From assembly GCA_965205505.1 (NCBI GenBank), contig CBDBHB010000007.1:288001-352000 (forward strand): a stretch of DNA of 64,000 bases, given 5' to 3'. Positions 1 through 64,000 of the stretch are shown piece by piece. The translations under genes and the position numbers were made by a program. The DNA comes from Acidobacteriota bacterium (GTDB lineage Bacteria; Acidobacteriota; UBA890; WLXD01). Each line of letters starts with the position of its first letter. The stretch's first letter is position 1. Under the pieces are notes generated by a model that saw nothing but the letters and a program-made list of their open reading frames with translations, did no database searches and was not told the DNA's origin.

Positions 1-674
1 CCATGTAGGCAAGACAAATATCTATCTTCAGGAAGACGATGGGCTCTCCTTCGACCAACCAACGGAGACCAACCACAAATACCCATGACAGCTATATAAG
101 CGACCCGGCGAAACCTGTGCCGTTTTCACTCGAGATACCCATGGCACCGTACAACCATATGGTGGGAGACCAGCGTCATGCCTCCACTCGCACTGATGTC
201 CTGACTTACCGGACAAAGGCACTGGAAGAAGAAATAACCATAGCCGAGCCTATTCGCGCCAACCTCTTTGCCTCAACCTCCGGAACGGACAGTGACTGGT
301 TTGTAAAGCTCATCGATGTTTATCCGGGAGACGCCCCGGATAATGGGAATGTCAAAATGGGTGGTTATCAGATGCTGCTGGGCATCGAGGTGATGAGGGG
401 CAAATACCGCAACAGCTACTCGAACCCCGAACCCATGGAACCGGACGAAGTAACAGCCATCAGCTTTGAAATAAGGGACAAGTTTCATACTTTCAAGAAA
501 GGGCACAAGATCATGGTTCAGGTTCACAGTTCCTGGTTCCCGGCATTTGACCGCAACCCGCAGACCTTCACCAACATTTACCGCGCCAAGAAGAACGAGT
601 ATCAAAAAGCGACACAAAAGATATATCGCTCCCAAGAATCGCCGTCTCACCTGGTTTTGCCGATTATCGAGTAG
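1..674 (+). CDS. CocE/NonD family hydrolase, C-terminal part (5'-truncated by window; apparent frameshift near nt 70-85)
   Basis: YISDPAKPVP, STSGTDSDWFVKLIDVYP, HTFKKGHKIMVQVHSSWFP..DRNPQ and PSHLVLP are typical of the CocE/PepX C-terminal domain. The upstream segment NIYLQEDDGLSFDQP lies in another frame. Confidence 0.8.
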
Positions 675-786
675 CAGGACCCGAAGGCCAGGGACGTCTG
701 AGGGCCGGACTCGTCGCGGGGCCGCGGTGTATGGTGTGGTGCCGATTCAGATTTCAATCAGACCCCAAACTCCAGGAGGCCGCTCC

Positions 787-1242
787 ATGAGGCTCCTTCG
801 CGCCGCCGGCGCTTCGCTGCTCGTGCTCATTTGTCTGATCTCGGGCAGCGGGACGGTCGCTGCCCAAGAAACCAGCGGGGCCGATGTCGATGCCGTGCTT
901 GCCGCGATGACAACCATCAGCGACGCCCTGCGCGCCGGTGACGAAGAGACATTCCTGGCGGGTTACACGGACGATTTGTTCTTCATGTGCCAAAACAGCG
1001 CACCGGTGATCGGCAGGGCCGCGCTCGATGCACAGACTGACTTCGGCGGGCAGTCGAGGGAATGGGTCGAAACCTACATCGAGGTCATGGTGAACGGCGA
1101 TTGGGGGCACATCATCGGCGACTGGACGTCGGGTGACCGCAGCGGCAAAGCGATCTACATGTTCGCGCGCCAGGACGATGCCTCTTGGAAGATCTCGCAC
1201 GAGTTCGTCAATTCCAATGGCACCCCGGAGGAAAGCCGGTGA
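787..1242 (+). CDS. Secreted NTF2/SnoaL-like (DUF4440-type) protein
   Basis: GGAGG RBS before ATG 787; signal peptide; YTDD..F, GDWG and WKISHE NTF2-like pattern. Confidence 0.7.
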   Translation: MRLLRAAGASLLVLICLISGSGTVAAQETSGADVDAVLAAMTTISDALRAGDEETFLAGYTDDLFFMCQNSAPVIGRAALDAQTDFGGQSREWVETYIEVMVNGDWGHIIGDWTSGDRSGKAIYMFARQDDASWKISHEFVNSNGTPEESR

Positions 1243-1700
1243 AGCTCGATAACCGCGCGACTACGTTGTTGATATCGCTGGCCACAATCTCCACTCTCGC
1301 CTGCGGCCCGACGGCAGAGCCGGCGGCCCCCGACCCGGAGCCCACACCGACCGCTGGCGATGACCGCGCCGCCATCGACGCGCTGATGGACCGCCTCGAG
1401 GCTGCCTACGCGAAGACCGACATCGACGAGCTGATGGATGTCTACACCGACGACCTCGTTTATATGGGTGCCGGTGCGCCGCTGGTGCAGGGCGCTGCGG
1501 ACTTTCGCGCCGCCAACGACCCGGTGGGCGCCTACGACCTCGTAATGCACAACGACGAGGTGATGGTGACCGGAGACTGGGGCTACGCCCGCGGTACCTA
1601 CGATGGCAACGATCGGTACGTGATGATCGTACGCCGCGGCGATGACGGCGTGTGGAGGATCGCGAGAGAGATCTGGAACGTGGCCCCGGACGAGGAGTAA
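1239..1700 (+). CDS. NTF2/SnoaL-like (DUF4440-type) lipoprotein, paralog of the upstream gene
   Basis: GTGA overlap with previous stop; lipobox TLAC; YTDDLVY, GDWGYARGTY, WRIAREIWN. Confidence 0.7.
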   Translation: MKLDNRATTLLISLATISTLACGPTAEPAAPDPEPTPTAGDDRAAIDALMDRLEAAYAKTDIDELMDVYTDDLVYMGAGAPLVQGAADFRAANDPVGAYDLVMHNDEVMVTGDWGYARGTYDGNDRYVMIVRRGDDGVWRIAREIWNVAPDEE

Positions 1701-1791
1701 GTACCGCTACGTGGACCACTTCGACCCTGGGTTGCGGACTCGTCACCGGCAGCATGAAGTCAGCTTCCTGAATCGCGCGGTGTGATCGAAG

Positions 1792-4377
1792 CTAGCGCTG
1801 CATCGTGAAGGTGAACTTCGCCGTCAGCGTGCGGTCGTCCAGGCGGTCGAACAGCCCGCTGAACGCCGTCGACTGCCGGTACACCAGGTAGAAGTCGTCG
1901 CCGGTGCGATAGATGTAGCGCAGCCGCGCGAACGCCGATAGCTGGTCGGTGACGCTACTGTGCTGCAGCAGCGAGTCGAACAGCAGGCGGTCCGAGAACG
2001 ACAGGTTGGCGCGCAGTCGTACCAGGTGCGTGTTGAAGCTGCCCCCCGGTAGATGGATGCGGTTGAAGTTGTACTGCGGGCTCAGTGTGAAGCGGTCGCT
2101 GAAGCGGAAGCTGGGGCCCCCACCGACCCCGAGGCGCGTGCCGTCGTAGAACTCGCCGAGGTTGAAGGTCAGGTTGCCGCTCAGCGCGCGTCGCGGGGCA
2201 GTGCGCAGCGAGATCTCACCGTCGGTCCACGAGTAGTCGCCGATGGGAATTGACACGTTTTCGTCGATGGGGAAATCGAAGTCCAGCACCTCGTAGTTGC
2301 GGTTGATGCGGAAACGAACCGTGTCCGAAGACTCGAGATCCAACCGCGTTCTCAAGCTATTCAACCGGGATACCAATCGCCCGCTGGTATCGGTGATGCG
2401 TTCCAGCGAGGGGTTGAACGAAACGCGCCGCAACAGCGGCCAGCTCGGGCGTACCGACCAGCGCCCTTGGGCAGTGGTGCGCACGATGTCCCGCCGCAAG
2501 ACGAAGCCGAGATCGGTATCGAAGTCGTCGGCTACGTACGTGACATCGGCGCCGAGCGACCATTCTTCGGTGTCCCATCCGGCGCTGAGCTGCCCGACCC
2601 AGGAGGTGCCGTCGACGTCGTTGTCCTGGCCGCCGGCCACGAACCCCGTCACGAACAGGTGGTCGAAGAGTATGAAGTCGAGGTCGACGCCGAAGACACG
2701 ATTGTACTGGCCGTCGGGCCCCTGAACGTTGGTGACCAGCGCGCCGACACTGGATCGACCGAAGACGGGCTGTTTCCAGCGGAAGGCGGCGAAGTTCTGG
2801 GCGACGCCGAACTGTGAGTCCCTGGTCTGCACGTTGACGAAGCCGAGGTTGCCGTTGCCGATCTTCCCCGTCAGCTTGCCGCCGAAGCGGATCGGAACCG
2901 GTTGCCCCTCGGGCCCAAGACCGATCCGCCGCGAGAAGAACAGCAGCGCCAGCGGCGGCTGTCGCTGGAAGCCGAAACCCTCACCCTCACCCGATGCTCG
3001 CCGCGGCAGGGTACCGAAGGTGAAGTTGTTCGCCGACTCGAGGAAGAACTCGCGTTGCTCGGGAAAGAACAGCGAGAAGCGCGTCAGGTTCACCTGCTGG
3101 GTGTCGGCCTCGACCTCGGCGAAGTCGGTATTCGCCGTCAGGTTGGCGGTGAGGCTGGGCGTGAGCTGCACCTTGAACACCTCGATGCCGATATCGCTCC
3201 TGCCCTCGGAGAGCGGATCGTCACGCTGCTGGAAGGAGTCGTAGGCGCCGGTAACGAACGGCTTGAGACGGAACCGACCCGTGAGCCCCACGTTCTGCAG
3301 CCCGAGCAGATGGCCGTACTGTGATACGGCGAGAAAGTTGTAGTCGCGGCTGGTGTTGTTCCAGTTGATGCGCTCTTGGTTATGGATTACCTCGCGCTCG
3401 TATTCGATTCCCCAAACGTCGCTTCCGGGGTTGAACCGGAGCGCCGCGAACGGGATGGCCATTTCGGCTTCCCAGCCGCGCTCGGTGATGCTCGCCGCAG
3501 CTTCCCAGTTCTCGTCCCAGGCCGTGTTGAGCTGACTCTCGTCACGAATGGTGTAGTCGAACTTGGCGCCGAGCGGGTTGACCTCGAAGCCGAGGGTGTT
3601 GCGATGGTCGTGGAACGTGTCGATGTAGATCGCCACCCAGTCATCCCCGGAGTGGAATTCGTCGCGGCGCATCACCGAAGCGCCGATATTCTCCGGCTCA
3701 TTGTCGTAGTTGATCCACCCGAAGTAGAGGTGTTCCTCGTCGTACAGGACGTATACCTCGGTGCGCTTCGTCGGCGCCGCTCCGTTGTTGGGCTCCTTCT
3801 GCACGAAGTCGCTCACGACCTCGGCCAGCGCCCATTGCGCCTCGTCGATCCGCCCATCGAGCACCGGGGGCGAGTCCGTCCATGTCGCGACAGAGATCTT
3901 GCCATCGCGGGGCAGGTCAGCCGCGGATCCCGAGACCACCCCGGCATTCGTCGACGGAGCTGCGGCGCTGGCAGGGAGCATCAGCGTCGGAGCTCCGGTT
4001 TCTGGCAGCGTCGGGGCTTCGGTTGCCGGGTACGTCGTGTTGTCTGCCGGCGTGAGGGCAGGGGCAGCTTCGGCGGGGGGTCGGGGCACCGATTCGACGG
4101 CGTTGGATCCATCCGGGCTTGGGCTCGGTGTATCGGACACCGACGGCGGCGGGGCCGACGGCAACGCCACCGGGCCGGTCTCACCGGATCGGACCATTCG
4201 TACCGGGATGTTGCGACCCGGCGCCGGCCGCACCGACCTCGCCGACTCGCCTGGACGGACCATCCGGACCGGAATCTGCCGGCGACGACGTTCTTGCTCG
4301 GCGCCTTCCTGTTCCGCGGCGACGGCCGTGCTGGCAAGCATCACGCAGACGGCCGCGAGCGTCAGCCCCCTGCGCAT
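1792..4377 (-). CDS. DUF5916-type outer-membrane/secreted protein with CBM9-like N-terminal domain
   Basis: PVLDGRIDE, YDEEHLYFG, DTFHDHR, NTDFAEVEAD..VNLTRFSLFFPEQREFFLE, LFFSRRIG; beta-strand-rich C-terminus. Start uncertain (4377, 4428 or 4485). Confidence 0.8.
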   Translation of the reverse strand: MRRGLTLAAVCVMLASTAVAAEQEGAEQERRRRQIPVRMVRPGESARSVRPAPGRNIPVRMVRSGETGPVALPSAPPPSVSDTPSPSPDGSNAVESVPRPPAEAAPALTPADNTTYPATEAPTLPETGAPTLMLPASAAAPSTNAGVVSGSAADLPRDGKISVATWTDSPPVLDGRIDEAQWALAEVVSDFVQKEPNNGAAPTKRTEVYVLYDEEHLYFGWINYDNEPENIGASVMRRDEFHSGDDWVAIYIDTFHDHRNTLGFEVNPLGAKFDYTIRDESQLNTAWDENWEAAASITERGWEAEMAIPFAALRFNPGSDVWGIEYEREVIHNQERINWNNTSRDYNFLAVSQYGHLLGLQNVGLTGRFRLKPFVTGAYDSFQQRDDPLSEGRSDIGIEVFKVQLTPSLTANLTANTDFAEVEADTQQVNLTRFSLFFPEQREFFLESANNFTFGTLPRRASGEGEGFGFQRQPPLALLFFSRRIGLGPEGQPVPIRFGGKLTGKIGNGNLGFVNVQTRDSQFGVAQNFAAFRWKQPVFGRSSVGALVTNVQGPDGQYNRVFGVDLDFILFDHLFVTGFVAGGQDNDVDGTSWVGQLSAGWDTEEWSLGADVTYVADDFDTDLGFVLRRDIVRTTAQGRWSVRPSWPLLRRVSFNPSLERITDTSGRLVSRLNSLRTRLDLESSDTVRFRINRNYEVLDFDFPIDENVSIPIGDYSWTDGEISLRTAPRRALSGNLTFNLGEFYDGTRLGVGGGPSFRFSDRFTLSPQYNFNRIHLPGGSFNTHLVRLRANLSFSDRLLFDSLLQHSSVTDQLSAFARLRYIYRTGDDFYLVYRQSTAFSGLFDRLDDRTLTAKFTFTMQR

Positions 4378-4663
4378 GGCCGCACCGAGTTCCGGCCGCG
4401 TTTCGTCGGCTTCCGTAACTGCATCCATCGCTCGTCGATCGAGGGGTCTCCCGCAAGGTTCCCGATTGGCTTCATGCGGGCACAACTCACCCCAATCTAG
4501 CAGAGCAGAAGTTGCGACCCCGAGTAGCTGAGTTCGTTGCTATCCCGACAAGGGGCCAATCGCGGACACAGCGCACCACAGAGTTGAAAGCGCCGTGTAC
4601 TGGATGCGTGAAGCGTCGAGCGAGCGAGGCTGTGCGCTAGGCGCATCCCTGTTCGCCGGCCCG

Positions 4664-5299
4664 TCAGGTGCTCGAGGTCATCTCCACGTAGATCGCCAGG
4701 ATCTCGGAGCCGTACTCCGGGTGGCCAGGAAGGTACGGGCGAGGCTCCGACCAGTTGACGGAGCAGCGCCCCTCCCGCTCCAGACCGGACAACAGGCTGT
4801 CGTAGGAGCGCTCGGCCCAAAGATCGCTGCGCTGGCTGAAGACAATCGACCCGCCCGGCCTGACGAGCCGAAGAAACTCGGTCAGGAGTTGGAGGCCGTC
4901 GTGCACGTAGGTGAACACGCCCGTGCTGACCACGGCCTCGAATCGATCGTCGACGAACGGCAGCTCCCGAGTCAGATCGATCTGGACCACGCTCCGATAC
5001 ACACCGCGCTTCTGTGCCCGTTCCAGAGAGTCCCAGGACACGTCGACCCCCAGCAGATTGTCGAAGCCGAGCTTCTGGAGCGCCGCTCCCAATCGCCCGG
5101 TGCCGCATCCGGCATCCAGCACGGTTTCGGCGGCGTCGAGCCCGCGCGCTGCCAGCCGGCTGGCGACGACGTCGGGAGCGCGGTAGCCCCAAGCGTCCAG
5201 GTCGGCATCGTAGTCCTCGGACCAATCGTCATAAAACGCTTCGAGCTCGCGCGGTGTCGCATCGATGAACGAGCTCAGGTTCTCAGGACCCTGTCGCAT
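4664..5299 (-). CDS. Class I SAM-dependent methyltransferase
   Basis: VLDAGCGTG motif I; YDDWSEDYDADL N-terminus; LVRPGG. Confidence 0.85.
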   Translation of the reverse strand: MRQGPENLSSFIDATPRELEAFYDDWSEDYDADLDAWGYRAPDVVASRLAARGLDAAETVLDAGCGTGRLGAALQKLGFDNLLGVDVSWDSLERAQKRGVYRSVVQIDLTRELPFVDDRFEAVVSTGVFTYVHDGLQLLTEFLRLVRPGGSIVFSQRSDLWAERSYDSLLSGLEREGRCSVNWSEPRPYLPGHPEYGSEILAIYVEMTSST

Positions 5300-5601
5300 C
5301 GGAACCTGCCAGAAACGAGCGTGTCGCGGATCGCCGGGAAGTATACCGACAATCTGCTTACGCGGGTCGGGCTTCCAGGGGTTTCGCGAGCGAAGCCGAT
5401 CGCGTAGTTGCGGCGGCCGGCGGTCCGGCCTGCTACTTCCCTTCGCGCCGTGTGACGCGTCTGGATCCGGCGATGGTGCTCACCGGCGACTGGCCACGAT
5501 TCCCCTTCAGTTGATCATGTCTCTTCGCAGAGGCTACCCTGGCGCTGTTTTCCCCGATGTCAAACTTTGTTCCCAGCCCTGCCACACACGTGGAGCAAGC
5601 C

Positions 5602-6633
5602 ATGAGAGCTACCGCTCTTCTGATCCTGACCCTCGCCCTGTCTGGCTGCCGTTCACCCGCACCCGAGCCTGCGGGTGAGGATCCGGCGACCGCACCTGAC
5701 GCTGAGGTCGAGATCACGGAATGGCTAGTTCCGTGGGAGGACACAACTCCTCGAGATCCGTACGTGGGCCCGCAGAACCATGTTTGGTTCGTTGGGCAGG
5801 GAGGAGACTACATCGCATCGTTCGACCCAACGACTGGCGATTTCGCCCGCTTCGACCTGGATCCTGGAACCGGCCCTCACAACCTGATCGTGGATGATGA
5901 CGGCAGCGTCTGGTACGCGGGAAATGCAGCCGCCCATATCGGCAAGCTGGATCCGGAGAGCGGGGAGATCACCAAGCTCCCCATGCCGGATCCGGCAGCC
6001 GGGGATCCGCACACGCTCGTGTTCGATCAGAACGGCGACATATGGTTTACGGTGCAGGCTGGGAACTTCGTCGGCAAACTGCAGCCTCGGTCTGGCGAGA
6101 TTCAGTTGATCGCTGTGCCGACAGAAGCTGCGCGTCCGTACGGCATTGTCATCGACTCCAACAACCGGCCGTGGATCGTCGAATTCGGCGTCAACAAGAT
6201 TGCGACTGTTGATCCCGACACGATGGCACTTGAAGAGATAACGCTGCCGCGCCCGGAGACCCGGCCCCGCCGACTCGCAGTAACCTCAGACGACAAGATC
6301 TGGTACGTCGACTACGGTCACGGATTCCTTGGCCGGCTCGATGGTTTCACCCACGAAATCGAAGAATGGCCTGTGCCTGCCGGGAGCGGTGCCCTGGCGT
6401 ATGCCATGGCGGTAGATGATCGCGACCGCCTTTGGTTCGTGGAGAGCGGCCCGCAGCCAAATCGATTGGTCGGATTCGACCCGGCTACGTCCGAGTTCTT
6501 CAGCATCACCGAGATTGAAAGCGGTGGTGGGACGGTACGTCACATGTACTTCGATGAACGTAGTCGAGAGATCTGGTTTGGGACCGACACCAACTACATC
6601 GGCAGAGCCCGGCTCAAGGCACTGTCAACCTAA
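5602..6633 (+). CDS. Virginiamycin B lyase (Vgb)-like beta-propeller lipoprotein
   Basis: Lipobox LSGC; repeated GPHNL/DPHTL/RPYGI/RPRRL blades with WF/WY and GKLDP. Confidence 0.8.
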   Translation: MRATALLILTLALSGCRSPAPEPAGEDPATAPDAEVEITEWLVPWEDTTPRDPYVGPQNHVWFVGQGGDYIASFDPTTGDFARFDLDPGTGPHNLIVDDDGSVWYAGNAAAHIGKLDPESGEITKLPMPDPAAGDPHTLVFDQNGDIWFTVQAGNFVGKLQPRSGEIQLIAVPTEAARPYGIVIDSNNRPWIVEFGVNKIATVDPDTMALEEITLPRPETRPRRLAVTSDDKIWYVDYGHGFLGRLDGFTHEIEEWPVPAGSGALAYAMAVDDRDRLWFVESGPQPNRLVGFDPATSEFFSITEIESGGGTVRHMYFDERSREIWFGTDTNYIGRARLKALST

Positions 6634-6672
6634 CCGCCCGAGTTTTCCGCTTGGTGACTGCCTCCTGGAGGA

Positions 6673-6790
6673 TCAGGTCACTCGCTCGACTTGCGAACCA
6701 CCCGGTGTCCACGTGCTGTCTTCGATCTCATCGAGCACGTGCGCGTAGACGTTCAGCGTCATCGACGCCGGGGGATGGCTGACGCTGTCG
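6673..6790 (-). pseudogene. Possible tyrosine recombinase/integrase C-terminal remnant
   Basis: Reads SHPPASMTLNVYAHVLDEIED, resembling the GHxxxxxTxxxYxH catalytic-Tyr box of phage integrases. Confidence 0.45.
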
Positions 6791-7963
6791 TGGAGCTCGG
6801 GCTCGCATCGCCTCGAACAGCTCGATGTGGCTCTCGACGATCCGACGCCGCGCCGCCTCGTTCGGCTCGAGATCCCAGACGCCCTCTTCGCTCGTGCCAC
6901 CGAGCGCGATGCCGTCGCTGCGCGGCGCCATGTGGATGAACCCGCCGCGCGCGTTGGGGCTGCCGGGCACGCCACCGAACGTCGCGTAGTCGACCTCGGG
7001 CTGAGGCACCAGCATGGTGAGCTGGCCCTTCAGCGGGATCAGCTCGTCGTCCTTGAAGAGCTCGCGCGCCCCGAGCCCGGTGCAGTTGACGATGAGCGAC
7101 TCGCGCAGCGACATCAGATCTCGCGACGTCGCAAACTGGCAAATCACGATGCGGCCGCCGAACAGGAGAACGTCGCGCACCAGCGCGTCCAGGTAGATCG
7201 CAGGCTCGATCAGGAGCCACGGGGCGCGGGTGGCGAACCTGGAAGGGAACGGGTGCTCACCGGGCTCCAGCACCACCCGGCCCGTTCGCAAGGACGCGGG
7301 CCGCAGCGGCGAGAGCGAACCTCCCTCCGGCGTTGCGGGCGGCTCGTTCATCATCCCGTAGATGTTGCTCCACGAGACTCCGTAGCCGCGGCCCACCAGC
7401 AGCTGCAGCTGCTCGTACGCGATCTCCGCAGCGCGCTGGAACTGCGCATCCCATTCCGGCGTGCGCCGGTTCCCGTCAATCAGCCCGGACGTCGGCGTGA
7501 AGGCGGCCAGAGCCTTGTTGGAGGTTGTGTCTGGAGGCACCGACTTGGCGTAGATGGTCACGTCGAAGCCGCGCCGCTGCAGCTGCCGCGCCGTGGTCAG
7601 CCCAACGGTGCCGCAGCCGATGACTGCCGCGTGCCGGTCGCCGTGCTCCATCGCGATCTCGGCCGCCAGTTCGGCCGTACCCCAACCGATCGAGTGGCCG
7701 GCTCCGCCGTGGCCGTAGTTGTGGATGACGGTCTTGGCGTCGAGCTTCTGAGCCCTGAGCACGAACCCGGAGGGCCGGTGCGGACGCAACCCGACCGTGG
7801 TGCGGATAACCCGATCCCAGGAAGCTTCGACAGGGGCGAGGTTGACTCTGAACCTCGGCAGCTCGTTGGGCCTCGGCGCGCGCGCCGCACACCCACCCAC
7901 ACCGAGACCGAGCACCGCCAGGCCACCGGTTTTGAGTAACGCGCGCCTGTCCACCGCTGTCAC
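6728..7963 (-). CDS. FAD-dependent D-amino-acid oxidase family protein, Tat-exported
   Basis: DRRALLK Tat motif plus GGC lipobox; VGLRPHRP, HNYGHGGAG, VIGCGTVG, VNCTGLGA. Confidence 0.85.
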   Translation of the reverse strand: MTAVDRRALLKTGGLAVLGLGVGGCAARAPRPNELPRFRVNLAPVEASWDRVIRTTVGLRPHRPSGFVLRAQKLDAKTVIHNYGHGGAGHSIGWGTAELAAEIAMEHGDRHAAVIGCGTVGLTTARQLQRRGFDVTIYAKSVPPDTTSNKALAAFTPTSGLIDGNRRTPEWDAQFQRAAEIAYEQLQLLVGRGYGVSWSNIYGMMNEPPATPEGGSLSPLRPASLRTGRVVLEPGEHPFPSRFATRAPWLLIEPAIYLDALVRDVLLFGGRIVICQFATSRDLMSLRESLIVNCTGLGARELFKDDELIPLKGQLTMLVPQPEVDYATFGGVPGSPNARGGFIHMAPRSDGIALGGTSEEGVWDLEPNEAARRRIVESHIELFEAMRARAPRQRQPSPGVDDAERLRARAR

Positions 7964-7966
7964 CCG

Positions 7967-8300
7967 CTACGGGTCCGTCGGCACGAGCCGCCTCAGCTCG
8001 TCGAACCAGTTGATGATCACCGGAACCTGGGTCACTGGCGGCGCTGTCTCTTGGACCATTAGAAAACGCTGGCCGTCATCGGCGATGTCGTAATTCGCGT
8101 TGCCGAACTGATCGAACGTGAAGCGCCGTTCAAACAGCTCCACTGGCCTGCACCCAGACGTCGCGCCCTCGGGTGGGAGTGACCTCGCAAGAAAAGCAGG
8201 GTGTCATCCTCTGACAACGACATTGGAACTATGGGAGTCTCGGCCCTCGACAAGAAGCTCCAGATCACTTCCGTCCACCGCAGAGGAATGGATACTATAG
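7967..8300 (-). pseudogene. Remnant of the C-terminus of a PD40/TolB-repeat Ser/Thr kinase-type gene
   Basis: Frame ending at TAG 7969-7967 reads PVELFERRF..NYDIADDGQRFLMVQE..VIINWFDELRRLVP. Upstream pieces (SAVDGSDLELLVEG, PMSLSEDDTLLF) are in other frames and there is no start. Confidence 0.65.
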
Positions 8301-8360
8301 GGCCGGACTGAGAAAAGCCGGCGTTCCGCGCAGTTCCCGCGTTAGAGAACCGGAGGAGCT

Positions 8361-10373
8361 ATGTCCAGGAGTGGGGATCGTGATCTCGGGATGCATCGGG
8401 ATATCAGCCGGCGCGACTTTGTCAATGGCGTGGGGGTTGCGATTGGGGGGTCGCTGATCGCACCTGGCTGGCTGTCGGCGCGCGAGGGCACACCCCATGC
8501 GCCCCTGGCGCAGGAATACTATCCACCGGCCCTGACTGGAATGCGCGGAAGTCACCCCGGTTCGTTCGAGGTCGCCCATGCGCTCCGCGACGGGAACACA
8601 TGGACCGATGTCGCCGACACGCGTGAGAGCTACGATCTGGTGGTGGTCGGAGGGGGGCTGAGCGGGCTCTCGGCAGCCTATTTCTTCCTGACCTCGGCCG
8701 GTCCCGGCGCCCGTGTGCTGGTCCTCGACAACCATGATGACTTCGGTGGCCATGCCACGCGCAACGAGATGACATATCGAGGCCGTACGCTGATGCTCAA
8801 CGGCGGCACCTCGGAGGTCGAGTCCGTGGGCCAATACAGCGCCGTGTCCCAGACGCTGCTCGCAGCGATCGGCATCGACGTGGAAAGTGCGAATGCCACC
8901 AGCACCGCGGGTAGGGGGTTCTACGGGTCGCTGGGACTCGGTAGCGCCACTTTCTTCGCCAAAGAGGTGTTCGGCGAGGATCGGCTGGTGATGGGACGCG
9001 GAGGGGAATCCGGGGGTCGCGGATGGGCCGATTGGCTCGCACAGACCCCGCTGTCTCCGGAGGCGCGGCGGGACATCGCGCGGCTCTACGATGACGGTGC
9101 GAACCCAGACTATATGCCCGGACTGTCGGATGCCGACAAGAAGGAGCGCCTGGCCCGGATCAGTTATCGGGACTTTCTCCTCGACCTCGCCAAGGCTCAC
9201 CCCGATGTGATCGCGTTCTTCGATGACCTCCCGAAGGGCAGGTTCTGCGTGGGCATCGACGGCCATCCGGCGCTCTATGGATGGGTCCTGGGCTATCCCG
9301 GGTTCCAGGGGATGAACCTCGAGCCCTTCCCCCGCGTGAGCCCCCTCAGCCACATCGGGGGCGGACAACACGGTCGTGAGAGCGAGTGGAACACAGGACC
9401 GAACATCCACTTTCCCGACGGCAACGCGACGGTGGCCCGGTTGCTGGTTCGTGCGATGATTCCCGACGCGCTTCCGGGCACCTCGCAGGAAGACTCGATG
9501 ACCTCGCGCCTGGCGTACGACCGCATCGACCGCGCGGGCTCCGACGCCCGAATTCGTCTCAACAGCATGGTGGTCTCCGCCCGGCACCTGGGCGATCCCG
9601 ACGCGGCCCGCGGGGTCGAGATCACGTATGTGCGCGGCGGCAAGGCCGAGAAGGTACGGGCGGATCACTGTGTGATGGGGTGCTACAACGGGGTCATCCC
9701 GCACCTGTGCCCCGAGATGTCCGACGAGCAGAAGGTGGCGCTCAAGTATGGCGTCAAGATGCCCCTCGTCTACACCAACGTCCTCATCCGAAATTGGACG
9801 GCCTTCACGAACCTGGGCATCTCACGGGTGACCGCTCCGGGGATGTACCACAGCGGGGTCAGCCTGGGCCGCTCCGTGCAGTTCGGTGACTACCGACCCT
9901 CCAGATCGCCTGACGACCCAATGATCCTGCACATGACCAGGGCGCCTTGCGCTCCTGGACACCCGAAGAAGGAGCAGCATCGCATCGGGCGAGAGGATCT
10001 GTTGGCCACCACCTTCGAGACCTTCGAGCGCAACATCCGGGACCAACTCGGTCGAACCCTACAGAGTGGGGGTTTCGACCCGGCCCGGGACATCGAAGCG
10101 ATCACAGTGAATCGCTGGCCGCACGGTCCTGCCTATCACTACAACACCCTGGACGATCCGATCGAGTGGGCGCTGTTCGCCCCCGACGATCGGCCGTGCG
10201 TCATCGGCAGGCGGCGATTCGGTCGGATTTCCATCGCCAACTCCGATGCCGCTGCCTCCTCGCACACGGACGCAGCCATCGACGAGGCGCATCGAGCGGT
10301 CCGGGAGCAGCTCCTCGTTCGAAGCCGCGACCGGCGAAGAACCTCCATTACGGACGAGATGCCGTCCCGGTAG
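8361..10373 (+). CDS. Spermidine dehydrogenase-like FAD oxidoreductase, Tat-exported
   Basis: ISRRDFVNG Tat motif; YYPPALTGMRGSHPGSFE; VVGGGLSG; DNHDDFGGHATRNE; HFPDGNA; ITVNRWPHG. Confidence 0.8.
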   Translation: MSRSGDRDLGMHRDISRRDFVNGVGVAIGGSLIAPGWLSAREGTPHAPLAQEYYPPALTGMRGSHPGSFEVAHALRDGNTWTDVADTRESYDLVVVGGGLSGLSAAYFFLTSAGPGARVLVLDNHDDFGGHATRNEMTYRGRTLMLNGGTSEVESVGQYSAVSQTLLAAIGIDVESANATSTAGRGFYGSLGLGSATFFAKEVFGEDRLVMGRGGESGGRGWADWLAQTPLSPEARRDIARLYDDGANPDYMPGLSDADKKERLARISYRDFLLDLAKAHPDVIAFFDDLPKGRFCVGIDGHPALYGWVLGYPGFQGMNLEPFPRVSPLSHIGGGQHGRESEWNTGPNIHFPDGNATVARLLVRAMIPDALPGTSQEDSMTSRLAYDRIDRAGSDARIRLNSMVVSARHLGDPDAARGVEITYVRGGKAEKVRADHCVMGCYNGVIPHLCPEMSDEQKVALKYGVKMPLVYTNVLIRNWTAFTNLGISRVTAPGMYHSGVSLGRSVQFGDYRPSRSPDDPMILHMTRAPCAPGHPKKEQHRIGREDLLATTFETFERNIRDQLGRTLQSGGFDPARDIEAITVNRWPHGPAYHYNTLDDPIEWALFAPDDRPCVIGRRRFGRISIANSDAAASSHTDAAIDEAHRAVREQLLVRSRDRRRTSITDEMPSR

Positions 10374-10653
10374 GACACTGGAAGTGGCTCCCCTCAATGT
10401 GGAGGTGGGCACGGGGCAGGAGGTAGACGGGCCACCGGGGTCAAAGCGCCGGGATGGTCAGGCCTGCCGAGGGATGTGCGGCATTGTCACCATCGTCACA
10501 GCGTCATCCACACGGCCGGCGACGGCGACACTGGCGACGCCGTGGCGCGACGCCTCCGGGCGTAGCGAGGTGCGGCCTTGAGCGGGGAGCACGCCCCATG
10601 ATTCGATTCGACCGCGGCGAACGCTTGAACGGATCGTAGAGGGGGAGTCGAGT

Positions 10654-12339
10654 ATGAAATCCCGAGCGACGATGAAGCATCGGTCGACGGAGCCTACCAA
10701 GCGGAGGTTCCTGGCCGGTGTGCTGATCACTGGTTTCCTTGCGGGGGGCGGCCACCTCGTAGGAGCCAGCCTCGGTGCCCAGGCGAGCCCCGTGACCTCG
10801 GACGCCGTCGCCCCTGCCGGGACCGGAGAACCACCCACGTCATGGCCGCGACCACCCGGCATGCCGACGCGACAGCTCACGGTGCACGGTGATCCGCCCG
10901 ATCCGACGGAGGTGTCGGACGAGCTCAAGCGCGTCTATCGACACATCGACGCCAACTTCGGCACCCACGTGGACCGTCTGCGCGAGTGGATCAAGATCCC
11001 CAGCATTTCGAACCTCGTGGAAGGACAGCCGGGGATCTGGGACTCTGCGCTCTTCCTGCGCGATCTGATCACCGAGGCCCTCGGTTGCCAGGCGGAGATT
11101 CACCATCCCGGCATCGGTGACTGGGGAACACCCGGCAACCCGGTCGTTTACGGGCGCTGCGATGTCGGCGCCGAGAAGACCATCATCGACTACGTGATGG
11201 CCGACGTGATGCCGATCTGGCCCGAGGAAGACTGGCCGGCGCCCCCCTTCGGTGGGCAGATCATCGAGAAGCCACCGTACAAGAGGGTGTTGGTGGGACG
11301 CGGCGCCAGTAACCAGAAGGGCCACGAAATGGCGCAGCTCAACGCGCTGATCTCGATCAAGGCGACGACCGGCACGCTGCCCGTGAACATGATCTTCATC
11401 GTCGACCACGACGAGGAGCGCGCCGAGATCGGTATCCGGTCCTTCATGATGAAGCACCCGGAGCTCTTCGAGGCGGATGCCGTCTTCGGCCTCGGGGCGG
11501 GCCAGGGGTCGAACGGCCAGGGCCGCGTCGGTGGCGCGGCCTCGATCGGCAATCTGGTCTTCGACCTGGAGACCCATCCGCTCGCCGGCCTCAACGCTTC
11601 AGACGGTATGTCACCGGGCGTCGGGCTCTGGCTCCCGGAGCAACCGATGTGGCGGCACATGCAGATGCTGCAGGTCTTTGCCGAAGACTCCGAGCTGCGC
11701 CGGCAGATGGCGGAAGGCGTGATCCAACCGTCTCCCCCGGAGATGGAGTACCTCCGCCGTCGCGCCGAGGCGAGCGGTAGGAGCTTCGAGGAGATCCTCA
11801 GGGTCCGCACCGGCGTTCGGGTGGCTATCATGGGGACCTGGGGTGGCAACATGGTGCCCGGATACGCTGGACATCACCGGCCGCCGGTCGCCGCATCGAA
11901 GATGGACATCCGCTACCCACCGAACGGCGACGGCGAAGTCCTCGCCGAGTTGATCCGCGACTATCTCGACGATCACGGCTATGCGGATGTCAAGATGAAC
12001 GTCATCGGCGATGTTCCCTGGTCGTACGCCAATACGGACACCGAGATCGCCGACGCCATCCGCGCGATGTACCGCCAGTTCGACGTCCCCTTCGATGAAC
12101 CGCCCACGGGAGACTTCCTCGGTACCGCAACGGCGCGGTGGCCGGACTACCTGTTCACGCGCATGCCGTTGCAGTTACCGACCGCCCGCGGCGGCCTCGG
12201 CTACGGAACGGGAGCCCATTTCCATCCGGAGGGCGAGTATTACGTCATCGAGGGGGACGGCGAGCGAGTGTACGGGTTTGCCGGGGCGATGAAGAGTTAC
12301 GCGACGACGCTTTACAACTATGCGGGACTCAACCCTTGA
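10654..12339 (+). CDS. M20/M25/M40 family metallopeptidase-like protein (divergent)
   Basis: LREWIKIPSIS, GNPVVYG, GRGASNQKG, DEE, KMDIRYPP, GAH. Some canonical metal ligands appear substituted. Confidence 0.7.
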   Translation: MKSRATMKHRSTEPTKRRFLAGVLITGFLAGGGHLVGASLGAQASPVTSDAVAPAGTGEPPTSWPRPPGMPTRQLTVHGDPPDPTEVSDELKRVYRHIDANFGTHVDRLREWIKIPSISNLVEGQPGIWDSALFLRDLITEALGCQAEIHHPGIGDWGTPGNPVVYGRCDVGAEKTIIDYVMADVMPIWPEEDWPAPPFGGQIIEKPPYKRVLVGRGASNQKGHEMAQLNALISIKATTGTLPVNMIFIVDHDEERAEIGIRSFMMKHPELFEADAVFGLGAGQGSNGQGRVGGAASIGNLVFDLETHPLAGLNASDGMSPGVGLWLPEQPMWRHMQMLQVFAEDSELRRQMAEGVIQPSPPEMEYLRRRAEASGRSFEEILRVRTGVRVAIMGTWGGNMVPGYAGHHRPPVAASKMDIRYPPNGDGEVLAELIRDYLDDHGYADVKMNVIGDVPWSYANTDTEIADAIRAMYRQFDVPFDEPPTGDFLGTATARWPDYLFTRMPLQLPTARGGLGYGTGAHFHPEGEYYVIEGDGERVYGFAGAMKSYATTLYNYAGLNP

Positions 12340-12506
12340 TCTATCGTTGCCCACCTCCTGCTCCTGCGAGTCGAATCAGGTTTCTCGTACGGACAGAGGT
12401 CTTCAGTAGGGACAGGTGTGGAGATGCACCGGCCGCTCGAGTCCACCGGGATGCCGACGCACTTCTATCTCGCCCCTCGCAAGGGCGGGTTCGCCGAGCT
12501 TCGCTG

Positions 12507-12839
12507 TCAGGCGTCGGGCATGATCCTGACCTTGAGCTGCAGCAGCACGAACGCGACGGCCATGCCCTGGATGCCGGTCGCAACGCCGTCGAGCACTGCA
12601 TTCACCCAGACACCGACGACTGGGATGGCGTCCAGACTGTTGGAGAAGACGGGGAGTGCCAAGGCGGCGACGTAGATTGCCGTCCGTTGGTTGACATCAG
12701 GACTCTCGCCCATCACACCTGCAAGCAAACCGAGGATGACGAGGGCGAGTCCCACGTACGGGACCGCGTCGGCAACGGCCGGGATGGTTCCCAAGATCGC
12801 GACGACTACGATCAGGGATATGAGGATACGTTCGGACAT
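12507..12839 (-). CDS. Small integral membrane protein, unknown function
   Basis: 110 aa with about 4 hydrophobic segments; AGGAG upstream. Confidence 0.65.
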   Translation of the reverse strand: MSERILISLIVVVAILGTIPAVADAVPYVGLALVILGLLAGVMGESPDVNQRTAIYVAALALPVFSNSLDAIPVVGVWVNAVLDGVATGIQGMAVAFVLLQLKVRIMPDA

Positions 12840-13119
12840 TCTCAGATGCTCCTGTCACTGCGCTTCCGCGACCAACGCGAAAACGTGAGCTTCGAAAGCC
12901 ACCAGCGAGCCTAGGGGAGCCGGTGACATGGGTGCAGCTACCAGCGGGAGGTGGGTGAACGCCTGAAGCCTATCGCCAGAGCGCACAAGATCCAACTGGG
13001 AGGGGACCCGTGCAGCATCTCCCTCCCGGACTCCGAGCCACGCAACAATCCGAGTGCACCCGGAGTGTGCGCTCATGAGCGCCTACGCACGCTCACCAGC
13101 GCTCACCCACCTCCAGACC

Positions 13120-15819
13120 CTACTCCGACCGCATCGCCACCAGCGGATCCACCCGCGTGGCCCGCCGTGCCGGCAGATAGCTCGCCACCAGCCCGGTCGC
13201 CGTCAGGATGACCACGATGCCGCCGAACACGACCGGGTCGAGCGGCTGCACGTCGTACAGCACGAACGACAGCAAGCGCCCCAATCCGGCCGCCAGCAGG
13301 AGCCCAATGACGGTTCCCGTCACCAGCTGCCGCAATCCCTGGCGCATCACCAGGCACACCACATCGCCGGGTGCCGCCCCCAGGGCGACGCGAAGGCCTA
13401 CCTCGTGGGTTCGCTGGCTGACCGAGAACGCCAGTACGCCATAGAGCCCGACGGTGGCAAGGAACAGTGCGGCGGCGCCGAAGATGGTGAACATGACGCC
13501 GAAGATGCGCAGAAATTGCTGGGTGTTGTTGATCGCCACCCGGAGCGTCGACACCCCCGAGATCGGCAGATCGGGGTCGATGGCGGTCACCGCTTTGCGC
13601 ACAGCATCGGTCAGCTCCAGCGGATCACCGATGCTACGCACCATCACGCTTGCTGCGGAGGCTGGCCGTTGGGCAAACGGCGTATAGATCGCCTCCACGC
13701 CGAGAATGAAAAGCTGGGCGTCGAGGTACAGATCGGGCACCACCCCGACGATCGTGTACCAGATGTCATCGTCGCGCTCGGTCTGGCCCGTGGTGAGTAC
13801 CCCTCGTATCGACACCCGCCGCTCGATGGCCGACTCGTTTGCAAAGTGTGTCGCGACGAAGGCCTGGTTCACGATTGCCACCGGCATCCCGTCGGCGTTA
13901 TCGGCCATGGTGAACGCACGACCCTCCAGGACGGGCGCTTCGAGGCTCGCGAAGTAGTCGGGGTCGACGGAGCCGATCCGGGCGCTTGGATAGTCACGAT
14001 CGGCCTGATACGTCTGCCCTTCGATCGCATAGCGCCCGTTGTCGAAGCCAACGACCGGAAGGTCGGTGGCGATCGATGCGGCCTCGGCACCTGGAATGGC
14101 GTGCAAGCGACTACCTAGCTCCTCGAAGAACTGCCGCTGCGTGATCGCGTCGGGGTAGCCCGACGGCGGCCGCGCCACCTGCGCTGTAAGCAAGCCATCG
14201 ACCTCGAACGGGTAGTCGATGCTGGACAAGTTGGTGACGCTGCGCACCATCAGCCCGGCCGCCACCAGCAAAGCGCAGCAGAACGCCACCTCCACCACGA
14301 CAAGAGCTCGGCTGAGCCTGCCGATGCGAAGGCTCGATCCACCGCGGGTGACGTCTTTGAGCACATCGCTCAGATCGGCGCCCGACGCCTGCACGGCCGG
14401 CAATAGCCCGGACAATAGGCTGGCGGCACCGGTCAAACCGACGACGAACAGCAGCACATCGGGATCGATGCTGATGTCGAACCAGAAGGGTAGGCTCCCA
14501 GGTAGTGCCGTCAGCGCACGGTTGAACAGGTCGATCCCCAGTTTGCCGAGCCCGATACCTACCAGCGCTCCGAGGCTGGCAATCATCGCCGCTTCCATCA
14601 GCAGCTGACCGAACACGCGTGCCCGGCTCGCACCGAGCGCGCTGCAAACGGCGACCTCCTTGCTGCGTAAGCTGGCGCGCGCCAGCAAGAGGTTGGCGAC
14701 GTTGGCGCAGGCAATGACGAGCACCAGCGCCACCGCACCGAGCATGGTGAAGAGAAATTGCGGTATCTGGTATCCGATGATCTCGCGCACGTACAGGCCG
14801 ATGATCATCGTCATTCCCTCGTTGGTCTCCGGGTACTCCTCGCCGAGACCACCCATGATGCGCTCGAGATCGCCCTGCGCCTGGACCATCGTCACCCCGT
14901 CCGCCAAGCGCCCAACCATCAAGAGGCTGGGGCCGTCGCTGCGCCCGAGGGCGTCGATGTCGACCTGCAGCGGCAGCCAGAGTTGCTGGTTGAACGGGAA
15001 CTCGAATCCCTCGGGCATCACCCCGATCACCGTCGTCTGGGCGCCGTTCACCCGCAACGTGCTGCCCACCACGTCGGACGCCCCGCTCAGCCGGTCCTGC
15101 CAGAATCGGTACCCGACAACCACTACCGGCGGCCCCCCGGGTGCCTCCTCGTCGAGCGAGAACGTTCGCCCGCGCGCCGGGGTTGTTCCCAGCAACGTAA
15201 ACATGTTGGCGGTCACCGAGGCGGCGTTGAGAAACTCCGGGTCTTGCCCCGGCGGACTGACATTGGCTGGCACGCTCTCCATGCCGGCGAGGTACTCGAA
15301 GGTCGTCTGTCTCTCGACCAGGTCGCGATAGTCGTGGATACGTCCGATCAGGCGACTCGGACCCTCAGACAGATTCACGCGGTTGAGCGCCACGACCTCG
15401 TGCGGCTCGTCGAACGGCAACCCCTTGAGCATGACGCCGTTGATGATGCTGAACATCGCGGTGGTCAGGCCGATTCCCAATCCCATGGCAAGGACCGCGA
15501 TCATGGCGAGCCCCGGCTTGTGAACCAGCCGGCGGAAGACGGTACGCAGGTCGGCGACGAGGTTGCTCATGGCGGGTGTTTCCTCGGAGGGGGAAAGGAC
15601 CCGCGACCGGCGAGGCGGTCCATACGTCAACCAGACACGGGGTAGTGCGAAGGCCAGGTCACGAAACAACACGCTCGCCAGTCGGCCGGGGCGGCGGCCG
15701 TCGCGGTACAGCTCGTCACGCCGTGACTGCATGGCGGCCAGCACTTCGTCGCCGTAGCGACGGCGGAAGCGGCGTGGATACAGCGCCAGGAGGATGCCGA
15801 AGAGAAGCGGTGACTGCAT
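13120..15819 (-). CDS. Duplicated orphan ABC permease (ADOP, MacB/FtsX x2)
   Basis: LGIGLTTAMFS, LVIACANVANLLLAR, LGASRARV, GLYGVLAFSVSQRTHEVGLRVALGA, PARRATRVDP. Confidence 0.9.
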   Translation of the reverse strand: MQSPLLFGILLALYPRRFRRRYGDEVLAAMQSRRDELYRDGRRPGRLASVLFRDLAFALPRVWLTYGPPRRSRVLSPSEETPAMSNLVADLRTVFRRLVHKPGLAMIAVLAMGLGIGLTTAMFSIINGVMLKGLPFDEPHEVVALNRVNLSEGPSRLIGRIHDYRDLVERQTTFEYLAGMESVPANVSPPGQDPEFLNAASVTANMFTLLGTTPARGRTFSLDEEAPGGPPVVVVGYRFWQDRLSGASDVVGSTLRVNGAQTTVIGVMPEGFEFPFNQQLWLPLQVDIDALGRSDGPSLLMVGRLADGVTMVQAQGDLERIMGGLGEEYPETNEGMTMIIGLYVREIIGYQIPQFLFTMLGAVALVLVIACANVANLLLARASLRSKEVAVCSALGASRARVFGQLLMEAAMIASLGALVGIGLGKLGIDLFNRALTALPGSLPFWFDISIDPDVLLFVVGLTGAASLLSGLLPAVQASGADLSDVLKDVTRGGSSLRIGRLSRALVVVEVAFCCALLVAAGLMVRSVTNLSSIDYPFEVDGLLTAQVARPPSGYPDAITQRQFFEELGSRLHAIPGAEAASIATDLPVVGFDNGRYAIEGQTYQADRDYPSARIGSVDPDYFASLEAPVLEGRAFTMADNADGMPVAIVNQAFVATHFANESAIERRVSIRGVLTTGQTERDDDIWYTIVGVVPDLYLDAQLFILGVEAIYTPFAQRPASAASVMVRSIGDPLELTDAVRKAVTAIDPDLPISGVSTLRVAINNTQQFLRIFGVMFTIFGAAALFLATVGLYGVLAFSVSQRTHEVGLRVALGAAPGDVVCLVMRQGLRQLVTGTVIGLLLAAGLGRLLSFVLYDVQPLDPVVFGGIVVILTATGLVASYLPARRATRVDPLVAMRSE

Positions 15820-15834
15820 CGGCTCGTAGTGTCC

Positions 15835-16173
15835 CTAGAGGACTCGCTTGGCGCGAGCGAAGCTCAGCACCTTGGACAGCGTCTCGGTCTCGCGGCGGAG
15901 CGTGGTGCGGCCGAGATCGGTCAGTCGATAGTAGCGGCGCCGGCCGTGGGCTCTCTCGGCGGGGCGGCGGGATTCCTCGATCAAACCGGCGTCGGCGAGG
16001 CGTCCCAACGACCAGTAAAGCGACCCGGGCCCGAGATCGATGCTGCCCTCGGAGCGCTCGGCCACCTCCTTGGCCATCGCGTAGCCATGACCCTCGCCGT
16101 CGACGAGGGTCAGCAGCAGGAAGAAAAAGGCGGGCGTGATGCGGATTGAGGTCTCAGGGCCGGTGGGGCTCAT
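15835..16173 (-). CDS. PadR family transcriptional regulator
   Basis: HGYAMAKEV, GPGSLYWSLGRL..AGLIEE, RRRYYRLTDLG; directly upstream of the permease. Confidence 0.9.
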   Translation of the reverse strand: MSPTGPETSIRITPAFFFLLLTLVDGEGHGYAMAKEVAERSEGSIDLGPGSLYWSLGRLADAGLIEESRRPAERAHGRRRYYRLTDLGRTTLRRETETLSKVLSFARAKRVL

Positions 16174-16185
16174 GCGGCGCCGCTC

Positions 16186-16215
16186 CTACAGAAACTGTTA
16201 TGTCGGTTTCTGTAG
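16186..16215. promoter_or_regulatory. Inverted repeat, candidate PadR operator
   Basis: CTACAGAAAC-N10-GTTTCTGTAG perfect 10-bp inverted repeat just upstream of the padR start. Confidence 0.45.
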
Positions 16216-16363
16216 TAATGACGGTGGCGATGCGGTTGAGTTTCGAATTTTCCTCTCCACCTGCGACGGGTCCTCAGATCCCCTGCTCCGGACGAGTCGC
16301 TGGCATCGTAACATCGAACGCCAAACCGGGCGCTCGGAAGAAGCCCAAAGCTGGAGAATGGAC

Positions 16364-16843
16364 ATGGGAGATGTCGTCTACCGGTCGGAGATCGCCCTGA
16401 CGCGAAACAGCGGCCCACTGCGAACCGCAACGATGCCCGCCGGCGAGTCGGTGGAGTTCGGCGTGCACGGCGCCATCGCCGAGCACTATGGGGTCTCGAT
16501 GACCAACCTCTCTCCGGTCAGCACGACGCTCGATTACGTCGTCGCCGCAGCCGCCGGCTGAATGACAGGTACCTTCGGCGGTGCGCTGGAGAAGCGAGGT
16601 GTATTGGCGGGTGAAGGTCGACTGCGATCGAGCACCGTCGGCGAGATCGAGTTAGACGGCGGTACGTTGGTGATCCGTCGTATTCACGTGAGGTATCACC
16701 TCAGCGCCGACGCCGACGCCGACGCCGACCGCACCGTGATCGACCGGGTCATGGAAGTGCATCCAGGCGGCTGCCCGGTCTACCGGAGCCTCCACCCGCA
16801 GATCGAGATCACAGCATCGCTCGACCTCGAGACGGCGGACTGA
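16364..16843 (+). CDS. OsmC/Ohr-like protein, putative selenoprotein (in-frame TGA 16559-16561)
   Basis: GGAG RBS; TLDYVVAAAAG-[TGA]-MTGTF continues in frame to GCPVYRSL. The TGA sits at the first conserved OsmC Cys, with a hairpin starting 11 nt downstream. Confidence 0.8.
16573..16591 (+). promoter_or_regulatory. Candidate bacterial SECIS hairpin
   Basis: CUUCGGCG-GUG-CGCUGGAG: 8 pairs including 2 GU, GU in the loop, 11 nt after UGA. Confidence 0.6.
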
Positions 16844-16925
16844 CCTTCTAGCAGGGCGCGGTGGTCCCACGATCCGAGCCACAACGCTTGATGCAGGACC
16901 GCCTGTTTGCAGTCGGCACCCGCTG

Positions 16926-17909
16926 TCAGAGCCAGCCGTGCTGCCGATACCAGTCCGCAGTGTCTTCGAACCCATGAGCCGCGTCGATTCGCGCCACGTG
17001 ACCCACGGCGCGCTCGATCTTCGCCACCTCGCAGACAAGTCCGGGAGCACCGAGCTCGCGCAGGCGATCGCGGTTTAGCAGCGCCGGCCGTCCGGTGAGT
17101 CGGCCACTGAGCTCACCGGCCTCGGCGAGGGCGTACAACAGCCACCGTGGCACCGGAACCACGCGTACACGACGGTCGTAGGCCTCCGAGAGCAACCGGG
17201 CGAAGTCGACTTGCCGGACCGGCTCCGAGTGACCGACGAAGAAAGTCTCGCCCATGACGACGTCGTTCTCGGCGGCCCCCGTCTCGCCTACCGCCCGCAG
17301 ACCAGCGACGAGGTCGGCGACGTGGATCAGCGTGTAGGCTCTCTCCGCATCGCCGAGCACTGGACACAGGCCGCGCTTGCCGCCGCGGAACAGAGCGAGG
17401 AAGTCGCGGTCTCGTGGACCATAAACGCCCGGCGGTCGGATAATCGCATGTCGCAAGCCTTCGATCTTCTGCACCGCAAGCTCGCCGGCGCGCTTGCTCT
17501 TTCCGTACATGCTCAGCGGCGCGGGCTCGTGTTTCTCAGTGCGCGGCTGCTCGGGGGTGCCTGCGCCGGCGGCGGCCTGACTGGACACGAGCACGAAGAA
17601 AGCACCGGCGCGGCGCGCCGCGAGCGCCGCCTGGCGGGCGCCCTCGTCGTTGACTCGAGCGAACGACACGTAGTCGATGGCGCGCGTCAGCCCGGCCAGG
17701 TGGTAGACAATCGCGGCGCCCTCACAGGCAGCTGTCATGGCGCCCTGGTCGAGCTCGCAATCGACTCGCTGTACGCGGTCCGGAAGGGCGTTGGGACTCG
17801 ACGGGCGCACCACGGCGCGCACTTCCCAACCGGAGTCACGCAGGCTCTCGCCCAGGTTCCACCCGATGAACCCGGTGCCGCCGGTTATGACAGCGATGCT
17901 AGCAGGCAT
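16926..17909 (-). CDS. NAD-dependent epimerase/dehydratase (extended SDR), candidate ceramide reductase
   Basis: TGGTGFIG, HLAG, SSQAAAG, YGKSK, RPPGVYGPRD; follows the Spt and GNAT genes. Confidence 0.8.
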   Translation of the reverse strand: MPASIAVITGGTGFIGWNLGESLRDSGWEVRAVVRPSSPNALPDRVQRVDCELDQGAMTAACEGAAIVYHLAGLTRAIDYVSFARVNDEGARQAALAARRAGAFFVLVSSQAAAGAGTPEQPRTEKHEPAPLSMYGKSKRAGELAVQKIEGLRHAIIRPPGVYGPRDRDFLALFRGGKRGLCPVLGDAERAYTLIHVADLVAGLRAVGETGAAENDVVMGETFFVGHSEPVRQVDFARLLSEAYDRRVRVVPVPRWLLYALAEAGELSGRLTGRPALLNRDRLRELGAPGLVCEVAKIERAVGHVARIDAAHGFEDTADWYRQHGWL

Positions 17910-17977
17910 CAGATTCCTCGACGGGTGCGGCAAGAGCGCCGCCCAGAATCAACGTAACAACCAGCAGGTGGCCGAAC

Positions 17978-19117
17978 CTACAAGCGCTTTTGGTACAGTC
18001 GATAGGTCTTGGAATGCTGGCCGCCGACCAGCCGGATCGCCTTGTTGATGCCGTCGTTGTCTTCCAGGGTCCACCCGCACTCCCCGCCGACCCAGCCAAG
18101 CCTCTCGACGACGCGGATCGAGTGCGCGATCAGGGCGAGCTCGAGGCCCTTTTGGCGATGTTCGGCCACCACTCCCAGAAGCATCAGCCGGCATCGGTCG
18201 ATGATGCTGCTCTTGCGCAGCAGGTGCAAGAAACCGAACGGAAACAGGCGGCCGCGCATGCGCTTGAATACCTGGTTTATGTCCGGAACCGTGAGGCAAA
18301 ACGCGATCGGCTCACCCTCGAGCTCCATGATGAGCGCCAGCTCGAAGTTGAGGATCATCTTCATGTCCTTGGCGGTATGCAGAAACTCCTCCTCGGTGGG
18401 CGCCACGAAACCCCAGTTGTCCACCCAGGCGTCGGAGAAGATACGCAGTATGGTCAGCGCGTCCTTCTCGAAATTCCGCTTGCTCAACTGGCGGATCGTC
18501 GGCTTGGGGTCGAGGCGAGTCTCGATGCGCCGCAGGATCCGCTGGGCGCGCCGGTTGACGCTGGTGTCCATATCGAACCACCAGGTCCAAAGATCCTTCG
18601 CTTTTTCGTAGCCGGCCGCCTCCACCCAACCTGGATAGGTCGCCGGGTTGTGGGTCGTCTGAATGAGCGGATCGAGATCGAAAGGTCCGACTAGCATGCC
18701 CGCCGTATCGTTCAACGAAGGGTTGGCGGGACCACGCAGAGCATCACGACCGCGCTTTCGAGCCCACTCCTCGGCGGCCTCTAGGAGTACACCGGCCACC
18801 TCGGCGTCTTCGGCCTCGAAGAAGCCGAAGAAGCCCAGGTTGTCACCATGCGTCTCGTTGTGCCGGTCGTCGTCGATAGCGGCGATCCGTCCCACCAGCT
18901 TGCCGCCCCGCCACGCCAGATAAAGCTCGATCTCGGCGTGCTGGAAGAACGGGTTCTTGGCGGTATCGAGCAGCTCTCGCTCGGCGAGGATCAGTGGCGG
19001 AACCCAGTTCGGGTCGTCGGCGTACAGGCGGAACGGCAGCTTGATGAACACGTCGCGCTCACGCTTGCTCGTCGCCCGACGAATCGATACCCCGGGTACG
19101 CAAACGGCCTCGGTCAT
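17978..19117 (-). CDS. GNAT-fold acyltransferase, candidate bacterial ceramide synthase
   Basis: LYADDPNWVPPL, NPFFQH, VGRIAA, GFFGFFE, GWTLEDN, KTYRLYQK; directly downstream of Spt. Confidence 0.75.
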   Translation of the reverse strand: MTEAVCVPGVSIRRATSKRERDVFIKLPFRLYADDPNWVPPLILAERELLDTAKNPFFQHAEIELYLAWRGGKLVGRIAAIDDDRHNETHGDNLGFFGFFEAEDAEVAGVLLEAAEEWARKRGRDALRGPANPSLNDTAGMLVGPFDLDPLIQTTHNPATYPGWVEAAGYEKAKDLWTWWFDMDTSVNRRAQRILRRIETRLDPKPTIRQLSKRNFEKDALTILRIFSDAWVDNWGFVAPTEEEFLHTAKDMKMILNFELALIMELEGEPIAFCLTVPDINQVFKRMRGRLFPFGFLHLLRKSSIIDRCRLMLLGVVAEHRQKGLELALIAHSIRVVERLGWVGGECGWTLEDNDGINKAIRLVGGQHSKTYRLYQKRL

Positions 19118-19130
19118 GCGTAGGTCGAGC

Positions 19131-19181
19131 CTATCAGGCCGTGGTGGAAGTGTGGCGGGCCTGGTTACGGCGAGTTGCTAG
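19131..19181. repeat. Truncated left end of CTAG-bounded element (type B)
   Basis: CAGGCCGTGGTGGAAGTGTGGCGGGCCTGGTTACGGCGAGTTG is nearly identical to 57153-57195; the CTAG overlaps the spt stop. Confidence 0.85.
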
Positions 19182-20410
19182 GCAGCCGTACTGATCACGC
19201 CGTGCCGGCGACCGGCGTCGGCGAAGGCGCTCAGCACGCGCTCGATCTCCTCGCGCTTGTGGCTAGCGTTGACCGCCATTCGGATGAGCGCCTCGCCCTC
19301 AGGGACGGCAGGCGGCAACGCCGGCAAAGCGAAGATCCCAGCGTCCCAGACGTCTTTCCACATCGCCATGGCCAGATCGACATCGCCGATCGACACGGGC
19401 ACGATCGGGCCTTCGGAGCCCAAGGTATTGAACCCCAGCCCGCGCAGCCCCTTACGGAACATCATGACGCGCTTCCACAGCCGCTCGCGATGCTCCGGCT
19501 CGCTGGCCAGAATCTCCAGTGCCTTGTGGGTGGTCGCCACTTGGGCCGGAGGCAAAGCTGCGGTGAATACGAACGGCCGCGCCAGGCACTTGATGTAGTC
19601 GACGATCTGGGCGTTGCCGCCGACGAAGCCGCCCACCGAAGCGAACGCTTTCGAGAAAGTGCCGATGACCAGGTCGACCTCGTCCTCGAGGCCGAAGTGG
19701 TTCGCCGTGCCCCGACCATTAGGACCCAGGACACCGGTCGAGTGCGCATCGTCAACGAGAACTCGAGCACCGTAGCGGCGGGCCAGCGCGACGACGCCGG
19801 GCAGATCGGCGATCTCGCCGCTCATCGAGAACACACCGTCCGTGACGATGAGCTTTCCGGCATCGCGATTGGCATCGCGCTTCAGTAGCGACTCCAGATG
19901 ATCCATGTCGCCGTGACGATACTTACGCAGCTCGCCGTAGGAGAGCCGCGCTCCGTCATACAGGCTGGCGTGGTTCTCGCGGTCGAAGTACATGATGTCG
20001 CGACGGCCGACGACAGCGGCCAGAACGCCGAGCGAGCCCAGGAACCCGGTGCTGAATGTCAGCACCGACTCCTTCTTCAGAAACTCCGCCAGGTCTCGCT
20101 CTAAGTTCTCGTGGATGCCCAGCGTGCCGTTGAGGAAGCGTGAGCCCGTGCAGCTCGTTCCGAACTCGCGCAACGCCGGCAAGCCGGCGCTCTGCACGCG
20201 CTCGTCCTGGCTGAGGCCGAGGTAGTCGTTGGAGCAGACCATGATCATCGGCTTGCCGTCGACCGTAACTTCGTTGCCATTCTGGGCCCGAAGCGCCTTG
20301 AAGTACGGGAAGAGCCCCATCTCGCGCAGCTCGTTGGCGCGCGCGTAGTACTTGGAGCTTGTCTTGTCGAAGATGTCCACCTTCATGGCGGTGATTTCGG
20401 CTTGAGCCAT
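19178..20410 (-). CDS. spt: Alpha-oxoamine synthase, most likely serine palmitoyltransferase
   Basis: SNDYLGL, GTSCTGSRFLNGT (SPT-like), NHASLYDG, DGVFSMSG, DDAHS, GTFSKAF PLP lysine; context with GNAT and reductase. Confidence 0.75.
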   Translation of the reverse strand: MAQAEITAMKVDIFDKTSSKYYARANELREMGLFPYFKALRAQNGNEVTVDGKPMIMVCSNDYLGLSQDERVQSAGLPALREFGTSCTGSRFLNGTLGIHENLERDLAEFLKKESVLTFSTGFLGSLGVLAAVVGRRDIMYFDRENHASLYDGARLSYGELRKYRHGDMDHLESLLKRDANRDAGKLIVTDGVFSMSGEIADLPGVVALARRYGARVLVDDAHSTGVLGPNGRGTANHFGLEDEVDLVIGTFSKAFASVGGFVGGNAQIVDYIKCLARPFVFTAALPPAQVATTHKALEILASEPEHRERLWKRVMMFRKGLRGLGFNTLGSEGPIVPVSIGDVDLAMAMWKDVWDAGIFALPALPPAVPEGEALIRMAVNASHKREEIERVLSAFADAGRRHGVISTAA

Positions 20411-20525
20411 TTCAGTCTCGCTCGCTCGAGGAGAGCGTCGACAGCCGGGGCAAAACGCGCTTCGCGCCGGGCATGCCTTCAGATCCTGGCCTGGTAGACA
20501 ACGTCGGGGTGGCGGGAACGCGGAA

Positions 20526-21140
20526 TCAGGAGTCCGTGTGGTACTCCTCGATCCGGTCCCGCAGCCGCCGAATAACGTCGTCGACGGTTTCGGTCTTCAG
20601 CAGGCGGATAAAGCGGCGGTTCCAACTACGAGCGGTGTCAACGTCGTCGACGACGTAGTTGACGATCAGCCACCGGTCGTCGCGCAGCATGAGCTCGTAG
20701 TCGAGGGCAATGTCTTCGCCCTCGAAGTAGGCCAGGGTGTTGACCACCGCTTGCTCGCCGTCGATCTCCTCGTTCAGGTAGTCGAAGCGGTCCGCTCGGT
20801 AGCGGCCCACCCCCTTTATGGAACGAATGCGTAGCAAATCACCGAAGACGGTCTTCCACTCACCGCACTTCTCGCCGCTCAGCTCGTGCTCTGCACAGAT
20901 CTGATCGATCGCGCCGGTCGACATCGTTACGAAGTCGGTGACGTCGTTCATGATCTGGTAGACACGTGCCTCCCCCTCGGCATCGAGAGGGTCATGCTCG
21001 TCGAGAATGGCGGAAATCGCCTCGTTCGACGCGCGGACCGTCTCCATCGGGGTCGTGATGTTCTCCGCGGCCTGGCCAACCGCTATCACGCCCAGAAAGA
21101 GCACCGACGCCACGAGGCTAGTCGAGGACGACTTGGCCAT
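20526..21140 (-). CDS. MlaC/Ttg2D-like periplasmic lipid-binding protein
   Basis: Signal peptide; TDFVTMS, LDYELMLRDDRWLIVNYVVDDVDTARSW..RF..LL matches the MlaC C-terminal pattern. Confidence 0.7.
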   Translation of the reverse strand: MAKSSSTSLVASVLFLGVIAVGQAAENITTPMETVRASNEAISAILDEHDPLDAEGEARVYQIMNDVTDFVTMSTGAIDQICAEHELSGEKCGEWKTVFGDLLRIRSIKGVGRYRADRFDYLNEEIDGEQAVVNTLAYFEGEDIALDYELMLRDDRWLIVNYVVDDVDTARSWNRRFIRLLKTETVDDVIRRLRDRIEEYHTDS

Positions 21141-22542
21141 CAGCAATCCACTGTAGGTATGAAGAAAGGTCCCCGATAACAAAGGCCAACTCGGCCAAGG
21201 AGACCATCAACTCATATTCTCTCTTAACGACTTCCTGCTGTAAACGATAGTCTGCGCGGTATGCCTTGATGAGGGGCTGCGCCTCACCGATCCCCAGATC
21301 GAAGTCGTCGCCCGCAGACCGTAGCCAGCGACGCGTTTCCCGCCGCGTCTCACGGGCCGCGTCATGCAAAACAACGTTCTTCAGCACGGCTTCGAGGGCA
21401 CGCGCGACGTCGAGCTCGACACTCATTCGCAACGCTTGTCGGCGCGCCAGCGTGGCGTCGCGCTCGATTCTCCGACGGGCAACATCCAGGCTGTGGCGGG
21501 CAAAGTTCAGGTCCCAGCGCACATTCACCGCAGCTCCGACGCGTGTGAAGTTGAACTCGTCGTAGGCAAACGGATTTTTCTGATCGTCGCGCGCCGACGA
21601 GCGCGCGTAGCCGAACCCGCCACCGATCAGGATGAACGGCCAGCGATTGCTCTGGCTCAGCCCAATGGCCTCGTCGAGCGCGCCGGCGGTAGCGGCAAGG
21701 GCGCGGAGCTGCGGATTACGCTCCATGGCCGCCGCCTGCAGGGCCGGCAGCGCGGCGCGGGCAAGAGCCACCTGCGGCATCCCATCGTCCCTGAGCTCAA
21801 AGGCATTGCTGCTGTCAAAGCCCATCAGCTTGCCGAGCGCCTCGCGCAGCAGCCGCTCGGTCTGACTTGCCTCCAGGTAGACCGCTTCGACGTCGTACTT
21901 GCCGGCGCGGATTTCCCAGACATCGTTGGGGTCGATATCGCCTGTGTCGAGCTTTTGGTCGGCCTGCTCGACAAGCTCGTCGTAGGAACTGCGCATGTCG
22001 TCCGCGATACCGAAGGCGCGGCCGGCTGACAGCGCCCCCCAATAGGTTCGGATGACCTCCCTCGACAGCTCGTCGCGGGCCCGCTGGCTCTCCGATGCCT
22101 TGGCCTCCACCACTCCACGCGCTGCCGCCGTTCCATGTCGCTGTCGCCCGAATCCGTACACCGGAATGGCAAACCCGATCTGGCCTCTGAAGAACGGGCC
22201 GAGGTCGTTCAGGTCGCTGGATGTATCGGGGGAATTGAAGATGTCGCCGCGCGCACCGGGAACCACACCCGAGTAGCTGTCCAGCTGTACTTCCGGCAGC
22301 GACCAGAAGCTCTGCCATTGGTCGAGGTCAACTTCGGCGCGAGCCACGTCCAGTCGGTAAGCTCGCATCAGCGGGTTGGAGTCCACCACCCTCGCCAGCA
22401 CGGCAGCAAGACCGAGACGCACGGTGGTACCCGCGGCTGGCTGCGTCTCCTGTCCGCTGGCGGTCGCAGCCCCCAGCAGCGTGGTCACCAACAACAGGCT
22501 GGCGGCCGGGGACAGCTGGCGCCCGTGGGGCTCGGCGCGCAT
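21118..22542 (-). CDS. TolC family outer membrane efflux protein
   Basis: Signal peptide; NPLMRA and NPQLRA repeats, IPVYGFG, long helices, FDLGIG. Confidence 0.75.
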   Translation of the reverse strand: MRAEPHGRQLSPAASLLLVTTLLGAATASGQETQPAAGTTVRLGLAAVLARVVDSNPLMRAYRLDVARAEVDLDQWQSFWSLPEVQLDSYSGVVPGARGDIFNSPDTSSDLNDLGPFFRGQIGFAIPVYGFGRQRHGTAAARGVVEAKASESQRARDELSREVIRTYWGALSAGRAFGIADDMRSSYDELVEQADQKLDTGDIDPNDVWEIRAGKYDVEAVYLEASQTERLLREALGKLMGFDSSNAFELRDDGMPQVALARAALPALQAAAMERNPQLRALAATAGALDEAIGLSQSNRWPFILIGGGFGYARSSARDDQKNPFAYDEFNFTRVGAAVNVRWDLNFARHSLDVARRRIERDATLARRQALRMSVELDVARALEAVLKNVVLHDAARETRRETRRWLRSAGDDFDLGIGEAQPLIKAYRADYRLQQEVVKREYELMVSLAELAFVIGDLSSYLQWIADGQVVLD

Positions 22543-22828
22543 GGAGTCTCCTGTACGGATCTGGCTAGAGGATCAGTTCATGGTTAAGCGTAGCATCGCG
22601 CCGCGCAGCAGCAGAGTTCGGCAGCTTCGGCAGCTTGCCACCTCGCGTGTGCCACACGCCGTGGCACGAGCCGGGGCTTGACGCATGCGAACCCTTCCTA
22701 GAGCCTTGAAAGATGAGCCGCGCATTTCCGGCGCGATCGACCCCCGTCACGGCCGTTAGCGGGCATCGCCTGTCTGCCGCTTGCGCTGTCGGCTGGTCGT
22801 ACGACAAGCCTGCCCAACCCATGCGCCC

Positions 22829-25270
22829 GTGACCGACAAGCTGCAAATCCAGCGTCGCACCGCTCGCGAGAGCACGATCTTCTACCGGGGGATCATCGCG
22901 GTCTGCCGCTGGTCGCATCGGTTGGCTTTCCTGTGGGTCGGGCTGACCGTGCTGCTCACTGTTCCGGCGTTCATGCGCGCGCGCACTCTCGGCCTCGACT
23001 CCGACCTGACGCGGCTCCTGCCACAGGACAGCCCGGCGGTGCAGTGGAGTCGTGACTTGGAGCCACTGGTCGGCGACGGCGGGTACTTCAGCCTCATCTT
23101 CGAGCACGGCGACCCCGAATCGCTACAAACGGCAGTCGATCAAACGGTGGCGCGATTGCAATTGCTCGAAGAGATCACCGATATCAACCACCGCTATCCG
23201 ACCGAGTTTGTCGAGCGCTACCGCTATGGGCTCGTGCCTTCCGATCAGCTCGAGACGGCCATCGAGACGATCGAGGACTGGGAAGCAGAGGTAAACCCGT
23301 TCCTCGACGATCTCGACGATTCGGCAAGCGAGGAGGAATCCGACCTCGAGCGCATCGTGCGGCTGTACAGCGAGCTGCCCGAGTACCACCGTGACGCCGA
23401 CGACACGATGTACGGAGTGATCCTGAGGACCAGCGAAGGTCTGACCGACCTGACGGGGTTGCGAAACCTTTACCAGCGCATAGATGGAATCGCCGGCGAG
23501 GCGGCGGAGGCCGCTGGGGTGGTCGTCTCCATCGGCGGCTCGCTGCGCACGCGGGTGGAGGAGTTCGACGTCATCATTTCCGACGTCACCCGAACTGGCG
23601 CGGTAGCGGCAGCGGCTATTCTGTTGATGCTGGCGATCAGCTTCCGGTCGGTGCGCGTGCTGCCGGTGCTGCTGTATCCGATCGCGGCCGGCTTGATATG
23701 GGCGTTCGCCTTCGTGCCCGATCTGGTCGGCGATCTCAACACCATCACCTCGTTCCTGCTGATGGTGTTGTTCGGCATGGGGGTCGACTATTCCATTCAC
23801 CTGGTGAAGCGCTTCCGACACGAAATCCTCAGCCAGACACCCGAGGTCGCGCTCGCCGAGACATTCACCTCTACCGGACGCTCGGTCTTCACCTCGGGGC
23901 TTACGACGTCGTTCGGGCTGTTCATCCTGGCGGTATCGGACTTCCGAGGCTTCTCGGACTTCGGGCTGATCGGCGGTACGGCGATCCTGGTGGTGACCGC
24001 GTGCATGCTGTTGGTCATGCCGGCAACGTTGAGCGCCGGTCATCGACTCGGGCTGGTTACGCCGAGCGCCCCCCGCTATCCGAGTGCTCGGCTCGCAATC
24101 CCTCCAAGCTGGTCGGCAGCTTTGCTGAGCACGCTGGTGATCGTCTCGGCCTATGCCTCGGCGTTCCTGCTCGAGTTCGACTACGACTTCGCCAACTTCA
24201 GCGCCAACCTCGAGGAGCTCGACGCGATCCGCGACAAACAGGAAGAGGTGTACCCGATCTTCTTCGGGCCCTCGGCGATCTACGTCGCACAGGACCTCGA
24301 GGCGCTCGACGAGATGCTGGCGTTGATCGCCAGCGCCGCGGCGGAACCGGGGTCGGTGATCGGGCGAGTCGCGAGCGTGCGTGACTTCGCCCCCGATGAG
24401 GCCGAGGTGCAGTTGCGACGCGACTCCTTGGAGCTGATCCAGGAGATGCTCGCTCGGCGATGGGTACGCCGCGTCGAGGACCCGGAACGCATCCGTGTCA
24501 TCGAGGATGTGCTCGGCTTCGAGATGCCAGACCGCTTGCCGCAGGTCGACGACCTGCCGGACTCGGTGCTGCAAGACATGGTCACGCTGGACGGCTCCGG
24601 CGCCTACATCCTGGGACTGCACGCCACCGGTCCGGGTAAGGACGGCATCATCACAATGCGTTTCACGCGCGAGCTCTACGACCTGGAGATGCCCGACGGC
24701 ATCCTCGGTCCGACGGGCGACAAGCCGGTACTGGCTGAGATTCTCTGGCTGGTTACGCGCGAGGGACCTCTCATCGTCGTCCTGACGTTCCTCGGGGTGT
24801 TCATTCTGGTGGTCATCGACCGTCGCGACGTGAACCAGGCGGCCTGGGTGCTGGTACCACTGGTGGCCAGCCTGCTTTTGACCTTCGGCGCCGTGATCGC
24901 TCTCGGATGGCGGGTGAACTTCTTCAATATGGTCGTGCTGCCAACGCTGCTCGGTCTCGGAGTGGATCACGGAGTGCACTACTACCGCCGCTGGCGAGAG
25001 CTCGAAGGCGATACGGCCGCAACTCAACTGGAGCTCTTCGAGCCGATCACCGTAGCAACGTTGACGACAATCATGGGGTACGCCGGGATGGCTTTCGCAC
25101 ATCATCCCGGGTTGCGCTCGATCGGCCTGCTGGCGGTCGTCGGGTTGCTGTGCACCTGGTTAACAGCTGTGGTGTTGCTGCCCGGCTTGCTCGTCTGGCA
25201 TCGCGACATAAGCAACGGCACCAAAGGCGAGGGGGCCCTCGCCGACGCCGACGTGCCTCTCGACGCCTAG
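22829..25270 (+). CDS. MMPL/RND family transporter (HpnN-like architecture)
   Basis: Two repeats with GMGVDYSIHL and GLGVDHGVHY; LDSDLTRLLP; SDFRGFSDFG; about 12 TM segments. Confidence 0.85.
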   Translation: MTDKLQIQRRTARESTIFYRGIIAVCRWSHRLAFLWVGLTVLLTVPAFMRARTLGLDSDLTRLLPQDSPAVQWSRDLEPLVGDGGYFSLIFEHGDPESLQTAVDQTVARLQLLEEITDINHRYPTEFVERYRYGLVPSDQLETAIETIEDWEAEVNPFLDDLDDSASEEESDLERIVRLYSELPEYHRDADDTMYGVILRTSEGLTDLTGLRNLYQRIDGIAGEAAEAAGVVVSIGGSLRTRVEEFDVIISDVTRTGAVAAAAILLMLAISFRSVRVLPVLLYPIAAGLIWAFAFVPDLVGDLNTITSFLLMVLFGMGVDYSIHLVKRFRHEILSQTPEVALAETFTSTGRSVFTSGLTTSFGLFILAVSDFRGFSDFGLIGGTAILVVTACMLLVMPATLSAGHRLGLVTPSAPRYPSARLAIPPSWSAALLSTLVIVSAYASAFLLEFDYDFANFSANLEELDAIRDKQEEVYPIFFGPSAIYVAQDLEALDEMLALIASAAAEPGSVIGRVASVRDFAPDEAEVQLRRDSLELIQEMLARRWVRRVEDPERIRVIEDVLGFEMPDRLPQVDDLPDSVLQDMVTLDGSGAYILGLHATGPGKDGIITMRFTRELYDLEMPDGILGPTGDKPVLAEILWLVTREGPLIVVLTFLGVFILVVIDRRDVNQAAWVLVPLVASLLLTFGAVIALGWRVNFFNMVVLPTLLGLGVDHGVHYYRRWRELEGDTAATQLELFEPITVATLTTIMGYAGMAFAHHPGLRSIGLLAVVGLLCTWLTAVVLLPGLLVWHRDISNGTKGEGALADADVPLDA

Positions 25271-25312
25271 TGCTCCTGATCATAAGTACGGTGACGTTTG
25301 CAGGAGCACTAG
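25267..25312. repeat. 46-bp internally deleted copy of CTAG-bounded element (type A)
   Basis: CTAGTGCTCCTGATCATAAGTACGGTGACGTTTGCAGGAGCACTAG; the first 41 nt are identical to 31430-31470; overlaps the MMPL TAG stop. Confidence 0.9.
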
Positions 25313-25314
25313 TG

Positions 25315-25365
25315 GGTGGAAGTGTGGCGGGCCGGGTTGGGGCCAGTTGGAAGGCAGCCTGACGC
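25315..25365. repeat. Degenerate partial copy of type B element
   Basis: GGTGGAAGTGTGGCGGGC...GTTGGGGCCAGTTGGAAGGCAGCCTGACGC resembles 57161-57221 with a deletion. Confidence 0.7.
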
Positions 25366-25436
25366 TGGTGGCGTGTCGAATGCCGCTTGCTCGATTGCGG
25401 GCGATACCCCCGCCGCTTACCATCTCGTTTCCAGGT

Positions 25437-25511
25437 TGGGGCGTCGTCCAATTGGCAAGACATACGGCTCTGGACCGTAGAATCGGGGTTCGAGTCCCTG
25501 CGCCCCAACCA
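25437..25511 (+). tRNA. tRNA-Gln(CTG)
   Basis: Acceptor TGGGGCG/CGCCCCA, anticodon arm TACGG-CTCTGGA-CCGTA, GGTTCGAGTCC T-arm, encoded CCA. Confidence 0.95.
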
Positions 25512-25661
25512 CTTCACCCTCGGTCGAACTTAACTCCTACTGCAGCGCGACGGGCCGCACGGACGCGCTTGGCGGCACCGCCTCCGGCTGCCTGAGCGCG
25601 ACCGAATCCGCTTGCCGAGCTTCGGCGGCTCCCTTCGAACTGTTCCGCTGTTGAGTACGAA

Positions 25662-28652
25662 ATGATCGGTAGTCGCTGGCAACCACGATTCGCGGTCCTC
25701 ACGCTGGTCATTGCCGTCGTCGCACCGGCCATGGCGCAGGATGGCACGGAGCTCGATGCGCGCTACGGCGCCGAGATTCGTGCCCACACCACCGACGAGA
25801 AGTTCCTCACGCCCATCGTCGAAGTGCTGCCGGCCTCGAGCACCGTCCCCACGCCGCTCGACTTCCACGGTTACATCGCCGGAGCCGAGGGACACCTCAC
25901 CTACGCCGCCGACGTGCACTCGTACATGCGAGCCGTCGCCGATGCGTCGCCACGCGTACAGGTCTTTCGCATGGGAGAGACCGAGGAGGGCCGCGAGCGC
26001 GTTCTCGTAGTCGCCGGCAGCGACGAGTCGATGGCCAACCTCGATCGCTATCGCGAGATCACTGGTCGCCTCGCCGATCCCCGCCACCTGACCGACGAAG
26101 AGGCGGCCGAGCTGATCGGCCGCGGCAAGGCGATCTACTGGGCGACCGGCGGGCTTCACTCGCCTGAGACCGGCTCACCGGAGATGCTCATGGAGCTGAT
26201 CTATCGTTTCGCGGTAGACGAGCGACCCATCTTCGACGAGATTCGCGACAACTTGATCTTCATGGCCACCCCGGTCGTCGAGGTGGACGGTCGCGAGCGC
26301 ATGATCGACATCATGCGCTATCGGGCCGCCAACCCAGGCAAGGCCGCACCGAACCTCGTGTACTGGGGCAAGTACATCGCCCACGACAACAACCGCGACG
26401 GCATCGGGCTGGCGCTGACCCTCTCTCGGCAGGCCATCGACACGTACCTGCAGTGGCACCCACAGGTGATGCACGACCTGCACGAGTCGGTGCCGTTTCT
26501 CTACATCATGAGTGGCCACGGCCCGTTCAACTCCTGGCTCGACCCCATTACCACCGAGGAGTGGGTGGAGATGGCGTGGACCGAGGTGCGGAAAATGAAC
26601 GAGTGGAACGTGCCTGGTGTCTGGACGTTCAACTTCTTCGATGGCTGGGCCGCCAACTACATGATCTACGCGGCCATGGGGCGGAACTCGGTGGGCCGCT
26701 TCTACGAGACGTTCGGCAATAGCGTTCCGGAAACGCAAATGCGTGAGATCGGCGGCCGGTCGCAACGTGCCTGGTACCGCATGAACCCACCCACCCCCAA
26801 GGTGCTGTGGTCGCTGCGCAACAACACCAACCTGATGCAAAGCGCGCTCGTCGTCGGGCTGCACAACGTGGCGACGAACAAGAATCGCTTTCTGGAAACG
26901 TTCTATCGGAAGGGCAAGCGCGCGGTCGAAAAGCCACAGCGCGAGGGCCCCGCAGCCTGGGTGATTCCCGCCGACGGCCCACGCCCGCGGCTCACACGGC
27001 GTCTTATCGACCTGCTGCGAGCACAGACCATCGAGCTCCACGTCGCTGCCGAGGCGTTCGAGATCGAAGCCTCGCGCCAGCCCGACGACAGCGAGACGGT
27101 GCAGTTCGCCGCCGCCGACATCATCGTGCGCATGGATCAGCCCTACAGCCGGCTCGCCGACATGCTGCTCGACTACCAGTACTACAACCCCAGCGACCCC
27201 CGACCCTATGACGACACCGGCTGGTCGCTCGGCCCGCTTTTCAACGTCGACACCTACCGCGTGAAGGACATCGCGGTGCTCGATGTCAGCATGACGGCGC
27301 TCGACGACGCCGCTCCGGAGGGCGGAATCTCCGGTGACGGGTCGACCCTCGTGCTTGCAGCCACCGGCGAGCCCGAGGTGGCGAGCTTCCGCTTCGCCCT
27401 TGCCGACCTGCAGATGAGCGCCGCCGAGGACGAGTTCACCATCGGCGAGGCGACCTATCCGGCGGGCAGCATGCTGATCGACGGCAGCGACCCGGAAGTG
27501 CGACGGCGGGCGGCCACCGCGGCATCCGAGCTCGGCTTGCTACTGAGCGCCGTCTCCTCGACGCCGGAGGTCGTGGCGCACGACATGCCGGTACCGCGGA
27601 TCGGCCTGGTCCACACCTGGATCAACACTCAGAGCGAAGGCTGGTGGCGGTATGCATTCGACGACGCCGGCGTTCCTTATGAGTACATCTCGACCGACGC
27701 CATCGGCGAAACCGACAATCTGAACGAGCGCTGGGACGTGCTCGTCATGGCCCCGGGTTGGGGCAACGTCGACCGCCTAGTGCAGGGAGCTCGCAGCAAT
27801 CAGCCGATCGCCTGGAAGTCTACCGAGACGACACCCAACCTGGGCCGCATTGACTCCACCGACGATATGAGCGCGGGCATCGGATTCGACGGCGTGGCCA
27901 AGATCCAGCGCTTCGTCGAGCACGGCGGCGTCATCATTGCAGCCACCAGCTCCGTCGGATTCCTGACGCAGACCGGCATCGCGCCCTACGTGCGGATAGA
28001 TGACACCCCCTCCGACATGAAGGCTCGCGGCGCCCTGTTCAGCGCCAAGATCACCGACGAGCTCAGCCCCATCGCCTACGGTTACGATGAGAACATGGCG
28101 GTGTACTTCAGCAACGCTCCGTTGCTGCGCGTGAACGCCGCGCCCAGCGGCTTCGGCGGTGGCGGGGGCAACGGAGACGAGCGCGCTTCCGGCCGGCGGG
28201 GCGAGGACGCGGTTCCAGGTCATTCGCCATACGTAGACCCGGAAGGTGAGGCGGATGATCCGCAAGGTGAGGCGGCCGATCCGGAAGGCGAGGCGGACGA
28301 GGCGGAAGGCGAGGCGGATGATGAAGATGCCGACGAGGAGCTCTACTTCGACGACGGCCAGGATCTCAGTGATCGCATGCGCCTGCTGGCGGGCCATCTG
28401 GTTCCGGCGCCCGATCACGTTCCCCGTGTCGTGATGCGCTTCCATGATTCCAGCAGCGAGCTGCTGATCTCGGGATTGCTCGGCAACGGGGGCGCGCTGG
28501 CGTCGCGACCGGCGATCATCGACGTCCCGGTGGGCGACGGCCATGCGGTCTTGTTTGCCATCAACCCGATGTGGCGTAATCAAACCCACGGGCAGTACGG
28601 ATTGGTACTCAACACGCTGTTACACTTCGCGGCTCTCGACGCCGGGAGATAA
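25662..28652 (+). CDS. M14 family zinc carboxypeptidase-like secreted protein
   Basis: Signal peptide; LHSPETGS, DGRER, HDNNRD, HDLHES zinc motifs; C-terminal GATase-like segment. Confidence 0.85.
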   Translation: MIGSRWQPRFAVLTLVIAVVAPAMAQDGTELDARYGAEIRAHTTDEKFLTPIVEVLPASSTVPTPLDFHGYIAGAEGHLTYAADVHSYMRAVADASPRVQVFRMGETEEGRERVLVVAGSDESMANLDRYREITGRLADPRHLTDEEAAELIGRGKAIYWATGGLHSPETGSPEMLMELIYRFAVDERPIFDEIRDNLIFMATPVVEVDGRERMIDIMRYRAANPGKAAPNLVYWGKYIAHDNNRDGIGLALTLSRQAIDTYLQWHPQVMHDLHESVPFLYIMSGHGPFNSWLDPITTEEWVEMAWTEVRKMNEWNVPGVWTFNFFDGWAANYMIYAAMGRNSVGRFYETFGNSVPETQMREIGGRSQRAWYRMNPPTPKVLWSLRNNTNLMQSALVVGLHNVATNKNRFLETFYRKGKRAVEKPQREGPAAWVIPADGPRPRLTRRLIDLLRAQTIELHVAAEAFEIEASRQPDDSETVQFAAADIIVRMDQPYSRLADMLLDYQYYNPSDPRPYDDTGWSLGPLFNVDTYRVKDIAVLDVSMTALDDAAPEGGISGDGSTLVLAATGEPEVASFRFALADLQMSAAEDEFTIGEATYPAGSMLIDGSDPEVRRRAATAASELGLLLSAVSSTPEVVAHDMPVPRIGLVHTWINTQSEGWWRYAFDDAGVPYEYISTDAIGETDNLNERWDVLVMAPGWGNVDRLVQGARSNQPIAWKSTETTPNLGRIDSTDDMSAGIGFDGVAKIQRFVEHGGVIIAATSSVGFLTQTGIAPYVRIDDTPSDMKARGALFSAKITDELSPIAYGYDENMAVYFSNAPLLRVNAAPSGFGGGGGNGDERASGRRGEDAVPGHSPYVDPEGEADDPQGEAADPEGEADEAEGEADDEDADEELYFDDGQDLSDRMRLLAGHLVPAPDHVPRVVMRFHDSSSELLISGLLGNGGALASRPAIIDVPVGDGHAVLFAINPMWRNQTHGQYGLVLNTLLHFAALDAGR
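28236..28319 (+). repeat. 4 x 21-bp intragenic tandem repeat encoding acidic heptads (DPEGEAD-like)
   Basis: GACCCGGAAGGTGAGGCGGAT / GATCCGCAAGGTGAGGCGGCC / GATCCGGAAGGCGAGGCGGAC / GAGGCGGAAGGCGAGGCGGAT. Confidence 0.85.
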
Positions 28653-28671
28653 CGAACAGAGGGACGAATCG

Positions 28672-28908
28672 ATGGCACACATCACCGTTTACAGCAGCCC
28701 TAGCTGAGCACCGTGCAAACAAGCGAAGGAGTTTCTTTCGCAGAAGGGAGTCGAATTCGACTCCATCGACATCACGACCCTCGACGACGCGTTCGGTACG
28801 CTACGGGCTATCACGGGCGGCCCGGTGGCGACGCCGACGGTGGTGATTGGTGATGAGTTCCGCGTCGGCTTCGCACCCGCCTGGATCGAGAAGCATCTAT
28901 CCGAATAG
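28672..28908 (+). CDS. Glutaredoxin/NrdH-like redoxin, putative selenoprotein (UxxC; TGA 28705-28707)
   Basis: Hand translation: MAHITVYSSPS-U-APCKQAKEFLSQKGVEFDSIDITTLDDAFGTLRAITGGPVATPTVVIGDEFRVGFAPAWIEKHLSE. GAGGG RBS. Absent from the ORF track. Confidence 0.85.
28723..28741 (+). promoter_or_regulatory. Candidate bacterial SECIS hairpin
   Basis: GCGAAGGA-GUU-UCUUUCGC: 8 pairs, GU in the loop, 15 nt after UGA. Confidence 0.6.
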
Positions 28909-29018
28909 CCGGTAACTTTCCGGCCCTGGAGACCAAACACCCTGAGACGGGCCGTGGCCGCAGTAGCACGCCACGCCCGGGTCGTGAGACTGAGCTTCCT
29001 CGAGCCAGGAGTACCGAA

Positions 29019-29858
29019 ATGCACCGTTTCGTCGCAATTGCCGCACTCGTCGTCATCGCCACCGGCGGTAGCGGTATCGGTGTGGGCGAGTTGGCGGCCG
29101 CCGGGACGCTAGCCTCCGACGACGATCTGTACGCGCCGTGGGCGCGGGTGCTCGCCGGCTATGTCGACGATGAGGGGCTGGTGGACTATGCCGGACTGAA
29201 GGCCGCCGGGTTCGCTGATCTCGAGGCGTTCATGACAGCGATCGCCGCCGTCGACCCGACCTCGTTCACCAACGACACGGAGCGTATGGCGTTCTGGATC
29301 AATGCCTACAACGCCGTGGTGATCTGGGGGGTCGTGGAACGCTACCCGCTCGAGAGCGTGCGCGATGTCGGGGCCTTGTGGGGACTGATCGGCGGCTTCT
29401 TCAAGCAGAAGTATCCGGTGGCCGGCGACCAAATGAGCCCCGACAATATCGAGCACGATACGCTTCGCGCGAAATTCGACGACGAGCGCATTCACTGGGC
29501 GCTGGTCTGCGCTGCGTTCGGCTGTCCTCGGCTGCTGAACGAACCGTATCGAGCCGAGAATCTCGACGAGATGCTCGGGCAACAGTCGTACGAGTTCCTG
29601 CGACAGCCGCGGGCACTGCAACTCGACCGCGATTCGGGCACGTTGTACCTGACGAAGTACTTCGACTGGTACGAAGGCGACTTCGAGATGGTCGCGGAAG
29701 ACGTGGTCGACTACGTGCTCCGATACGCCCCCGACGCCGACGCGGCGTATATCCGCGAGCATCGCGACACGTTACGCGTGAAGATCATGGGCTACGACTG
29801 GACGCTCAACGACCAGCCGAGCGGGCCTAGGAGTCGGCGGCCCGTGCCGCGCGACTGA
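29019..29858 (+). CDS. DUF547 domain secreted protein
   Basis: GLVDYAGL, MAFWINAYNA, IEHDTLR, RIHWALVCAAFGCPRL, KYFDWYEGDF, YDWTLN. Confidence 0.9.
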   Translation: MHRFVAIAALVVIATGGSGIGVGELAAAGTLASDDDLYAPWARVLAGYVDDEGLVDYAGLKAAGFADLEAFMTAIAAVDPTSFTNDTERMAFWINAYNAVVIWGVVERYPLESVRDVGALWGLIGGFFKQKYPVAGDQMSPDNIEHDTLRAKFDDERIHWALVCAAFGCPRLLNEPYRAENLDEMLGQQSYEFLRQPRALQLDRDSGTLYLTKYFDWYEGDFEMVAEDVVDYVLRYAPDADAAYIREHRDTLRVKIMGYDWTLNDQPSGPRSRRPVPRD

Positions 29859-30612
29859 GTCTCCAGAGTTTCCGTATCGTTTGGTAGTCCGACAGCATCG
29901 CCATTTTCGCGATCCGCAGGCCGGTACGCCCGCCGCGCCAGCCGCCCTGGACGAGCAACTCACGCAGGAATGCGGCCGCCGGCACGACGCCCATCCACCA
30001 GATGGCGTTCAGCCAGTTGACGCGACGACCGGTGTCATACCAGTCTGCCGCCGCGAGGCTCGAGTAGCGTTGGCGCTTCGATTCCAGCTCATCGAAATCT
30101 GCGTATGTGTGATGGTCCAGATGGCCTGGTAGTGTGCCCAGCGGTCCATCGTTTATCAGCACCGGGTATTCGTGCACCCGCCGATCGACGTACCGGGCGC
30201 AGCCGCGACGAAACAGACGCAGGTGCACGCATTTGTACCACCCAGAGAAGCTCACGGGCTCACCGAACAGCCACGTTAGCCGTCGCAGCCGATAGCCATC
30301 GAAACGGGTTTCGTCAGCCGCAACGACCTCGCGGATACCGTCGGTCAGCTCGTCCGTGAGCCTCTCGTCGGCGTCCAGGACGAGGATCCAATCGCAGGTC
30401 GCCTGCTCGATGGCGAACTGCTTCTGGCGCCCGAAGCGGTCCAGTTTCCTTCGGTAGACCTTGTCGGTATGGCGACGGGCGATTTCACGGGTCGCGTCGG
30501 TCGATTCGTCGTCGACGACGACGATCTCGTCGCACCATGCGGCCGAGTCGAGGCATTCGGCGAGATTGTCTTCCTCGTTGCGCGTGATGACAACGAGCGA
30601 GAGGGTGGCCAT
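29827..30612 (-). CDS. Glycosyltransferase family 2 (beta-1,4-glucosyltransferase-like)
   Basis: ITRNEE, VVVDDESTD, WILVLDADE, LRLFRR, VHE. Confidence 0.9.
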   Translation of the reverse strand: MATLSLVVITRNEEDNLAECLDSAAWCDEIVVVDDESTDATREIARRHTDKVYRRKLDRFGRQKQFAIEQATCDWILVLDADERLTDELTDGIREVVAADETRFDGYRLRRLTWLFGEPVSFSGWYKCVHLRLFRRGCARYVDRRVHEYPVLINDGPLGTLPGHLDHHTYADFDELESKRQRYSSLAAADWYDTGRRVNWLNAIWWMGVVPAAAFLRELLVQGGWRGGRTGLRIAKMAMLSDYQTIRKLWRLSRAARAADS

Positions 30613-30817
30613 GCTCTCTGTCCCGGCACATCATCGGCGGCTAGCCGCTCGGATCGCCGAGCCTGTCTCCGTTGAAACCGCCCATCCCGCCGAGTATACA
30701 GGTGCCATCGTAGTCCCCACGGAAAGGAGGAAGCATGAGAGCCACGAGGCGAATCTTCGTGGGAATCGCCCTGTCGACGGCCGTCGGCGCAGCGGCGCCC
30801 CGCTACAGGAGACTCCG

Positions 30818-31421
30818 ATGACTAGAAGGATCTCGTTCCGAAGCGCCGCAACCGTGGCCTTCGTGCTGTTGCTCGGCGTGGCACCGGGAGCCGCCGATGA
30901 CGCATTAGTCACAGTCAACAAGCAGATCACGATCGTGCACGAGGCAGGCGACGGCGCCAAGGGAAGCGATGCCGCCATCGAGTTCGACGACATCGACGTC
31001 CAGGTCGAGCATGGCGACTGGCAGGCGAGAACGGATCTGAACGACAACAAGAACGCGACGTTCTGCCTCCGCTACGTCGCCGGTACTCTTGCCTACAGTT
31101 CGGCCCTGCAGGTCGCGTGGACGGGCGTGACCATCAATGGGCAGCTCGTCAGCAATCAAGGCAAATGGCAAGGAAGTCAAGCTCATCAACTCGTTCAAGC
31201 TCAAGGCGGTGCGGGGCGATACTGATCGCGTGTGCAAACCTGTTGCGCTCAGCAAGATGCGCGATGTGATCCGCGTCGTGTTGCGCCACAAGAGCGTGAA
31301 GAAAAACAAGGACGTCGACGGCATCTATTTCTGCCTCTTCGAGCTCTTCAGGTCGGTGAACTCAAGATCCGCCGAGCGCCGCACGGCGCTACCGTTCGCG
31401 GCACCAGCGCCGCGGGGATAA
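30818..31421 (+). pseudogene. Secreted hypothetical protein, apparently frameshifted near 31150
   Basis: AGGAG RBS and signal peptide. The frame with GC-typical codon use switches at about 31150 to the 31137..31421 frame (AIKANGKEVKLINSF...). Confidence 0.5.
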
Positions 31422-31429
31422 GGCTCCAT

Positions 31430-31708
31430 CTAGTGCTCCTGATCATAAGTACGGTGACGTTTGCAGGAGCGAGATGCGGGCGAGATCAAGGAAGGGTGAG
31501 GAAGGCGATGCCTTAGCCATCCTCGACGAGCCCTGACGCCGAGATCGCCCGCATATCGCTCCTCCCCTCTGGGTGGCCGCGGGACCGGCCACCTTGGGCG
31601 TCGCGGCGCCTCGACGATACACCCAGCATCGCCCTCGTCGCCGCTCCTACAATTCGCCCCGGTCGCGCGCGCCACAAACGTCACCGTACTTATGATCAGG
31701 AGCACTAG
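31430..31708. mobile_element. 279-bp non-autonomous structured element, type A (MITE/REPIN-like)
   Basis: Perfect 34-bp terminal inverted repeats (31430-31463 and 31675-31708) including CTAG at both ends; internal nested stems; between convergent genes. Confidence 0.8.
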
Positions 31709-31760
31709 TGGTCTGTGCAGGAACCTACGGCGTTGGCCCGAGGTGAAGGCCGAGACCTGC

Positions 31761-33074
31761 TCAGACTTTTATTCCCTTCTTCACCGCGTGCTCGATTGCA
31801 TCACAGAACCGATCGAGCTCTTCGAGCGTCGTGAACACGCTCGGGGAGATGCGCAGGCCGGTGAACTCCGCGTGGTTGATCGCCACCGTGATGATGCGGC
31901 GCTCGTTCCAAAGCCAGTCGTTGAGCGCCGACGTGTCGATGCCCTCGACGCCCACGTTGGCGATCCCGGCAGCCTTGCCGGGCGCCTGGCTCGTATTCAG
32001 GTAGACGCGGTCGGAGAACGCCTGCAGACGGTTGGCCCAGTAGTCGCGCAGATAAACGAGCCGCGCTTCCTTGCGCTTGGAGCCGATGCCCTGATGGAAG
32101 GTGAGGGCGTCGCCGATGGCGAGGTAGTTGGCCGCCGGATGCGTACCGATCTCCTCGAACTTGCGTATGTTCTCGTCCTGCCTCTCGTTCGCCGCCATCA
32201 GCGGCCACAAGTCTTTGATCTTGTCGCGGCGCACGTACAACAGCCCGGTGCCGTGGGGGGCGAACAGCCACTTGTGCAGGCTGGTGGCGAAGTAGTCGCA
32301 CTCGAGATCGGCGATGGTGAAGTCGAAGTGCGCCAGTGAGTGGGCACCGTCGACGATCACCGGGATGCCGTGTCGGCGGCCCATGTTGGCGACCTTGGCC
32401 ACCGGCAGGATCTGGCCAGTGAGGTTGATCATGTGGCACATGTGGATGATGCGCGTGCGCGACGTGATGTTGCTTTCGAACAGGCGGACGATCTCATCGT
32501 CGTCCTCGGCCGGAACCGGCACCGAGATCTGCCTGAGCACCACACCCTCGCGGCGCTCGCGCTGCTTGTAGGTGGTGATCATGCGACCGTAGTCCTGATT
32601 GGTGGTCAGGATCTCGTCGCCGGGCTCGAGGTCGATGCCCAACTGGCAGATCTGTAGTCCCTCGGAGGCATTGCGCACCAGCGCCAGCTCCTCGGCGTCG
32701 GTGTCCCACTCCATCGCCAAGCGCTCGCGAACCTGTTCGCGCTGCGGCTCGAGGATCTTCCACATCGCATAGGTGGGCGAAGTGTTGGAGTAATCGAGGT
32801 AGCGTTTCATCGCCTCCTGTACCGGTAACGGCGAAGGGCTCACGCCGCCCGAGTTCAGGTTGATGATGCCGGCCTCGGCGCTGAACGACTGGCGCACGTC
32901 GTACCAGAAATACTCGTCGTCGGAGAGCTCGGCGGCGGCGCCTGGATGAGCCGCGAGCCCCTCCGACGCGGCGATGGCATGCGCTCGGCGAACCGGGCTG
33001 AGAAAGGCACCACCACCGTATGCGGCAGCGGCCGGCCAGGAGAGCGCTCCGAGGAATTGACGCCGGTTGACCAT
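31761..33074 (-). CDS. Class V PLP aminotransferase (isopenicillin N epimerase/cysteine desulfurase-like), Tat-exported
   Basis: NRRQFL Tat motif; NLNSGGVSPSP, VDGAHS, TSLHKWL PLP lysine, GLRISP. Confidence 0.85.
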   Translation of the reverse strand: MVNRRQFLGALSWPAAAAYGGGAFLSPVRRAHAIAASEGLAAHPGAAAELSDDEYFWYDVRQSFSAEAGIINLNSGGVSPSPLPVQEAMKRYLDYSNTSPTYAMWKILEPQREQVRERLAMEWDTDAEELALVRNASEGLQICQLGIDLEPGDEILTTNQDYGRMITTYKQRERREGVVLRQISVPVPAEDDDEIVRLFESNITSRTRIIHMCHMINLTGQILPVAKVANMGRRHGIPVIVDGAHSLAHFDFTIADLECDYFATSLHKWLFAPHGTGLLYVRRDKIKDLWPLMAANERQDENIRKFEEIGTHPAANYLAIGDALTFHQGIGSKRKEARLVYLRDYWANRLQAFSDRVYLNTSQAPGKAAGIANVGVEGIDTSALNDWLWNERRIITVAINHAEFTGLRISPSVFTTLEELDRFCDAIEHAVKKGIKV

Positions 33075-33158
33075 CGCTCGCACCTCAGGACGAAAGTACG
33101 GAAACATCCAGTGGAGTCGGATTCTACTCTGGAACCGCCGCGCAGCCCACTGGTGGAC

Positions 33159-34241
33159 TCAGCGGCAGCAACGCTGCGCCGGGTCGTCGGGCGAGGTGAA
33201 CTCCTCCGAGGCGAACACCAGCCGGATCCAGCGCTTGTCATTATCCATCGTGGCTTCCAGATCGACGCGCACCACGCGTCCGCCCGGCTCTACATACGCC
33301 TGGTCGATTCCATAGCCGACATCGAGCTCCCACGCGTGCATCGTCCGCGGCCCGACCTCCACATCAGTGCTGGGCCCGAGCTTGAGCTTCCAGGTGTCGA
33401 AGTAGCGGTCGCGATTGGCGAAGTTGTCGCGCTCTCGCGCCATCCAATTCCCTACGCCTACGGGTCGGAATGGCGACTCAGGGATCCCGGCAGGCATGAA
33501 GAACATGAACTCGCGCTCGACCTTCTTGGCGTCGCCGGCGGGATCGATGTGCTCGAACAGCGCCGGCAGGGCGATGCTCAGCAACCCCGGGTTGGCGAAC
33601 GCCGGATCTGTCTCGACGCATATCCTGCGCCCACTCCCCAGACACGCCAGCGCCGATGGCATCCAGGCGTACAGGCCCCGCGGCTTGTCGAGATCCATGT
33701 TCCGGTAGCCGGGAATGCTGACCTTGAAATCCCAGTCGCGGGTGCCAATTCTGAGGTCCTTGCGGAATCGCTTGTCCTCTTCGTTGTAGGTGAAGACAAC
33801 GTGGCGGCGACTGTCGATGGCCAGGTTCTCGCCACGTTGAGCGAAGCGCTGTTCGAACTCCACGCGCACCGGAAATCCGTCCAGCGTGACCTGAAGGTGA
33901 CCTTCCACCTGCACGCTCATGAGCTGCTGCGACGGCCGCAAGGCGCCTGGAATCATTTCGAGGCGCTCGTGCCCGAAGCTGAATTCAGCGAGCTTGATGT
34001 CGCCCTGCTCCACGAGCCCGTCGAACACGATCCACCACTCGGCCACCTCGCCGCCTGCCAGGGCGTCGGGGGGGCCGAGCACATAGCGACGCTCCTCGCC
34101 GGCCCTGAAACCGAAGGCCGAGTCCGTTCGCGGGGCCTGGGGCCGCGCCGAGCCGGCACTGGCGGCGAGGAAAATGATCGCTAGGGCGCCTGCGGTAGCG
34201 GGTAACAGCAAGGACCGTGGGATGACATGGCCGGTACGCAT
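33159..34241 (-). CDS. Hypothetical secreted protein
   Basis: Long ORF with signal peptide and coding-like composition; no recognised motif. Confidence 0.6.
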   Translation of the reverse strand: MRTGHVIPRSLLLPATAGALAIIFLAASAGSARPQAPRTDSAFGFRAGEERRYVLGPPDALAGGEVAEWWIVFDGLVEQGDIKLAEFSFGHERLEMIPGALRPSQQLMSVQVEGHLQVTLDGFPVRVEFEQRFAQRGENLAIDSRRHVVFTYNEEDKRFRKDLRIGTRDWDFKVSIPGYRNMDLDKPRGLYAWMPSALACLGSGRRICVETDPAFANPGLLSIALPALFEHIDPAGDAKKVEREFMFFMPAGIPESPFRPVGVGNWMARERDNFANRDRYFDTWKLKLGPSTDVEVGPRTMHAWELDVGYGIDQAYVEPGGRVVRVDLEATMDNDKRWIRLVFASEEFTSPDDPAQRCCR

Positions 34242-34526
34242 GGCTCCGATACTATCAACGAGACCGAGCCGGCGGCGACGACCGCCGGGGTCGTCATGGA
34301 ATGTGACTTACCCATGGAAGCTCTCGCCGATTGTTGCCAGCAAGAAGCTTCGCGTAGCCTCGCGAAGCGCCGCCGGGTCGCCCGCTGCGACGGATGCAAC
34401 AGGCTCGTGCTGTCCTACGGCGACCGCGCCGACTACGAGCGCACCATCGCGGAGCTGACCGACAACGGCGTGGAGTTTGAGGTCGGGTCGAGCGGCAAGC
34501 TCCTCATCATTGCCTACCAGCGTTGA
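34227..34526 (+). CDS. Small Cys-rich hypothetical protein (CC...CxxC)
   Basis: LADCCQQEA..VARCDGCNRLVL; start may be ATG 34296 or 34314. Confidence 0.55.
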   Translation: MAGTHGSDTINETEPAATTAGVVMECDLPMEALADCCQQEASRSLAKRRRVARCDGCNRLVLSYGDRADYERTIAELTDNGVEFEVGSSGKLLIIAYQR

Positions 34527-34654
34527 CGCGATACGCCCGTCATGGGTAGGCGTCGTACCGCCTGGTGCTCGGTGCTCCTGACCGCCCGGCTTGTGGGCGT
34601 CCTGCTGCTCGGTCATCTGGACGGCAGCACGCCAGCGCAATCTGGCGCCATCAA

Positions 34655-37600
34655 TCAGGCCGAACGCGCCTTGCGAAGGTGCTCTCGAATCGCCTCGACA
34701 AACCGTGGCACGGTATCCCAGACATCACCGACAATCGGATGCACGAGGGGTGTCTTGCGCTGCTCGTTGAGCTTCATCAGCGGTGCATCAGGGTCAACGT
34801 TGAACGACAAGATTACCGCTCGGTCGCCGATGTAGTCGACGTGCTGCGGCGCGCCGGATACCGCCAGGGCAATGATCAGCTTCGGGTTCACCGATACACC
34901 GGTTTGCCCGATCTGGCGATCGGCCGGAAGCAACTCGAGGTCCTGTGTGACCTTTCGCGTCGCCCCGATCATCACGTTGCGCAGGCCCATCTCATCAACG
35001 AGCAGCTGCCGCAGCGGCTCGGCGAGCTCATCGATGCCCGCTCGACCGCCGGCGCCGTAGCCGAAGTCGATGATGATCTCGGCGTCCTGCAGGGTGTCCT
35101 GGTCGCCCGCCAGACTCGCCAGGAATCGGGCCAGCGGATCGTGGCCGGCGTCGTACTCCAAATCGGGCGACCATTTGTAGACTTGGGGTTCCTGCTCCCG
35201 TTCGGAGGCTCTGCGTCCGCCAGTAAGATCGAGCTCCACCGTTGTCCCCAAAGTGAGGACACGGAGGCCGCTCTCGAGCGGCAGCTCGGCCTCCGCACGA
35301 GCTGCGCCTCCATAGATTCGCGTGGCGACGCGGGCGTGTCCGCCGCCATTCGAGATCGACTCGACGTTGTGCCAGCTCCAGCAACGACCGGCCTCGGTGT
35401 TCGCAACGCCGCCGGCCACGAAGCGGGCGAACAGCTCATTTGCCCAGGTTGCCGCAAGCAACCATCGGAGCTCACCGCGGTACTTGGCCCAGAACTCTTC
35501 GAACCACTCGAGATGGCCATGGGCGCTGAAGCCAGCCGCTCCGGCCATCGCTACGATGTACGCCCGACGCGGTCGCACGGCGGCCAGCACGGAGCCTGCC
35601 ACGACCTCCGCGGAAACCTGATCGGTATCGACGGGCACGACCACATCGAGCAACATGCCAACGCCGTCGGCAAGATCGCGAGCAAGACGGAGGTCGGAGT
35701 TGGCGCTTGCGGGGAGCTCGTCGCCGACCGGCGCCAAGACGAACAAACAGCTCCCCGCCTCGTCGTCGCTGGGCTGCTCACGCAGCGACAGCATCCGACC
35801 TTCGTAGGCACTGGCAGGGTCGGTCGCCGCAGCTCCGACCCCGGCTACATCGAGCAGCACACCAACCGCATCCTCCGGCGAGTCGACGCGTAAATCGCGT
35901 CCGTTGCTGGCCGCCACCGCTCGTGCACGATGACGAACACGTACGGTGGCTCGATCCCCCACCAGGTCCGCGGCCGACAGACGCTCGATCTCGGCGGTCG
36001 CAGCGTTCAACCAGGCGCTGAGATCATAGTCGGCTGCTTCGCCGAGACGCGGGAGGGTTGCGACCACACATGGGATCTGAACCGATAGCTCGCGGCCTTC
36101 CCATGAGGCAGCGGCTATCTTCAGCCTCGTGGCGGCACCATCGCCCCAGCGCAGGCTCTCTACTCCGCCATAGACCTTGCTGCCCAGCGCCACGGCCAGG
36201 TAGCTGGACACCACCCCTTGGCCGGTATCTGCGGCGCTCGCGCCGCAGACCACCACGTCGGCAGGTCGACGATTCAATGCGGCGGCGACCACACGTGCCA
36301 CGTAGTCCCCGTCGTGTCGCACCGAGCCAACGCCGTTGGAGGCAGATGAATCGAGATGTACGGCATGATCGGCGCCAAGTGCGAGTGCCGCACGGACGAC
36401 ACTGGCGCCATCGACCCCCGCCAACGTGTAGACGCTGACCTTTATGCGTTGAGGATCGCGTTTCTTGAGCGCGAGTGCCGCCAGTAGCGCGGTCTCATCT
36501 GCCGGATTAGTGAGGCGGAGCGGCTCGGCGAACTCACCATCGGCGAGCCGTGGTCGCGGCGCCGTCGCCGGCACCGGCTTGAGCAAGACCGCGATCTCGA
36601 TCTCGCGGGCGAGATCGGGCTGTTGTCGCTGCTCGATCAGATCGTCGGGCACGAGGCCCCAGCCCTCGGTCGGAGCTCCAGTCTCCTCCAAAGACAAGAA
36701 TCCCAGCTGCGTCTCCGGCGAGTACCGCCCCTCCACGAGATACTCGAGGGCGATCGCGCAGCGTCGCTCTAGCGCCTCGATGCGGGCCAAAGCGCGCTGT
36801 ACGAACAGCCGCGAGGCGCGCTCGAGGCGCGCCCGGTATTCGGCTGGGACTTGGCGCCGTGCGTTCCACTCGAGTCGGTAGAGCACTGCGTCTATCACCT
36901 TGGTCATCCCGGCGACCTCGGCCAAGCGGAAGAAGCACGGTTGCAGCCCGACGTTCGCCCAGACCAGCTGGCCGAAGCTCGCCACCGCACCCTCGAGGTG
37001 GTGGAGCAAACGCTGTCTGGCTCCACCGAGCGCCGCAACCAGCTCCGGATAGGCGAGCTCGTGGCCCTCGGGATCCCCGGCACCACGTTGCCACTCCGGC
37101 AGCACGCGCTGGACGAGGTCCTTCAGCAGCAGAAAGCGCTGCACCTCGTTGGTGCCCTCGTAGATGTTCAGCACCCGGGCGTCGCGCCGCGTCTTCTCGA
37201 CGCGGTGCAGCCAGGTCTGGCCCTCGAGCCCGCGCGCCCGCTCCATCCAGTCGATGCAGTCGTGCTCCGACTCGGTGCCGTAGTACTTGCCGATCGCCGA
37301 CTCCATGCGCACCGAGTCAGTGCACTTGTTGTCGAGCAGCCCGATCATCTCGTAGGTGACCGACGCCGTCCCGACGAGCTCTTCGGCAACACGCCCCATC
37401 CAATATCGCTCCAGCGGCCTCGCCGGGGCGCGCGGCGCATACTCGAAGCCGGGGGCAACGTCACCGCGCAGATAGGGAATCGCATCGGCGGCGAGCTCCG
37501 CGATCGTCGAATGGGTCGTCACCGCCAACCCCGCACGCCCGGTGTTCAAGGTTTCGAGCGCGTTGACCTGACCACGACCGCGGAAGCCGATAATCGCCTC

Positions 37601-40600
37601 GTGCGGCACACGGACGTTGTTGAGCGACAGCTCGTTGGTGGGCGAGCCACGCTGCCCCAGCTTCTCCTCATCGGCTCCCACGACGAGCCCTTCGGCGTGC
37701 CGGTCGACCATGAACCCGGTAACGCCCTCCGGCTCGGTGCGTGCGTACAGCGCCATGCAATGACAGAAGCGCCCGTTGGTAATCCACATCTTGGCGCCGT
37801 TGAGCACCCAGTACTCGTAGAAAGAGTTGCCGGCGGCGTCGGTTCGCAGCAGGCCGATGTCGATGAACTGAACCTTGCGACCACCGTGCATGTAGAAGCG
37901 CGTTCGCTCCGGCGCATCCTGGTCGTAGTCATACTCGGAATGATCGATGAGCGCCGGCTCGGCATCGTCTGCGAAGCGATAGAGCAACCGGCGTTCGTCG
38001 TAGTCGTGTTCCACCCGATCGGCGTCGAGCAAATAGCGTCGCTCGAGCTCGTTGTCCTGGTCGAGCCAGAACCACAGCACTCCGTCGTCGTCGCGGTGCA
38101 CGCGTCGCCGCGCGGCGCGCGCCATGGTTTTCACGCCTCCGGAATCGGACCCGGCAGTAGGCTCAGTAAGCGCGAACGCCGAGATGTAGCCGGCAGAGAT
38201 CGTCTTCAGGAAGAGCTCGTGCGCGCGCTGCCGACGCGGGTACTCCGCGAGGCGCTCCTCGACGGCACCGAGGACGTCATCGATGAGCTCGCGCGCCTGG
38301 CGCAGCTGCGCGCCGAAGCTCTCGAGATCGCGCTGCTGGCCGGCCCGTGTCGCCGCCTGGAACGCCCGCAAGAAACCGCCACCGAGGTACTTCAACACCA
38401 TCGACTCGGCGACGCGCTTCTTGACCAGCGAGCCGATCTCGGCGGTTGCCGCGGCAAGCGCATCGGTGTTCGGCCGTCTCAGCATCGCCAGCACGCGGTC
38501 GATGCCGTCACGGATGTCGCCGAGCACCTCGGGATGCTGGCGCACGCGCTCGAGCTCGGCGCGGGCGCGCGGCAAATCCTGGTACAGGCCGATGAGCGCC
38601 GGCGTCGTACCGATGCTCGTGTTGCCCATGATCGCCAGCGACAACGCCGCATCGCCGTACCGGCCGATGAGCATCGAGAGGATGTAGTACTCGGCCTTCA
38701 GGGCTCCCTCACCGCCGAGCTGTTGGGCAATCGGCATGCGCATGAAGCCCCGCCTGACCATGTAGTCGAGGTCCTCGTCGGGAATCATGTGGAGCTTCTC
38801 AAGATAACGTCCGTACGGCAGCCCATCGAATCTCGGCGCCTCGAAACGCTCACGGAGCTCGGTCTCTAGCTGCCTCCGATAACGCGCCAGCCCCGGGTCG
38901 TGGGCCAGTATCTCGGGCACGCAGCGACGCGACCCAGGGTCGAAGCCGTTGCGAAGCCACTCACCAGATTCATGCGGCTGATCGGCGGTGTAGACGCTCT
39001 CGTAGGGCTCGGAGTCCGGAATCGACGCCGCTGCGAAGTCGCCATTCTCGAGCAACTCGTCGCCGGCGATGAGCGTCGCCGGCGCGAGACCGGCCGCGTC
39101 GATCAATGCCGGAATCTCGGCATTGAGCCGATCGACAACCAACCGCGTCGCCTCGACCATCGCCTCGGTCGGTATGCCGGCGTCAATCCGCCGCATCGAC
39201 CGTACCAGCAAGCTCTTGGCGGCGAGCACCTCGATCACGATGTTGCCGGCAGCGTATGCGGTCAGATCATCGTCGGCACTGCCAAGGCCGCCCGCCCATT
39301 CCTCGGTCTGCTGACATGCAGCCTGGTAGCGTCGTGCCGCCTCGCCAAGCAAGGCATGCTCCGCGGCGCGTGCCGCCCATCGTTGCTCGTCGTCACCGCA
39401 CGGGATCAGGTCGCAGCCCGATCGGGCGGCGGCAAGCCGGCGCCGCCCGACCTGCACGCACAACGCATCGTCGTGGCCGAGCAAAAATCGAAACGGCGCA
39501 CTGTCGCGGTAGTACTTGGCGATGTCGTCATCTTCCGAAAAGGCGGTGCCCCCGAAGATCTGACCGGTGTTGTAGCTGAACGAGCGATCGCCCGGGCCGA
39601 AGGCCTGGCTGGCCAGCACCTTGCTGACCGCCTGCCCGGTCCATTGATCGCCGCCGCCCGGATTGGCGAGCGCCATCGACTCGAGCACGTAGCGGTGCAC
39701 CTCCATCTCAGCCAGCATCTGCTTGACAGCGCCGAACTTGGCCACCGTGTCTCGGCCGGCCTCGTCCTCGAACGTTCCCGGGAACTGCACGCGCCCGGCG
39801 GCGTGCTCGCGGGCACGCTGCAGCAGGTACCTTCCAGATCCGCGAACCGTCGCGAGGTAGCCGGGGAGCGCCACGCCGAGCACCGCCGCCCAAGGCTCTC
39901 CGGCCGCCGGCGCCTCGAGCACTACCTCGTCGACTACTCCCGAAAGGTCGACGCGCCGCGCCGCAGGCACCGTGATGCAGTCGCCGCGCAGGCGCCGGAT
40001 CCGCGCGCCGATCAGACCCACGCTGCCGACGTCCTCGATCACCAGTCGCGGGTCATCGGCATCGATGAGGAAGCCGTCGCTGCCGACGACCACGAGATAG
40101 CGTTGCGCCAGCGCGGTGGGAACGAAGTCGGCGCACACGTCGATCTCGACACCCCCGCCTTGCAGGCGGCGCGCGGCGCGCTGACCACCATGGATGGTCG
40201 CGGCAACCACGCGTGCCGCCTCCAGCTCGGTTTGCGGAGCACCGGCCAGCGCCAACAGGTCGACCGCGAGCAGATGCGACGACGCCATCAGCGCCAGCGC
40301 CGGGTCGGTTGCCGCGAGCTCTTCGAGCACTACGTCCCGAAGCCCGTAGCCGTCCGTTTGCGGCGCCGCGGCGGCAATCTGGTTCCGCAGCCAATCCTCC
40401 TGCTTGTCCGACATCGGTTCGCCGCGCTCCAGAGCACGCACTGCATGGTTGTCGAACCAGCGCTCGCAGCCCTCGCGCACCTCTCCGCGCCAGGCCTCGA
40501 AGTCACGCGGCTCCGCCTCCCGGCGCCGCCACTCGACCGCCTCGAGCTGCTGCTCGACGCACAGGTCGTCGCTCACGCCGACATCGGTCTCAGGCGGCGC

Positions 40601-43339
40601 GGCAGCGGCGTTGCAGACTGCCAAGATGGCGATGAAATGATGGTCCTCGAGCTGCCGGGCGAGCACATCGGCCCAGAAGAACCTGTGTGCCTGGGCATGC
40701 TGTTGCATCTGCTCGAGACGCTCCGCCGCGTCGTCCCAGACGGGTGTGAGCAACTTTGTTGCGGCATTGCTGCCCGAGTCGCTCGTCACCGCTTCCCAGG
40801 TCTGGCGGGCATCGACAAAGGCATCGCGAGCAGCCACAAGGAGGGCGCGGAGATGGCCGCGACGCCCCTCTTCCAAGGCCAGCGGAGAACGCGCCAGATC
40901 GGCACGATAGCCACGCAGGGCGGCGCGCGTGCGCTCCAGCCGAGCGCGCGTGGCTGCGTGGGATGGGCCCGGCAGCGCGCTCGCATCGGCATCGCGAATG
41001 GTATCCAGTAGCTCCGGCAGGAATCCCGGTCGTGAACCCAGACGCGGTTGTGGCTCGGGCCGGTCGGCGAGGTAGGCGTGGAGCTCTTGCTGCGCGGGTG
41101 TATAGGTCTGATAGATGAGCCGCTGCTGGGTGGCGCGGCTCCAGTGCACATCGCCCGTGGCGCGCCAACAAGTCTCGCATTTGATGCAGTTTTCGTAGTT
41201 GACCACCACCCCCGGCTGGCCCGCCGGGTTGCGCCGCACCTCGTAGACCTTGGCCGGACAGATGTTCCACAGCGCCGACGACGACAGGTTGTTCCGGTCG
41301 GCGAGCGGCGTCGGCCACATCACCTTGATGTGGGAGTGGTGGCCGGCCTGATACGTGATCGTGCCCAGCTTCGCCTCGTAGGTCGTGGTGATGGCAACGT
41401 GATCGTCATCGAGGCGGATGCGCTCGTGGTTGTCGGCCAGCAACCGGTTGGTGAGCCGCTGGCCGAAGCGGCTCGGCTCCCAACGCAATACCGAGCGCTG
41501 GAACCACTCGGCGGCCGCCTGCGTCAAGCTGGTTGCGATGACGGCAGCACCGCCGCCCGCGACCACGGCGACATCCCAGATCGACAAGCAACCGGCGAGA
41601 TGCCGTGCCGCGGCCCGGAGCTTGTCGGCCACGTCGGTATCGTCGTTGGTGTAGACCTCGCTGAAAGCGCTCGCCAGCGCGCCGCCGAAACGTCGCCAGT
41701 ACCAACGGAACAGCCACGGAGTCGTGCCGGACTGCTCCCCACCCGCCATCACGCGATACAGAGCCCGCAGCCGCGCTCCGTCGTGCGCCCGTGCCTCCGC
41801 CACGCCGGCCCCGGCTGCCGCTGCGACTGCAGGGTCGGAGCTCTCGGCCAGGCCAACGTGCGTACCCGATCGGCGCGGCAGGAAAGCCCCGACGGTGTTC
41901 CATAGCACCCGCAGCAGGTTGGCGGGCGTGGCCGCAGCGCGAACGAGCATGCCCAAGCCGACTGCGTGGGCCAGGGCGCGGCTGTCGGCCACGATCGAGC
42001 CGTTGCCATCCCTGACGACGCGACGCACGAGCCGCACCACGCTCCAGTAGCGCTTCCAGGAACCCAGCTCCGGACGCGACATGATGTAGGCGCTGTTGTT
42101 CAACAAATCGAGCTGCTTCTCGAAGAAGAACTGCGTGCGCTCGATGTAAGCCGGCCAGTCGTGCAGGTGCTGCACGCTGCGGTAGTAGTGACTCGACTTC
42201 ACCGCCTTGAGGTACGTGTGGCGCAATGCCCGCTCGGTAAACGGCGATTGCGTCGGATCGCCACTACGTCCGAGGCCACCAGAATCGGCGGCGATCTGAC
42301 GCACCGCAGCGGCAAAGTGCAGCCCCATCGCCGTCGCCGGCCCGGTAAAGTTCGGATAGGGAAAGTCGAGGCCGATACCGCTCGCGGCGCCGCCAATGGC
42401 CAGCCCCTCGTCGACCAGCCGCGGAATTTCCTTCAGGCCGCCGCCGCGGATGATCTTGGCGCCGTACGAGGTGAGCTCGCCGCCGTCGATCATGCGGGCG
42501 ATCTCCGGTAGGCCTTTGAACCACTCCATGAGGATGTTGTGGTCGCCTTCGAAGTGCTGCCGGAGGTTGTCGAGCGGTAGAACGAACCCGAGCGACAAGC
42601 TGTCGCGGTTGGTGTAGACGAAGCCGCCCATGTTGAGCCGCGCCGTGCGCCCCTTGCGCGAGGCGTTGCGGAGCAGCATCTCGAAGGCCACGCCTTCGCC
42701 CGGCGCCAAGCCAAAGCGCTCCTCGAGCACGTCCTCCGGGAGCGAGATCACCTCTTTCACGCCCTGCAGGAAGTGCGGTGCTCCCTCGGCTCGATCACGC
42801 TCCGAAACCTGCTCGTAGCCTTCCTGGGTGACCAAATGCGACGCGTCGCCCTCCGCGAGAAACACCACATCGGCATACGCCGGACCGCGCTCGGTGTGAA
42901 CACCGATGACGCGACCTCGATGCCGGATGAGGCTCTGAACAGTAGTCTCGCAGGCGAGCATGACGCCGTGCTGGCGCGCTACCTCGGCCAGATACCGATC
43001 GTAGACGGGCCGCAGCACCGTGTAACAAGAGCGGAAAACGTCGGGTGACAGAAGGCTGGCGCCGAGTAGGCTATGGCCGTTGTACAGGTAGGCGCCGCGC
43101 TCCACGAGTCGGCGCTCGTACGGCGCCGCCGCGACGATGTCGCGGCCGAAGGCATCCGGATGTTCCAGGTTCTCCGAAAAGTAGACGGCACCCGACCAGT
43201 TCTCGGCACCGGGGAAGATCCCCGCTTCGCAGACCAGCACCGCGATTCCGGCCCTGCCGAGGGCCATCGCGGCGATGATACCCGCCGGGCCGGCCCCAAC
43301 GACGATCACATCGAAGCGGTCGGGGGCCAACGTAGTCAT
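34655..43339 (-). CDS. Giant multidomain flavoprotein: FixC + FixX(4Fe-4S) + inactive-like ACAD + ACAD + EtfB + EtfA
   Basis: GAGPAG/GVKEVI/GGFVYTNRDSLSLG (FixC); CPAKVY..CIKCETC (FixX); GQIFGG..YYRD..FLLG (ACAD1); FALTEPTAGSD, NGAKMWITNG, IYEGTNEVQR (ACAD2); KPVP, NPAD, ALALGAD, DTGQG (EtfB); GATR, QIGQTG, SGAPQH (EtfA). Single uninterrupted ORF. Confidence 0.9.
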   Translation of the reverse strand: MTTLAPDRFDVIVVGAGPAGIIAAMALGRAGIAVLVCEAGIFPGAENWSGAVYFSENLEHPDAFGRDIVAAAPYERRLVERGAYLYNGHSLLGASLLSPDVFRSCYTVLRPVYDRYLAEVARQHGVMLACETTVQSLIRHRGRVIGVHTERGPAYADVVFLAEGDASHLVTQEGYEQVSERDRAEGAPHFLQGVKEVISLPEDVLEERFGLAPGEGVAFEMLLRNASRKGRTARLNMGGFVYTNRDSLSLGFVLPLDNLRQHFEGDHNILMEWFKGLPEIARMIDGGELTSYGAKIIRGGGLKEIPRLVDEGLAIGGAASGIGLDFPYPNFTGPATAMGLHFAAAVRQIAADSGGLGRSGDPTQSPFTERALRHTYLKAVKSSHYYRSVQHLHDWPAYIERTQFFFEKQLDLLNNSAYIMSRPELGSWKRYWSVVRLVRRVVRDGNGSIVADSRALAHAVGLGMLVRAAATPANLLRVLWNTVGAFLPRRSGTHVGLAESSDPAVAAAAGAGVAEARAHDGARLRALYRVMAGGEQSGTTPWLFRWYWRRFGGALASAFSEVYTNDDTDVADKLRAAARHLAGCLSIWDVAVVAGGGAAVIATSLTQAAAEWFQRSVLRWEPSRFGQRLTNRLLADNHERIRLDDDHVAITTTYEAKLGTITYQAGHHSHIKVMWPTPLADRNNLSSSALWNICPAKVYEVRRNPAGQPGVVVNYENCIKCETCWRATGDVHWSRATQQRLIYQTYTPAQQELHAYLADRPEPQPRLGSRPGFLPELLDTIRDADASALPGPSHAATRARLERTRAALRGYRADLARSPLALEEGRRGHLRALLVAARDAFVDARQTWEAVTSDSGSNAATKLLTPVWDDAAERLEQMQQHAQAHRFFWADVLARQLEDHHFIAILAVCNAAAAPPETDVGVSDDLCVEQQLEAVEWRRREAEPRDFEAWRGEVREGCERWFDNHAVRALERGEPMSDKQEDWLRNQIAAAAPQTDGYGLRDVVLEELAATDPALALMASSHLLAVDLLALAGAPQTELEAARVVAATIHGGQRAARRLQGGGVEIDVCADFVPTALAQRYLVVVGSDGFLIDADDPRLVIEDVGSVGLIGARIRRLRGDCITVPAARRVDLSGVVDEVVLEAPAAGEPWAAVLGVALPGYLATVRGSGRYLLQRAREHAAGRVQFPGTFEDEAGRDTVAKFGAVKQMLAEMEVHRYVLESMALANPGGGDQWTGQAVSKVLASQAFGPGDRSFSYNTGQIFGGTAFSEDDDIAKYYRDSAPFRFLLGHDDALCVQVGRRRLAAARSGCDLIPCGDDEQRWAARAAEHALLGEAARRYQAACQQTEEWAGGLGSADDDLTAYAAGNIVIEVLAAKSLLVRSMRRIDAGIPTEAMVEATRLVVDRLNAEIPALIDAAGLAPATLIAGDELLENGDFAAASIPDSEPYESVYTADQPHESGEWLRNGFDPGSRRCVPEILAHDPGLARYRRQLETELRERFEAPRFDGLPYGRYLEKLHMIPDEDLDYMVRRGFMRMPIAQQLGGEGALKAEYYILSMLIGRYGDAALSLAIMGNTSIGTTPALIGLYQDLPRARAELERVRQHPEVLGDIRDGIDRVLAMLRRPNTDALAAATAEIGSLVKKRVAESMVLKYLGGGFLRAFQAATRAGQQRDLESFGAQLRQARELIDDVLGAVEERLAEYPRRQRAHELFLKTISAGYISAFALTEPTAGSDSGGVKTMARAARRRVHRDDDGVLWFWLDQDNELERRYLLDADRVEHDYDERRLLYRFADDAEPALIDHSEYDYDQDAPERTRFYMHGGRKVQFIDIGLLRTDAAGNSFYEYWVLNGAKMWITNGRFCHCMALYARTEPEGVTGFMVDRHAEGLVVGADEEKLGQRGSPTNELSLNNVRVPHEAIIGFRGRGQVNALETLNTGRAGLAVTTHSTIAELAADAIPYLRGDVAPGFEYAPRAPARPLERYWMGRVAEELVGTASVTYEMIGLLDNKCTDSVRMESAIGKYYGTESEHDCIDWMERARGLEGQTWLHRVEKTRRDARVLNIYEGTNEVQRFLLLKDLVQRVLPEWQRGAGDPEGHELAYPELVAALGGARQRLLHHLEGAVASFGQLVWANVGLQPCFFRLAEVAGMTKVIDAVLYRLEWNARRQVPAEYRARLERASRLFVQRALARIEALERRCAIALEYLVEGRYSPETQLGFLSLEETGAPTEGWGLVPDDLIEQRQQPDLAREIEIAVLLKPVPATAPRPRLADGEFAEPLRLTNPADETALLAALALKKRDPQRIKVSVYTLAGVDGASVVRAALALGADHAVHLDSSASNGVGSVRHDGDYVARVVAAALNRRPADVVVCGASAADTGQGVVSSYLAVALGSKVYGGVESLRWGDGAATRLKIAAASWEGRELSVQIPCVVATLPRLGEAADYDLSAWLNAATAEIERLSAADLVGDRATVRVRHRARAVAASNGRDLRVDSPEDAVGVLLDVAGVGAAATDPASAYEGRMLSLREQPSDDEAGSCLFVLAPVGDELPASANSDLRLARDLADGVGMLLDVVVPVDTDQVSAEVVAGSVLAAVRPRRAYIVAMAGAAGFSAHGHLEWFEEFWAKYRGELRWLLAATWANELFARFVAGGVANTEAGRCWSWHNVESISNGGGHARVATRIYGGAARAEAELPLESGLRVLTLGTTVELDLTGGRRASEREQEPQVYKWSPDLEYDAGHDPLARFLASLAGDQDTLQDAEIIIDFGYGAGGRAGIDELAEPLRQLLVDEMGLRNVMIGATRKVTQDLELLPADRQIGQTGVSVNPKLIIALAVSGAPQHVDYIGDRAVILSFNVDPDAPLMKLNEQRKTPLVHPIVGDVWDTVPRFVEAIREHLRKARSA

Positions 43340-43478
43340 GACGTATAAGAGGAAGAACAGATGAAAAGAAAAACAGATGAAATAAAGACGTACGGATATG
43401 AATCCATGGTATTCGAGAGAGCAGAAGTCGACTAGCAGGCCCGACTAGTGGCCTGTTGCAGGCCACAAGAGGGGAGCT

Positions 43479-45005
43479 ATGTACCGTCATCGTGTGATCG
43501 GCCGCGCACTCCTGCTGTTGATGGCGACCACGGTCGCCGACGCCACGACCGGCCAGTCGGAGCCGGGCCGACAGCTGCTCGTCGGTGCCACGATCGTCGA
43601 TGGCACAGGTAGCACCGCGTACCGCGGCGAGGTGTTGCTCGAGGGCGACCGTATTGCCGCCGTCGGCACAAACGGATCGCTGCGCCCATCGGACTCCGAG
43701 GCGACGCTGACGGTGATCGATCTCGCTGGCCTCATCCTGGCGCCAGGGTTCATCGACATCCACAACCACTCCACCCAAAGTTTGCGAGACGACCCGCTGG
43801 CGACGACGCAGATCGCGCAGGGGGTAACGACGATCGTGGTGGGCGCCGACGGCTCCTCCCCGTGGCCCATCGGCGAGTATCTCGACGACATCGACGCGCT
43901 TTCGACAACGCTGAATGTCGGCACGCTCGTGGGTCACGGCACCGTTCGACGCGACGTGCTGGGCGACGATTACCGACGTGTCGCCAGCACCACCGAAGTC
44001 AGGGAGATGGCGCTCCGGGTGCGGCAGGGGATGCTGGAGGGTGCCTTCGGCCTTTCGAGCGGCCTCGAATACGATCCTGGCTACTACTCGACCACCGAAG
44101 AGCTGATCGAGCTGGCGAGCGTCGCCGGTGGGCTCGGCGGTTTCTACATGTCGCACGTTCGCGACGAGGAGGACGGCCTTCTCGACGCGATCGACGAGGC
44201 CCTGCGCATCGGCGTCGAGGGCAAGCTGCCGGTACAAATCTCGCACATCAAGACCGGCAACGCCGCGGTGTGGGGCCAGGCGCGTGCGGTTCTGGGGCGG
44301 CTCGCAGCGGCTCGCGTCGCGGGGCTCGACGTGACCGCCGATCAGTACCCCTACACCGCCTGGCAGTCGGGACTCGGGATCGTCGTGCCCTCACGACGCT
44401 TCGACGATCCGGTCGCGGTGGCGGAGGGCCTCGCGGCCGTCGGCGGCGGTTCGCGTTTGCAGATCGTCGGCTACGACGCGGACCCCGCGGCTCACGGCAT
44501 GAGGCTGAGCGAGGTCGCCGCCCGCGCCGGCAAGAGCGAGGTCGAGATGTACATGGAAATGATGGCCAACGGCGGCTCGGGCATCATCGGCCACACCATG
44601 AGCCAGGAGGATGTCGACACCTTCATGACCTCGCCGCTGGTGATGACCGCCAGCGATGGCGGCGTTGGCAGCAGCCATCCGCGCGGCGCAGGTGCCTTTG
44701 CTCGTATTCTCGGCCACTACCTGCGCGAGCGCGAGATGCTATCGCTCGAGCGTGCGGTGCAACGGGCCACCAGGATGCCGGCGCAGCGCCTTGGCCTCGA
44801 CGATCGCGGCGTCATTCGACCAGGAGCCATGGCCGACCTGGTGGCATTCGACGCCGCCACCATCACGGACCACAGCACCTTTACCGATCCTCTCCGGTCA
44901 GCCACGGGCGTGCACGCAACCTGGGTGTCCGGGCAAAGGGTATGGGCCGAAGGACACCCGACCGGCGTACGCCCCGGACGAGGACTGCGGCACCCGGCTC
45001 AATAA
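43479..45005 (+). CDS. N-acyl-D-amino-acid deacylase (D-aminoacylase) family amidohydrolase
   Basis: APGFIDIHNH, GLSSGLEY, SHVRDE, ISHIK, DQYPYTA, SDG, HPRGAGAF, ADLVAFD. Confidence 0.9.
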   Translation: MYRHRVIGRALLLLMATTVADATTGQSEPGRQLLVGATIVDGTGSTAYRGEVLLEGDRIAAVGTNGSLRPSDSEATLTVIDLAGLILAPGFIDIHNHSTQSLRDDPLATTQIAQGVTTIVVGADGSSPWPIGEYLDDIDALSTTLNVGTLVGHGTVRRDVLGDDYRRVASTTEVREMALRVRQGMLEGAFGLSSGLEYDPGYYSTTEELIELASVAGGLGGFYMSHVRDEEDGLLDAIDEALRIGVEGKLPVQISHIKTGNAAVWGQARAVLGRLAAARVAGLDVTADQYPYTAWQSGLGIVVPSRRFDDPVAVAEGLAAVGGGSRLQIVGYDADPAAHGMRLSEVAARAGKSEVEMYMEMMANGGSGIIGHTMSQEDVDTFMTSPLVMTASDGGVGSSHPRGAGAFARILGHYLREREMLSLERAVQRATRMPAQRLGLDDRGVIRPGAMADLVAFDAATITDHSTFTDPLRSATGVHATWVSGQRVWAEGHPTGVRPGRGLRHPAQ

Positions 45006-45013
45006 CGCACCTG

Positions 45014-45373
45014 CTACGCGATCTCCGCGCGCACCGCGCGAGTGAGCCCGTCGAACACCAACTGCCAAGAATGCTCCACCAACTCGACAATCAACGCGCG
45101 CGGCACCGTACCGTCGAGCAGCACCGTGTTCCAGTGTCTCTTACTCATGTGATGGCCGGGCACGACGCCGTCGGGGTAGCGCTCTCGTAGCTCCATGGCG
45201 CGCTCCGGGTCGCACTTCAGGTTCACCTGCGGCGGCATCCGCTCGAGCGCGATGAGCGCGAACATCTTCCTGCCGACCCGGTAAACGGCCGTGTCGGGGC
45301 CGAACGGCATGTCGTCGGTAGCGCCGCGTTGGGCCAGCAGCAGCTCGTGTATCTCGTCCAGTTCCATGCTCAC
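45014..45373 (-). CDS. MmcQ/YjbR family DNA-binding protein
   Basis: PFGPD..VYRVGRKMFA, NLKCDPE, PGHHMSKRHWNTV. Confidence 0.9.
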   Translation of the reverse strand: MSMELDEIHELLLAQRGATDDMPFGPDTAVYRVGRKMFALIALERMPPQVNLKCDPERAMELRERYPDGVVPGHHMSKRHWNTVLLDGTVPRALIVELVEHSWQLVFDGLTRAVRAEIA

Positions 45374-45565
45374 AGCCTGGTGCGATTATCTGCCCATGTC
45401 CAGAGGTGAGCCGCGCACAACGCGCCAAACGACGCTGCTCGGATCGTCGCGGTGGCGCACACTAGCACCCAACGCTGTGGCCCGAGATCGCTCGACATGC
45501 GCATGGTGTAGTCTCGCTTCGCTACGCGCGCCCGCGCCGTTTCGCCGCATCGGAGACCATCCGCG

Positions 45566-46315
45566 ATGTCCGCAAACAAGCGCCTCGGCCTCATCGGGTT
45601 CGGACAGTTCGGTCGGTACGCCGTACCGTTCCTGACGCCCCACTTCGAGATCGTCGTGTACGACACTGCCGACATCGCTGCGAGCGCCAGCGAGCTCGGC
45701 GTTCGCAGCGTCATGCTCGAGGAAGCGGCAAGCTGCGAGATCGTCGTCCTGGCAGTGCCGATGCAGGCGTTGCAAGCGACCCTTCGACAGATGGCCGGAA
45801 GCGTCTGCGCCGGGGCGCTCATCGTCGATGTTTGCTCGGTCAAGGCAGCACCGGTGCGTTGGATGCGCGACGCGCTGCCCGAGCATGTTGAGATCATCGG
45901 CACGCACCCGATGTTCGGACCCCACAGCGGCGGCGACTTGCTCGAGGGCCAGCAGATCGTCGTCTGCCCGGAGCGCACGACGCGACTGGATCGCGTACAG
46001 ACGTTCCTGGAGAGCCTCGGGCTGAGGGTGATCGTAGCGGATCCCGATCGCCACGATCGTGAGTGTGCCCATACCCAGGCACTCGCCCAGTACCTCGGCC
46101 GGGCACTGCGACGTGTCGAGGGCCGCCAGCTCGACATCCGCACGCCGGCCGCGACCCTGCTGCGCGAGGTCGAGCGCATCGTCGAGGCCGACTCGTGGGA
46201 GCTGTTCGCCGCTATCGAGACAGTGAACCCGTATGCGGCCGAGATGCGTCGGGAGCTTCGTGAGCGGCTCGAAGAGCTCGAAAGGCGCTTGTCGGCCGAG
46301 CCAACGTGCGAATGA
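45566..46315 (+). CDS. Prephenate/arogenate dehydrogenase family protein
   Basis: GLIGFGQFG, DVCSVK, THPMFGP, HDRECA.TQAL. Confidence 0.85.
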   Translation: MSANKRLGLIGFGQFGRYAVPFLTPHFEIVVYDTADIAASASELGVRSVMLEEAASCEIVVLAVPMQALQATLRQMAGSVCAGALIVDVCSVKAAPVRWMRDALPEHVEIIGTHPMFGPHSGGDLLEGQQIVVCPERTTRLDRVQTFLESLGLRVIVADPDRHDRECAHTQALAQYLGRALRRVEGRQLDIRTPAATLLREVERIVEADSWELFAAIETVNPYAAEMRRELRERLEELERRLSAEPTCE

Positions 46316-47130
46316 ACAAGGGCCTTCGCTGCGAGGACCACGGCCCGGTGCGCTGCTACCGGCTGACCCGGTATCTGGCCGGCCGACGCATCATGGGCGT
46401 GGTGGTCTATGTAGTCGATGGGTTGATGATCGATACTGGCCCGCGCAGCTGCCGAAGGGCTTTCGAGGAGATTCTCCAGCGGGAGAAGGTGCGCCGCATC
46501 GTCCTCACCCATCACCACGAAGACCACGTTGGCAATGCGGCCGTCGCAGCGCAACACACCGAAACCAAGCCGAGCATTCATCCGCTCGGTATGGAGCTGG
46601 TCCGTACTGTGCCGTCGTTGCCCTTCTATCGGCGCGTCGTCTGGGGATCGCCAGAGTCAGTCGACGTCGCGCCATTAGGTGAAGAGCTGCACACCGATAA
46701 CTACACGTTCCGCGTGCTGCATACGCCGGGCCACGCAACCGATCACGTCGCGCTGCACGAGCCCGAGCAAGAGTGGTTGTTCTGCGGCGATCTGTACATC
46801 ACCGAGCGTCCGCGCCGGGCGTTCGATTTCGAGAACATCGGCGAGCTGGTCGCCTCGCTGCGCCACGTACTGGCCCTCCCCGACTGCGAACTGTTCTGCC
46901 AACACAACGGGCGCTTTGCCAGCCACCAGCACCGGCTAGGCCGGCGGCTCGACAACCTGCTGGGGCTGCGGGAACGAGCTGTGGTGTGCTTCGAGGAGGG
47001 TCGATCGATACGCGAGATCGCCGTCGCACTGGGCGTTCGCGATGGCTTCAACCGCTTTCTGAGCAGCAACGAGTGGACCGGGCGAAATCTGGTAATGGGC
47101 CTTCTCCGTGATGCCGGCAAGATCGACTGA
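46306..47130 (+). CDS. MBL-fold metallo-hydrolase
   Basis: IDTG, THHHEDHVG, TPGHATDH, FCGD. Confidence 0.9.
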   Translation: MRMNKGLRCEDHGPVRCYRLTRYLAGRRIMGVVVYVVDGLMIDTGPRSCRRAFEEILQREKVRRIVLTHHHEDHVGNAAVAAQHTETKPSIHPLGMELVRTVPSLPFYRRVVWGSPESVDVAPLGEELHTDNYTFRVLHTPGHATDHVALHEPEQEWLFCGDLYITERPRRAFDFENIGELVASLRHVLALPDCELFCQHNGRFASHQHRLGRRLDNLLGLRERAVVCFEEGRSIREIAVALGVRDGFNRFLSSNEWTGRNLVMGLLRDAGKID

Positions 47131-48289
47131 AGAAGTTGCCGAAGAGATCTCGCTGATCGAGCCGACCGCCATGGCGGCGCTCGTAAGCTGGTACGAAATC
47201 GAAGCGCGCGACCTGCCCTGGCGGCGAACCCGCGACCCGTACCGGATCTTGGTCTCGGAGGTGATGCTCCAGCAGACTCGGGTCGAGACGGTAATCGAAC
47301 GCTACGAGCGCTTCCTGCGCGTCTTCCCCGACCTCGGCAGCCTGGCGGCGGCATCTGAGAACGATGTGCTCGCCGAATGGTCGGGTCTCGGCTACTACCG
47401 TCGAGCACGCAACCTGCACCGGCTGGCGCGTCGGGTCATAGCCGACGGATCAGACCGGCTACCCGAAGATGTGGATGCGCTGCGTGCGCTGCCGGGCATC
47501 GGCGACTACACGGCCGCGGCGGTGGCGTCGATCGCTTTCGATCGTCCGCACCTGTCAATCGATGGCAACGTCGGACGCGTACTGTGCCGAGTGCTGGACG
47601 TCCGTGACGGCCATAATCGCGCCGCCGTCCGGCGCCACATGCGCCGCGCCTGTGCGCCAGCCCTGAGGGCACATGCGCCCGGCGAGGTCAATCAAGCGCT
47701 GATGGAGCTCGGAGCCCGCCTGTGCACCCCGCGGGCGCCGCGCTGTGACGCTTGCCCGCTCGGCGACGCCTGCGTCGCAGCCGCCGAACAGACGCAGGAG
47801 CTCCTCCCGGTTCGCACCCAGCGCAAGGTGCGAGCCGTCGAGGAGGGCGCCGCGGTGATCGAACGTGACGGCCACTTCCTGCTATTGCGCGGCCAGCGGC
47901 CCGGAGCGCTGTCGGACATGTGGGAGTTTCCGACCCTGGACTCGCGTATCGGTGAGCAGATCGTCGCCGAAGCGGCGCCGCCCGCCGATCTCACCGCGAC
48001 CAGTCCTGCGTTGGCGAACGACAACGTCGCCCAGGCACTGCAGCAACACCTGAACGACATCGGGATCCATATCCGTGATCTCGAGCCCATCGGCGAGATT
48101 CGCCACGGCATAACCAATCGCCGCATCCGTTGCCACATCTACCGCCCCGAGACGGTGAGCATCGCGACCGACCACACGGCCCCTGTCGGCGCGCCCGAGC
48201 GCGACTGGTTCACACCCGAGGAGATGGCCAAGATCCCGCTGGGGTCCACCGCCGCCAAGATCCTCCGGCTGCTCGAGGCACGCGCTTGA
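47108..48289 (+). CDS. mutY: A/G-specific adenine glycosylase
   Basis: RDLPWR, SEVMLQQT, WSGLGYYRRA, LPGIGDYTA HhH, DGNV, NQALMELGA, CTPRAPRCDACPLGDAC Fe-S motif, WEFP. Start uncertain. Confidence 0.92.
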   Translation: MMPARSTEEVAEEISLIEPTAMAALVSWYEIEARDLPWRRTRDPYRILVSEVMLQQTRVETVIERYERFLRVFPDLGSLAAASENDVLAEWSGLGYYRRARNLHRLARRVIADGSDRLPEDVDALRALPGIGDYTAAAVASIAFDRPHLSIDGNVGRVLCRVLDVRDGHNRAAVRRHMRRACAPALRAHAPGEVNQALMELGARLCTPRAPRCDACPLGDACVAAAEQTQELLPVRTQRKVRAVEEGAAVIERDGHFLLLRGQRPGALSDMWEFPTLDSRIGEQIVAEAAPPADLTATSPALANDNVAQALQQHLNDIGIHIRDLEPIGEIRHGITNRRIRCHIYRPETVSIATDHTAPVGAPERDWFTPEEMAKIPLGSTAAKILRLLEARA

Positions 48290-48377
48290 GACCCCACCTT
48301 TGCGTCGTGCCCGCGCGATAAGAACCGGCTTGCGGTGGCTGCGCTTGCTCGCTACCGTTGACAGCTGCCTGACTTGT

Positions 48378-48452
48378 GGCCCTATCGTCTAGCCTGGCCA
48401 AGGATACCGCCCTCTCAAGGCGGAGACAGGGGTTCAAATCCCCTTAGGGCTA
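48378..48452 (+). tRNA. tRNA-Glu(CTC)
   Basis: Acceptor GGCCCTA/TAGGGCT, anticodon arm CCGCC-CTCTCAA-GGCGG, GGTTCAAATCC. CCA not fully encoded (followed by CCT). Confidence 0.95.
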
Positions 48453-48457
48453 CCTCC

Positions 48458-48498
48458 AAGAGCCGCGGCGCCTCGGTGTCGCGGCTCTTCTGATTTCT
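48458..48498 (+). terminator. Hairpin terminator after tRNA-Glu
   Basis: AAGAGCCGCGGCGCC-TC-GGTGTCGCGGCTCTT followed by a T-rich tract. Confidence 0.6.
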
Positions 48499-48598
48499 GC
48501 GGCATGACGAATCTATGTCCCCGCGCCACAGTCGCGGAGCGAGCCGCCTGAGCGCCTCCGGTTGACAGCTGTAGTCGCCGTCTATAATCAAGCGCCTC

Positions 48599-50223
48599 AT
48601 GCGATCTCTCCGCGTCGTCTTATTGACACTCTCGTTGATCGTTGCCTGCGGCGGTTCGGTGCAACGCGGCGATGACGCGGCAGAGGAGAGCGACTCGCCC
48701 TGGTCGATGGGCGACGTGCGTGTGCCAATGCGGGACGGCGTCGGACTCTTCACGGATGTCTACCTGCCGGGCGACGGGCCGTTCCCCGTGGTTCTTACCC
48801 GCGTGCCCTACGGCAAGCGTTCCGACTACGTGTACCTGCCGAGAATCGGCCAGTTCTGGGCGCAGCATGGCTACGCGTTCGTTGGTCAAGACGTGCGCGG
48901 GCGATTCGGCTCCGAGGGGTCGTTCTCGCCGTACGCGTCCAACGACCAGGAGGGCCTGGATGCGTACGACACGACTGAGTGGATCGCCCGACAGCCGTGG
49001 AGTGACGGCAACGTCGGCATGATGGGCGAGTCGTACTACGGGTACACGAGCCTGGCCGGCGCAAGGAGCGGTCATCCGGCACTGAAGGCAATCTCGCCCG
49101 GGAACATCACCATGGCGCGGGAGAAGCAGGTTCTCGATGGTGCCTATCCGTTACAGGCCAGCGGCCTGTGGACACTCAACATGGACGACGTCGAGGATGG
49201 CGAGTACCAAGACCTCTCAAACATCGACCTGATGCACCTGCCGTTGATCACCATGGGTGAAGTCCACGGTCTACGCGACAACCTGTGGCGGGACCGTGTC
49301 GGCGGCTACTTGCACCGATCGGAAGACTGGCGGGAACAGCTCCATCAGCGTTACGCGCAGGTTCGCGTACCGGCGCTGCATTTTGGCGGGTGGTACGACT
49401 CGTTCACGAGAGGATCGATCGCCATCTGGGAGGGCATACGCGAGCACAGCCGCGACGAGCGTGCGCGCAACATGCAGTGGTTGGTGATGGGACCCTGGGA
49501 TCACAACGCCATGTCCGTGCACCTGTCGGGCGCCCCGGGATTGACCCAGATCGGCCGTATGCCGATCGGCGATTCGTCCGTGACGACCTACGAGGAGCGA
49601 CTCGTCGAGTTCTTCGACCACACGCTTCGCGGGCGGGACAATGCTTTCAGCAACGGGCCGAGAGTCCAGTATTTCACCATCGGCGACAACGAGTGGCGCT
49701 CGAGTAGCCAGTGGCCGCCGCAGGCTACGCAGATGACGCCCCTGTACCTGCGCGCCAACGTCGCAGCGACGGGGCCCGAGACCGGGAGGTTGGAGACGAC
49801 AGCACCGGACAGTGAGCCCGCCGACACGTATCGCTACGACCCCAATGACCCCGTGACTATCAGCTCTCAGACCGATATCTGGGGAAAGGCATCCGCCTTG
49901 CCGGATCGCGCCGCATTGCTGGAGCGCGCCGACGTGCTCACCTACACGAGCGATCCGCTCGATGAGGCCCTGGAGATCACCGGCCCGATAACGGTCAACC
50001 TGTTCGCGTCATCGTCGGCACCGGACACCGACTTCACCGCTACCCTTGTCGATGTCTACCCCGATGGATACAGCCTCTCTCGAGCAACTTCCCCCGGTTC
50101 ACCCGGAATCTCAATACCGGTCACGATTTCGGGATGAGCGATGAGATCGCGGTCGCTGACCAGACCGTGTATCACACGGCGCAGCACCCATCGCACGTGC
50201 TGCTCCCCGTTGTTCCGCGTTAG
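48599..50223 (+). pseudogene. CocE/NonD family hydrolase lipoprotein with internal deletion and frameshift near 50078
   Basis: VPMRDGV, QDVRGRFGSEG, GESYYG nucleophile, GWYD, GPWDH. After DVYPDGYSL the frame shifts to SSNFPRFTRNLNTG...HPSHVLLPVV*, ending TAG 50221-50223, and the intervening conserved segment is missing. Confidence 0.8.
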
Positions 50224-50259
50224 TCGACGCGGCCGGGCTACGAGGCGGACTTGCACGAC

Positions 50260-52047
50260 ATGACGCCGCGATCGCTCACCACCTTCCTGTTGGCTGCCGT
50301 GTCGGGGCTGTTGTGCGCCTGCGCGGCCGCCCCGGAGACGCCCGAGCGTCCCAACGTCATTCTCATCATGACCGACGACCAGGGTTATGGTGACCTGGGC
50401 GTCACGGGCAATCCCGTCATCCGAACGCCGAACCTCGACGCGATGGCGTCGAGAAGCGCTCGAATGACGACGTTCTACGTCAGCCCCGTATGTGCCCCGA
50501 CACGCGCGTCGCTCATGACCGGTCGATACAACTACCGGACTCGCGTCATCGACACCTATGTCGGACGGGCAATGATGGAGCCCGAGGAAGTAACGATTGC
50601 CGAGATCCTGCGCGACGCCGGTTACAGCACCGGAATCTTCGGCAAATGGCACCTGGGCGACGCCTTTCCGCTGCGAGCAATTGATCAGGGCTTTCAAGAG
50701 GCCCTGGTTCACCGTGGTGGCGGCATCGGTCAACCTTCGGACCCGCCCGGCGGCGAAGGGAAGTACACCGACGCCATCCTTTTTCACAATGGTGAACCGA
50801 TTCAGACGGTGGGATACGTCACGGACGTCATCTTCGACCGGGCGTTGAATTGGATAGAGCAACAGCACGACCGGGGCGACAGTTTCTTTGCCTACATCGC
50901 CACCAACGCGCCACATGGGCCCTTCCACGACGTTCCGGAGGACCTGCTAGCCGAATACTCCCGGATGGATTTGAGCGCCGCTGCATTCCCGCAGGATCGA
51001 GGCCATCCCTTGCCGGAGGATACCGATACCGACCGGCTCGCTCGCATCTTCGCGATGATCACCAACATCGATGACAACCTCGGAGAGCTCTTCGAACGCC
51101 TGGATTCACTCGGATTGACAGACAACACGATCGTCGTCTTTCTGGTCGACAACGGGCCCTGGGGTCGCCGCTATGTGGCCGGTATGCGAGGACAAAAGTC
51201 AGACGTATACGAGGGCGGCGTTCGCTCACCGTTCTTTATTCAGGGGCCGGCCCGGCTTGCCGCCGGGCGCGCCTCGGATCGCGTCGCTGCACACATCGAC
51301 GTGCTGCCGACGTTGCTCGACGCGGCAGGTTTGGAGCTCCCGGAAGGAATCGGAATCGATGGCCGTAGCTTCCTGCCGCTGTTGACCGGCAAGACGACAG
51401 ACTGGCCCGATCGCAGCATCGTCATACAGGCTCATCGGGGCGATCTTCCGCAACGCTTTCACAACTTCATGGTGCGCAACCAACGGTGGAAGCTCGCCCA
51501 CCCCAGCGGCTTTGGTCGCGAGAGCTTTGACAGTGACCCGGTGTTCGAGCTCTACGATATGGAGGCCGACCCCCTGGAGCTAGAAGATGTGGCCGACCAA
51601 GAGCCGGAGATCGTCGAAGAGTTGACTGCCGCCTACGACACTTGGTTCGACGAGGTTGGCAGCACGCGCCCGGACAACTACCTGCCCCCACGGATCAGGA
51701 TCGGTACGCCCCACGAATCTCCCACCATACTGACCCGACAAGACTAGCGTCACACGAAAGGACGGCCGTGGGGGCGGGACTCCAACGGCTATTGGGAGCT
51801 CGAGGTCGTTACCCCCGGTGAATATGACATCGATCTTCGCTTCCCGGCGACCGCGACCAGCGGAACGGCGACGCTCAGCCTCAACGACGCAACCTATCGG
51901 GCCGAGTTGGCGGCTGGCAGCGACACTCTGACCATCCAGGCCGTCCGGTTGTCTGCTGGCCCGCTGCGCCTCCAAGTCACCCTGGAGGCCGACAACGTCT
52001 CGAAGGGCCCGTGGCAAGTTGACGTGAGCTTGCGACTCGGCGGCTGA
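50260..52047 (+). pseudogene. Arylsulfatase lipoprotein with in-frame TAG at 51745-51747
   Basis: PNVILIMTDDQG, CAPTRASLMTG (CxPxR), GKWHLG, ELYD. After LTRQD-TAG the same frame stays open for 99 codons (RHTKGRPWGRDSNGYWELEV...) to TGA 52047. Confidence 0.8.
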
Positions 52048-52113
52048 TGACAGCGCTGGTCGGGATCCGCCTCTTTTTTGCGTTGCCCCTGCGATCGCGA
52101 CCGAGGTTTGCGA

Positions 52114-52257
52114 TCAATCGAGCGTGGGGCACACTGCTCCGGTGATTTCCGTCGTACAGCTCGCAACCGTTCCACCGATCAGGTAGTCAACGCCATGCTC
52201 CTCCAGCAGGGCCAGCACGGGAGCAAGCGCGGCGATGAGGTCGGGGACGCCAGTCAC
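52114..52257 (-). pseudogene. Truncated nucleotidyltransferase N-terminal fragment
   Basis: GTGA overlap with the upstream small gene; PDLIAALAPVLALLEEHGVDYLIGGTVAS, then the pattern is lost before the DxD motif. Confidence 0.55.
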
Positions 52258-52499
52258 TCCCCGTCGCTACCGATGCGCAGGGCGCGGACGAGCCGAGAGC
52301 CGTAGAGAAGCTCGGCCCACGCCGCACGACGCTCTGGCTCGGTCGCCCCAGGCATTCGTTCCTGCAGATTCCCCCATGACAGCGCCCGTACCTGCTGGGT
52401 GATCGAACAGGCGGCGGCCACACGCTGTTGCGGAAGGGCCTTACGGAACAGCCGGACTTGCTCCCGCTGTGCTTCAGGGTGCGTATCGGTGCGGAACAT
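52254..52499 (-). CDS. Small helical protein of the type found upstream of nucleotidyltransferases
   Basis: GGAG RBS; MFRTDTHPEAQREQVRLFRK...PGATEPERRAAWAELLYG; coupled to the NTase fragment. Confidence 0.6.
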   Translation of the reverse strand: MFRTDTHPEAQREQVRLFRKALPQQRVAAACSITQQVRALSWGNLQERMPGATEPERRAAWAELLYGSRLVRALRIGSDGE

Positions 52500-52599
52500 G
52501 AAATCTCCGGACAGGTATGTCGCAGTGGCCAACACAGGTGCCCGGCTCCAAGTGACCTCCTGGTCCAGGGTGGACGCCCATTGTGAGGCACAATGACGT

Positions 52600-53061
52600 A
52601 TGCGCGATATTCCGGATCTGGTCGCTGAGCTCCGAGCCGTGCTGGCGGCACTCGACGACGCTGCTGTCCAGTACGCCCTCTGTGGCGGACTCGCGGCGAA
52701 CATCTACGGAGCGGATCGCTTCACTAAGGATATCGACCTGCTCGTGGCACCGGAGGATCTCGAGACCGCGCTCAAGGTAGCTCATGCCTCGGGTTTCACG
52801 ACCGATTCCGGCATCATCCCGCTGTCGGGTGGCACCTACCGGATGCACCGCGTGGTGAAGCTCGAAAAGGGCTGGGAGGAGCCGCTATCCTTGGACCTCA
52901 TGATCGCCGACGGCGGCACATATGCGTCCGCGTACGAATCACGTCACGCAGTTCAACACGAGGATCGACAACTGTGGTTGGTCACGCTCGAGACTCTGAT
53001 CGAGATGAAACGCGAATCAGGTCGGCCGATCGATCAACAGGACATCGAAAGGCTGACCTGA
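52600..53061 (+). CDS. Minimal nucleotidyltransferase (AbiEii/DUF6036-like, GG...RxTxDxD)
   Basis: YALCGGLAANIYGADRFTKDIDLLV, LIEMKRESGRPIDQQDIERL. Confidence 0.8.
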   Translation: MRDIPDLVAELRAVLAALDDAAVQYALCGGLAANIYGADRFTKDIDLLVAPEDLETALKVAHASGFTTDSGIIPLSGGTYRMHRVVKLEKGWEEPLSLDLMIADGGTYASAYESRHAVQHEDRQLWLVTLETLIEMKRESGRPIDQQDIERLT

Positions 53062-53353
53062 CGCCCGAGTTGGTCGCTCGGCGTCTCGCGCTACTCACCG
53101 AGATCCGCCGTTTGTCAGCCTGGCTGCCGCGACTCTCACGGTCTTCGGCAACGTCTACACCCATCTGATCGGCGGCTTTCCAGCCCAGCGCCCCGTCGCC
53201 GGATCTCCTCGGTCCGGGACAAAGTCGAATGTGATGTAGCCACGCGCGAACCGCCGGGCAGGCTGGCGCCACCGCCTCGGGCGACCGCTCATCAACTCCA
53301 GGAGGTGACTCTACGCTACCGAACTCTTCTGGCTTGGCGACCGCCCCTTCATA

Positions 53354-56113
53354 TCAGTCGGCGCGCAATGCTTGCACGGGATCCAGCCGCGCGGCGCGGC
53401 GAGCCGGCAACCAGTTGGCGAGGCCGGCGACCAGCAGCAGGATCAGGAACGCCGCTGCGAACGCCAGTGGATCGAGGGCGCCGACGCCGTAGAGAACGGA
53501 TGCGAGTGCTCGGGACAGTAGTGCCGAGGCGACGCCCCCGACGGCCGCACCGATCGCTACCAGCCCGAGACCGCGTCGCAAGACCAACTGCACGACGTCC
53601 GCGCTGGCGGCGCCGAGCGCCATCCGCACGCCGATCTCCTTGGACCGTCGCGCCACGGAGTAAGCGATCACACCGTATAGACCCACCGACACGAGCAGGA
53701 GCGCGATCACGCCCGCGGAAATCAGCATGGCCGCGCCGAAGCGGACCGGGAACAGTGCCATCGCCAGGATTCCGAGCATGTCGCTGTCGTTCGTGAAGAC
53801 AAGCTCAGGCTCTATGGCGAGCAGCTCCTGCCGTACTGCGGTGCGCAGCTGCGGCGTGTCGCGGTCGAGCCGCACGGCGATGGTCCCATTCGAACGCGAA
53901 TTCTGCTCATCCGCATAGTAGAGATACGGGATGGGTTCCTCGCCGACGGTGCGGACCTTCGTGTCGGCCACCACACCGATGATCTCGTAGCTCGGTCCGT
54001 CGAGGCCGTCGGTGTGGAACCTCTGGCCGACGGCCCCGCCAGGGAAATCGCGCTCCGCGAGAGCCATGGAGACCATCGCGACGGCGAGTGACTCCGGCGT
54101 GTCCTGTGCGCCAAAGGCGCGCCCGCGCAGCAGCGGCACACCGAGAGCATCGAAGTAGCCGCTGTCGACCGTCGTGATGTCGACCGCGATGGCCGGGTCG
54201 TCGGACGTTACTTGCCGACCTTCGATGTAGATCCCGTCCTGGCTGAGGCCCAGACTCAGTGGCATGCGGCTGGTACGCCCTACGGCACGTACGCCGGGCA
54301 GCGCGCCGATCCGCGCTACGGCAGTATCGAAGAACTGATCGGCGTCCTCGCGGGAGTAGTCGAGCAGGTCCAGATCCACTGTGTAAGCCAGGAGGCCGTT
54401 GGGATCGAACCCCAGGTCCACGTTGGTCGCCGATTGCACGCTGCGCACCATCAATGCCGCGCCGACGAGCAGCACGATGCAGACCGCGACCTGCACCACG
54501 ACGAGGGCGCCTCGAAGTCCGTACTTGCGGCCGGACCCCTCGCTTCCACGCGCGCCGTCCTTGAGCGCAGCGACCAGGTCGGTTCGGGAGCCGCGGAGCG
54601 CCGGCGCGAGGCCGAAGATCAGGCCGGCGGCTACCGCCAGGGCGAAGGTGAAGGCGATGACTCTGCCGTCCATCGGGAGGTTCCAACTCACGGGAATCGC
54701 GCTTGGCGGCCGGAAACTCAGCAGCAACCCGCGCAGCCAGATTGTCAGGCCGACACCACCGATCCCGCCGAGAAACGCGAGCACCAGGCTCTCGGTAAGC
54801 AGCTGGCGCACGAGGCGCGCTTTGCCGGCGCCAAGGGCCAGACGAACGGCGATCTCGCGGCTTCGCGCCGACGCTCGCGACAGGGTCATCGCAGCGATGT
54901 TCGTACAGGCGCTGACCAGTACGAGACCGACCATGCCGAGCAGGAGGGCCGCGACCGGGGCCAGATAGCCGTCGGCCATCGGGTGGACGCGCACGCTGGT
55001 GGCAGGCAGCACACGGGCTCCCCATCCTTCATTGATGTCGGGGTACTCGACTGCAAGCCGCGCGAAGATCGCGTCCATCTCTGCTTGCACCTGTGCCACG
55101 CTGGCACCTTGGGCGAGACGCCCCTTGAGCATCATCCAACGGCTACCGCGCTGTTCGGGGCGCGTGTCTCCCGGCGAAGTCTCATAGGACAGGACGCCGA
55201 ACGGGTCGATCTCTTCGGCCATCGTAGCCGGGAGCCACAGTTGAGCGTCGAACACGTGGACGAGGCCGTTGAACTCTGGCGGCGCGATGCCGATCACCGT
55301 GTAGGGTCGACCGTTCAGAGTCAGCGCCTCCCCGATGATCGATTTGTCGCCGGCGAAACGGTCGTGCCAGAAACCGTGCCCCAGCACTACGACTGGATGG
55401 CCGCCGGGCACGCGGTCGTCATCGGGGCCGATCAGCCGCTCCATCTGCGGCGTGATTCCCAGGAGCTCGAAGAAGTTGCCGGTGATGAACTCGCCGTAGA
55501 CCATCTCGGCGCGGCCGTTCGACGTCATGCTCGCGCCGAGCATGGAATGGCCCGCAATACCGCTGACCGTCGTGGCCGATTCGCTGATGCTCAGATAGTC
55601 GGGGTAAGAGCTCGTGATCGGAACGCCGTACTCGGCATTGAACGAGTAGATCTCGACCAGCTCCTCGGGCGCCCGCACGGGCAGCGGCCGCAGCAGCAAC
55701 GTGTTGACCATCGTGAAGATCGTGGCGTTGATCCCGACCCCGATCGTCAGCGTGAGCACCACAACGGCGACATACATCGGGCTGCGCCCGAGCGTGCGAA
55801 CCGCGAACCGCATGTCCTGCCAGATTGTTTCCATGATGAAGGCGTCTCGGGGGAACTTCGGAAGGTGCCGCCGGCCCGAAGGTTGCTTGAGAGAAAGAGC
55901 GACCCGGTGCGAATCGCGCGCAAAGAGAAGGCGAACCGGCGTGACGAGGACGTGGCGCGCATACCAGGCGGTGGCACGGACCCTGCCGTCGCGCCGAGCG
56001 CGGTAGCGAAACAGCTCGGCGAGATCGGCGGGCAGCACATCGCGGTCGCGTCGCGGCAGCGTCAGCCGGAGGATGCCGGCCAACAGTCGAGGTGGAGCGA
56101 GCCGCGCGCTCAT
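53354..56113 (-). CDS. Duplicated orphan ABC permease (ADOP)
   Basis: WQDMRFAVRTL, IGVGINATIF, EIAVRLALGA, GLYGVIAYSVARRSKEIGVRMALGA, PARRAARLDP. Confidence 0.9.
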   Translation of the reverse strand: MSARLAPPRLLAGILRLTLPRRDRDVLPADLAELFRYRARRDGRVRATAWYARHVLVTPVRLLFARDSHRVALSLKQPSGRRHLPKFPRDAFIMETIWQDMRFAVRTLGRSPMYVAVVVLTLTIGVGINATIFTMVNTLLLRPLPVRAPEELVEIYSFNAEYGVPITSSYPDYLSISESATTVSGIAGHSMLGASMTSNGRAEMVYGEFITGNFFELLGITPQMERLIGPDDDRVPGGHPVVVLGHGFWHDRFAGDKSIIGEALTLNGRPYTVIGIAPPEFNGLVHVFDAQLWLPATMAEEIDPFGVLSYETSPGDTRPEQRGSRWMMLKGRLAQGASVAQVQAEMDAIFARLAVEYPDINEGWGARVLPATSVRVHPMADGYLAPVAALLLGMVGLVLVSACTNIAAMTLSRASARSREIAVRLALGAGKARLVRQLLTESLVLAFLGGIGGVGLTIWLRGLLLSFRPPSAIPVSWNLPMDGRVIAFTFALAVAAGLIFGLAPALRGSRTDLVAALKDGARGSEGSGRKYGLRGALVVVQVAVCIVLLVGAALMVRSVQSATNVDLGFDPNGLLAYTVDLDLLDYSREDADQFFDTAVARIGALPGVRAVGRTSRMPLSLGLSQDGIYIEGRQVTSDDPAIAVDITTVDSGYFDALGVPLLRGRAFGAQDTPESLAVAMVSMALAERDFPGGAVGQRFHTDGLDGPSYEIIGVVADTKVRTVGEEPIPYLYYADEQNSRSNGTIAVRLDRDTPQLRTAVRQELLAIEPELVFTNDSDMLGILAMALFPVRFGAAMLISAGVIALLLVSVGLYGVIAYSVARRSKEIGVRMALGAASADVVQLVLRRGLGLVAIGAAVGGVASALLSRALASVLYGVGALDPLAFAAAFLILLLVAGLANWLPARRAARLDPVQALRAD

Positions 56114-56442
56114 TTCGCCTCGTCCAGGCGTTCCTCGACGCCATCCCAGAGCGTGACCAGCGCTTTGCGCGACGCGCTCAGCGTGTCGATGCCCTCGGGC
56201 GTGATGCTGACCACGCGCCGCGTGCGTGACCCACGTGCGCCCGCCGCATCGTCGAGGCGCGAAGCGACAAGGCCCTTCTTCTCGAGTCTTCGCAGAGCGA
56301 TGTACACGGCCGCCGGCGCCGCCTCACGACCCGTCTGCTCTTCAAGCTCGAGTACGATCGGCACCGTGTAGGTGTCGTCGCCGAGCCGCAGGATCGACAG
56401 CAGAATCTGATGTTCGAAGCCGCCAAGCACGTCGCGTCCCAT
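56110..56442 (-). CDS. PadR family transcriptional regulator
   Basis: LGGFEHQILLSILRL, AVYIALRRLEKKGLV, RRVVSITPEG; ATGA overlap with the permease. Confidence 0.85.
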   Translation of the reverse strand: MGRDVLGGFEHQILLSILRLGDDTYTVPIVLELEEQTGREAAPAAVYIALRRLEKKGLVASRLDDAAGARGSRTRRVVSITPEGIDTLSASRKALVTLWDGVEERLDEAK

Positions 56443-56503
56443 AGGGTTCGTCCTAGTTCCAATAGCGTTGCCGGGTGACCAGATCGTTACACTGATCAGT
56501 CCA

Positions 56504-56518
56504 TCTAACAACGTTAGA
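56504..56518. promoter_or_regulatory. Palindrome, candidate PadR operator
   Basis: TCTAAC-AAC-GTTAGA about 60 nt upstream of the padR start. Confidence 0.35.
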
Positions 56519-56654
56519 CGAACGAGGGAGCCAAGAGTTTCGTAGAATCGGATCCTCGACCCCCCTCGGAGTCACCACGCCGGTCGGGCGTTGTCGGAGA
56601 GCATCGGCTACGATCCCGGCCAGAGGGACGCGCCAAGATGTCGGACGCGGATAG

Positions 56655-57131
56655 TTGAAAAAGGGCGAGCCAGGGTCGGCGGATCAAGCTACCGGTGCGG
56701 CGCGCTCCGACGGTGCGCCGAAAACCACAGGCCAGGACAAGAAAGACGGATCTCGGGTTGCAGCCCTACTCATGTCTTGGGTTGCAGCTTTGCTCATGCC
56801 CTGGCTCGTCGGCGCGGTCGTCTTCTTCTGGGTATTCGCTGCAATCGATACGTTTGTTGGAATCCCGAGTACCGTCCGCCAGGTTCTCTATGGTGTGTTT
56901 ATCGTGCCCTGGGCGCTGTTGTTCGCCTTGTTGGTTCCTTTCGCGGTGGTCAATGGAATCACGTGGTTTCGAAGTGCTCCGCCCGCCGATACCAGGAAGT
57001 CGGTCCGCACGATGGTTGGTGTCGTCCTGACCCTCATCGTGATGGCGATGATTCTGAGTGGCGTCTTCGATCCGGCAGTCGACCGAATCGTCAGTTTTCT
57101 TGCCGCACTTCGGACACGTGTGTCGCGCTGA
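56655..57131 (+). CDS. Hypothetical membrane protein (about 3 TM)
   Basis: Three hydrophobic segments; start uncertain. Confidence 0.55.
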   Translation: MKKGEPGSADQATGAARSDGAPKTTGQDKKDGSRVAALLMSWVAALLMPWLVGAVVFFWVFAAIDTFVGIPSTVRQVLYGVFIVPWALLFALLVPFAVVNGITWFRSAPPADTRKSVRTMVGVVLTLIVMAMILSGVFDPAVDRIVSFLAALRTRVSR

Positions 57132-57148
57132 ACGTTCGTTGGCAGTTG

Positions 57149-57427
57149 CTAGCAGGCCGTGGTGGAAGTGTGGCGGGCTTGGTTACGGCGAGTTGGGGCC
57201 AGATGGAAGGCGGCCCGACGCAGGCGATGCCCTAGCCATCGTCCAGGAGGGCCAACGCCGCAGATGGCCCCAAATCGTCGTAACCCTCCGGGCGACAGGG
57301 GGTTGCGCGCGTATGCTACGTCGTTCGTCGTCAACGATGGGGCAACCATCGCCTCCTTCTCTCTCCTTGCCTCCGCCTCCCAAGACCCGGTCGCCAGGCC
57401 CGCCACACTTTCACCACGGCCTGCTAG
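57149..57427. mobile_element. 279-bp non-autonomous structured element, type B
   Basis: 34-bp terminal inverted repeats with 2 GU-compatible mismatches, CTAG at both ends; same internal motifs and offsets as 31430-31708. Confidence 0.8.
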
Positions 57428-58417
57428 CGCTTGTGGTTCTCGCGAGCCCAGCTCTCGAGCAACTCGACGCGACGACGCACGTCTCGAGACAGATCACCGA
57501 TAGACGTGAGGGTGGGCAACGCAAAGGGCAACGTCGCTTGACCTCCGATCGACCAGGTCGATCACGCCGGTGAGCTCGTTTCGCCCCCTTTGCCGCCTTT
57601 GCGCGTCATCCCGACCCTCCACATCCACGATCGACCCTGACCCCACGTTCAGGTCCGTGGTCACCCCGTCGACGAATGCTGCCGTCCTGCCCTGGACATC
57701 GCCCGGACGGCCGTCCAGCGAGGCGCTGGCCGCACCGCCGTAATCTTCGACGTTCACCACGACGACATAGTCGGCGAGCTCCATCAACCGCACTAGGCCG
57801 AAGTTGGGCGAGTCTCGAAGCGCTTTCTCGATTTGCTGTTGCACGACGATCAGCTCTCCTTGGATCTGCATGAGAGCCGCCTCCATCGCGCTGTTGTGTT
57901 CGGTGACGCTCGTGTCCATCGGACCGACGATGACCCGCGGCGCGTTCAGGCGCTCCTCGAGATCCTCCGGCGGCTCGATTACCTCCTTGAGCTGCACGAT
58001 CTCCTTGCTCATGTCCTGGCCGGCCTGGTGCGCCAGGATAGTCATCTCCCAGCAGGTGTCGTAGTCGCCCACGCCGAAGGCGGCGATGCCCGCCATGAGG
58101 TACACCTCGGGCACCCCGAGCTGGCGCTCATCGGCGGCCAGAAATGCCTCCAGGGCATCATCCTCGTCACCCATTTGACCGTGTGCCATGCCCTTCCAGT
58201 AATAGGTCACCCACAACCGGTCGTTGTCCTCGATCATGTCTTCGAGCACATCGAGCGCCTCTTTCGGCTCACCCTGATCGATGTACTCTCGGACGCGCTT
58301 CAGTTGCTCCTGCAGCTCCTGAACGTCCTGCTGTGGCAGCGGGCCGGCTGCAGCAGCCGCAGAGACCGCCAGGATGGCTATCCCGAACGTGACGATACTT
58401 CTCGACACTGGATTCAC
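57424..58417 (-). CDS. Secreted TPR-repeat protein, probably frameshifted near 57530
   Basis: Signal peptide; TPR-like YYWKGMAHGQMG and VYLMAGIAAF. The ORF stops at 57494, but another frame gives LPFALPTLTSIGDLSRDVRRRVELLESWARENHKR* ending at the element CTAG. Confidence 0.6.
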
Positions 58418-58565
58418 GGCTGGCTTTTACCTTCTGTGGGGAGTAGGTGGCAGGAACGTTGCCAACTTTACGATATGCGAGGCACCTTGAGACAGTAGCC
58501 CCACCGACAGATCGAAATCGTCCGTTGCCGGACGACACACCCGGCGAGCATCGAACGCCAGACAC

Positions 58566-58600
58566 AGGAAAGCCGCAACGCGGGAAACGTCGCGGCTCTC
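58566..58600 (-). terminator. Intrinsic terminator after the RRM gene
   Basis: Minus strand AGCCGCGACG...CGTTGCGGCT followed by TTCCTGT. Confidence 0.5.
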
Positions 58601-58660
58601 TGTGTGAGTCGGTTCAGGTCGACGTCGAATCACGACATCGGACGCCGGCCGGCCAGAAAA

Positions 58661-58936
58661 CTACCAGCGTCGGTCGCCGCCACCGCCGCGCTCACCACGC
58701 GGCTGTGCTTCGTTGACACGCAGCCTCCGGCCATCCATGTCCTGACCATCGGCTTGAGAGATCGCTTTTTCAGCGTCGGCATCATCCATTTCGACGAACC
58801 CGAAGCCGCGCGAGCGACCGGTGTCGCGGTCGGTGATTACAGCCGCGGAGTGCACCTCACCGTATGCGGAGAAAAACTCGCGCAGCTCAGTGTCACCGGT
58901 GCCCCAGGACAAGTTTCCAACGTAGATCTTCTTCAC
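58661..58936 (-). CDS. RRM RNA-binding protein (RbpA-like)
   Basis: RNP2 IYVGNL, RNP1 RGFGFVEM, GRRLRVNEA, Gly-rich tail. Confidence 0.95.
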   Translation of the reverse strand: MKKIYVGNLSWGTGDTELREFFSAYGEVHSAAVITDRDTGRSRGFGFVEMDDADAEKAISQADGQDMDGRRLRVNEAQPRGERGGGGDRRW

Positions 58937-59106
58937 TTACCAAACACTCCCATCCAGCGATTCTGCAATAAGGGGAGCGCACGCTGTGCGCACCCCGTCC
59001 GGGAGCCAGGGTAGCAGCTTTCCCTCGATGAAGGGCAGTAGGTGCGGCCGGTCGCCTCTGCGTTGGAGTCCGGCGCGCCGGCGGTGGTGGTAGCGTCGAA
59101 CGCGCT

Positions 59107-59949
59107 TCAGCCCAGCCGTCGCATGGTCCAGCTCACTAGCCGCGGCAACATCCACAGAAAAGCCAGCGGCATTGCGATGGTCTGCAAGGTGAATACCACG
59201 ACCAGGTGCAACAGCTGCTCGGTTACCGTCGCCAGCCGCTGGCGGAACGCTTCGATTCGTTCGCGGACATCGAGGCGCTCGACGGTATCGGCGAACCACG
59301 CCGAGACGCGCTGCATCCAGGTTGCATCGGCGTCGAGCTCACTTTCGACGCCGAGTCGCTCCAGCTCGCGGATGTCGCCGCTGGTCTGCTCGATGGCTCC
59401 GACCGCCTCGGCTTGGGTGGAAGCCAGGAAGTGCTCGAAGAAAAGGCCGGAGCCGAGCGCATAGAGCGGCAATGCAAACCGCACAACCAGGGCCACGACG
59501 AAGGCGCCGGCAATAAGCTGGCGGACCGGCTCGTCGACCGCCTCGGGGTACCAGAGCACGGCGATCCGGGCGATGGTAAGCAACCCTAACAACACGCCGA
59601 GCACCCACCACTGGCTGACGCGCAGGAGTACGCTCTGCAGCCCCAGCGAGGTCGTGGCGATGAGCATGAGCGATGAGAACTGCTCCACCAGATCGTTTAC
59701 CGGGTCGAGCAACTCGCCGGCGCTGACCGTCACCCCTATCCCCGCCGGCTGCAACGCGATCTCGGTGCCCTGCGCCAGGGAGATCGCACCGTCGAGCGTA
59801 CGCGCGGCTGCGAAGGTGATCAGCGCGCGTCGAAACACCGCGCCCGATATCTCCTGTGCACGTCGATCGATCGCCCCCGTAGCAGTCAACGCCAGCAAAG
59901 CGATGAGCGCGATGGTGCCGCCGAGACGGAGTCTCTGAGGCGCAATCAT
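59107..59949 (-). CDS. Hypothetical membrane protein
   Basis: RALITFAAARTLDGAISLAQGT..GELLDPVNDLVEQFSSLM; several TM segments; GGAG RBS before ATG 59949. Confidence 0.7.
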   Translation of the reverse strand: MIAPQRLRLGGTIALIALLALTATGAIDRRAQEISGAVFRRALITFAAARTLDGAISLAQGTEIALQPAGIGVTVSAGELLDPVNDLVEQFSSLMLIATTSLGLQSVLLRVSQWWVLGVLLGLLTIARIAVLWYPEAVDEPVRQLIAGAFVVALVVRFALPLYALGSGLFFEHFLASTQAEAVGAIEQTSGDIRELERLGVESELDADATWMQRVSAWFADTVERLDVRERIEAFRQRLATVTEQLLHLVVVFTLQTIAMPLAFLWMLPRLVSWTMRRLG

Positions 59950-59974
59950 CGGGGCTCTCCTGCCACCGTAACGC

Positions 59975-61375
59975 TCACCGGCCGCGCGTGTACCAGACGC
60001 CGCCGCTACCGTCGTAGCTCTCGCCGGCGCCCCAGACAATGTGGTTGCGCCCGTCGCCGTCGACGGCAAGCTGGAAGTAATCACCGTAGGGGAAGGCGTA
60101 CCCATCGAGGTCGGAGTAGCTGGTCTCCGGCCCCCCGCCAGAGAGGCGTACGCGGCCCTTCCAGGTGGCACCGGCGTCGGCGGTACGCGCCAGCCAGGTG
60201 TTCCACCGCGCCTGTGGAGCATGGCGGTCGTCCATCCAGGCGATGCGGAAGTCTCCGGCTTCCGGACCTGCAACGACGACCGGGAACGCAAAGTCGACAA
60301 GCGGTGAAGGGCGCGGAAACGGTCGGCGCGGGCCCCACCGGCTGGCGTCAGTCGAGGTTCTATACCAGAGGCGCTGCGAACGACCGCCACGGACACCGGC
60401 GTTATACACGAGCATGAAAGTGCCGCCGGCATCGACGGCAAGGTCGGCACGCGGCCCCAGGAACCCGAAGTAACAGCCCTCCGCCCAATCACACGCGGGG
60501 GCCTCGGCTGAGCTGTCGACTCGCGCACTGACCCACGACCCGCCACCATCGGTAGAACGCACCACGTTGAGATGCGCTTCGCCCTCGTAGCTCTGGGAGT
60601 AGTCGACGGCGGCAATGACCACCTCGCCGTTGGCGGCTACCACGCCGCCCGTCTGAAACCAGTACCGATCGTCATCGTTGGTGCGTACGGGCGGGGCGAA
60701 TGTCAATCCGCCGTCGTGGGAGGCGGTAATCCAACTGTCGCCGTTGCTAAACGCGACGTATACGTCCTGCCCGTCGTCGGAGATCAGCAGCAGCGGGTGA
60801 TCCGACCACCGCGGCTGTCGCTCGCCCGTGAAGTGCGCTGGCTCACTCCAGGTGATGCCGTTGTCGGTCGAGCGTGAGAACCGTACCCCCGGTCTCCATT
60901 CTTGAAGCCAGGCAGCGAACACGGTCCCGTCTGCGGCAACCGCAAGCTGTGGGTCGTTCTGCCAACCGCCGCCGGTAAACGGGTAGCGATCATCCTCCCA
61001 GCTAACACCGCCGTCGGGCGATCGCCGGAAGACCATGATCGGGTCGGGGCATCCCTCGCAGGGTGGCGCGTAGTAGCGACTTGCCATCTGGTAGACCCAG
61101 TCGGAGTTAGGGTCTGTCGCCACCGCCGGCTCCCAGTCGACATGGGGACTCCAGAGTCGCTCGCGATCCCAGCCGGCATTGCGCCCCAGCGTCGGAAGGC
61201 GCTCGATCGCCGCGTCCGATTGGTAGTCGGGCGCGCCGCGCACGCGTTGAGCATCGGGCGCACCGCGATCGCGCTGCTTCGCAGCCGCAACGCCACGGCG
61301 AGGAGGCTCAGCGGGGTCTGGAGCGCATCCTGCCGTGAGCAGCGTCAAGCTGAGAATGATCCGCAATCGGCTCAT
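59975..61375 (-). CDS. Sialidase-like BNR/Asp-box beta-propeller lipoprotein
   Basis: Lipobox TAGC; Asp boxes SPDGGVSW, STDNGITW, SHDGGLTF, STDGGGSW, TADAGATW; GDY. Confidence 0.8.
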   Translation of the reverse strand: MSRLRIILSLTLLTAGCAPDPAEPPRRGVAAAKQRDRGAPDAQRVRGAPDYQSDAAIERLPTLGRNAGWDRERLWSPHVDWEPAVATDPNSDWVYQMASRYYAPPCEGCPDPIMVFRRSPDGGVSWEDDRYPFTGGGWQNDPQLAVAADGTVFAAWLQEWRPGVRFSRSTDNGITWSEPAHFTGERQPRWSDHPLLLISDDGQDVYVAFSNGDSWITASHDGGLTFAPPVRTNDDDRYWFQTGGVVAANGEVVIAAVDYSQSYEGEAHLNVVRSTDGGGSWVSARVDSSAEAPACDWAEGCYFGFLGPRADLAVDAGGTFMLVYNAGVRGGRSQRLWYRTSTDASRWGPRRPFPRPSPLVDFAFPVVVAGPEAGDFRIAWMDDRHAPQARWNTWLARTADAGATWKGRVRLSGGGPETSYSDLDGYAFPYGDYFQLAVDGDGRNHIVWGAGESYDGSGGVWYTRGR

Positions 61376-61470
61376 TAGCTCATGGTAACGGAACCACTTG
61401 CTCGCCTGTCGGGCGGCCAGCACCCCGAGCGGTCGCGACGAGCGGCCGGGTCTTCGATCTAGCCGCCCGT

Positions 61471-63912
61471 TTATTGACCCGATCGAAGCCCGATGGCCGG
61501 GTCCACCGCCGCAGCCCGACGAGCCGGCAAGTATGTCGCCGCCAGCGCCACACACAGCAGCAACAACGCCATGGCAACGAAGGTCACAGGATCGCCGGCG
61601 TTGATCTCGTACAACAGGCTGTCGAGCGCCCGGGTGACGGCGAAGGCGGCCAGCAGCCCCATCAACACCCCCGCCAGCGTCACCACGGCGCCCTCGCGCA
61701 AAACCATCTGCCGTACGTCGGCAGCGCGCGCCCCCAACGCCATGCGCAGACCGATCTCCCGCGAGCGCTGGCTGACGGTATACGAGATCACTCCGTAAAG
61801 ACCGATGGTGCCGAGAAACAGTGCCACGCCCGCCGCAATGATGAGCAGCGTCATGGTGAAGCTGGTACGCACCGACGCGCTGGCGACGAGGCTCTCGAGA
61901 GTACGGATGTTGGCAATCGGCAGGTTGGCATCGGCCGCCGCGACCGCCTCCCGTATCGAGCCCGCGATGGCCAGCGGATCGCCGTTCGTACGCACCACCA
62001 GGCTAAAGGTGTACGAGAACGTGTCGTCGTCGATCGCTCCTTCGAGCATCGGATAGTAGAAGATCGGTGTGGGGTCGTCGGCGATGTCGCGGTCGCTGCC
62101 CACCACGCCTGCCACGGCGTTGAACGCCGGCCCACGCGACAGGTCCTGTCCGGCTCGCTTCTGCAGCGCCGATTCCTGCGGCCACATCTGATCGGCCAGT
62201 GCGGCGTTGACCATCACCGAGCTAGCCGCGGCGTCGTAGTTGTAACGATCAACGACCGTGCCATCGAGCAGCGGAATCCCCATCACGTCGAAGTATCCGG
62301 CCGTGGTGTGCTTGAACGTAACGACCGGCAACAACACGTTGGGATCCAGCTCGCTGCCCTCGACGTAGAGCGGATCGAAGCGCACCCCTGGAGTCAACGG
62401 CAGCGCGCTGACCGCACCGGCCCGCTGCACGCCCGGGATCGCTTCCACCCGCTCGATGATGGTGTTGAGCAAGCGCACCACATCATCTGAAGCAACGTAG
62501 TCGTTGGGCGGCGCGACGATCTGAGCGGTAAGGACACCACCGGGGCGGAAGCCGAGGTCGACATCGCGAAGACGCCAGAAGCTCTGCACCATCAGAGCCG
62601 ATCCCACCAACAATGTAAGGGCCAGCGCGACCTGCGCGGCGACCAGCAGATTGCGGCCACGATGTTGCTGGCGCGAGGCTGTGGACGACCGAGCGTCGTC
62701 CTTGAGTGTCGATGCCAGATCGGAGCGCCCGTAGCGGACGATCGGCAGGCATCCCAAAGCGACACCAGCGAGTCCCGCGAGCAAGGCGGTGAAGGCGATC
62801 ACCTCGCCGCTGACACGCACCTCGTGCAGCCGCGGGATGCCAGCCTCCGACGCCACCACTGCACCGACTCCCGCATAGGCGATCGCCAGGCCGAGAAGGC
62901 ATCCGGCACCGGCGAGCAGCAGCGCCTCAGACAGAAAGTAGCGGGCCATCTGCACCCGCGACGCCCCCAGCGCCAGGCGCACCGCCACCTCACGATGACG
63001 GCTCTCCGATCGCACCAGGAACAAGTTGGCTACGTTGGCGCAGGCGATCGTCAACAGCAACGCGACGCTGCCGAGCAACACCCAAAGCGCCCGCCCGATG
63101 CCGCCCAGGAAGTGGTCCTTGAGTGGTTCGACGAGAAGCGTGAGGCCCGAGCTCTCGATCATTTCTGGCGGCACACCGTAGACCTCCGACAACGCCGGAA
63201 TGAGGCCGTCGAGCTCGGCCTTCACCTGCGCCGGGGTTACGCCGGGCCGCATGCGCCCGACGCCGGGTCGGAAGAGCCCGCCGAAGCGGATATCGTCGGG
63301 GCTCGGGTTGGTGGTGGTGTACAGATCGACACCGGGGCTCGGAAAATTGACTCCACGTGGCAGCACGCCGATTACCTCGCGGGGGCGGCTGTTGATCCGC
63401 AGGGTGCGCCCGACAATCTCCGCATCACCGCCGTAGCGGCGCTGCCAAAATCCGTGACTGAGAATCACCGTGTTGGGCTCCGGCGTGGCATTGTCGGCCT
63501 CGCTGAAGTCGCGCCCCAGCAGCGGCCGTATCCCGAGTGTGTTGAGCAGCGGTGGGATGGTCGTTACCACGTTGATGCGCTCCGGCTCCCCCTCACCCGA
63601 CAGGTTGGCCGACGTCTCGACGATGAACGCGGCGTTCTCCAGGGTTTGCGTGTGCTCCATGTAGTGAAGGTAAGTACCGTACGAGAGCCCGATCACCGGC
63701 AAGTCGAGTCCGGGCGCTGAATGTTCGAGAGCGACGAGACGATCCGGAGCCTCATAAGGCAGCGGCTGGATGAGCACGCCGTGCACGAGGCTGAAGATGG
63801 CGGAGTTGGCGCCGATCCCGAGCCCGAGCGTAACTACGGCAGCGAGGCTGAATCCGGGGGCCTTCACCAATCTACGGGTTGCCTGTAGCAGTGCAGCAAG
63901 GGTGCTTTCCAT
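61471..63912 (-). CDS. Duplicated orphan ABC permease (ADOP)
   Basis: LGLGIGANSAIFS, IACANVANLFL, EVAVRLALGA, GLYGVISYTVSQRSREIGLRMALGA, PARRAAAVDP. Confidence 0.9.
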   Translation of the reverse strand: MESTLAALLQATRRLVKAPGFSLAAVVTLGLGIGANSAIFSLVHGVLIQPLPYEAPDRLVALEHSAPGLDLPVIGLSYGTYLHYMEHTQTLENAAFIVETSANLSGEGEPERINVVTTIPPLLNTLGIRPLLGRDFSEADNATPEPNTVILSHGFWQRRYGGDAEIVGRTLRINSRPREVIGVLPRGVNFPSPGVDLYTTTNPSPDDIRFGGLFRPGVGRMRPGVTPAQVKAELDGLIPALSEVYGVPPEMIESSGLTLLVEPLKDHFLGGIGRALWVLLGSVALLLTIACANVANLFLVRSESRHREVAVRLALGASRVQMARYFLSEALLLAGAGCLLGLAIAYAGVGAVVASEAGIPRLHEVRVSGEVIAFTALLAGLAGVALGCLPIVRYGRSDLASTLKDDARSSTASRQQHRGRNLLVAAQVALALTLLVGSALMVQSFWRLRDVDLGFRPGGVLTAQIVAPPNDYVASDDVVRLLNTIIERVEAIPGVQRAGAVSALPLTPGVRFDPLYVEGSELDPNVLLPVVTFKHTTAGYFDVMGIPLLDGTVVDRYNYDAAASSVMVNAALADQMWPQESALQKRAGQDLSRGPAFNAVAGVVGSDRDIADDPTPIFYYPMLEGAIDDDTFSYTFSLVVRTNGDPLAIAGSIREAVAAADANLPIANIRTLESLVASASVRTSFTMTLLIIAAGVALFLGTIGLYGVISYTVSQRSREIGLRMALGARAADVRQMVLREGAVVTLAGVLMGLLAAFAVTRALDSLLYEINAGDPVTFVAMALLLLCVALAATYLPARRAAAVDPAIGLRSGQ

Positions 63913-64000
63913 AGCTGAGCTCGCGTCGAGGTTGGAGGGATATTGCCGGGAGATGGCGGCACGATGGCGAAGGCTGGGACCGATGGAGCGCGCCAGCTCG

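Follow-up and report, generated by a model that had tools for sequence, protein, structure and literature searches.

A single 2894-residue protein predicted to pass electrons from acyl-CoA to quinone

Results

One reading frame combines FixC, FixX, two ACAD-fold modules, EtfB and EtfA

The window, a stretch of 64,000 nucleotides of acidobacterial DNA, carries on its minus strand an ORF of 2894 aa plus stop codon at 34655..43339 (stop at 34657-34655). As the initial annotation had claimed, this is one uninterrupted ORF; it was taken from the ORF list, starts with ATG and its translation contains zero internal stops. All modules described below lie on the same strand. The ORF had been read, from N to C terminus, as FixC, a hydrophobic linker, FixX, two acyl-CoA dehydrogenase (ACAD) modules, EtfB and EtfA, and Pfam, NCBIfam, PDB and structure searches locate each of these parts at the position claimed. 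Of the 61 related ORFs that reach 2400 aa or more, 50 carry six diagnostic motifs in identical order. Since six ordered families share one frame and these relatives keep the motif order, a chance arrangement is excluded. Current databases name such proteins only 'acyl-CoA dehydrogenase family protein' or 'ETF-quinone oxidoreductase'.

The fusion recurs in independent assemblies and in several phyla

Contigs from four other sequencing studies (4/4 runs) cover all 30 bins of the ORF with no frameshift. Relative to these independent assemblies there are 29 variant sites, of which 12 are synonymous, 17 non-synonymous and 0 stops, and an in-frame 3-base (GCC) insertion is the sole indel. Stops and frameshifts between the modules, which would betray separate genes, were sought in these assemblies and none was found; all module junctions are spanned.

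We identified 208 relatives of the 2894-aa protein at E<=0.001. Full-length relatives occur at 151 loci (species-level genomes) of a species-representative collection, in Acidobacteriota, Gemmatimonadota, Planctomycetota, Verrucomicrobiota, Nitrospirota and other phyla. Every one of the 80 loci listed, of these 151, comes from a MAG, and 61 of the 80 contain an ORF of 2400 aa or more. Identity drops to about 31-35% with module order retained, and in a 62-row tree the clades track phyla. Within Acidobacteriota the fusion was found in 23 of 401 genomes surveyed, concentrated in one order: it is carried by 10/10 and 12/15 genomes in two families and by 0/375 elsewhere. In one relative, genome G069, the first 177 residues lie in a separate frame. 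We also looked for split or partial natural forms; matches of intermediate length mostly start or stop abruptly and were taken as fragments, which is not proof that such forms do not exist.

An assembly chimera, or separate genes joined by sequencing-error readthrough, might produce a frame of this kind, and the displaced start in G069 is the one observation that speaks for it. Against this stand the contigs of the four other studies, which cross every module junction without a frame-breaking indel, the long ORF at most related loci and the conservation of order at low identity. The many genomes with the same fusion do not bear out a chimera, and we give an artefact next to no probability; it is refuted as far as sequence data go. 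The initial annotation knew of no described fusion of all six modules, and a search of full-text articles found no such description either. The fusion is apparently undescribed, though each of its parts belongs to a known type of protein.

The N-terminal part resembles FixC and FixX

Residues 1-445 (42005..43339) form a FixC/EtfC-type FAD flavoprotein and putative quinone reductase. Residues 6-407 match NF007450 (PRK10015; 1.4e-49) and NF007542 (FixC; 6.4e-43) of NCBIfam, both under the equivalog cut-offs (169 vs 466 bits and 147 vs 610 bits, respectively). Among PDB sequences the protein as a whole matches 7koe_C best, over residues 8-416 (1.5e-31); this chain is the FixC of the T. maritima EtfABCX entry. 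The stand-alone FixC of the same genome (1-415) aligns to residues 4-444 with 32% identity (E 5e-41). A GxGxxG FAD fold at the N terminus and a resemblance to FixC along the whole length show that the domain is of the FixC type. Its quinone-binding segment (ETFQO_UQ-bd, PF21162, at 236-297) matches weakly, at 19.1 bits vs a cut-off of 27.7; the same family scores 32.6 bits on the free FixC of the genome.

The following linker (residues 446-685, 41285..42004) is less conserved than the modules on either side, and a Pfam scan of residues 401-700 returned no family at E<=1. It holds a hydrophobic stretch of ~20 residues (about 585-607, 41519..41587; about 583-607 in the hydropathy scan) with a Kyte-Doolittle 19-residue mean of 1.83, a predicted helix and probable membrane anchor. 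As judged by eye, the stretch is preserved in 39/40 aligned relatives; the hydrophobic segment between FixC and FixX scores at least 1.6 in 50/61 related ORFs and 1.3-1.6 in 5 more.

The FixX / ETF-QO-type [4Fe-4S] domain (residues 686-745, 41105..41284) is marked by C694, C718, C721 and C724 (CPA..C..C..C), which are invariant in 40/40 aligned sequences; no other Cys is invariant. The FixX motif CPAxxY...CxxCxxC is present here and in 60/61 related ORFs. PF05187 gives 23.8 bits on this domain in the whole-protein scan (cut-off 24) and 29.4 bits, above cut-off, in a six-frame genome search. Protein Atlas returned for residues 418-940 FixX-like leads only, at 0.89, under the 0.9 level. A spacer without Pfam family (residues 746-934, 40538..41104), whose consensus shows the conserved motif HA...RFFWA..GRQL.DHH, leads to the ACAD part.

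Module 1 retains what module 2 has lost

Module 1 (residues 935-1345, 39305..40537) is recognised by Pfam in its C-terminal domain only (PF00441, 26.3 bits, cut-off 22.4). Its AF2 model (pLDDT 90.5, pTM 0.91) has the three-domain ACAD fold. In VIA this predicted structure matched 7xp7_A (Z 31.8, 322 aligned, rmsd 3.1), 4kto_A (Z 31.1, more than 320 aligned), 4x28_C of ChsE4-ChsE5 (Z 29.7) and 6wy8_A (Z 29.4), and Foldseek gave a match at E 2.4e-12. That module 1 is an ACAD beyond the C-terminal domain is not evident from sequence alone and is shown by the fold search; hhalign of module 1 vs module 2 is weak (E 0.012, probability 3.5%). A search of 1.84 billion representatives with module 1 gave 111 clusters, at least 36 of them long proteins of the fusion family, with no known ordinary ACAD among the 111 (classification covered the long members).

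At the column aligned to the Glu of VLCAD 'FEGTND', Glu is found in 0/40 module 1 sequences, a count for that column only, as the base of IVD- and LCAD-type enzymes sits elsewhere. The module's own flavin motifs (TE..GSD, WITN) are likewise kept in 0/40. R1183-x-Q1185-F1186 and Q1260..G1263-G1264 are retained and invariant; in ACAD dimers the RxQF and QxxGG motifs bind the FAD of the partner. Module 1 is a predicted pseudo-enzyme, a non-catalytic ACAD-fold partner and not a second enzyme, and the protein therefore probably has one active site, not two.

A helical bridge without Pfam family (residues 1346-1473, 38921..39304; helices at positions 382-498 of the joint model) connects module 1 to module 2 (residues 1474-2081, 37097..38920), in which Pfam finds PF02771, PF02770 and PF00441 and which carries large insertions. 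The predicted structure of module 2 has the three-domain ACAD fold as well; VIA aligned it to 2vig_B (Z 24.4, rmsd 2.2, 363 aligned), among 435 chains at Z>=8. VLCAD chains extend the alignment to model residue 1200 (3b96: 443 aligned, Z 22.4) and so into the helical extension after module 2 (residues 2082-2244, 36608..37096), which has no Pfam family. The TE..GSD and WITN motifs occur in 40/40 sequences and IYEGTNE is invariant (40/40), including E2061, which aligns with the YEG of ACADSB and CarC and which we take to be the catalytic base. Module 2 is probably a complete and active ACAD. Thus, of the two ACAD modules in the initial annotation, both folds stand, and module 1 as an enzyme does not.

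RxQFG and QxxGG, exactly the motifs kept by module 1, are absent from module 2, the complementary motif loss known from tandem ACADs of the CasC and ChsE type. Both modules were modelled jointly by AF2 over 1200 residues (pLDDT 86.1, pTM 0.84, overall scores of a single model), from which we infer that the pair may form an ACAD-like pseudo-dimer sharing one FAD.

The ETF part keeps its electron-transferring flavin site

The EtfB-like module (residues 2245-2500, 35840..36607) contains PF01012 at 2278-2458 (1.3e-10) and matches 6fah_B (1.5e-8) and 1efp_B (4.1e-6) of the PDB. The EtfA-like module, domain I plus ET-FAD domain II (residues 2501-2894, 34658..35839), contains PF00766 at 2750-2834 (1.1e-14) and matches 5ol2_A (3.2e-12) and 7koe_B (7.9e-12). 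R2795, QIGQ[TS]G and SGAPQH of the ET-FAD site are invariant or nearly so, and both ETF subunits are thereby recognised. In phmmer searches of the PDB with the EtfB and EtfA parts, bifurcating and canonical relatives both score weakly and are not separated.

PMC8958531 gives DGDTAQ as the EtfB signature of bifurcating ETFs (bETFs) and DDDxNQ as that of canonical ETFs, and reports canonical ETFs without AMP as unstable. Neither signature was found: DDDxNQ is present in 0/61 ORFs and DGD[TS][AG]Q in 0/61. The EtfB loop of this protein reads D-T-G-Q, and a Gly described as invariant in bETFs (PMC12630350) is Thr here. The nucleotide 'zipper' loop of EtfB is variable and is deleted in 8/8 members of the short class. 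For the EtfA position that contacts the second nucleotide, PMC8958531 reports Arg in 214/216 bETFs and in 447/449 canonical ETFs. In the fusion this Arg is not conserved, being found in ~4/40 sequences at a column judged homologous by motif match, as the 3-sequence EtfA alignment is ambiguous in domain I. An ETF base that lacks a conserved nucleotide site is unusual.

Descent from a Fix-type ETF is likely, because the FixC, ACAD and EtfA parts all find their best PDB matches in subunits of bifurcating complexes (7koe, 6fah, 5ol2) and the acidobacterial 'DTGQ' loop is similar to T-[A/G]-Q, the second half of the bETF signature. The loops of the free EtfBs in the genome match neither textbook type and so do not settle the class of the fused one. 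The EtfB recognition loop reads 'PRYPSLRGIM' in the genome's own free ETFs vs 'ADYDLSAWLN' in the fusion.

Neighbouring genes point to beta-oxidation in Planctomycetota

At 10/80 loci listed, the gene immediately upstream, in the same orientation, is FadB-like; Pfam confirmed this in 6/6 checked. Among the five Planctomycetota loci examined, a thiolase gene lies upstream in 4 and an acyl-CoA synthetase gene in 2; the fusion gene stands there behind fadD-fadA-fadB, at the usual place of fadE. Loci of Verrucomicrobiia adjoin a GDPD gene (13 loci) and a GlpD-like gene (12 loci), and a patatin-Omp85 phospholipase gene is found at 4/7 acidobacterial loci. The 64,000-nt window itself contains no beta-oxidation neighbours. 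A divergent amidohydrolase gene (11/80) and a downstream gene for a secreted 360-aa protein (9/80) were considered as partners; both are confined to acidobacterial loci and were therefore dropped as lineage synteny.

The host genome already holds separate genes for the parts of the fusion, namely a FixC+FixX pair, two EtfB+EtfA pairs and 11 other ACAD matches. A promoter scan found no promoter-like site, and terminator-like sites (5 vs 3.6 expected, one ~290 bases downstream of the stop) are not informative.

Discussion

A predicted electron chain within one polypeptide

Sequence, models and gene context together favour, at a probability of roughly 0.7, a membrane-associated single-chain acyl-CoA:quinone oxidoreductase that would perform the FadE step of beta-oxidation with a built-in electron chain and without bifurcation. 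The electron chain is supported because the FixC FAD fold, the four Cys, the motifs and Glu of module 2 and the ET-FAD site of EtfA are all conserved. Acyl-CoA oxidation with internal electron transfer to quinone, as proposed in the initial annotation, is thus the computationally favoured reading, given these conserved cofactor sites and the fadE-like position. Module 2 would oxidise the acyl-CoA on its own FAD with Glu2061 as base, while the inactive module 1 would supply Arg-x-Gln-Phe and Gln..Gly-Gly to that FAD in an intrachain pseudo-dimer, giving one FAD and one active site per module pair, as in CasC and in the alpha-beta ACADs of the ChsE type. The tethered EtfA head, through its ET-FAD, may then collect electrons one at a time from module 2 and deliver them to the FixX-type [4Fe-4S] cluster, from which they would pass to the FAD of FixC and on to quinone at the membrane, where the single hydrophobic helix would anchor the protein. 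Each chain would contain 3 FAD and one [4Fe-4S] cluster and no bifurcating flavin. The quinone is presumably menaquinone in the carrier phyla.

The same mechanism might act on an unusual acyl-CoA, such as a thioester with a steroid- or hopanoid-type side chain, a branched one or one derived from amino acids. CasC and ChsE, which act on steroid side chains, likewise have an inactive and an active ACAD in tandem (PMC8399759), 4x28_C and 6wy8_A are among the top matches of module 1, though tied with ordinary ACADs, module 2 has its large insertions, and the other ACADs of the genome could serve ordinary substrates. We nevertheless regard such a substrate as rather unlikely, as the fadD-fadA-fadB context in Planctomycetota is a generic fatty-acid set, module 2 is closest, by sequence and by profile, to enzymes of FadE, SCAD and VLCAD type, and the neighbours scanned include no steroid-degradation genes. 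Less probable again is the reverse direction, in which the protein would be a quinol-dependent enoyl-CoA reductase, with enoyl-CoA as electron sink or as part of a reductive or biosynthetic pathway. The sequence does not fix the direction, and since the potentials of the acyl-CoA/enoyl-CoA and menaquinone couples lie close together, the chain could in principle run either way; the catabolic gene set (thiolase with FadB at 4/5 Planctomycetota loci, acyl-CoA synthetase at 2) and the lipolytic and glycerophosphodiester genes nearby in two other phyla argue for oxidation.

The initial annotation had allowed that the enzyme bifurcates electrons. A flavin-based bifurcating or confurcating enzyme, similar to EtfABCX or Bcd-Etf, would use NADH and ferredoxin besides acyl-CoA and quinone, and could thereby pull a slightly uphill step from acyl-CoA to menaquinone. 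FixC and FixX are indeed partners of bifurcating FixAB/EtfAB, the best PDB matches include 7koe_C, 6fah_C, 5ol2_A and 7koe_B, and the acidobacterial 'DTGQ' loop recalls the T-[A/G]-Q of bETFs. We consider bifurcation very unlikely, given that the ETF has not conserved its second flavin/AMP site: the bETF signature is absent, Thr stands at the bETF-invariant Gly, the loop is deleted in the short class and EtfA has not kept the Arg for the second nucleotide. The protein has, moreover, no further ferredoxin domain or Cys cluster besides its four Cys, and its gene context is that of ordinary beta-oxidation. A slimmer chance still is that the degenerate interface of EtfB and EtfA domain I holds a non-canonical second redox site, so that acyl-CoA oxidation would be coupled to menaquinone reduction by way of an additional energy-coupling branch, confurcating or bifurcating, with NAD(H) or ferredoxin. 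If true, this would solve the uphill step inside one polypeptide.

What sets the protein apart, under the favoured reading of a non-bifurcating acyl-CoA:quinone oxidoreductase, is that the entire electron path from acyl-CoA to quinone would reside in one chain. As a rule the ETF head contacts its dehydrogenase and its quinone reductase only briefly while shuttling from one to the other, and a natural fusion of fixed stoichiometry could make the complete chain visible by cryo-EM and measurable kinetically. The protein suggests that a tethered ETF base may dispense with the otherwise near-universal structural nucleotide. Soil and water phyla with few cultured members commonly carry the gene. Its recognition would improve metabolic reconstructions of lipid use in these groups, and a single gene wiring acyl-CoA oxidation to the quinone pool could serve as an engineering part.

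Comparison with known systems

The classical chain of mitochondria and many bacteria (ACAD, EtfAB and ETF:quinone oxidoreductase) performs the same three functions with the same inferred flow, from the FAD of the ACAD through ET-FAD, [4Fe-4S] and FAD to quinone, and its ET-FAD residues are kept in the fusion. The fusion differs from it in being one polypeptide, in having the split FixC+FixX type instead of a single ETF-QO protein, and in lacking the canonical AMP signature DDDxNQ in all 61 ORFs. EtfABCX/FixABCX (PDB 7koe of T. maritima; FixABCX of A. vinelandii) consists of four separate subunits without an ACAD and, according to PMC10734219, bifurcates electrons from NADH to quinone and ferredoxin. 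The fusion contains all four of these module types and adds two ACAD-fold modules, without the signature of a bifurcating flavin.

Bcd-EtfAB and CarCDE (PDB 5ol2, 6fah) show, like the fusion, a stable union of ACAD and ETF, and module 2 counts CarC and Bcd among its best matches. Unlike the fusion, these complexes consist of several subunits, are cytoplasmic, bifurcate electrons, work reductively and lack a quinone reductase. SaETF of Sulfolobus acidocaldarius has EtfB followed by EtfA in one chain, as in the fusion. It is a free-standing ETF (PMC12042025) that bifurcates electrons and contains two FADs; its ACAD and FixCX partners come from neighbouring genes and are unfused. Mycobacterial EtfBA and EtfD do the same job, linking many ACADs to the respiratory chain (PMC8593149; see also PMC13083937; bioRxiv 10.1101/2025.05.14.654035). 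EtfD is described in PMC8593149 as non-homologous to human ETF-QO, and its system consists of separate proteins, unlike the fusion.

In CasC of Rhodococcus jostii RHA1 and the alpha2beta2 enzymes ChsE1/2 and ChsE4/5 (PDB 4x28), the catalytic Glu is reported in the C-terminal unit only, and the inactive unit is required for FAD binding (PMC8399759). These enzymes are free-standing, act on steroid side-chain substrates and use a diffusible ETF, unlike the fusion; their division of labour matches that of the predicted inactive module 1 and the probably active module 2.

A single reading frame carries all modules

The ORF listing places one frame of 2894 aa, with an ATG start, at window 34655..43339 on the minus strand. 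Its translation has no internal stop, and the proposal of the initial annotation that a single ORF carries all modules holds. Pfam search of the whole protein recovered FAD-oxidoreductase families (residues 9-178), Fer4_ETF_QO (residues 689-724, 23.8 bits against a cut-off of 24), Acyl-CoA_dh_N (residues 1511-1580), Acyl-CoA_dh_M (residues 1841-1909), Acyl-CoA_dh_1 (residues 1921-2072), ETF (residues 2278-2458) and ETF_alpha (residues 2750-2834). When the protein was searched in pieces, residues 1169-1300 matched the ACAD C-terminal domain (26.3 bits, above the cut-off of 22.4); this is the stretch originally named ACAD module 1. The NCBIfam models PRK10015 and FixC match residues 6-407 (1.4e-49 and 6.4e-43, both far below the equivalog cut-offs), and in a six-frame genome search the FixX-like stretch scored 29.4 bits, above the cut-off. 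All module coordinates first proposed are correct to within about 100 bases.

Over its full length the FixC module aligns with the free FixC that the genome also encodes (residues 4-444 on 1-415, 32% identity, E 5e-41) and with the FixC of the EtfABCX entry 7koe (1.5e-31); the match to the ETF-QO quinone-binding domain is weak (19.1 bits against a cut-off of 27.7). No known family was found in the FixC-FixX linker of ~240 residues. The linker carries a single stretch of ~20 hydrophobic residues (about residues 585-607), kept, by eye, in 39 of 40 relatives and present in 50 of 61 long ORFs from related loci, or in 55 when weaker stretches are included, which we read as a putative membrane anchor. 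The sole invariant cysteines of the family are the four in C-P-A-x-V-Y...C-x-x-C-x-x-C, a pattern that would fit one [4Fe-4S] cluster.

The frame is intact in independent assemblies

Near-identical sequence is present in 20 public runs from ten studies. We compared contigs from four runs of four studies, leaving out the best-matching run, as it may be the source. Contigs covered 30/30 bins in all four runs. A single contig, gapless and differing at 14 substitutions, spans window 37775-43600 from FixC into the first part of module 2, and a second covers 34400-37305. The contigs show a single indel, a GCC inserted in frame in one of the runs, and the 29 variant sites comprise 12 synonymous and 17 non-synonymous changes and no stops. 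Contigs of four other studies, differing only by substitutions and this in-frame GCC, thus bear out a fusion free of stops and frameshifts between modules. At window 41191, contigs of two runs have a T>G change that converts Asn717 to His; Asn717 adjoins a cluster cysteine and is invariant in the 40-sequence alignment. Because contig depth is low, this change may be an error.

The fusion is shared by several phyla

Of the 208 relatives that a protein search gave at E<=0.001, many are full-length with 35-81% identity, and every module is present throughout an alignment of 40 sequences. Eight of the 40 belong to a short class of ~2480 aa that is without residues 1021-1107 and has shorter loops; a form of this length is found in Verrucomicrobiia. 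Within the window's own phylum the gene occurs in at least 23 of 401 genomes, a floor in that the initial screen was stricter; carriers are confined to two families (10/10 and 12/15) within a single order, against 0/375 elsewhere. A species-representative collection contains 151 loci encoding a relative, and the presence of the fusion in other genomes, across several phyla, is thereby established. The 80 loci kept from these, all labelled as MAGs, are by title from Acidobacteriota (12), Gemmatimonadota (14), Planctomycetota (19), Verrucomicrobiota (19, one Lentisphaeraceae included), Nitrospirota (8), Armatimonadetes (1) and 'Alcaligenaceae' (2), with five unnamed. An ORF of at least 2400 aa is found in 61 of the 80, and six diagnostic motifs follow in the same order in 50 of these long ORFs.

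We built a FastTree phylogeny from the 61 long ORFs and the window's protein, leaving out the 19 loci with shorter ORFs. A fully supported branch sets off each of Verrucomicrobiota (11), Acidobacteriota (9), Gemmatimonadota (9) and Nitrospirota (7), and five changes are needed for Planctomycetota. The conserved motif order and the phylum-wise clades indicate that the fusion is old and maintained, with some transfer.

Three further cases were noted. The related genome G118 has two paralogues (C15:996457-1005159 and C14:524191-532920); their identity with the protein of the window is 90% and 55%, and both have a divergent amidohydrolase upstream. In G069, a genome of the same genus, the gene is split over two frames (C2:2704220-2704750 and 2696139-2704235), with residues 1-177 in a frame of 203 aa and residues 165-2893 in one of 2805 aa. 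The split, which falls in the FixC part, reflects either a frameshift, a pseudogene or an error of assembly. At loci L049 and L082, on contigs titled 'uncultured Alcaligenaceae' MAG, the gene nests within the Gemmatales clade, suggesting mis-binning or recent transfer; L049 also has a FadB-like neighbour.

The two ACAD-fold modules have complementary motifs

Residues 935-2134, folded with a 27-row alignment, gave a joint model with pLDDT 86.1 and pTM 0.84. Module 2 (residues 1474-2081) superposes on the short-chain ACAD 2vig_B (Z 24.4, rmsd 2.2, 363 residues). All 40 aligned sequences have its flavin motifs TE..GSD and W-I-T-N and an invariant I-Y-E-G-T-N-E, whose Glu (residue 2061) aligns with the Y-E-G of ACADSB and CarC. 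Module 1, folded alone (pLDDT 90.5, pTM 0.91), has a complete ACAD fold: it matches 7xp7_A at Z 31.8 over 322 aligned residues (rmsd 3.1) and 4kto_A at Z 31.1, the heteromeric steroid ACADs 4x28_C and 6wy8_A (Z 29.7 and 29.4) are level with ordinary ACADs, and Foldseek gave an E of 2.4e-12.

The sequence alignment of module 1 to VLCAD is limited to the C-terminal domain (1e-6), and F-E-G-T-N-D of VLCAD is replaced by F-L-L-G-H-D-D. None of the 40 sequences has a Glu at the VLCAD-aligned catalytic column of module 1, and the motifs TE..GSD and W-I-T-N likewise occur in none. Invariant in module 1 are R1183-x-Q1185-F1186 and Q1260..G1263-G1264, which we take, from the MCAD structure, to be the residues that extend across the dimer and reach the FAD of the other subunit. 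In module 2 a variable loop stands in place of RxQFG, and 'RARGLEGQT' in place of QxxGGxG. Motif loss is therefore complementary: the two motifs absent from module 2 are exactly those kept by module 1. This is the published pattern of CasC and the ChsE alpha-beta ACADs, where CasC has two fused ACAD domains with the catalytic Glu in the C-terminal one alone, FAD binding depends on its N-terminal domain, and the ChsE enzymes show the same division (PMC8399759). Each pair of module 1 and module 2 would thus have a single FAD and a single active site; the pairing itself is predicted from the high pTM of the joint model.

Against 1.84 billion representatives, module 1 matched 111 clusters at E<=0.001 and no more. 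Of these, 29 have a length of 2300 aa or above and 7 fall in the range 1800-2300 aa; those of intermediate length resemble fragments. Judged by the clusters of long and intermediate length, module 1 appears confined to the giant-fusion family.

The ETF part retains one flavin site

EtfA domain II is among the best conserved stretches of the protein, and R2795, Q-I-G-Q-[TS]-G and S-G-A-P-Q-H vary little or not at all. By this conservation, the electron-transfer FAD site is intact. According to two reports, the EtfB 'zipper' reads D-G-D-T-A-Q in 216 bifurcating and D-D-D-x-N-Q in 449 canonical ETFs, an EtfA Arg is kept in 214/216 and 447/449 of them (PMC8958531), and the zipper Gly is invariant in bifurcating ETFs (PMC12630350). 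The loop of the window's protein is A-A-D-T-G-Q-G, with Thr at the Gly position; it is variable among Planctomycetota members. Both signatures are absent from all 61 long ORFs, and eight residues of the loop are deleted in 8/8 of the short class, findings that speak against the option, raised in the initial annotation, that the enzyme bifurcates electrons. At the Arg of 'ATRIYGG', about 4 of 40 sequences have Arg; the column was picked by motif match, a small alignment with the genome's own EtfA being ambiguous there. Judged by these residues, the second nucleotide site is not intact, and a conserved bifurcating flavin is unlikely.

The best PDB matches of the ETF part (5ol2_A, 7koe_B and 6fah_B), together with the acidobacterial 'D-T-G-Q', hint at descent from a Fix-type ETF. 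Free EtfB proteins of the genome have the loop 'PRYPSLRGIMAAKRK', the recognition loop docking ETF on its dehydrogenases; the fused protein has 'ADYDLSAWLNAATA' (residues about 2433-2447; window 35840-36742).

Gene neighbourhood

Upstream of the gene lies a divergent Amidohydro_3 gene (window 43479-45005, plus strand). Downstream, at window 33159-34241 on the minus strand, is the ORF of a 360-aa protein that begins with a signal peptide and matches no Pfam family; a class-V aminotransferase comes next. Neighbours within the window gave no pathway clue. The divergent Amidohydro_3 arrangement recurs in 7/7 related acidobacterial loci. Across the 80 loci, strong HMM matches to the amidohydrolase occur in 11, acidobacterial only, with just two weak matches outside those, and strong matches to the 360-aa protein lie downstream of the giant gene in nine, acidobacterial by title. 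A patatin-like phospholipase-Omp85 fusion gene adjoins the giant gene in four of the seven acidobacterial loci (L019, L021, L023 and L024), between it and the 360-aa secreted ORF; at window 34242-34654 this gene is absent, only about 400 bases separating the two. Further out (window 22781-31225 and 45370-56113) lie unrelated families: MMPL transporter, M14 peptidase, DUF547, GT2 glycosyltransferase, metallo-beta-lactamase fold, MutY-like HhH-GPD/NUDIX, S15 peptidase, sulfatase and MacB/FtsX permease.

We clustered 1575 flanking ORFs from the 80 loci: in ten loci of the Gemmatales group a FadB-like gene, in the same orientation, immediately precedes the giant gene, and the six checked by Pfam all encode enoyl-CoA hydratase and 3-hydroxyacyl-CoA dehydrogenase domains. 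The order is acyl-CoA synthetase, thiolase, FadB, giant gene at loci L078 and L064, and thiolase, FadB, giant gene at L051 and L075; the giant gene thus has the place of fadE within a beta-oxidation cluster. In Verrucomicrobiia it is adjoined by a glycerophosphodiester phosphodiesterase (13 loci) and GlpD-like dehydrogenase (12 loci), as judged from Pfam scans of representatives. Besides the fusion, the window's own genome encodes FixC+FixX as one free pair and EtfB+EtfA as two, and it has 11 further ACAD matches; the fusion supplements the conventional set and does not replace it. At locus L002 of this genome (G000:C9:2564398-2567637), a free EtfB-EtfA pair adjoins an MTTB-family (trimethylamine methyltransferase-like) gene.

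Discussion

The best-supported reading, to which we assign a probability of about 0.7, is a self-contained acyl-CoA:quinone oxidoreductase. Electrons from acyl-CoA would pass to the module 2 FAD and on to the tethered ET-FAD head, which would deliver them through the FixX cluster to the FixC FAD and thence to quinone in the membrane.

That the fusion is an artefact is barely conceivable, given that independent assemblies agree and many relatives are intact. A bifurcating or confurcating enzyme would need a second flavin, whose site is without conservation, and we regard it as highly improbable. The chain might run in reverse, as a quinol:enoyl-CoA reductase, against a gene context that is catabolic; this too is improbable. 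The CasC/ChsE-like modules and the large insertions would suit the same mechanism acting on an unusual substrate, which we consider a minor though real possibility.

All parts of the acyl-CoA:quinone oxidoreductase proposed here belong to known families; the novelty lies in how they are joined and in the degenerations that go with it. Database names for the protein are generic only. We found no description of this architecture in open-access PMC and bioRxiv full text, in line with the initial annotation, which knew of no described six-module fusion. The closest system found is that of Sulfolobus acidocaldarius, in which EtfB and EtfA are fused and the partners ACAD and FixCX are encoded by neighbouring genes (PMC12042025).
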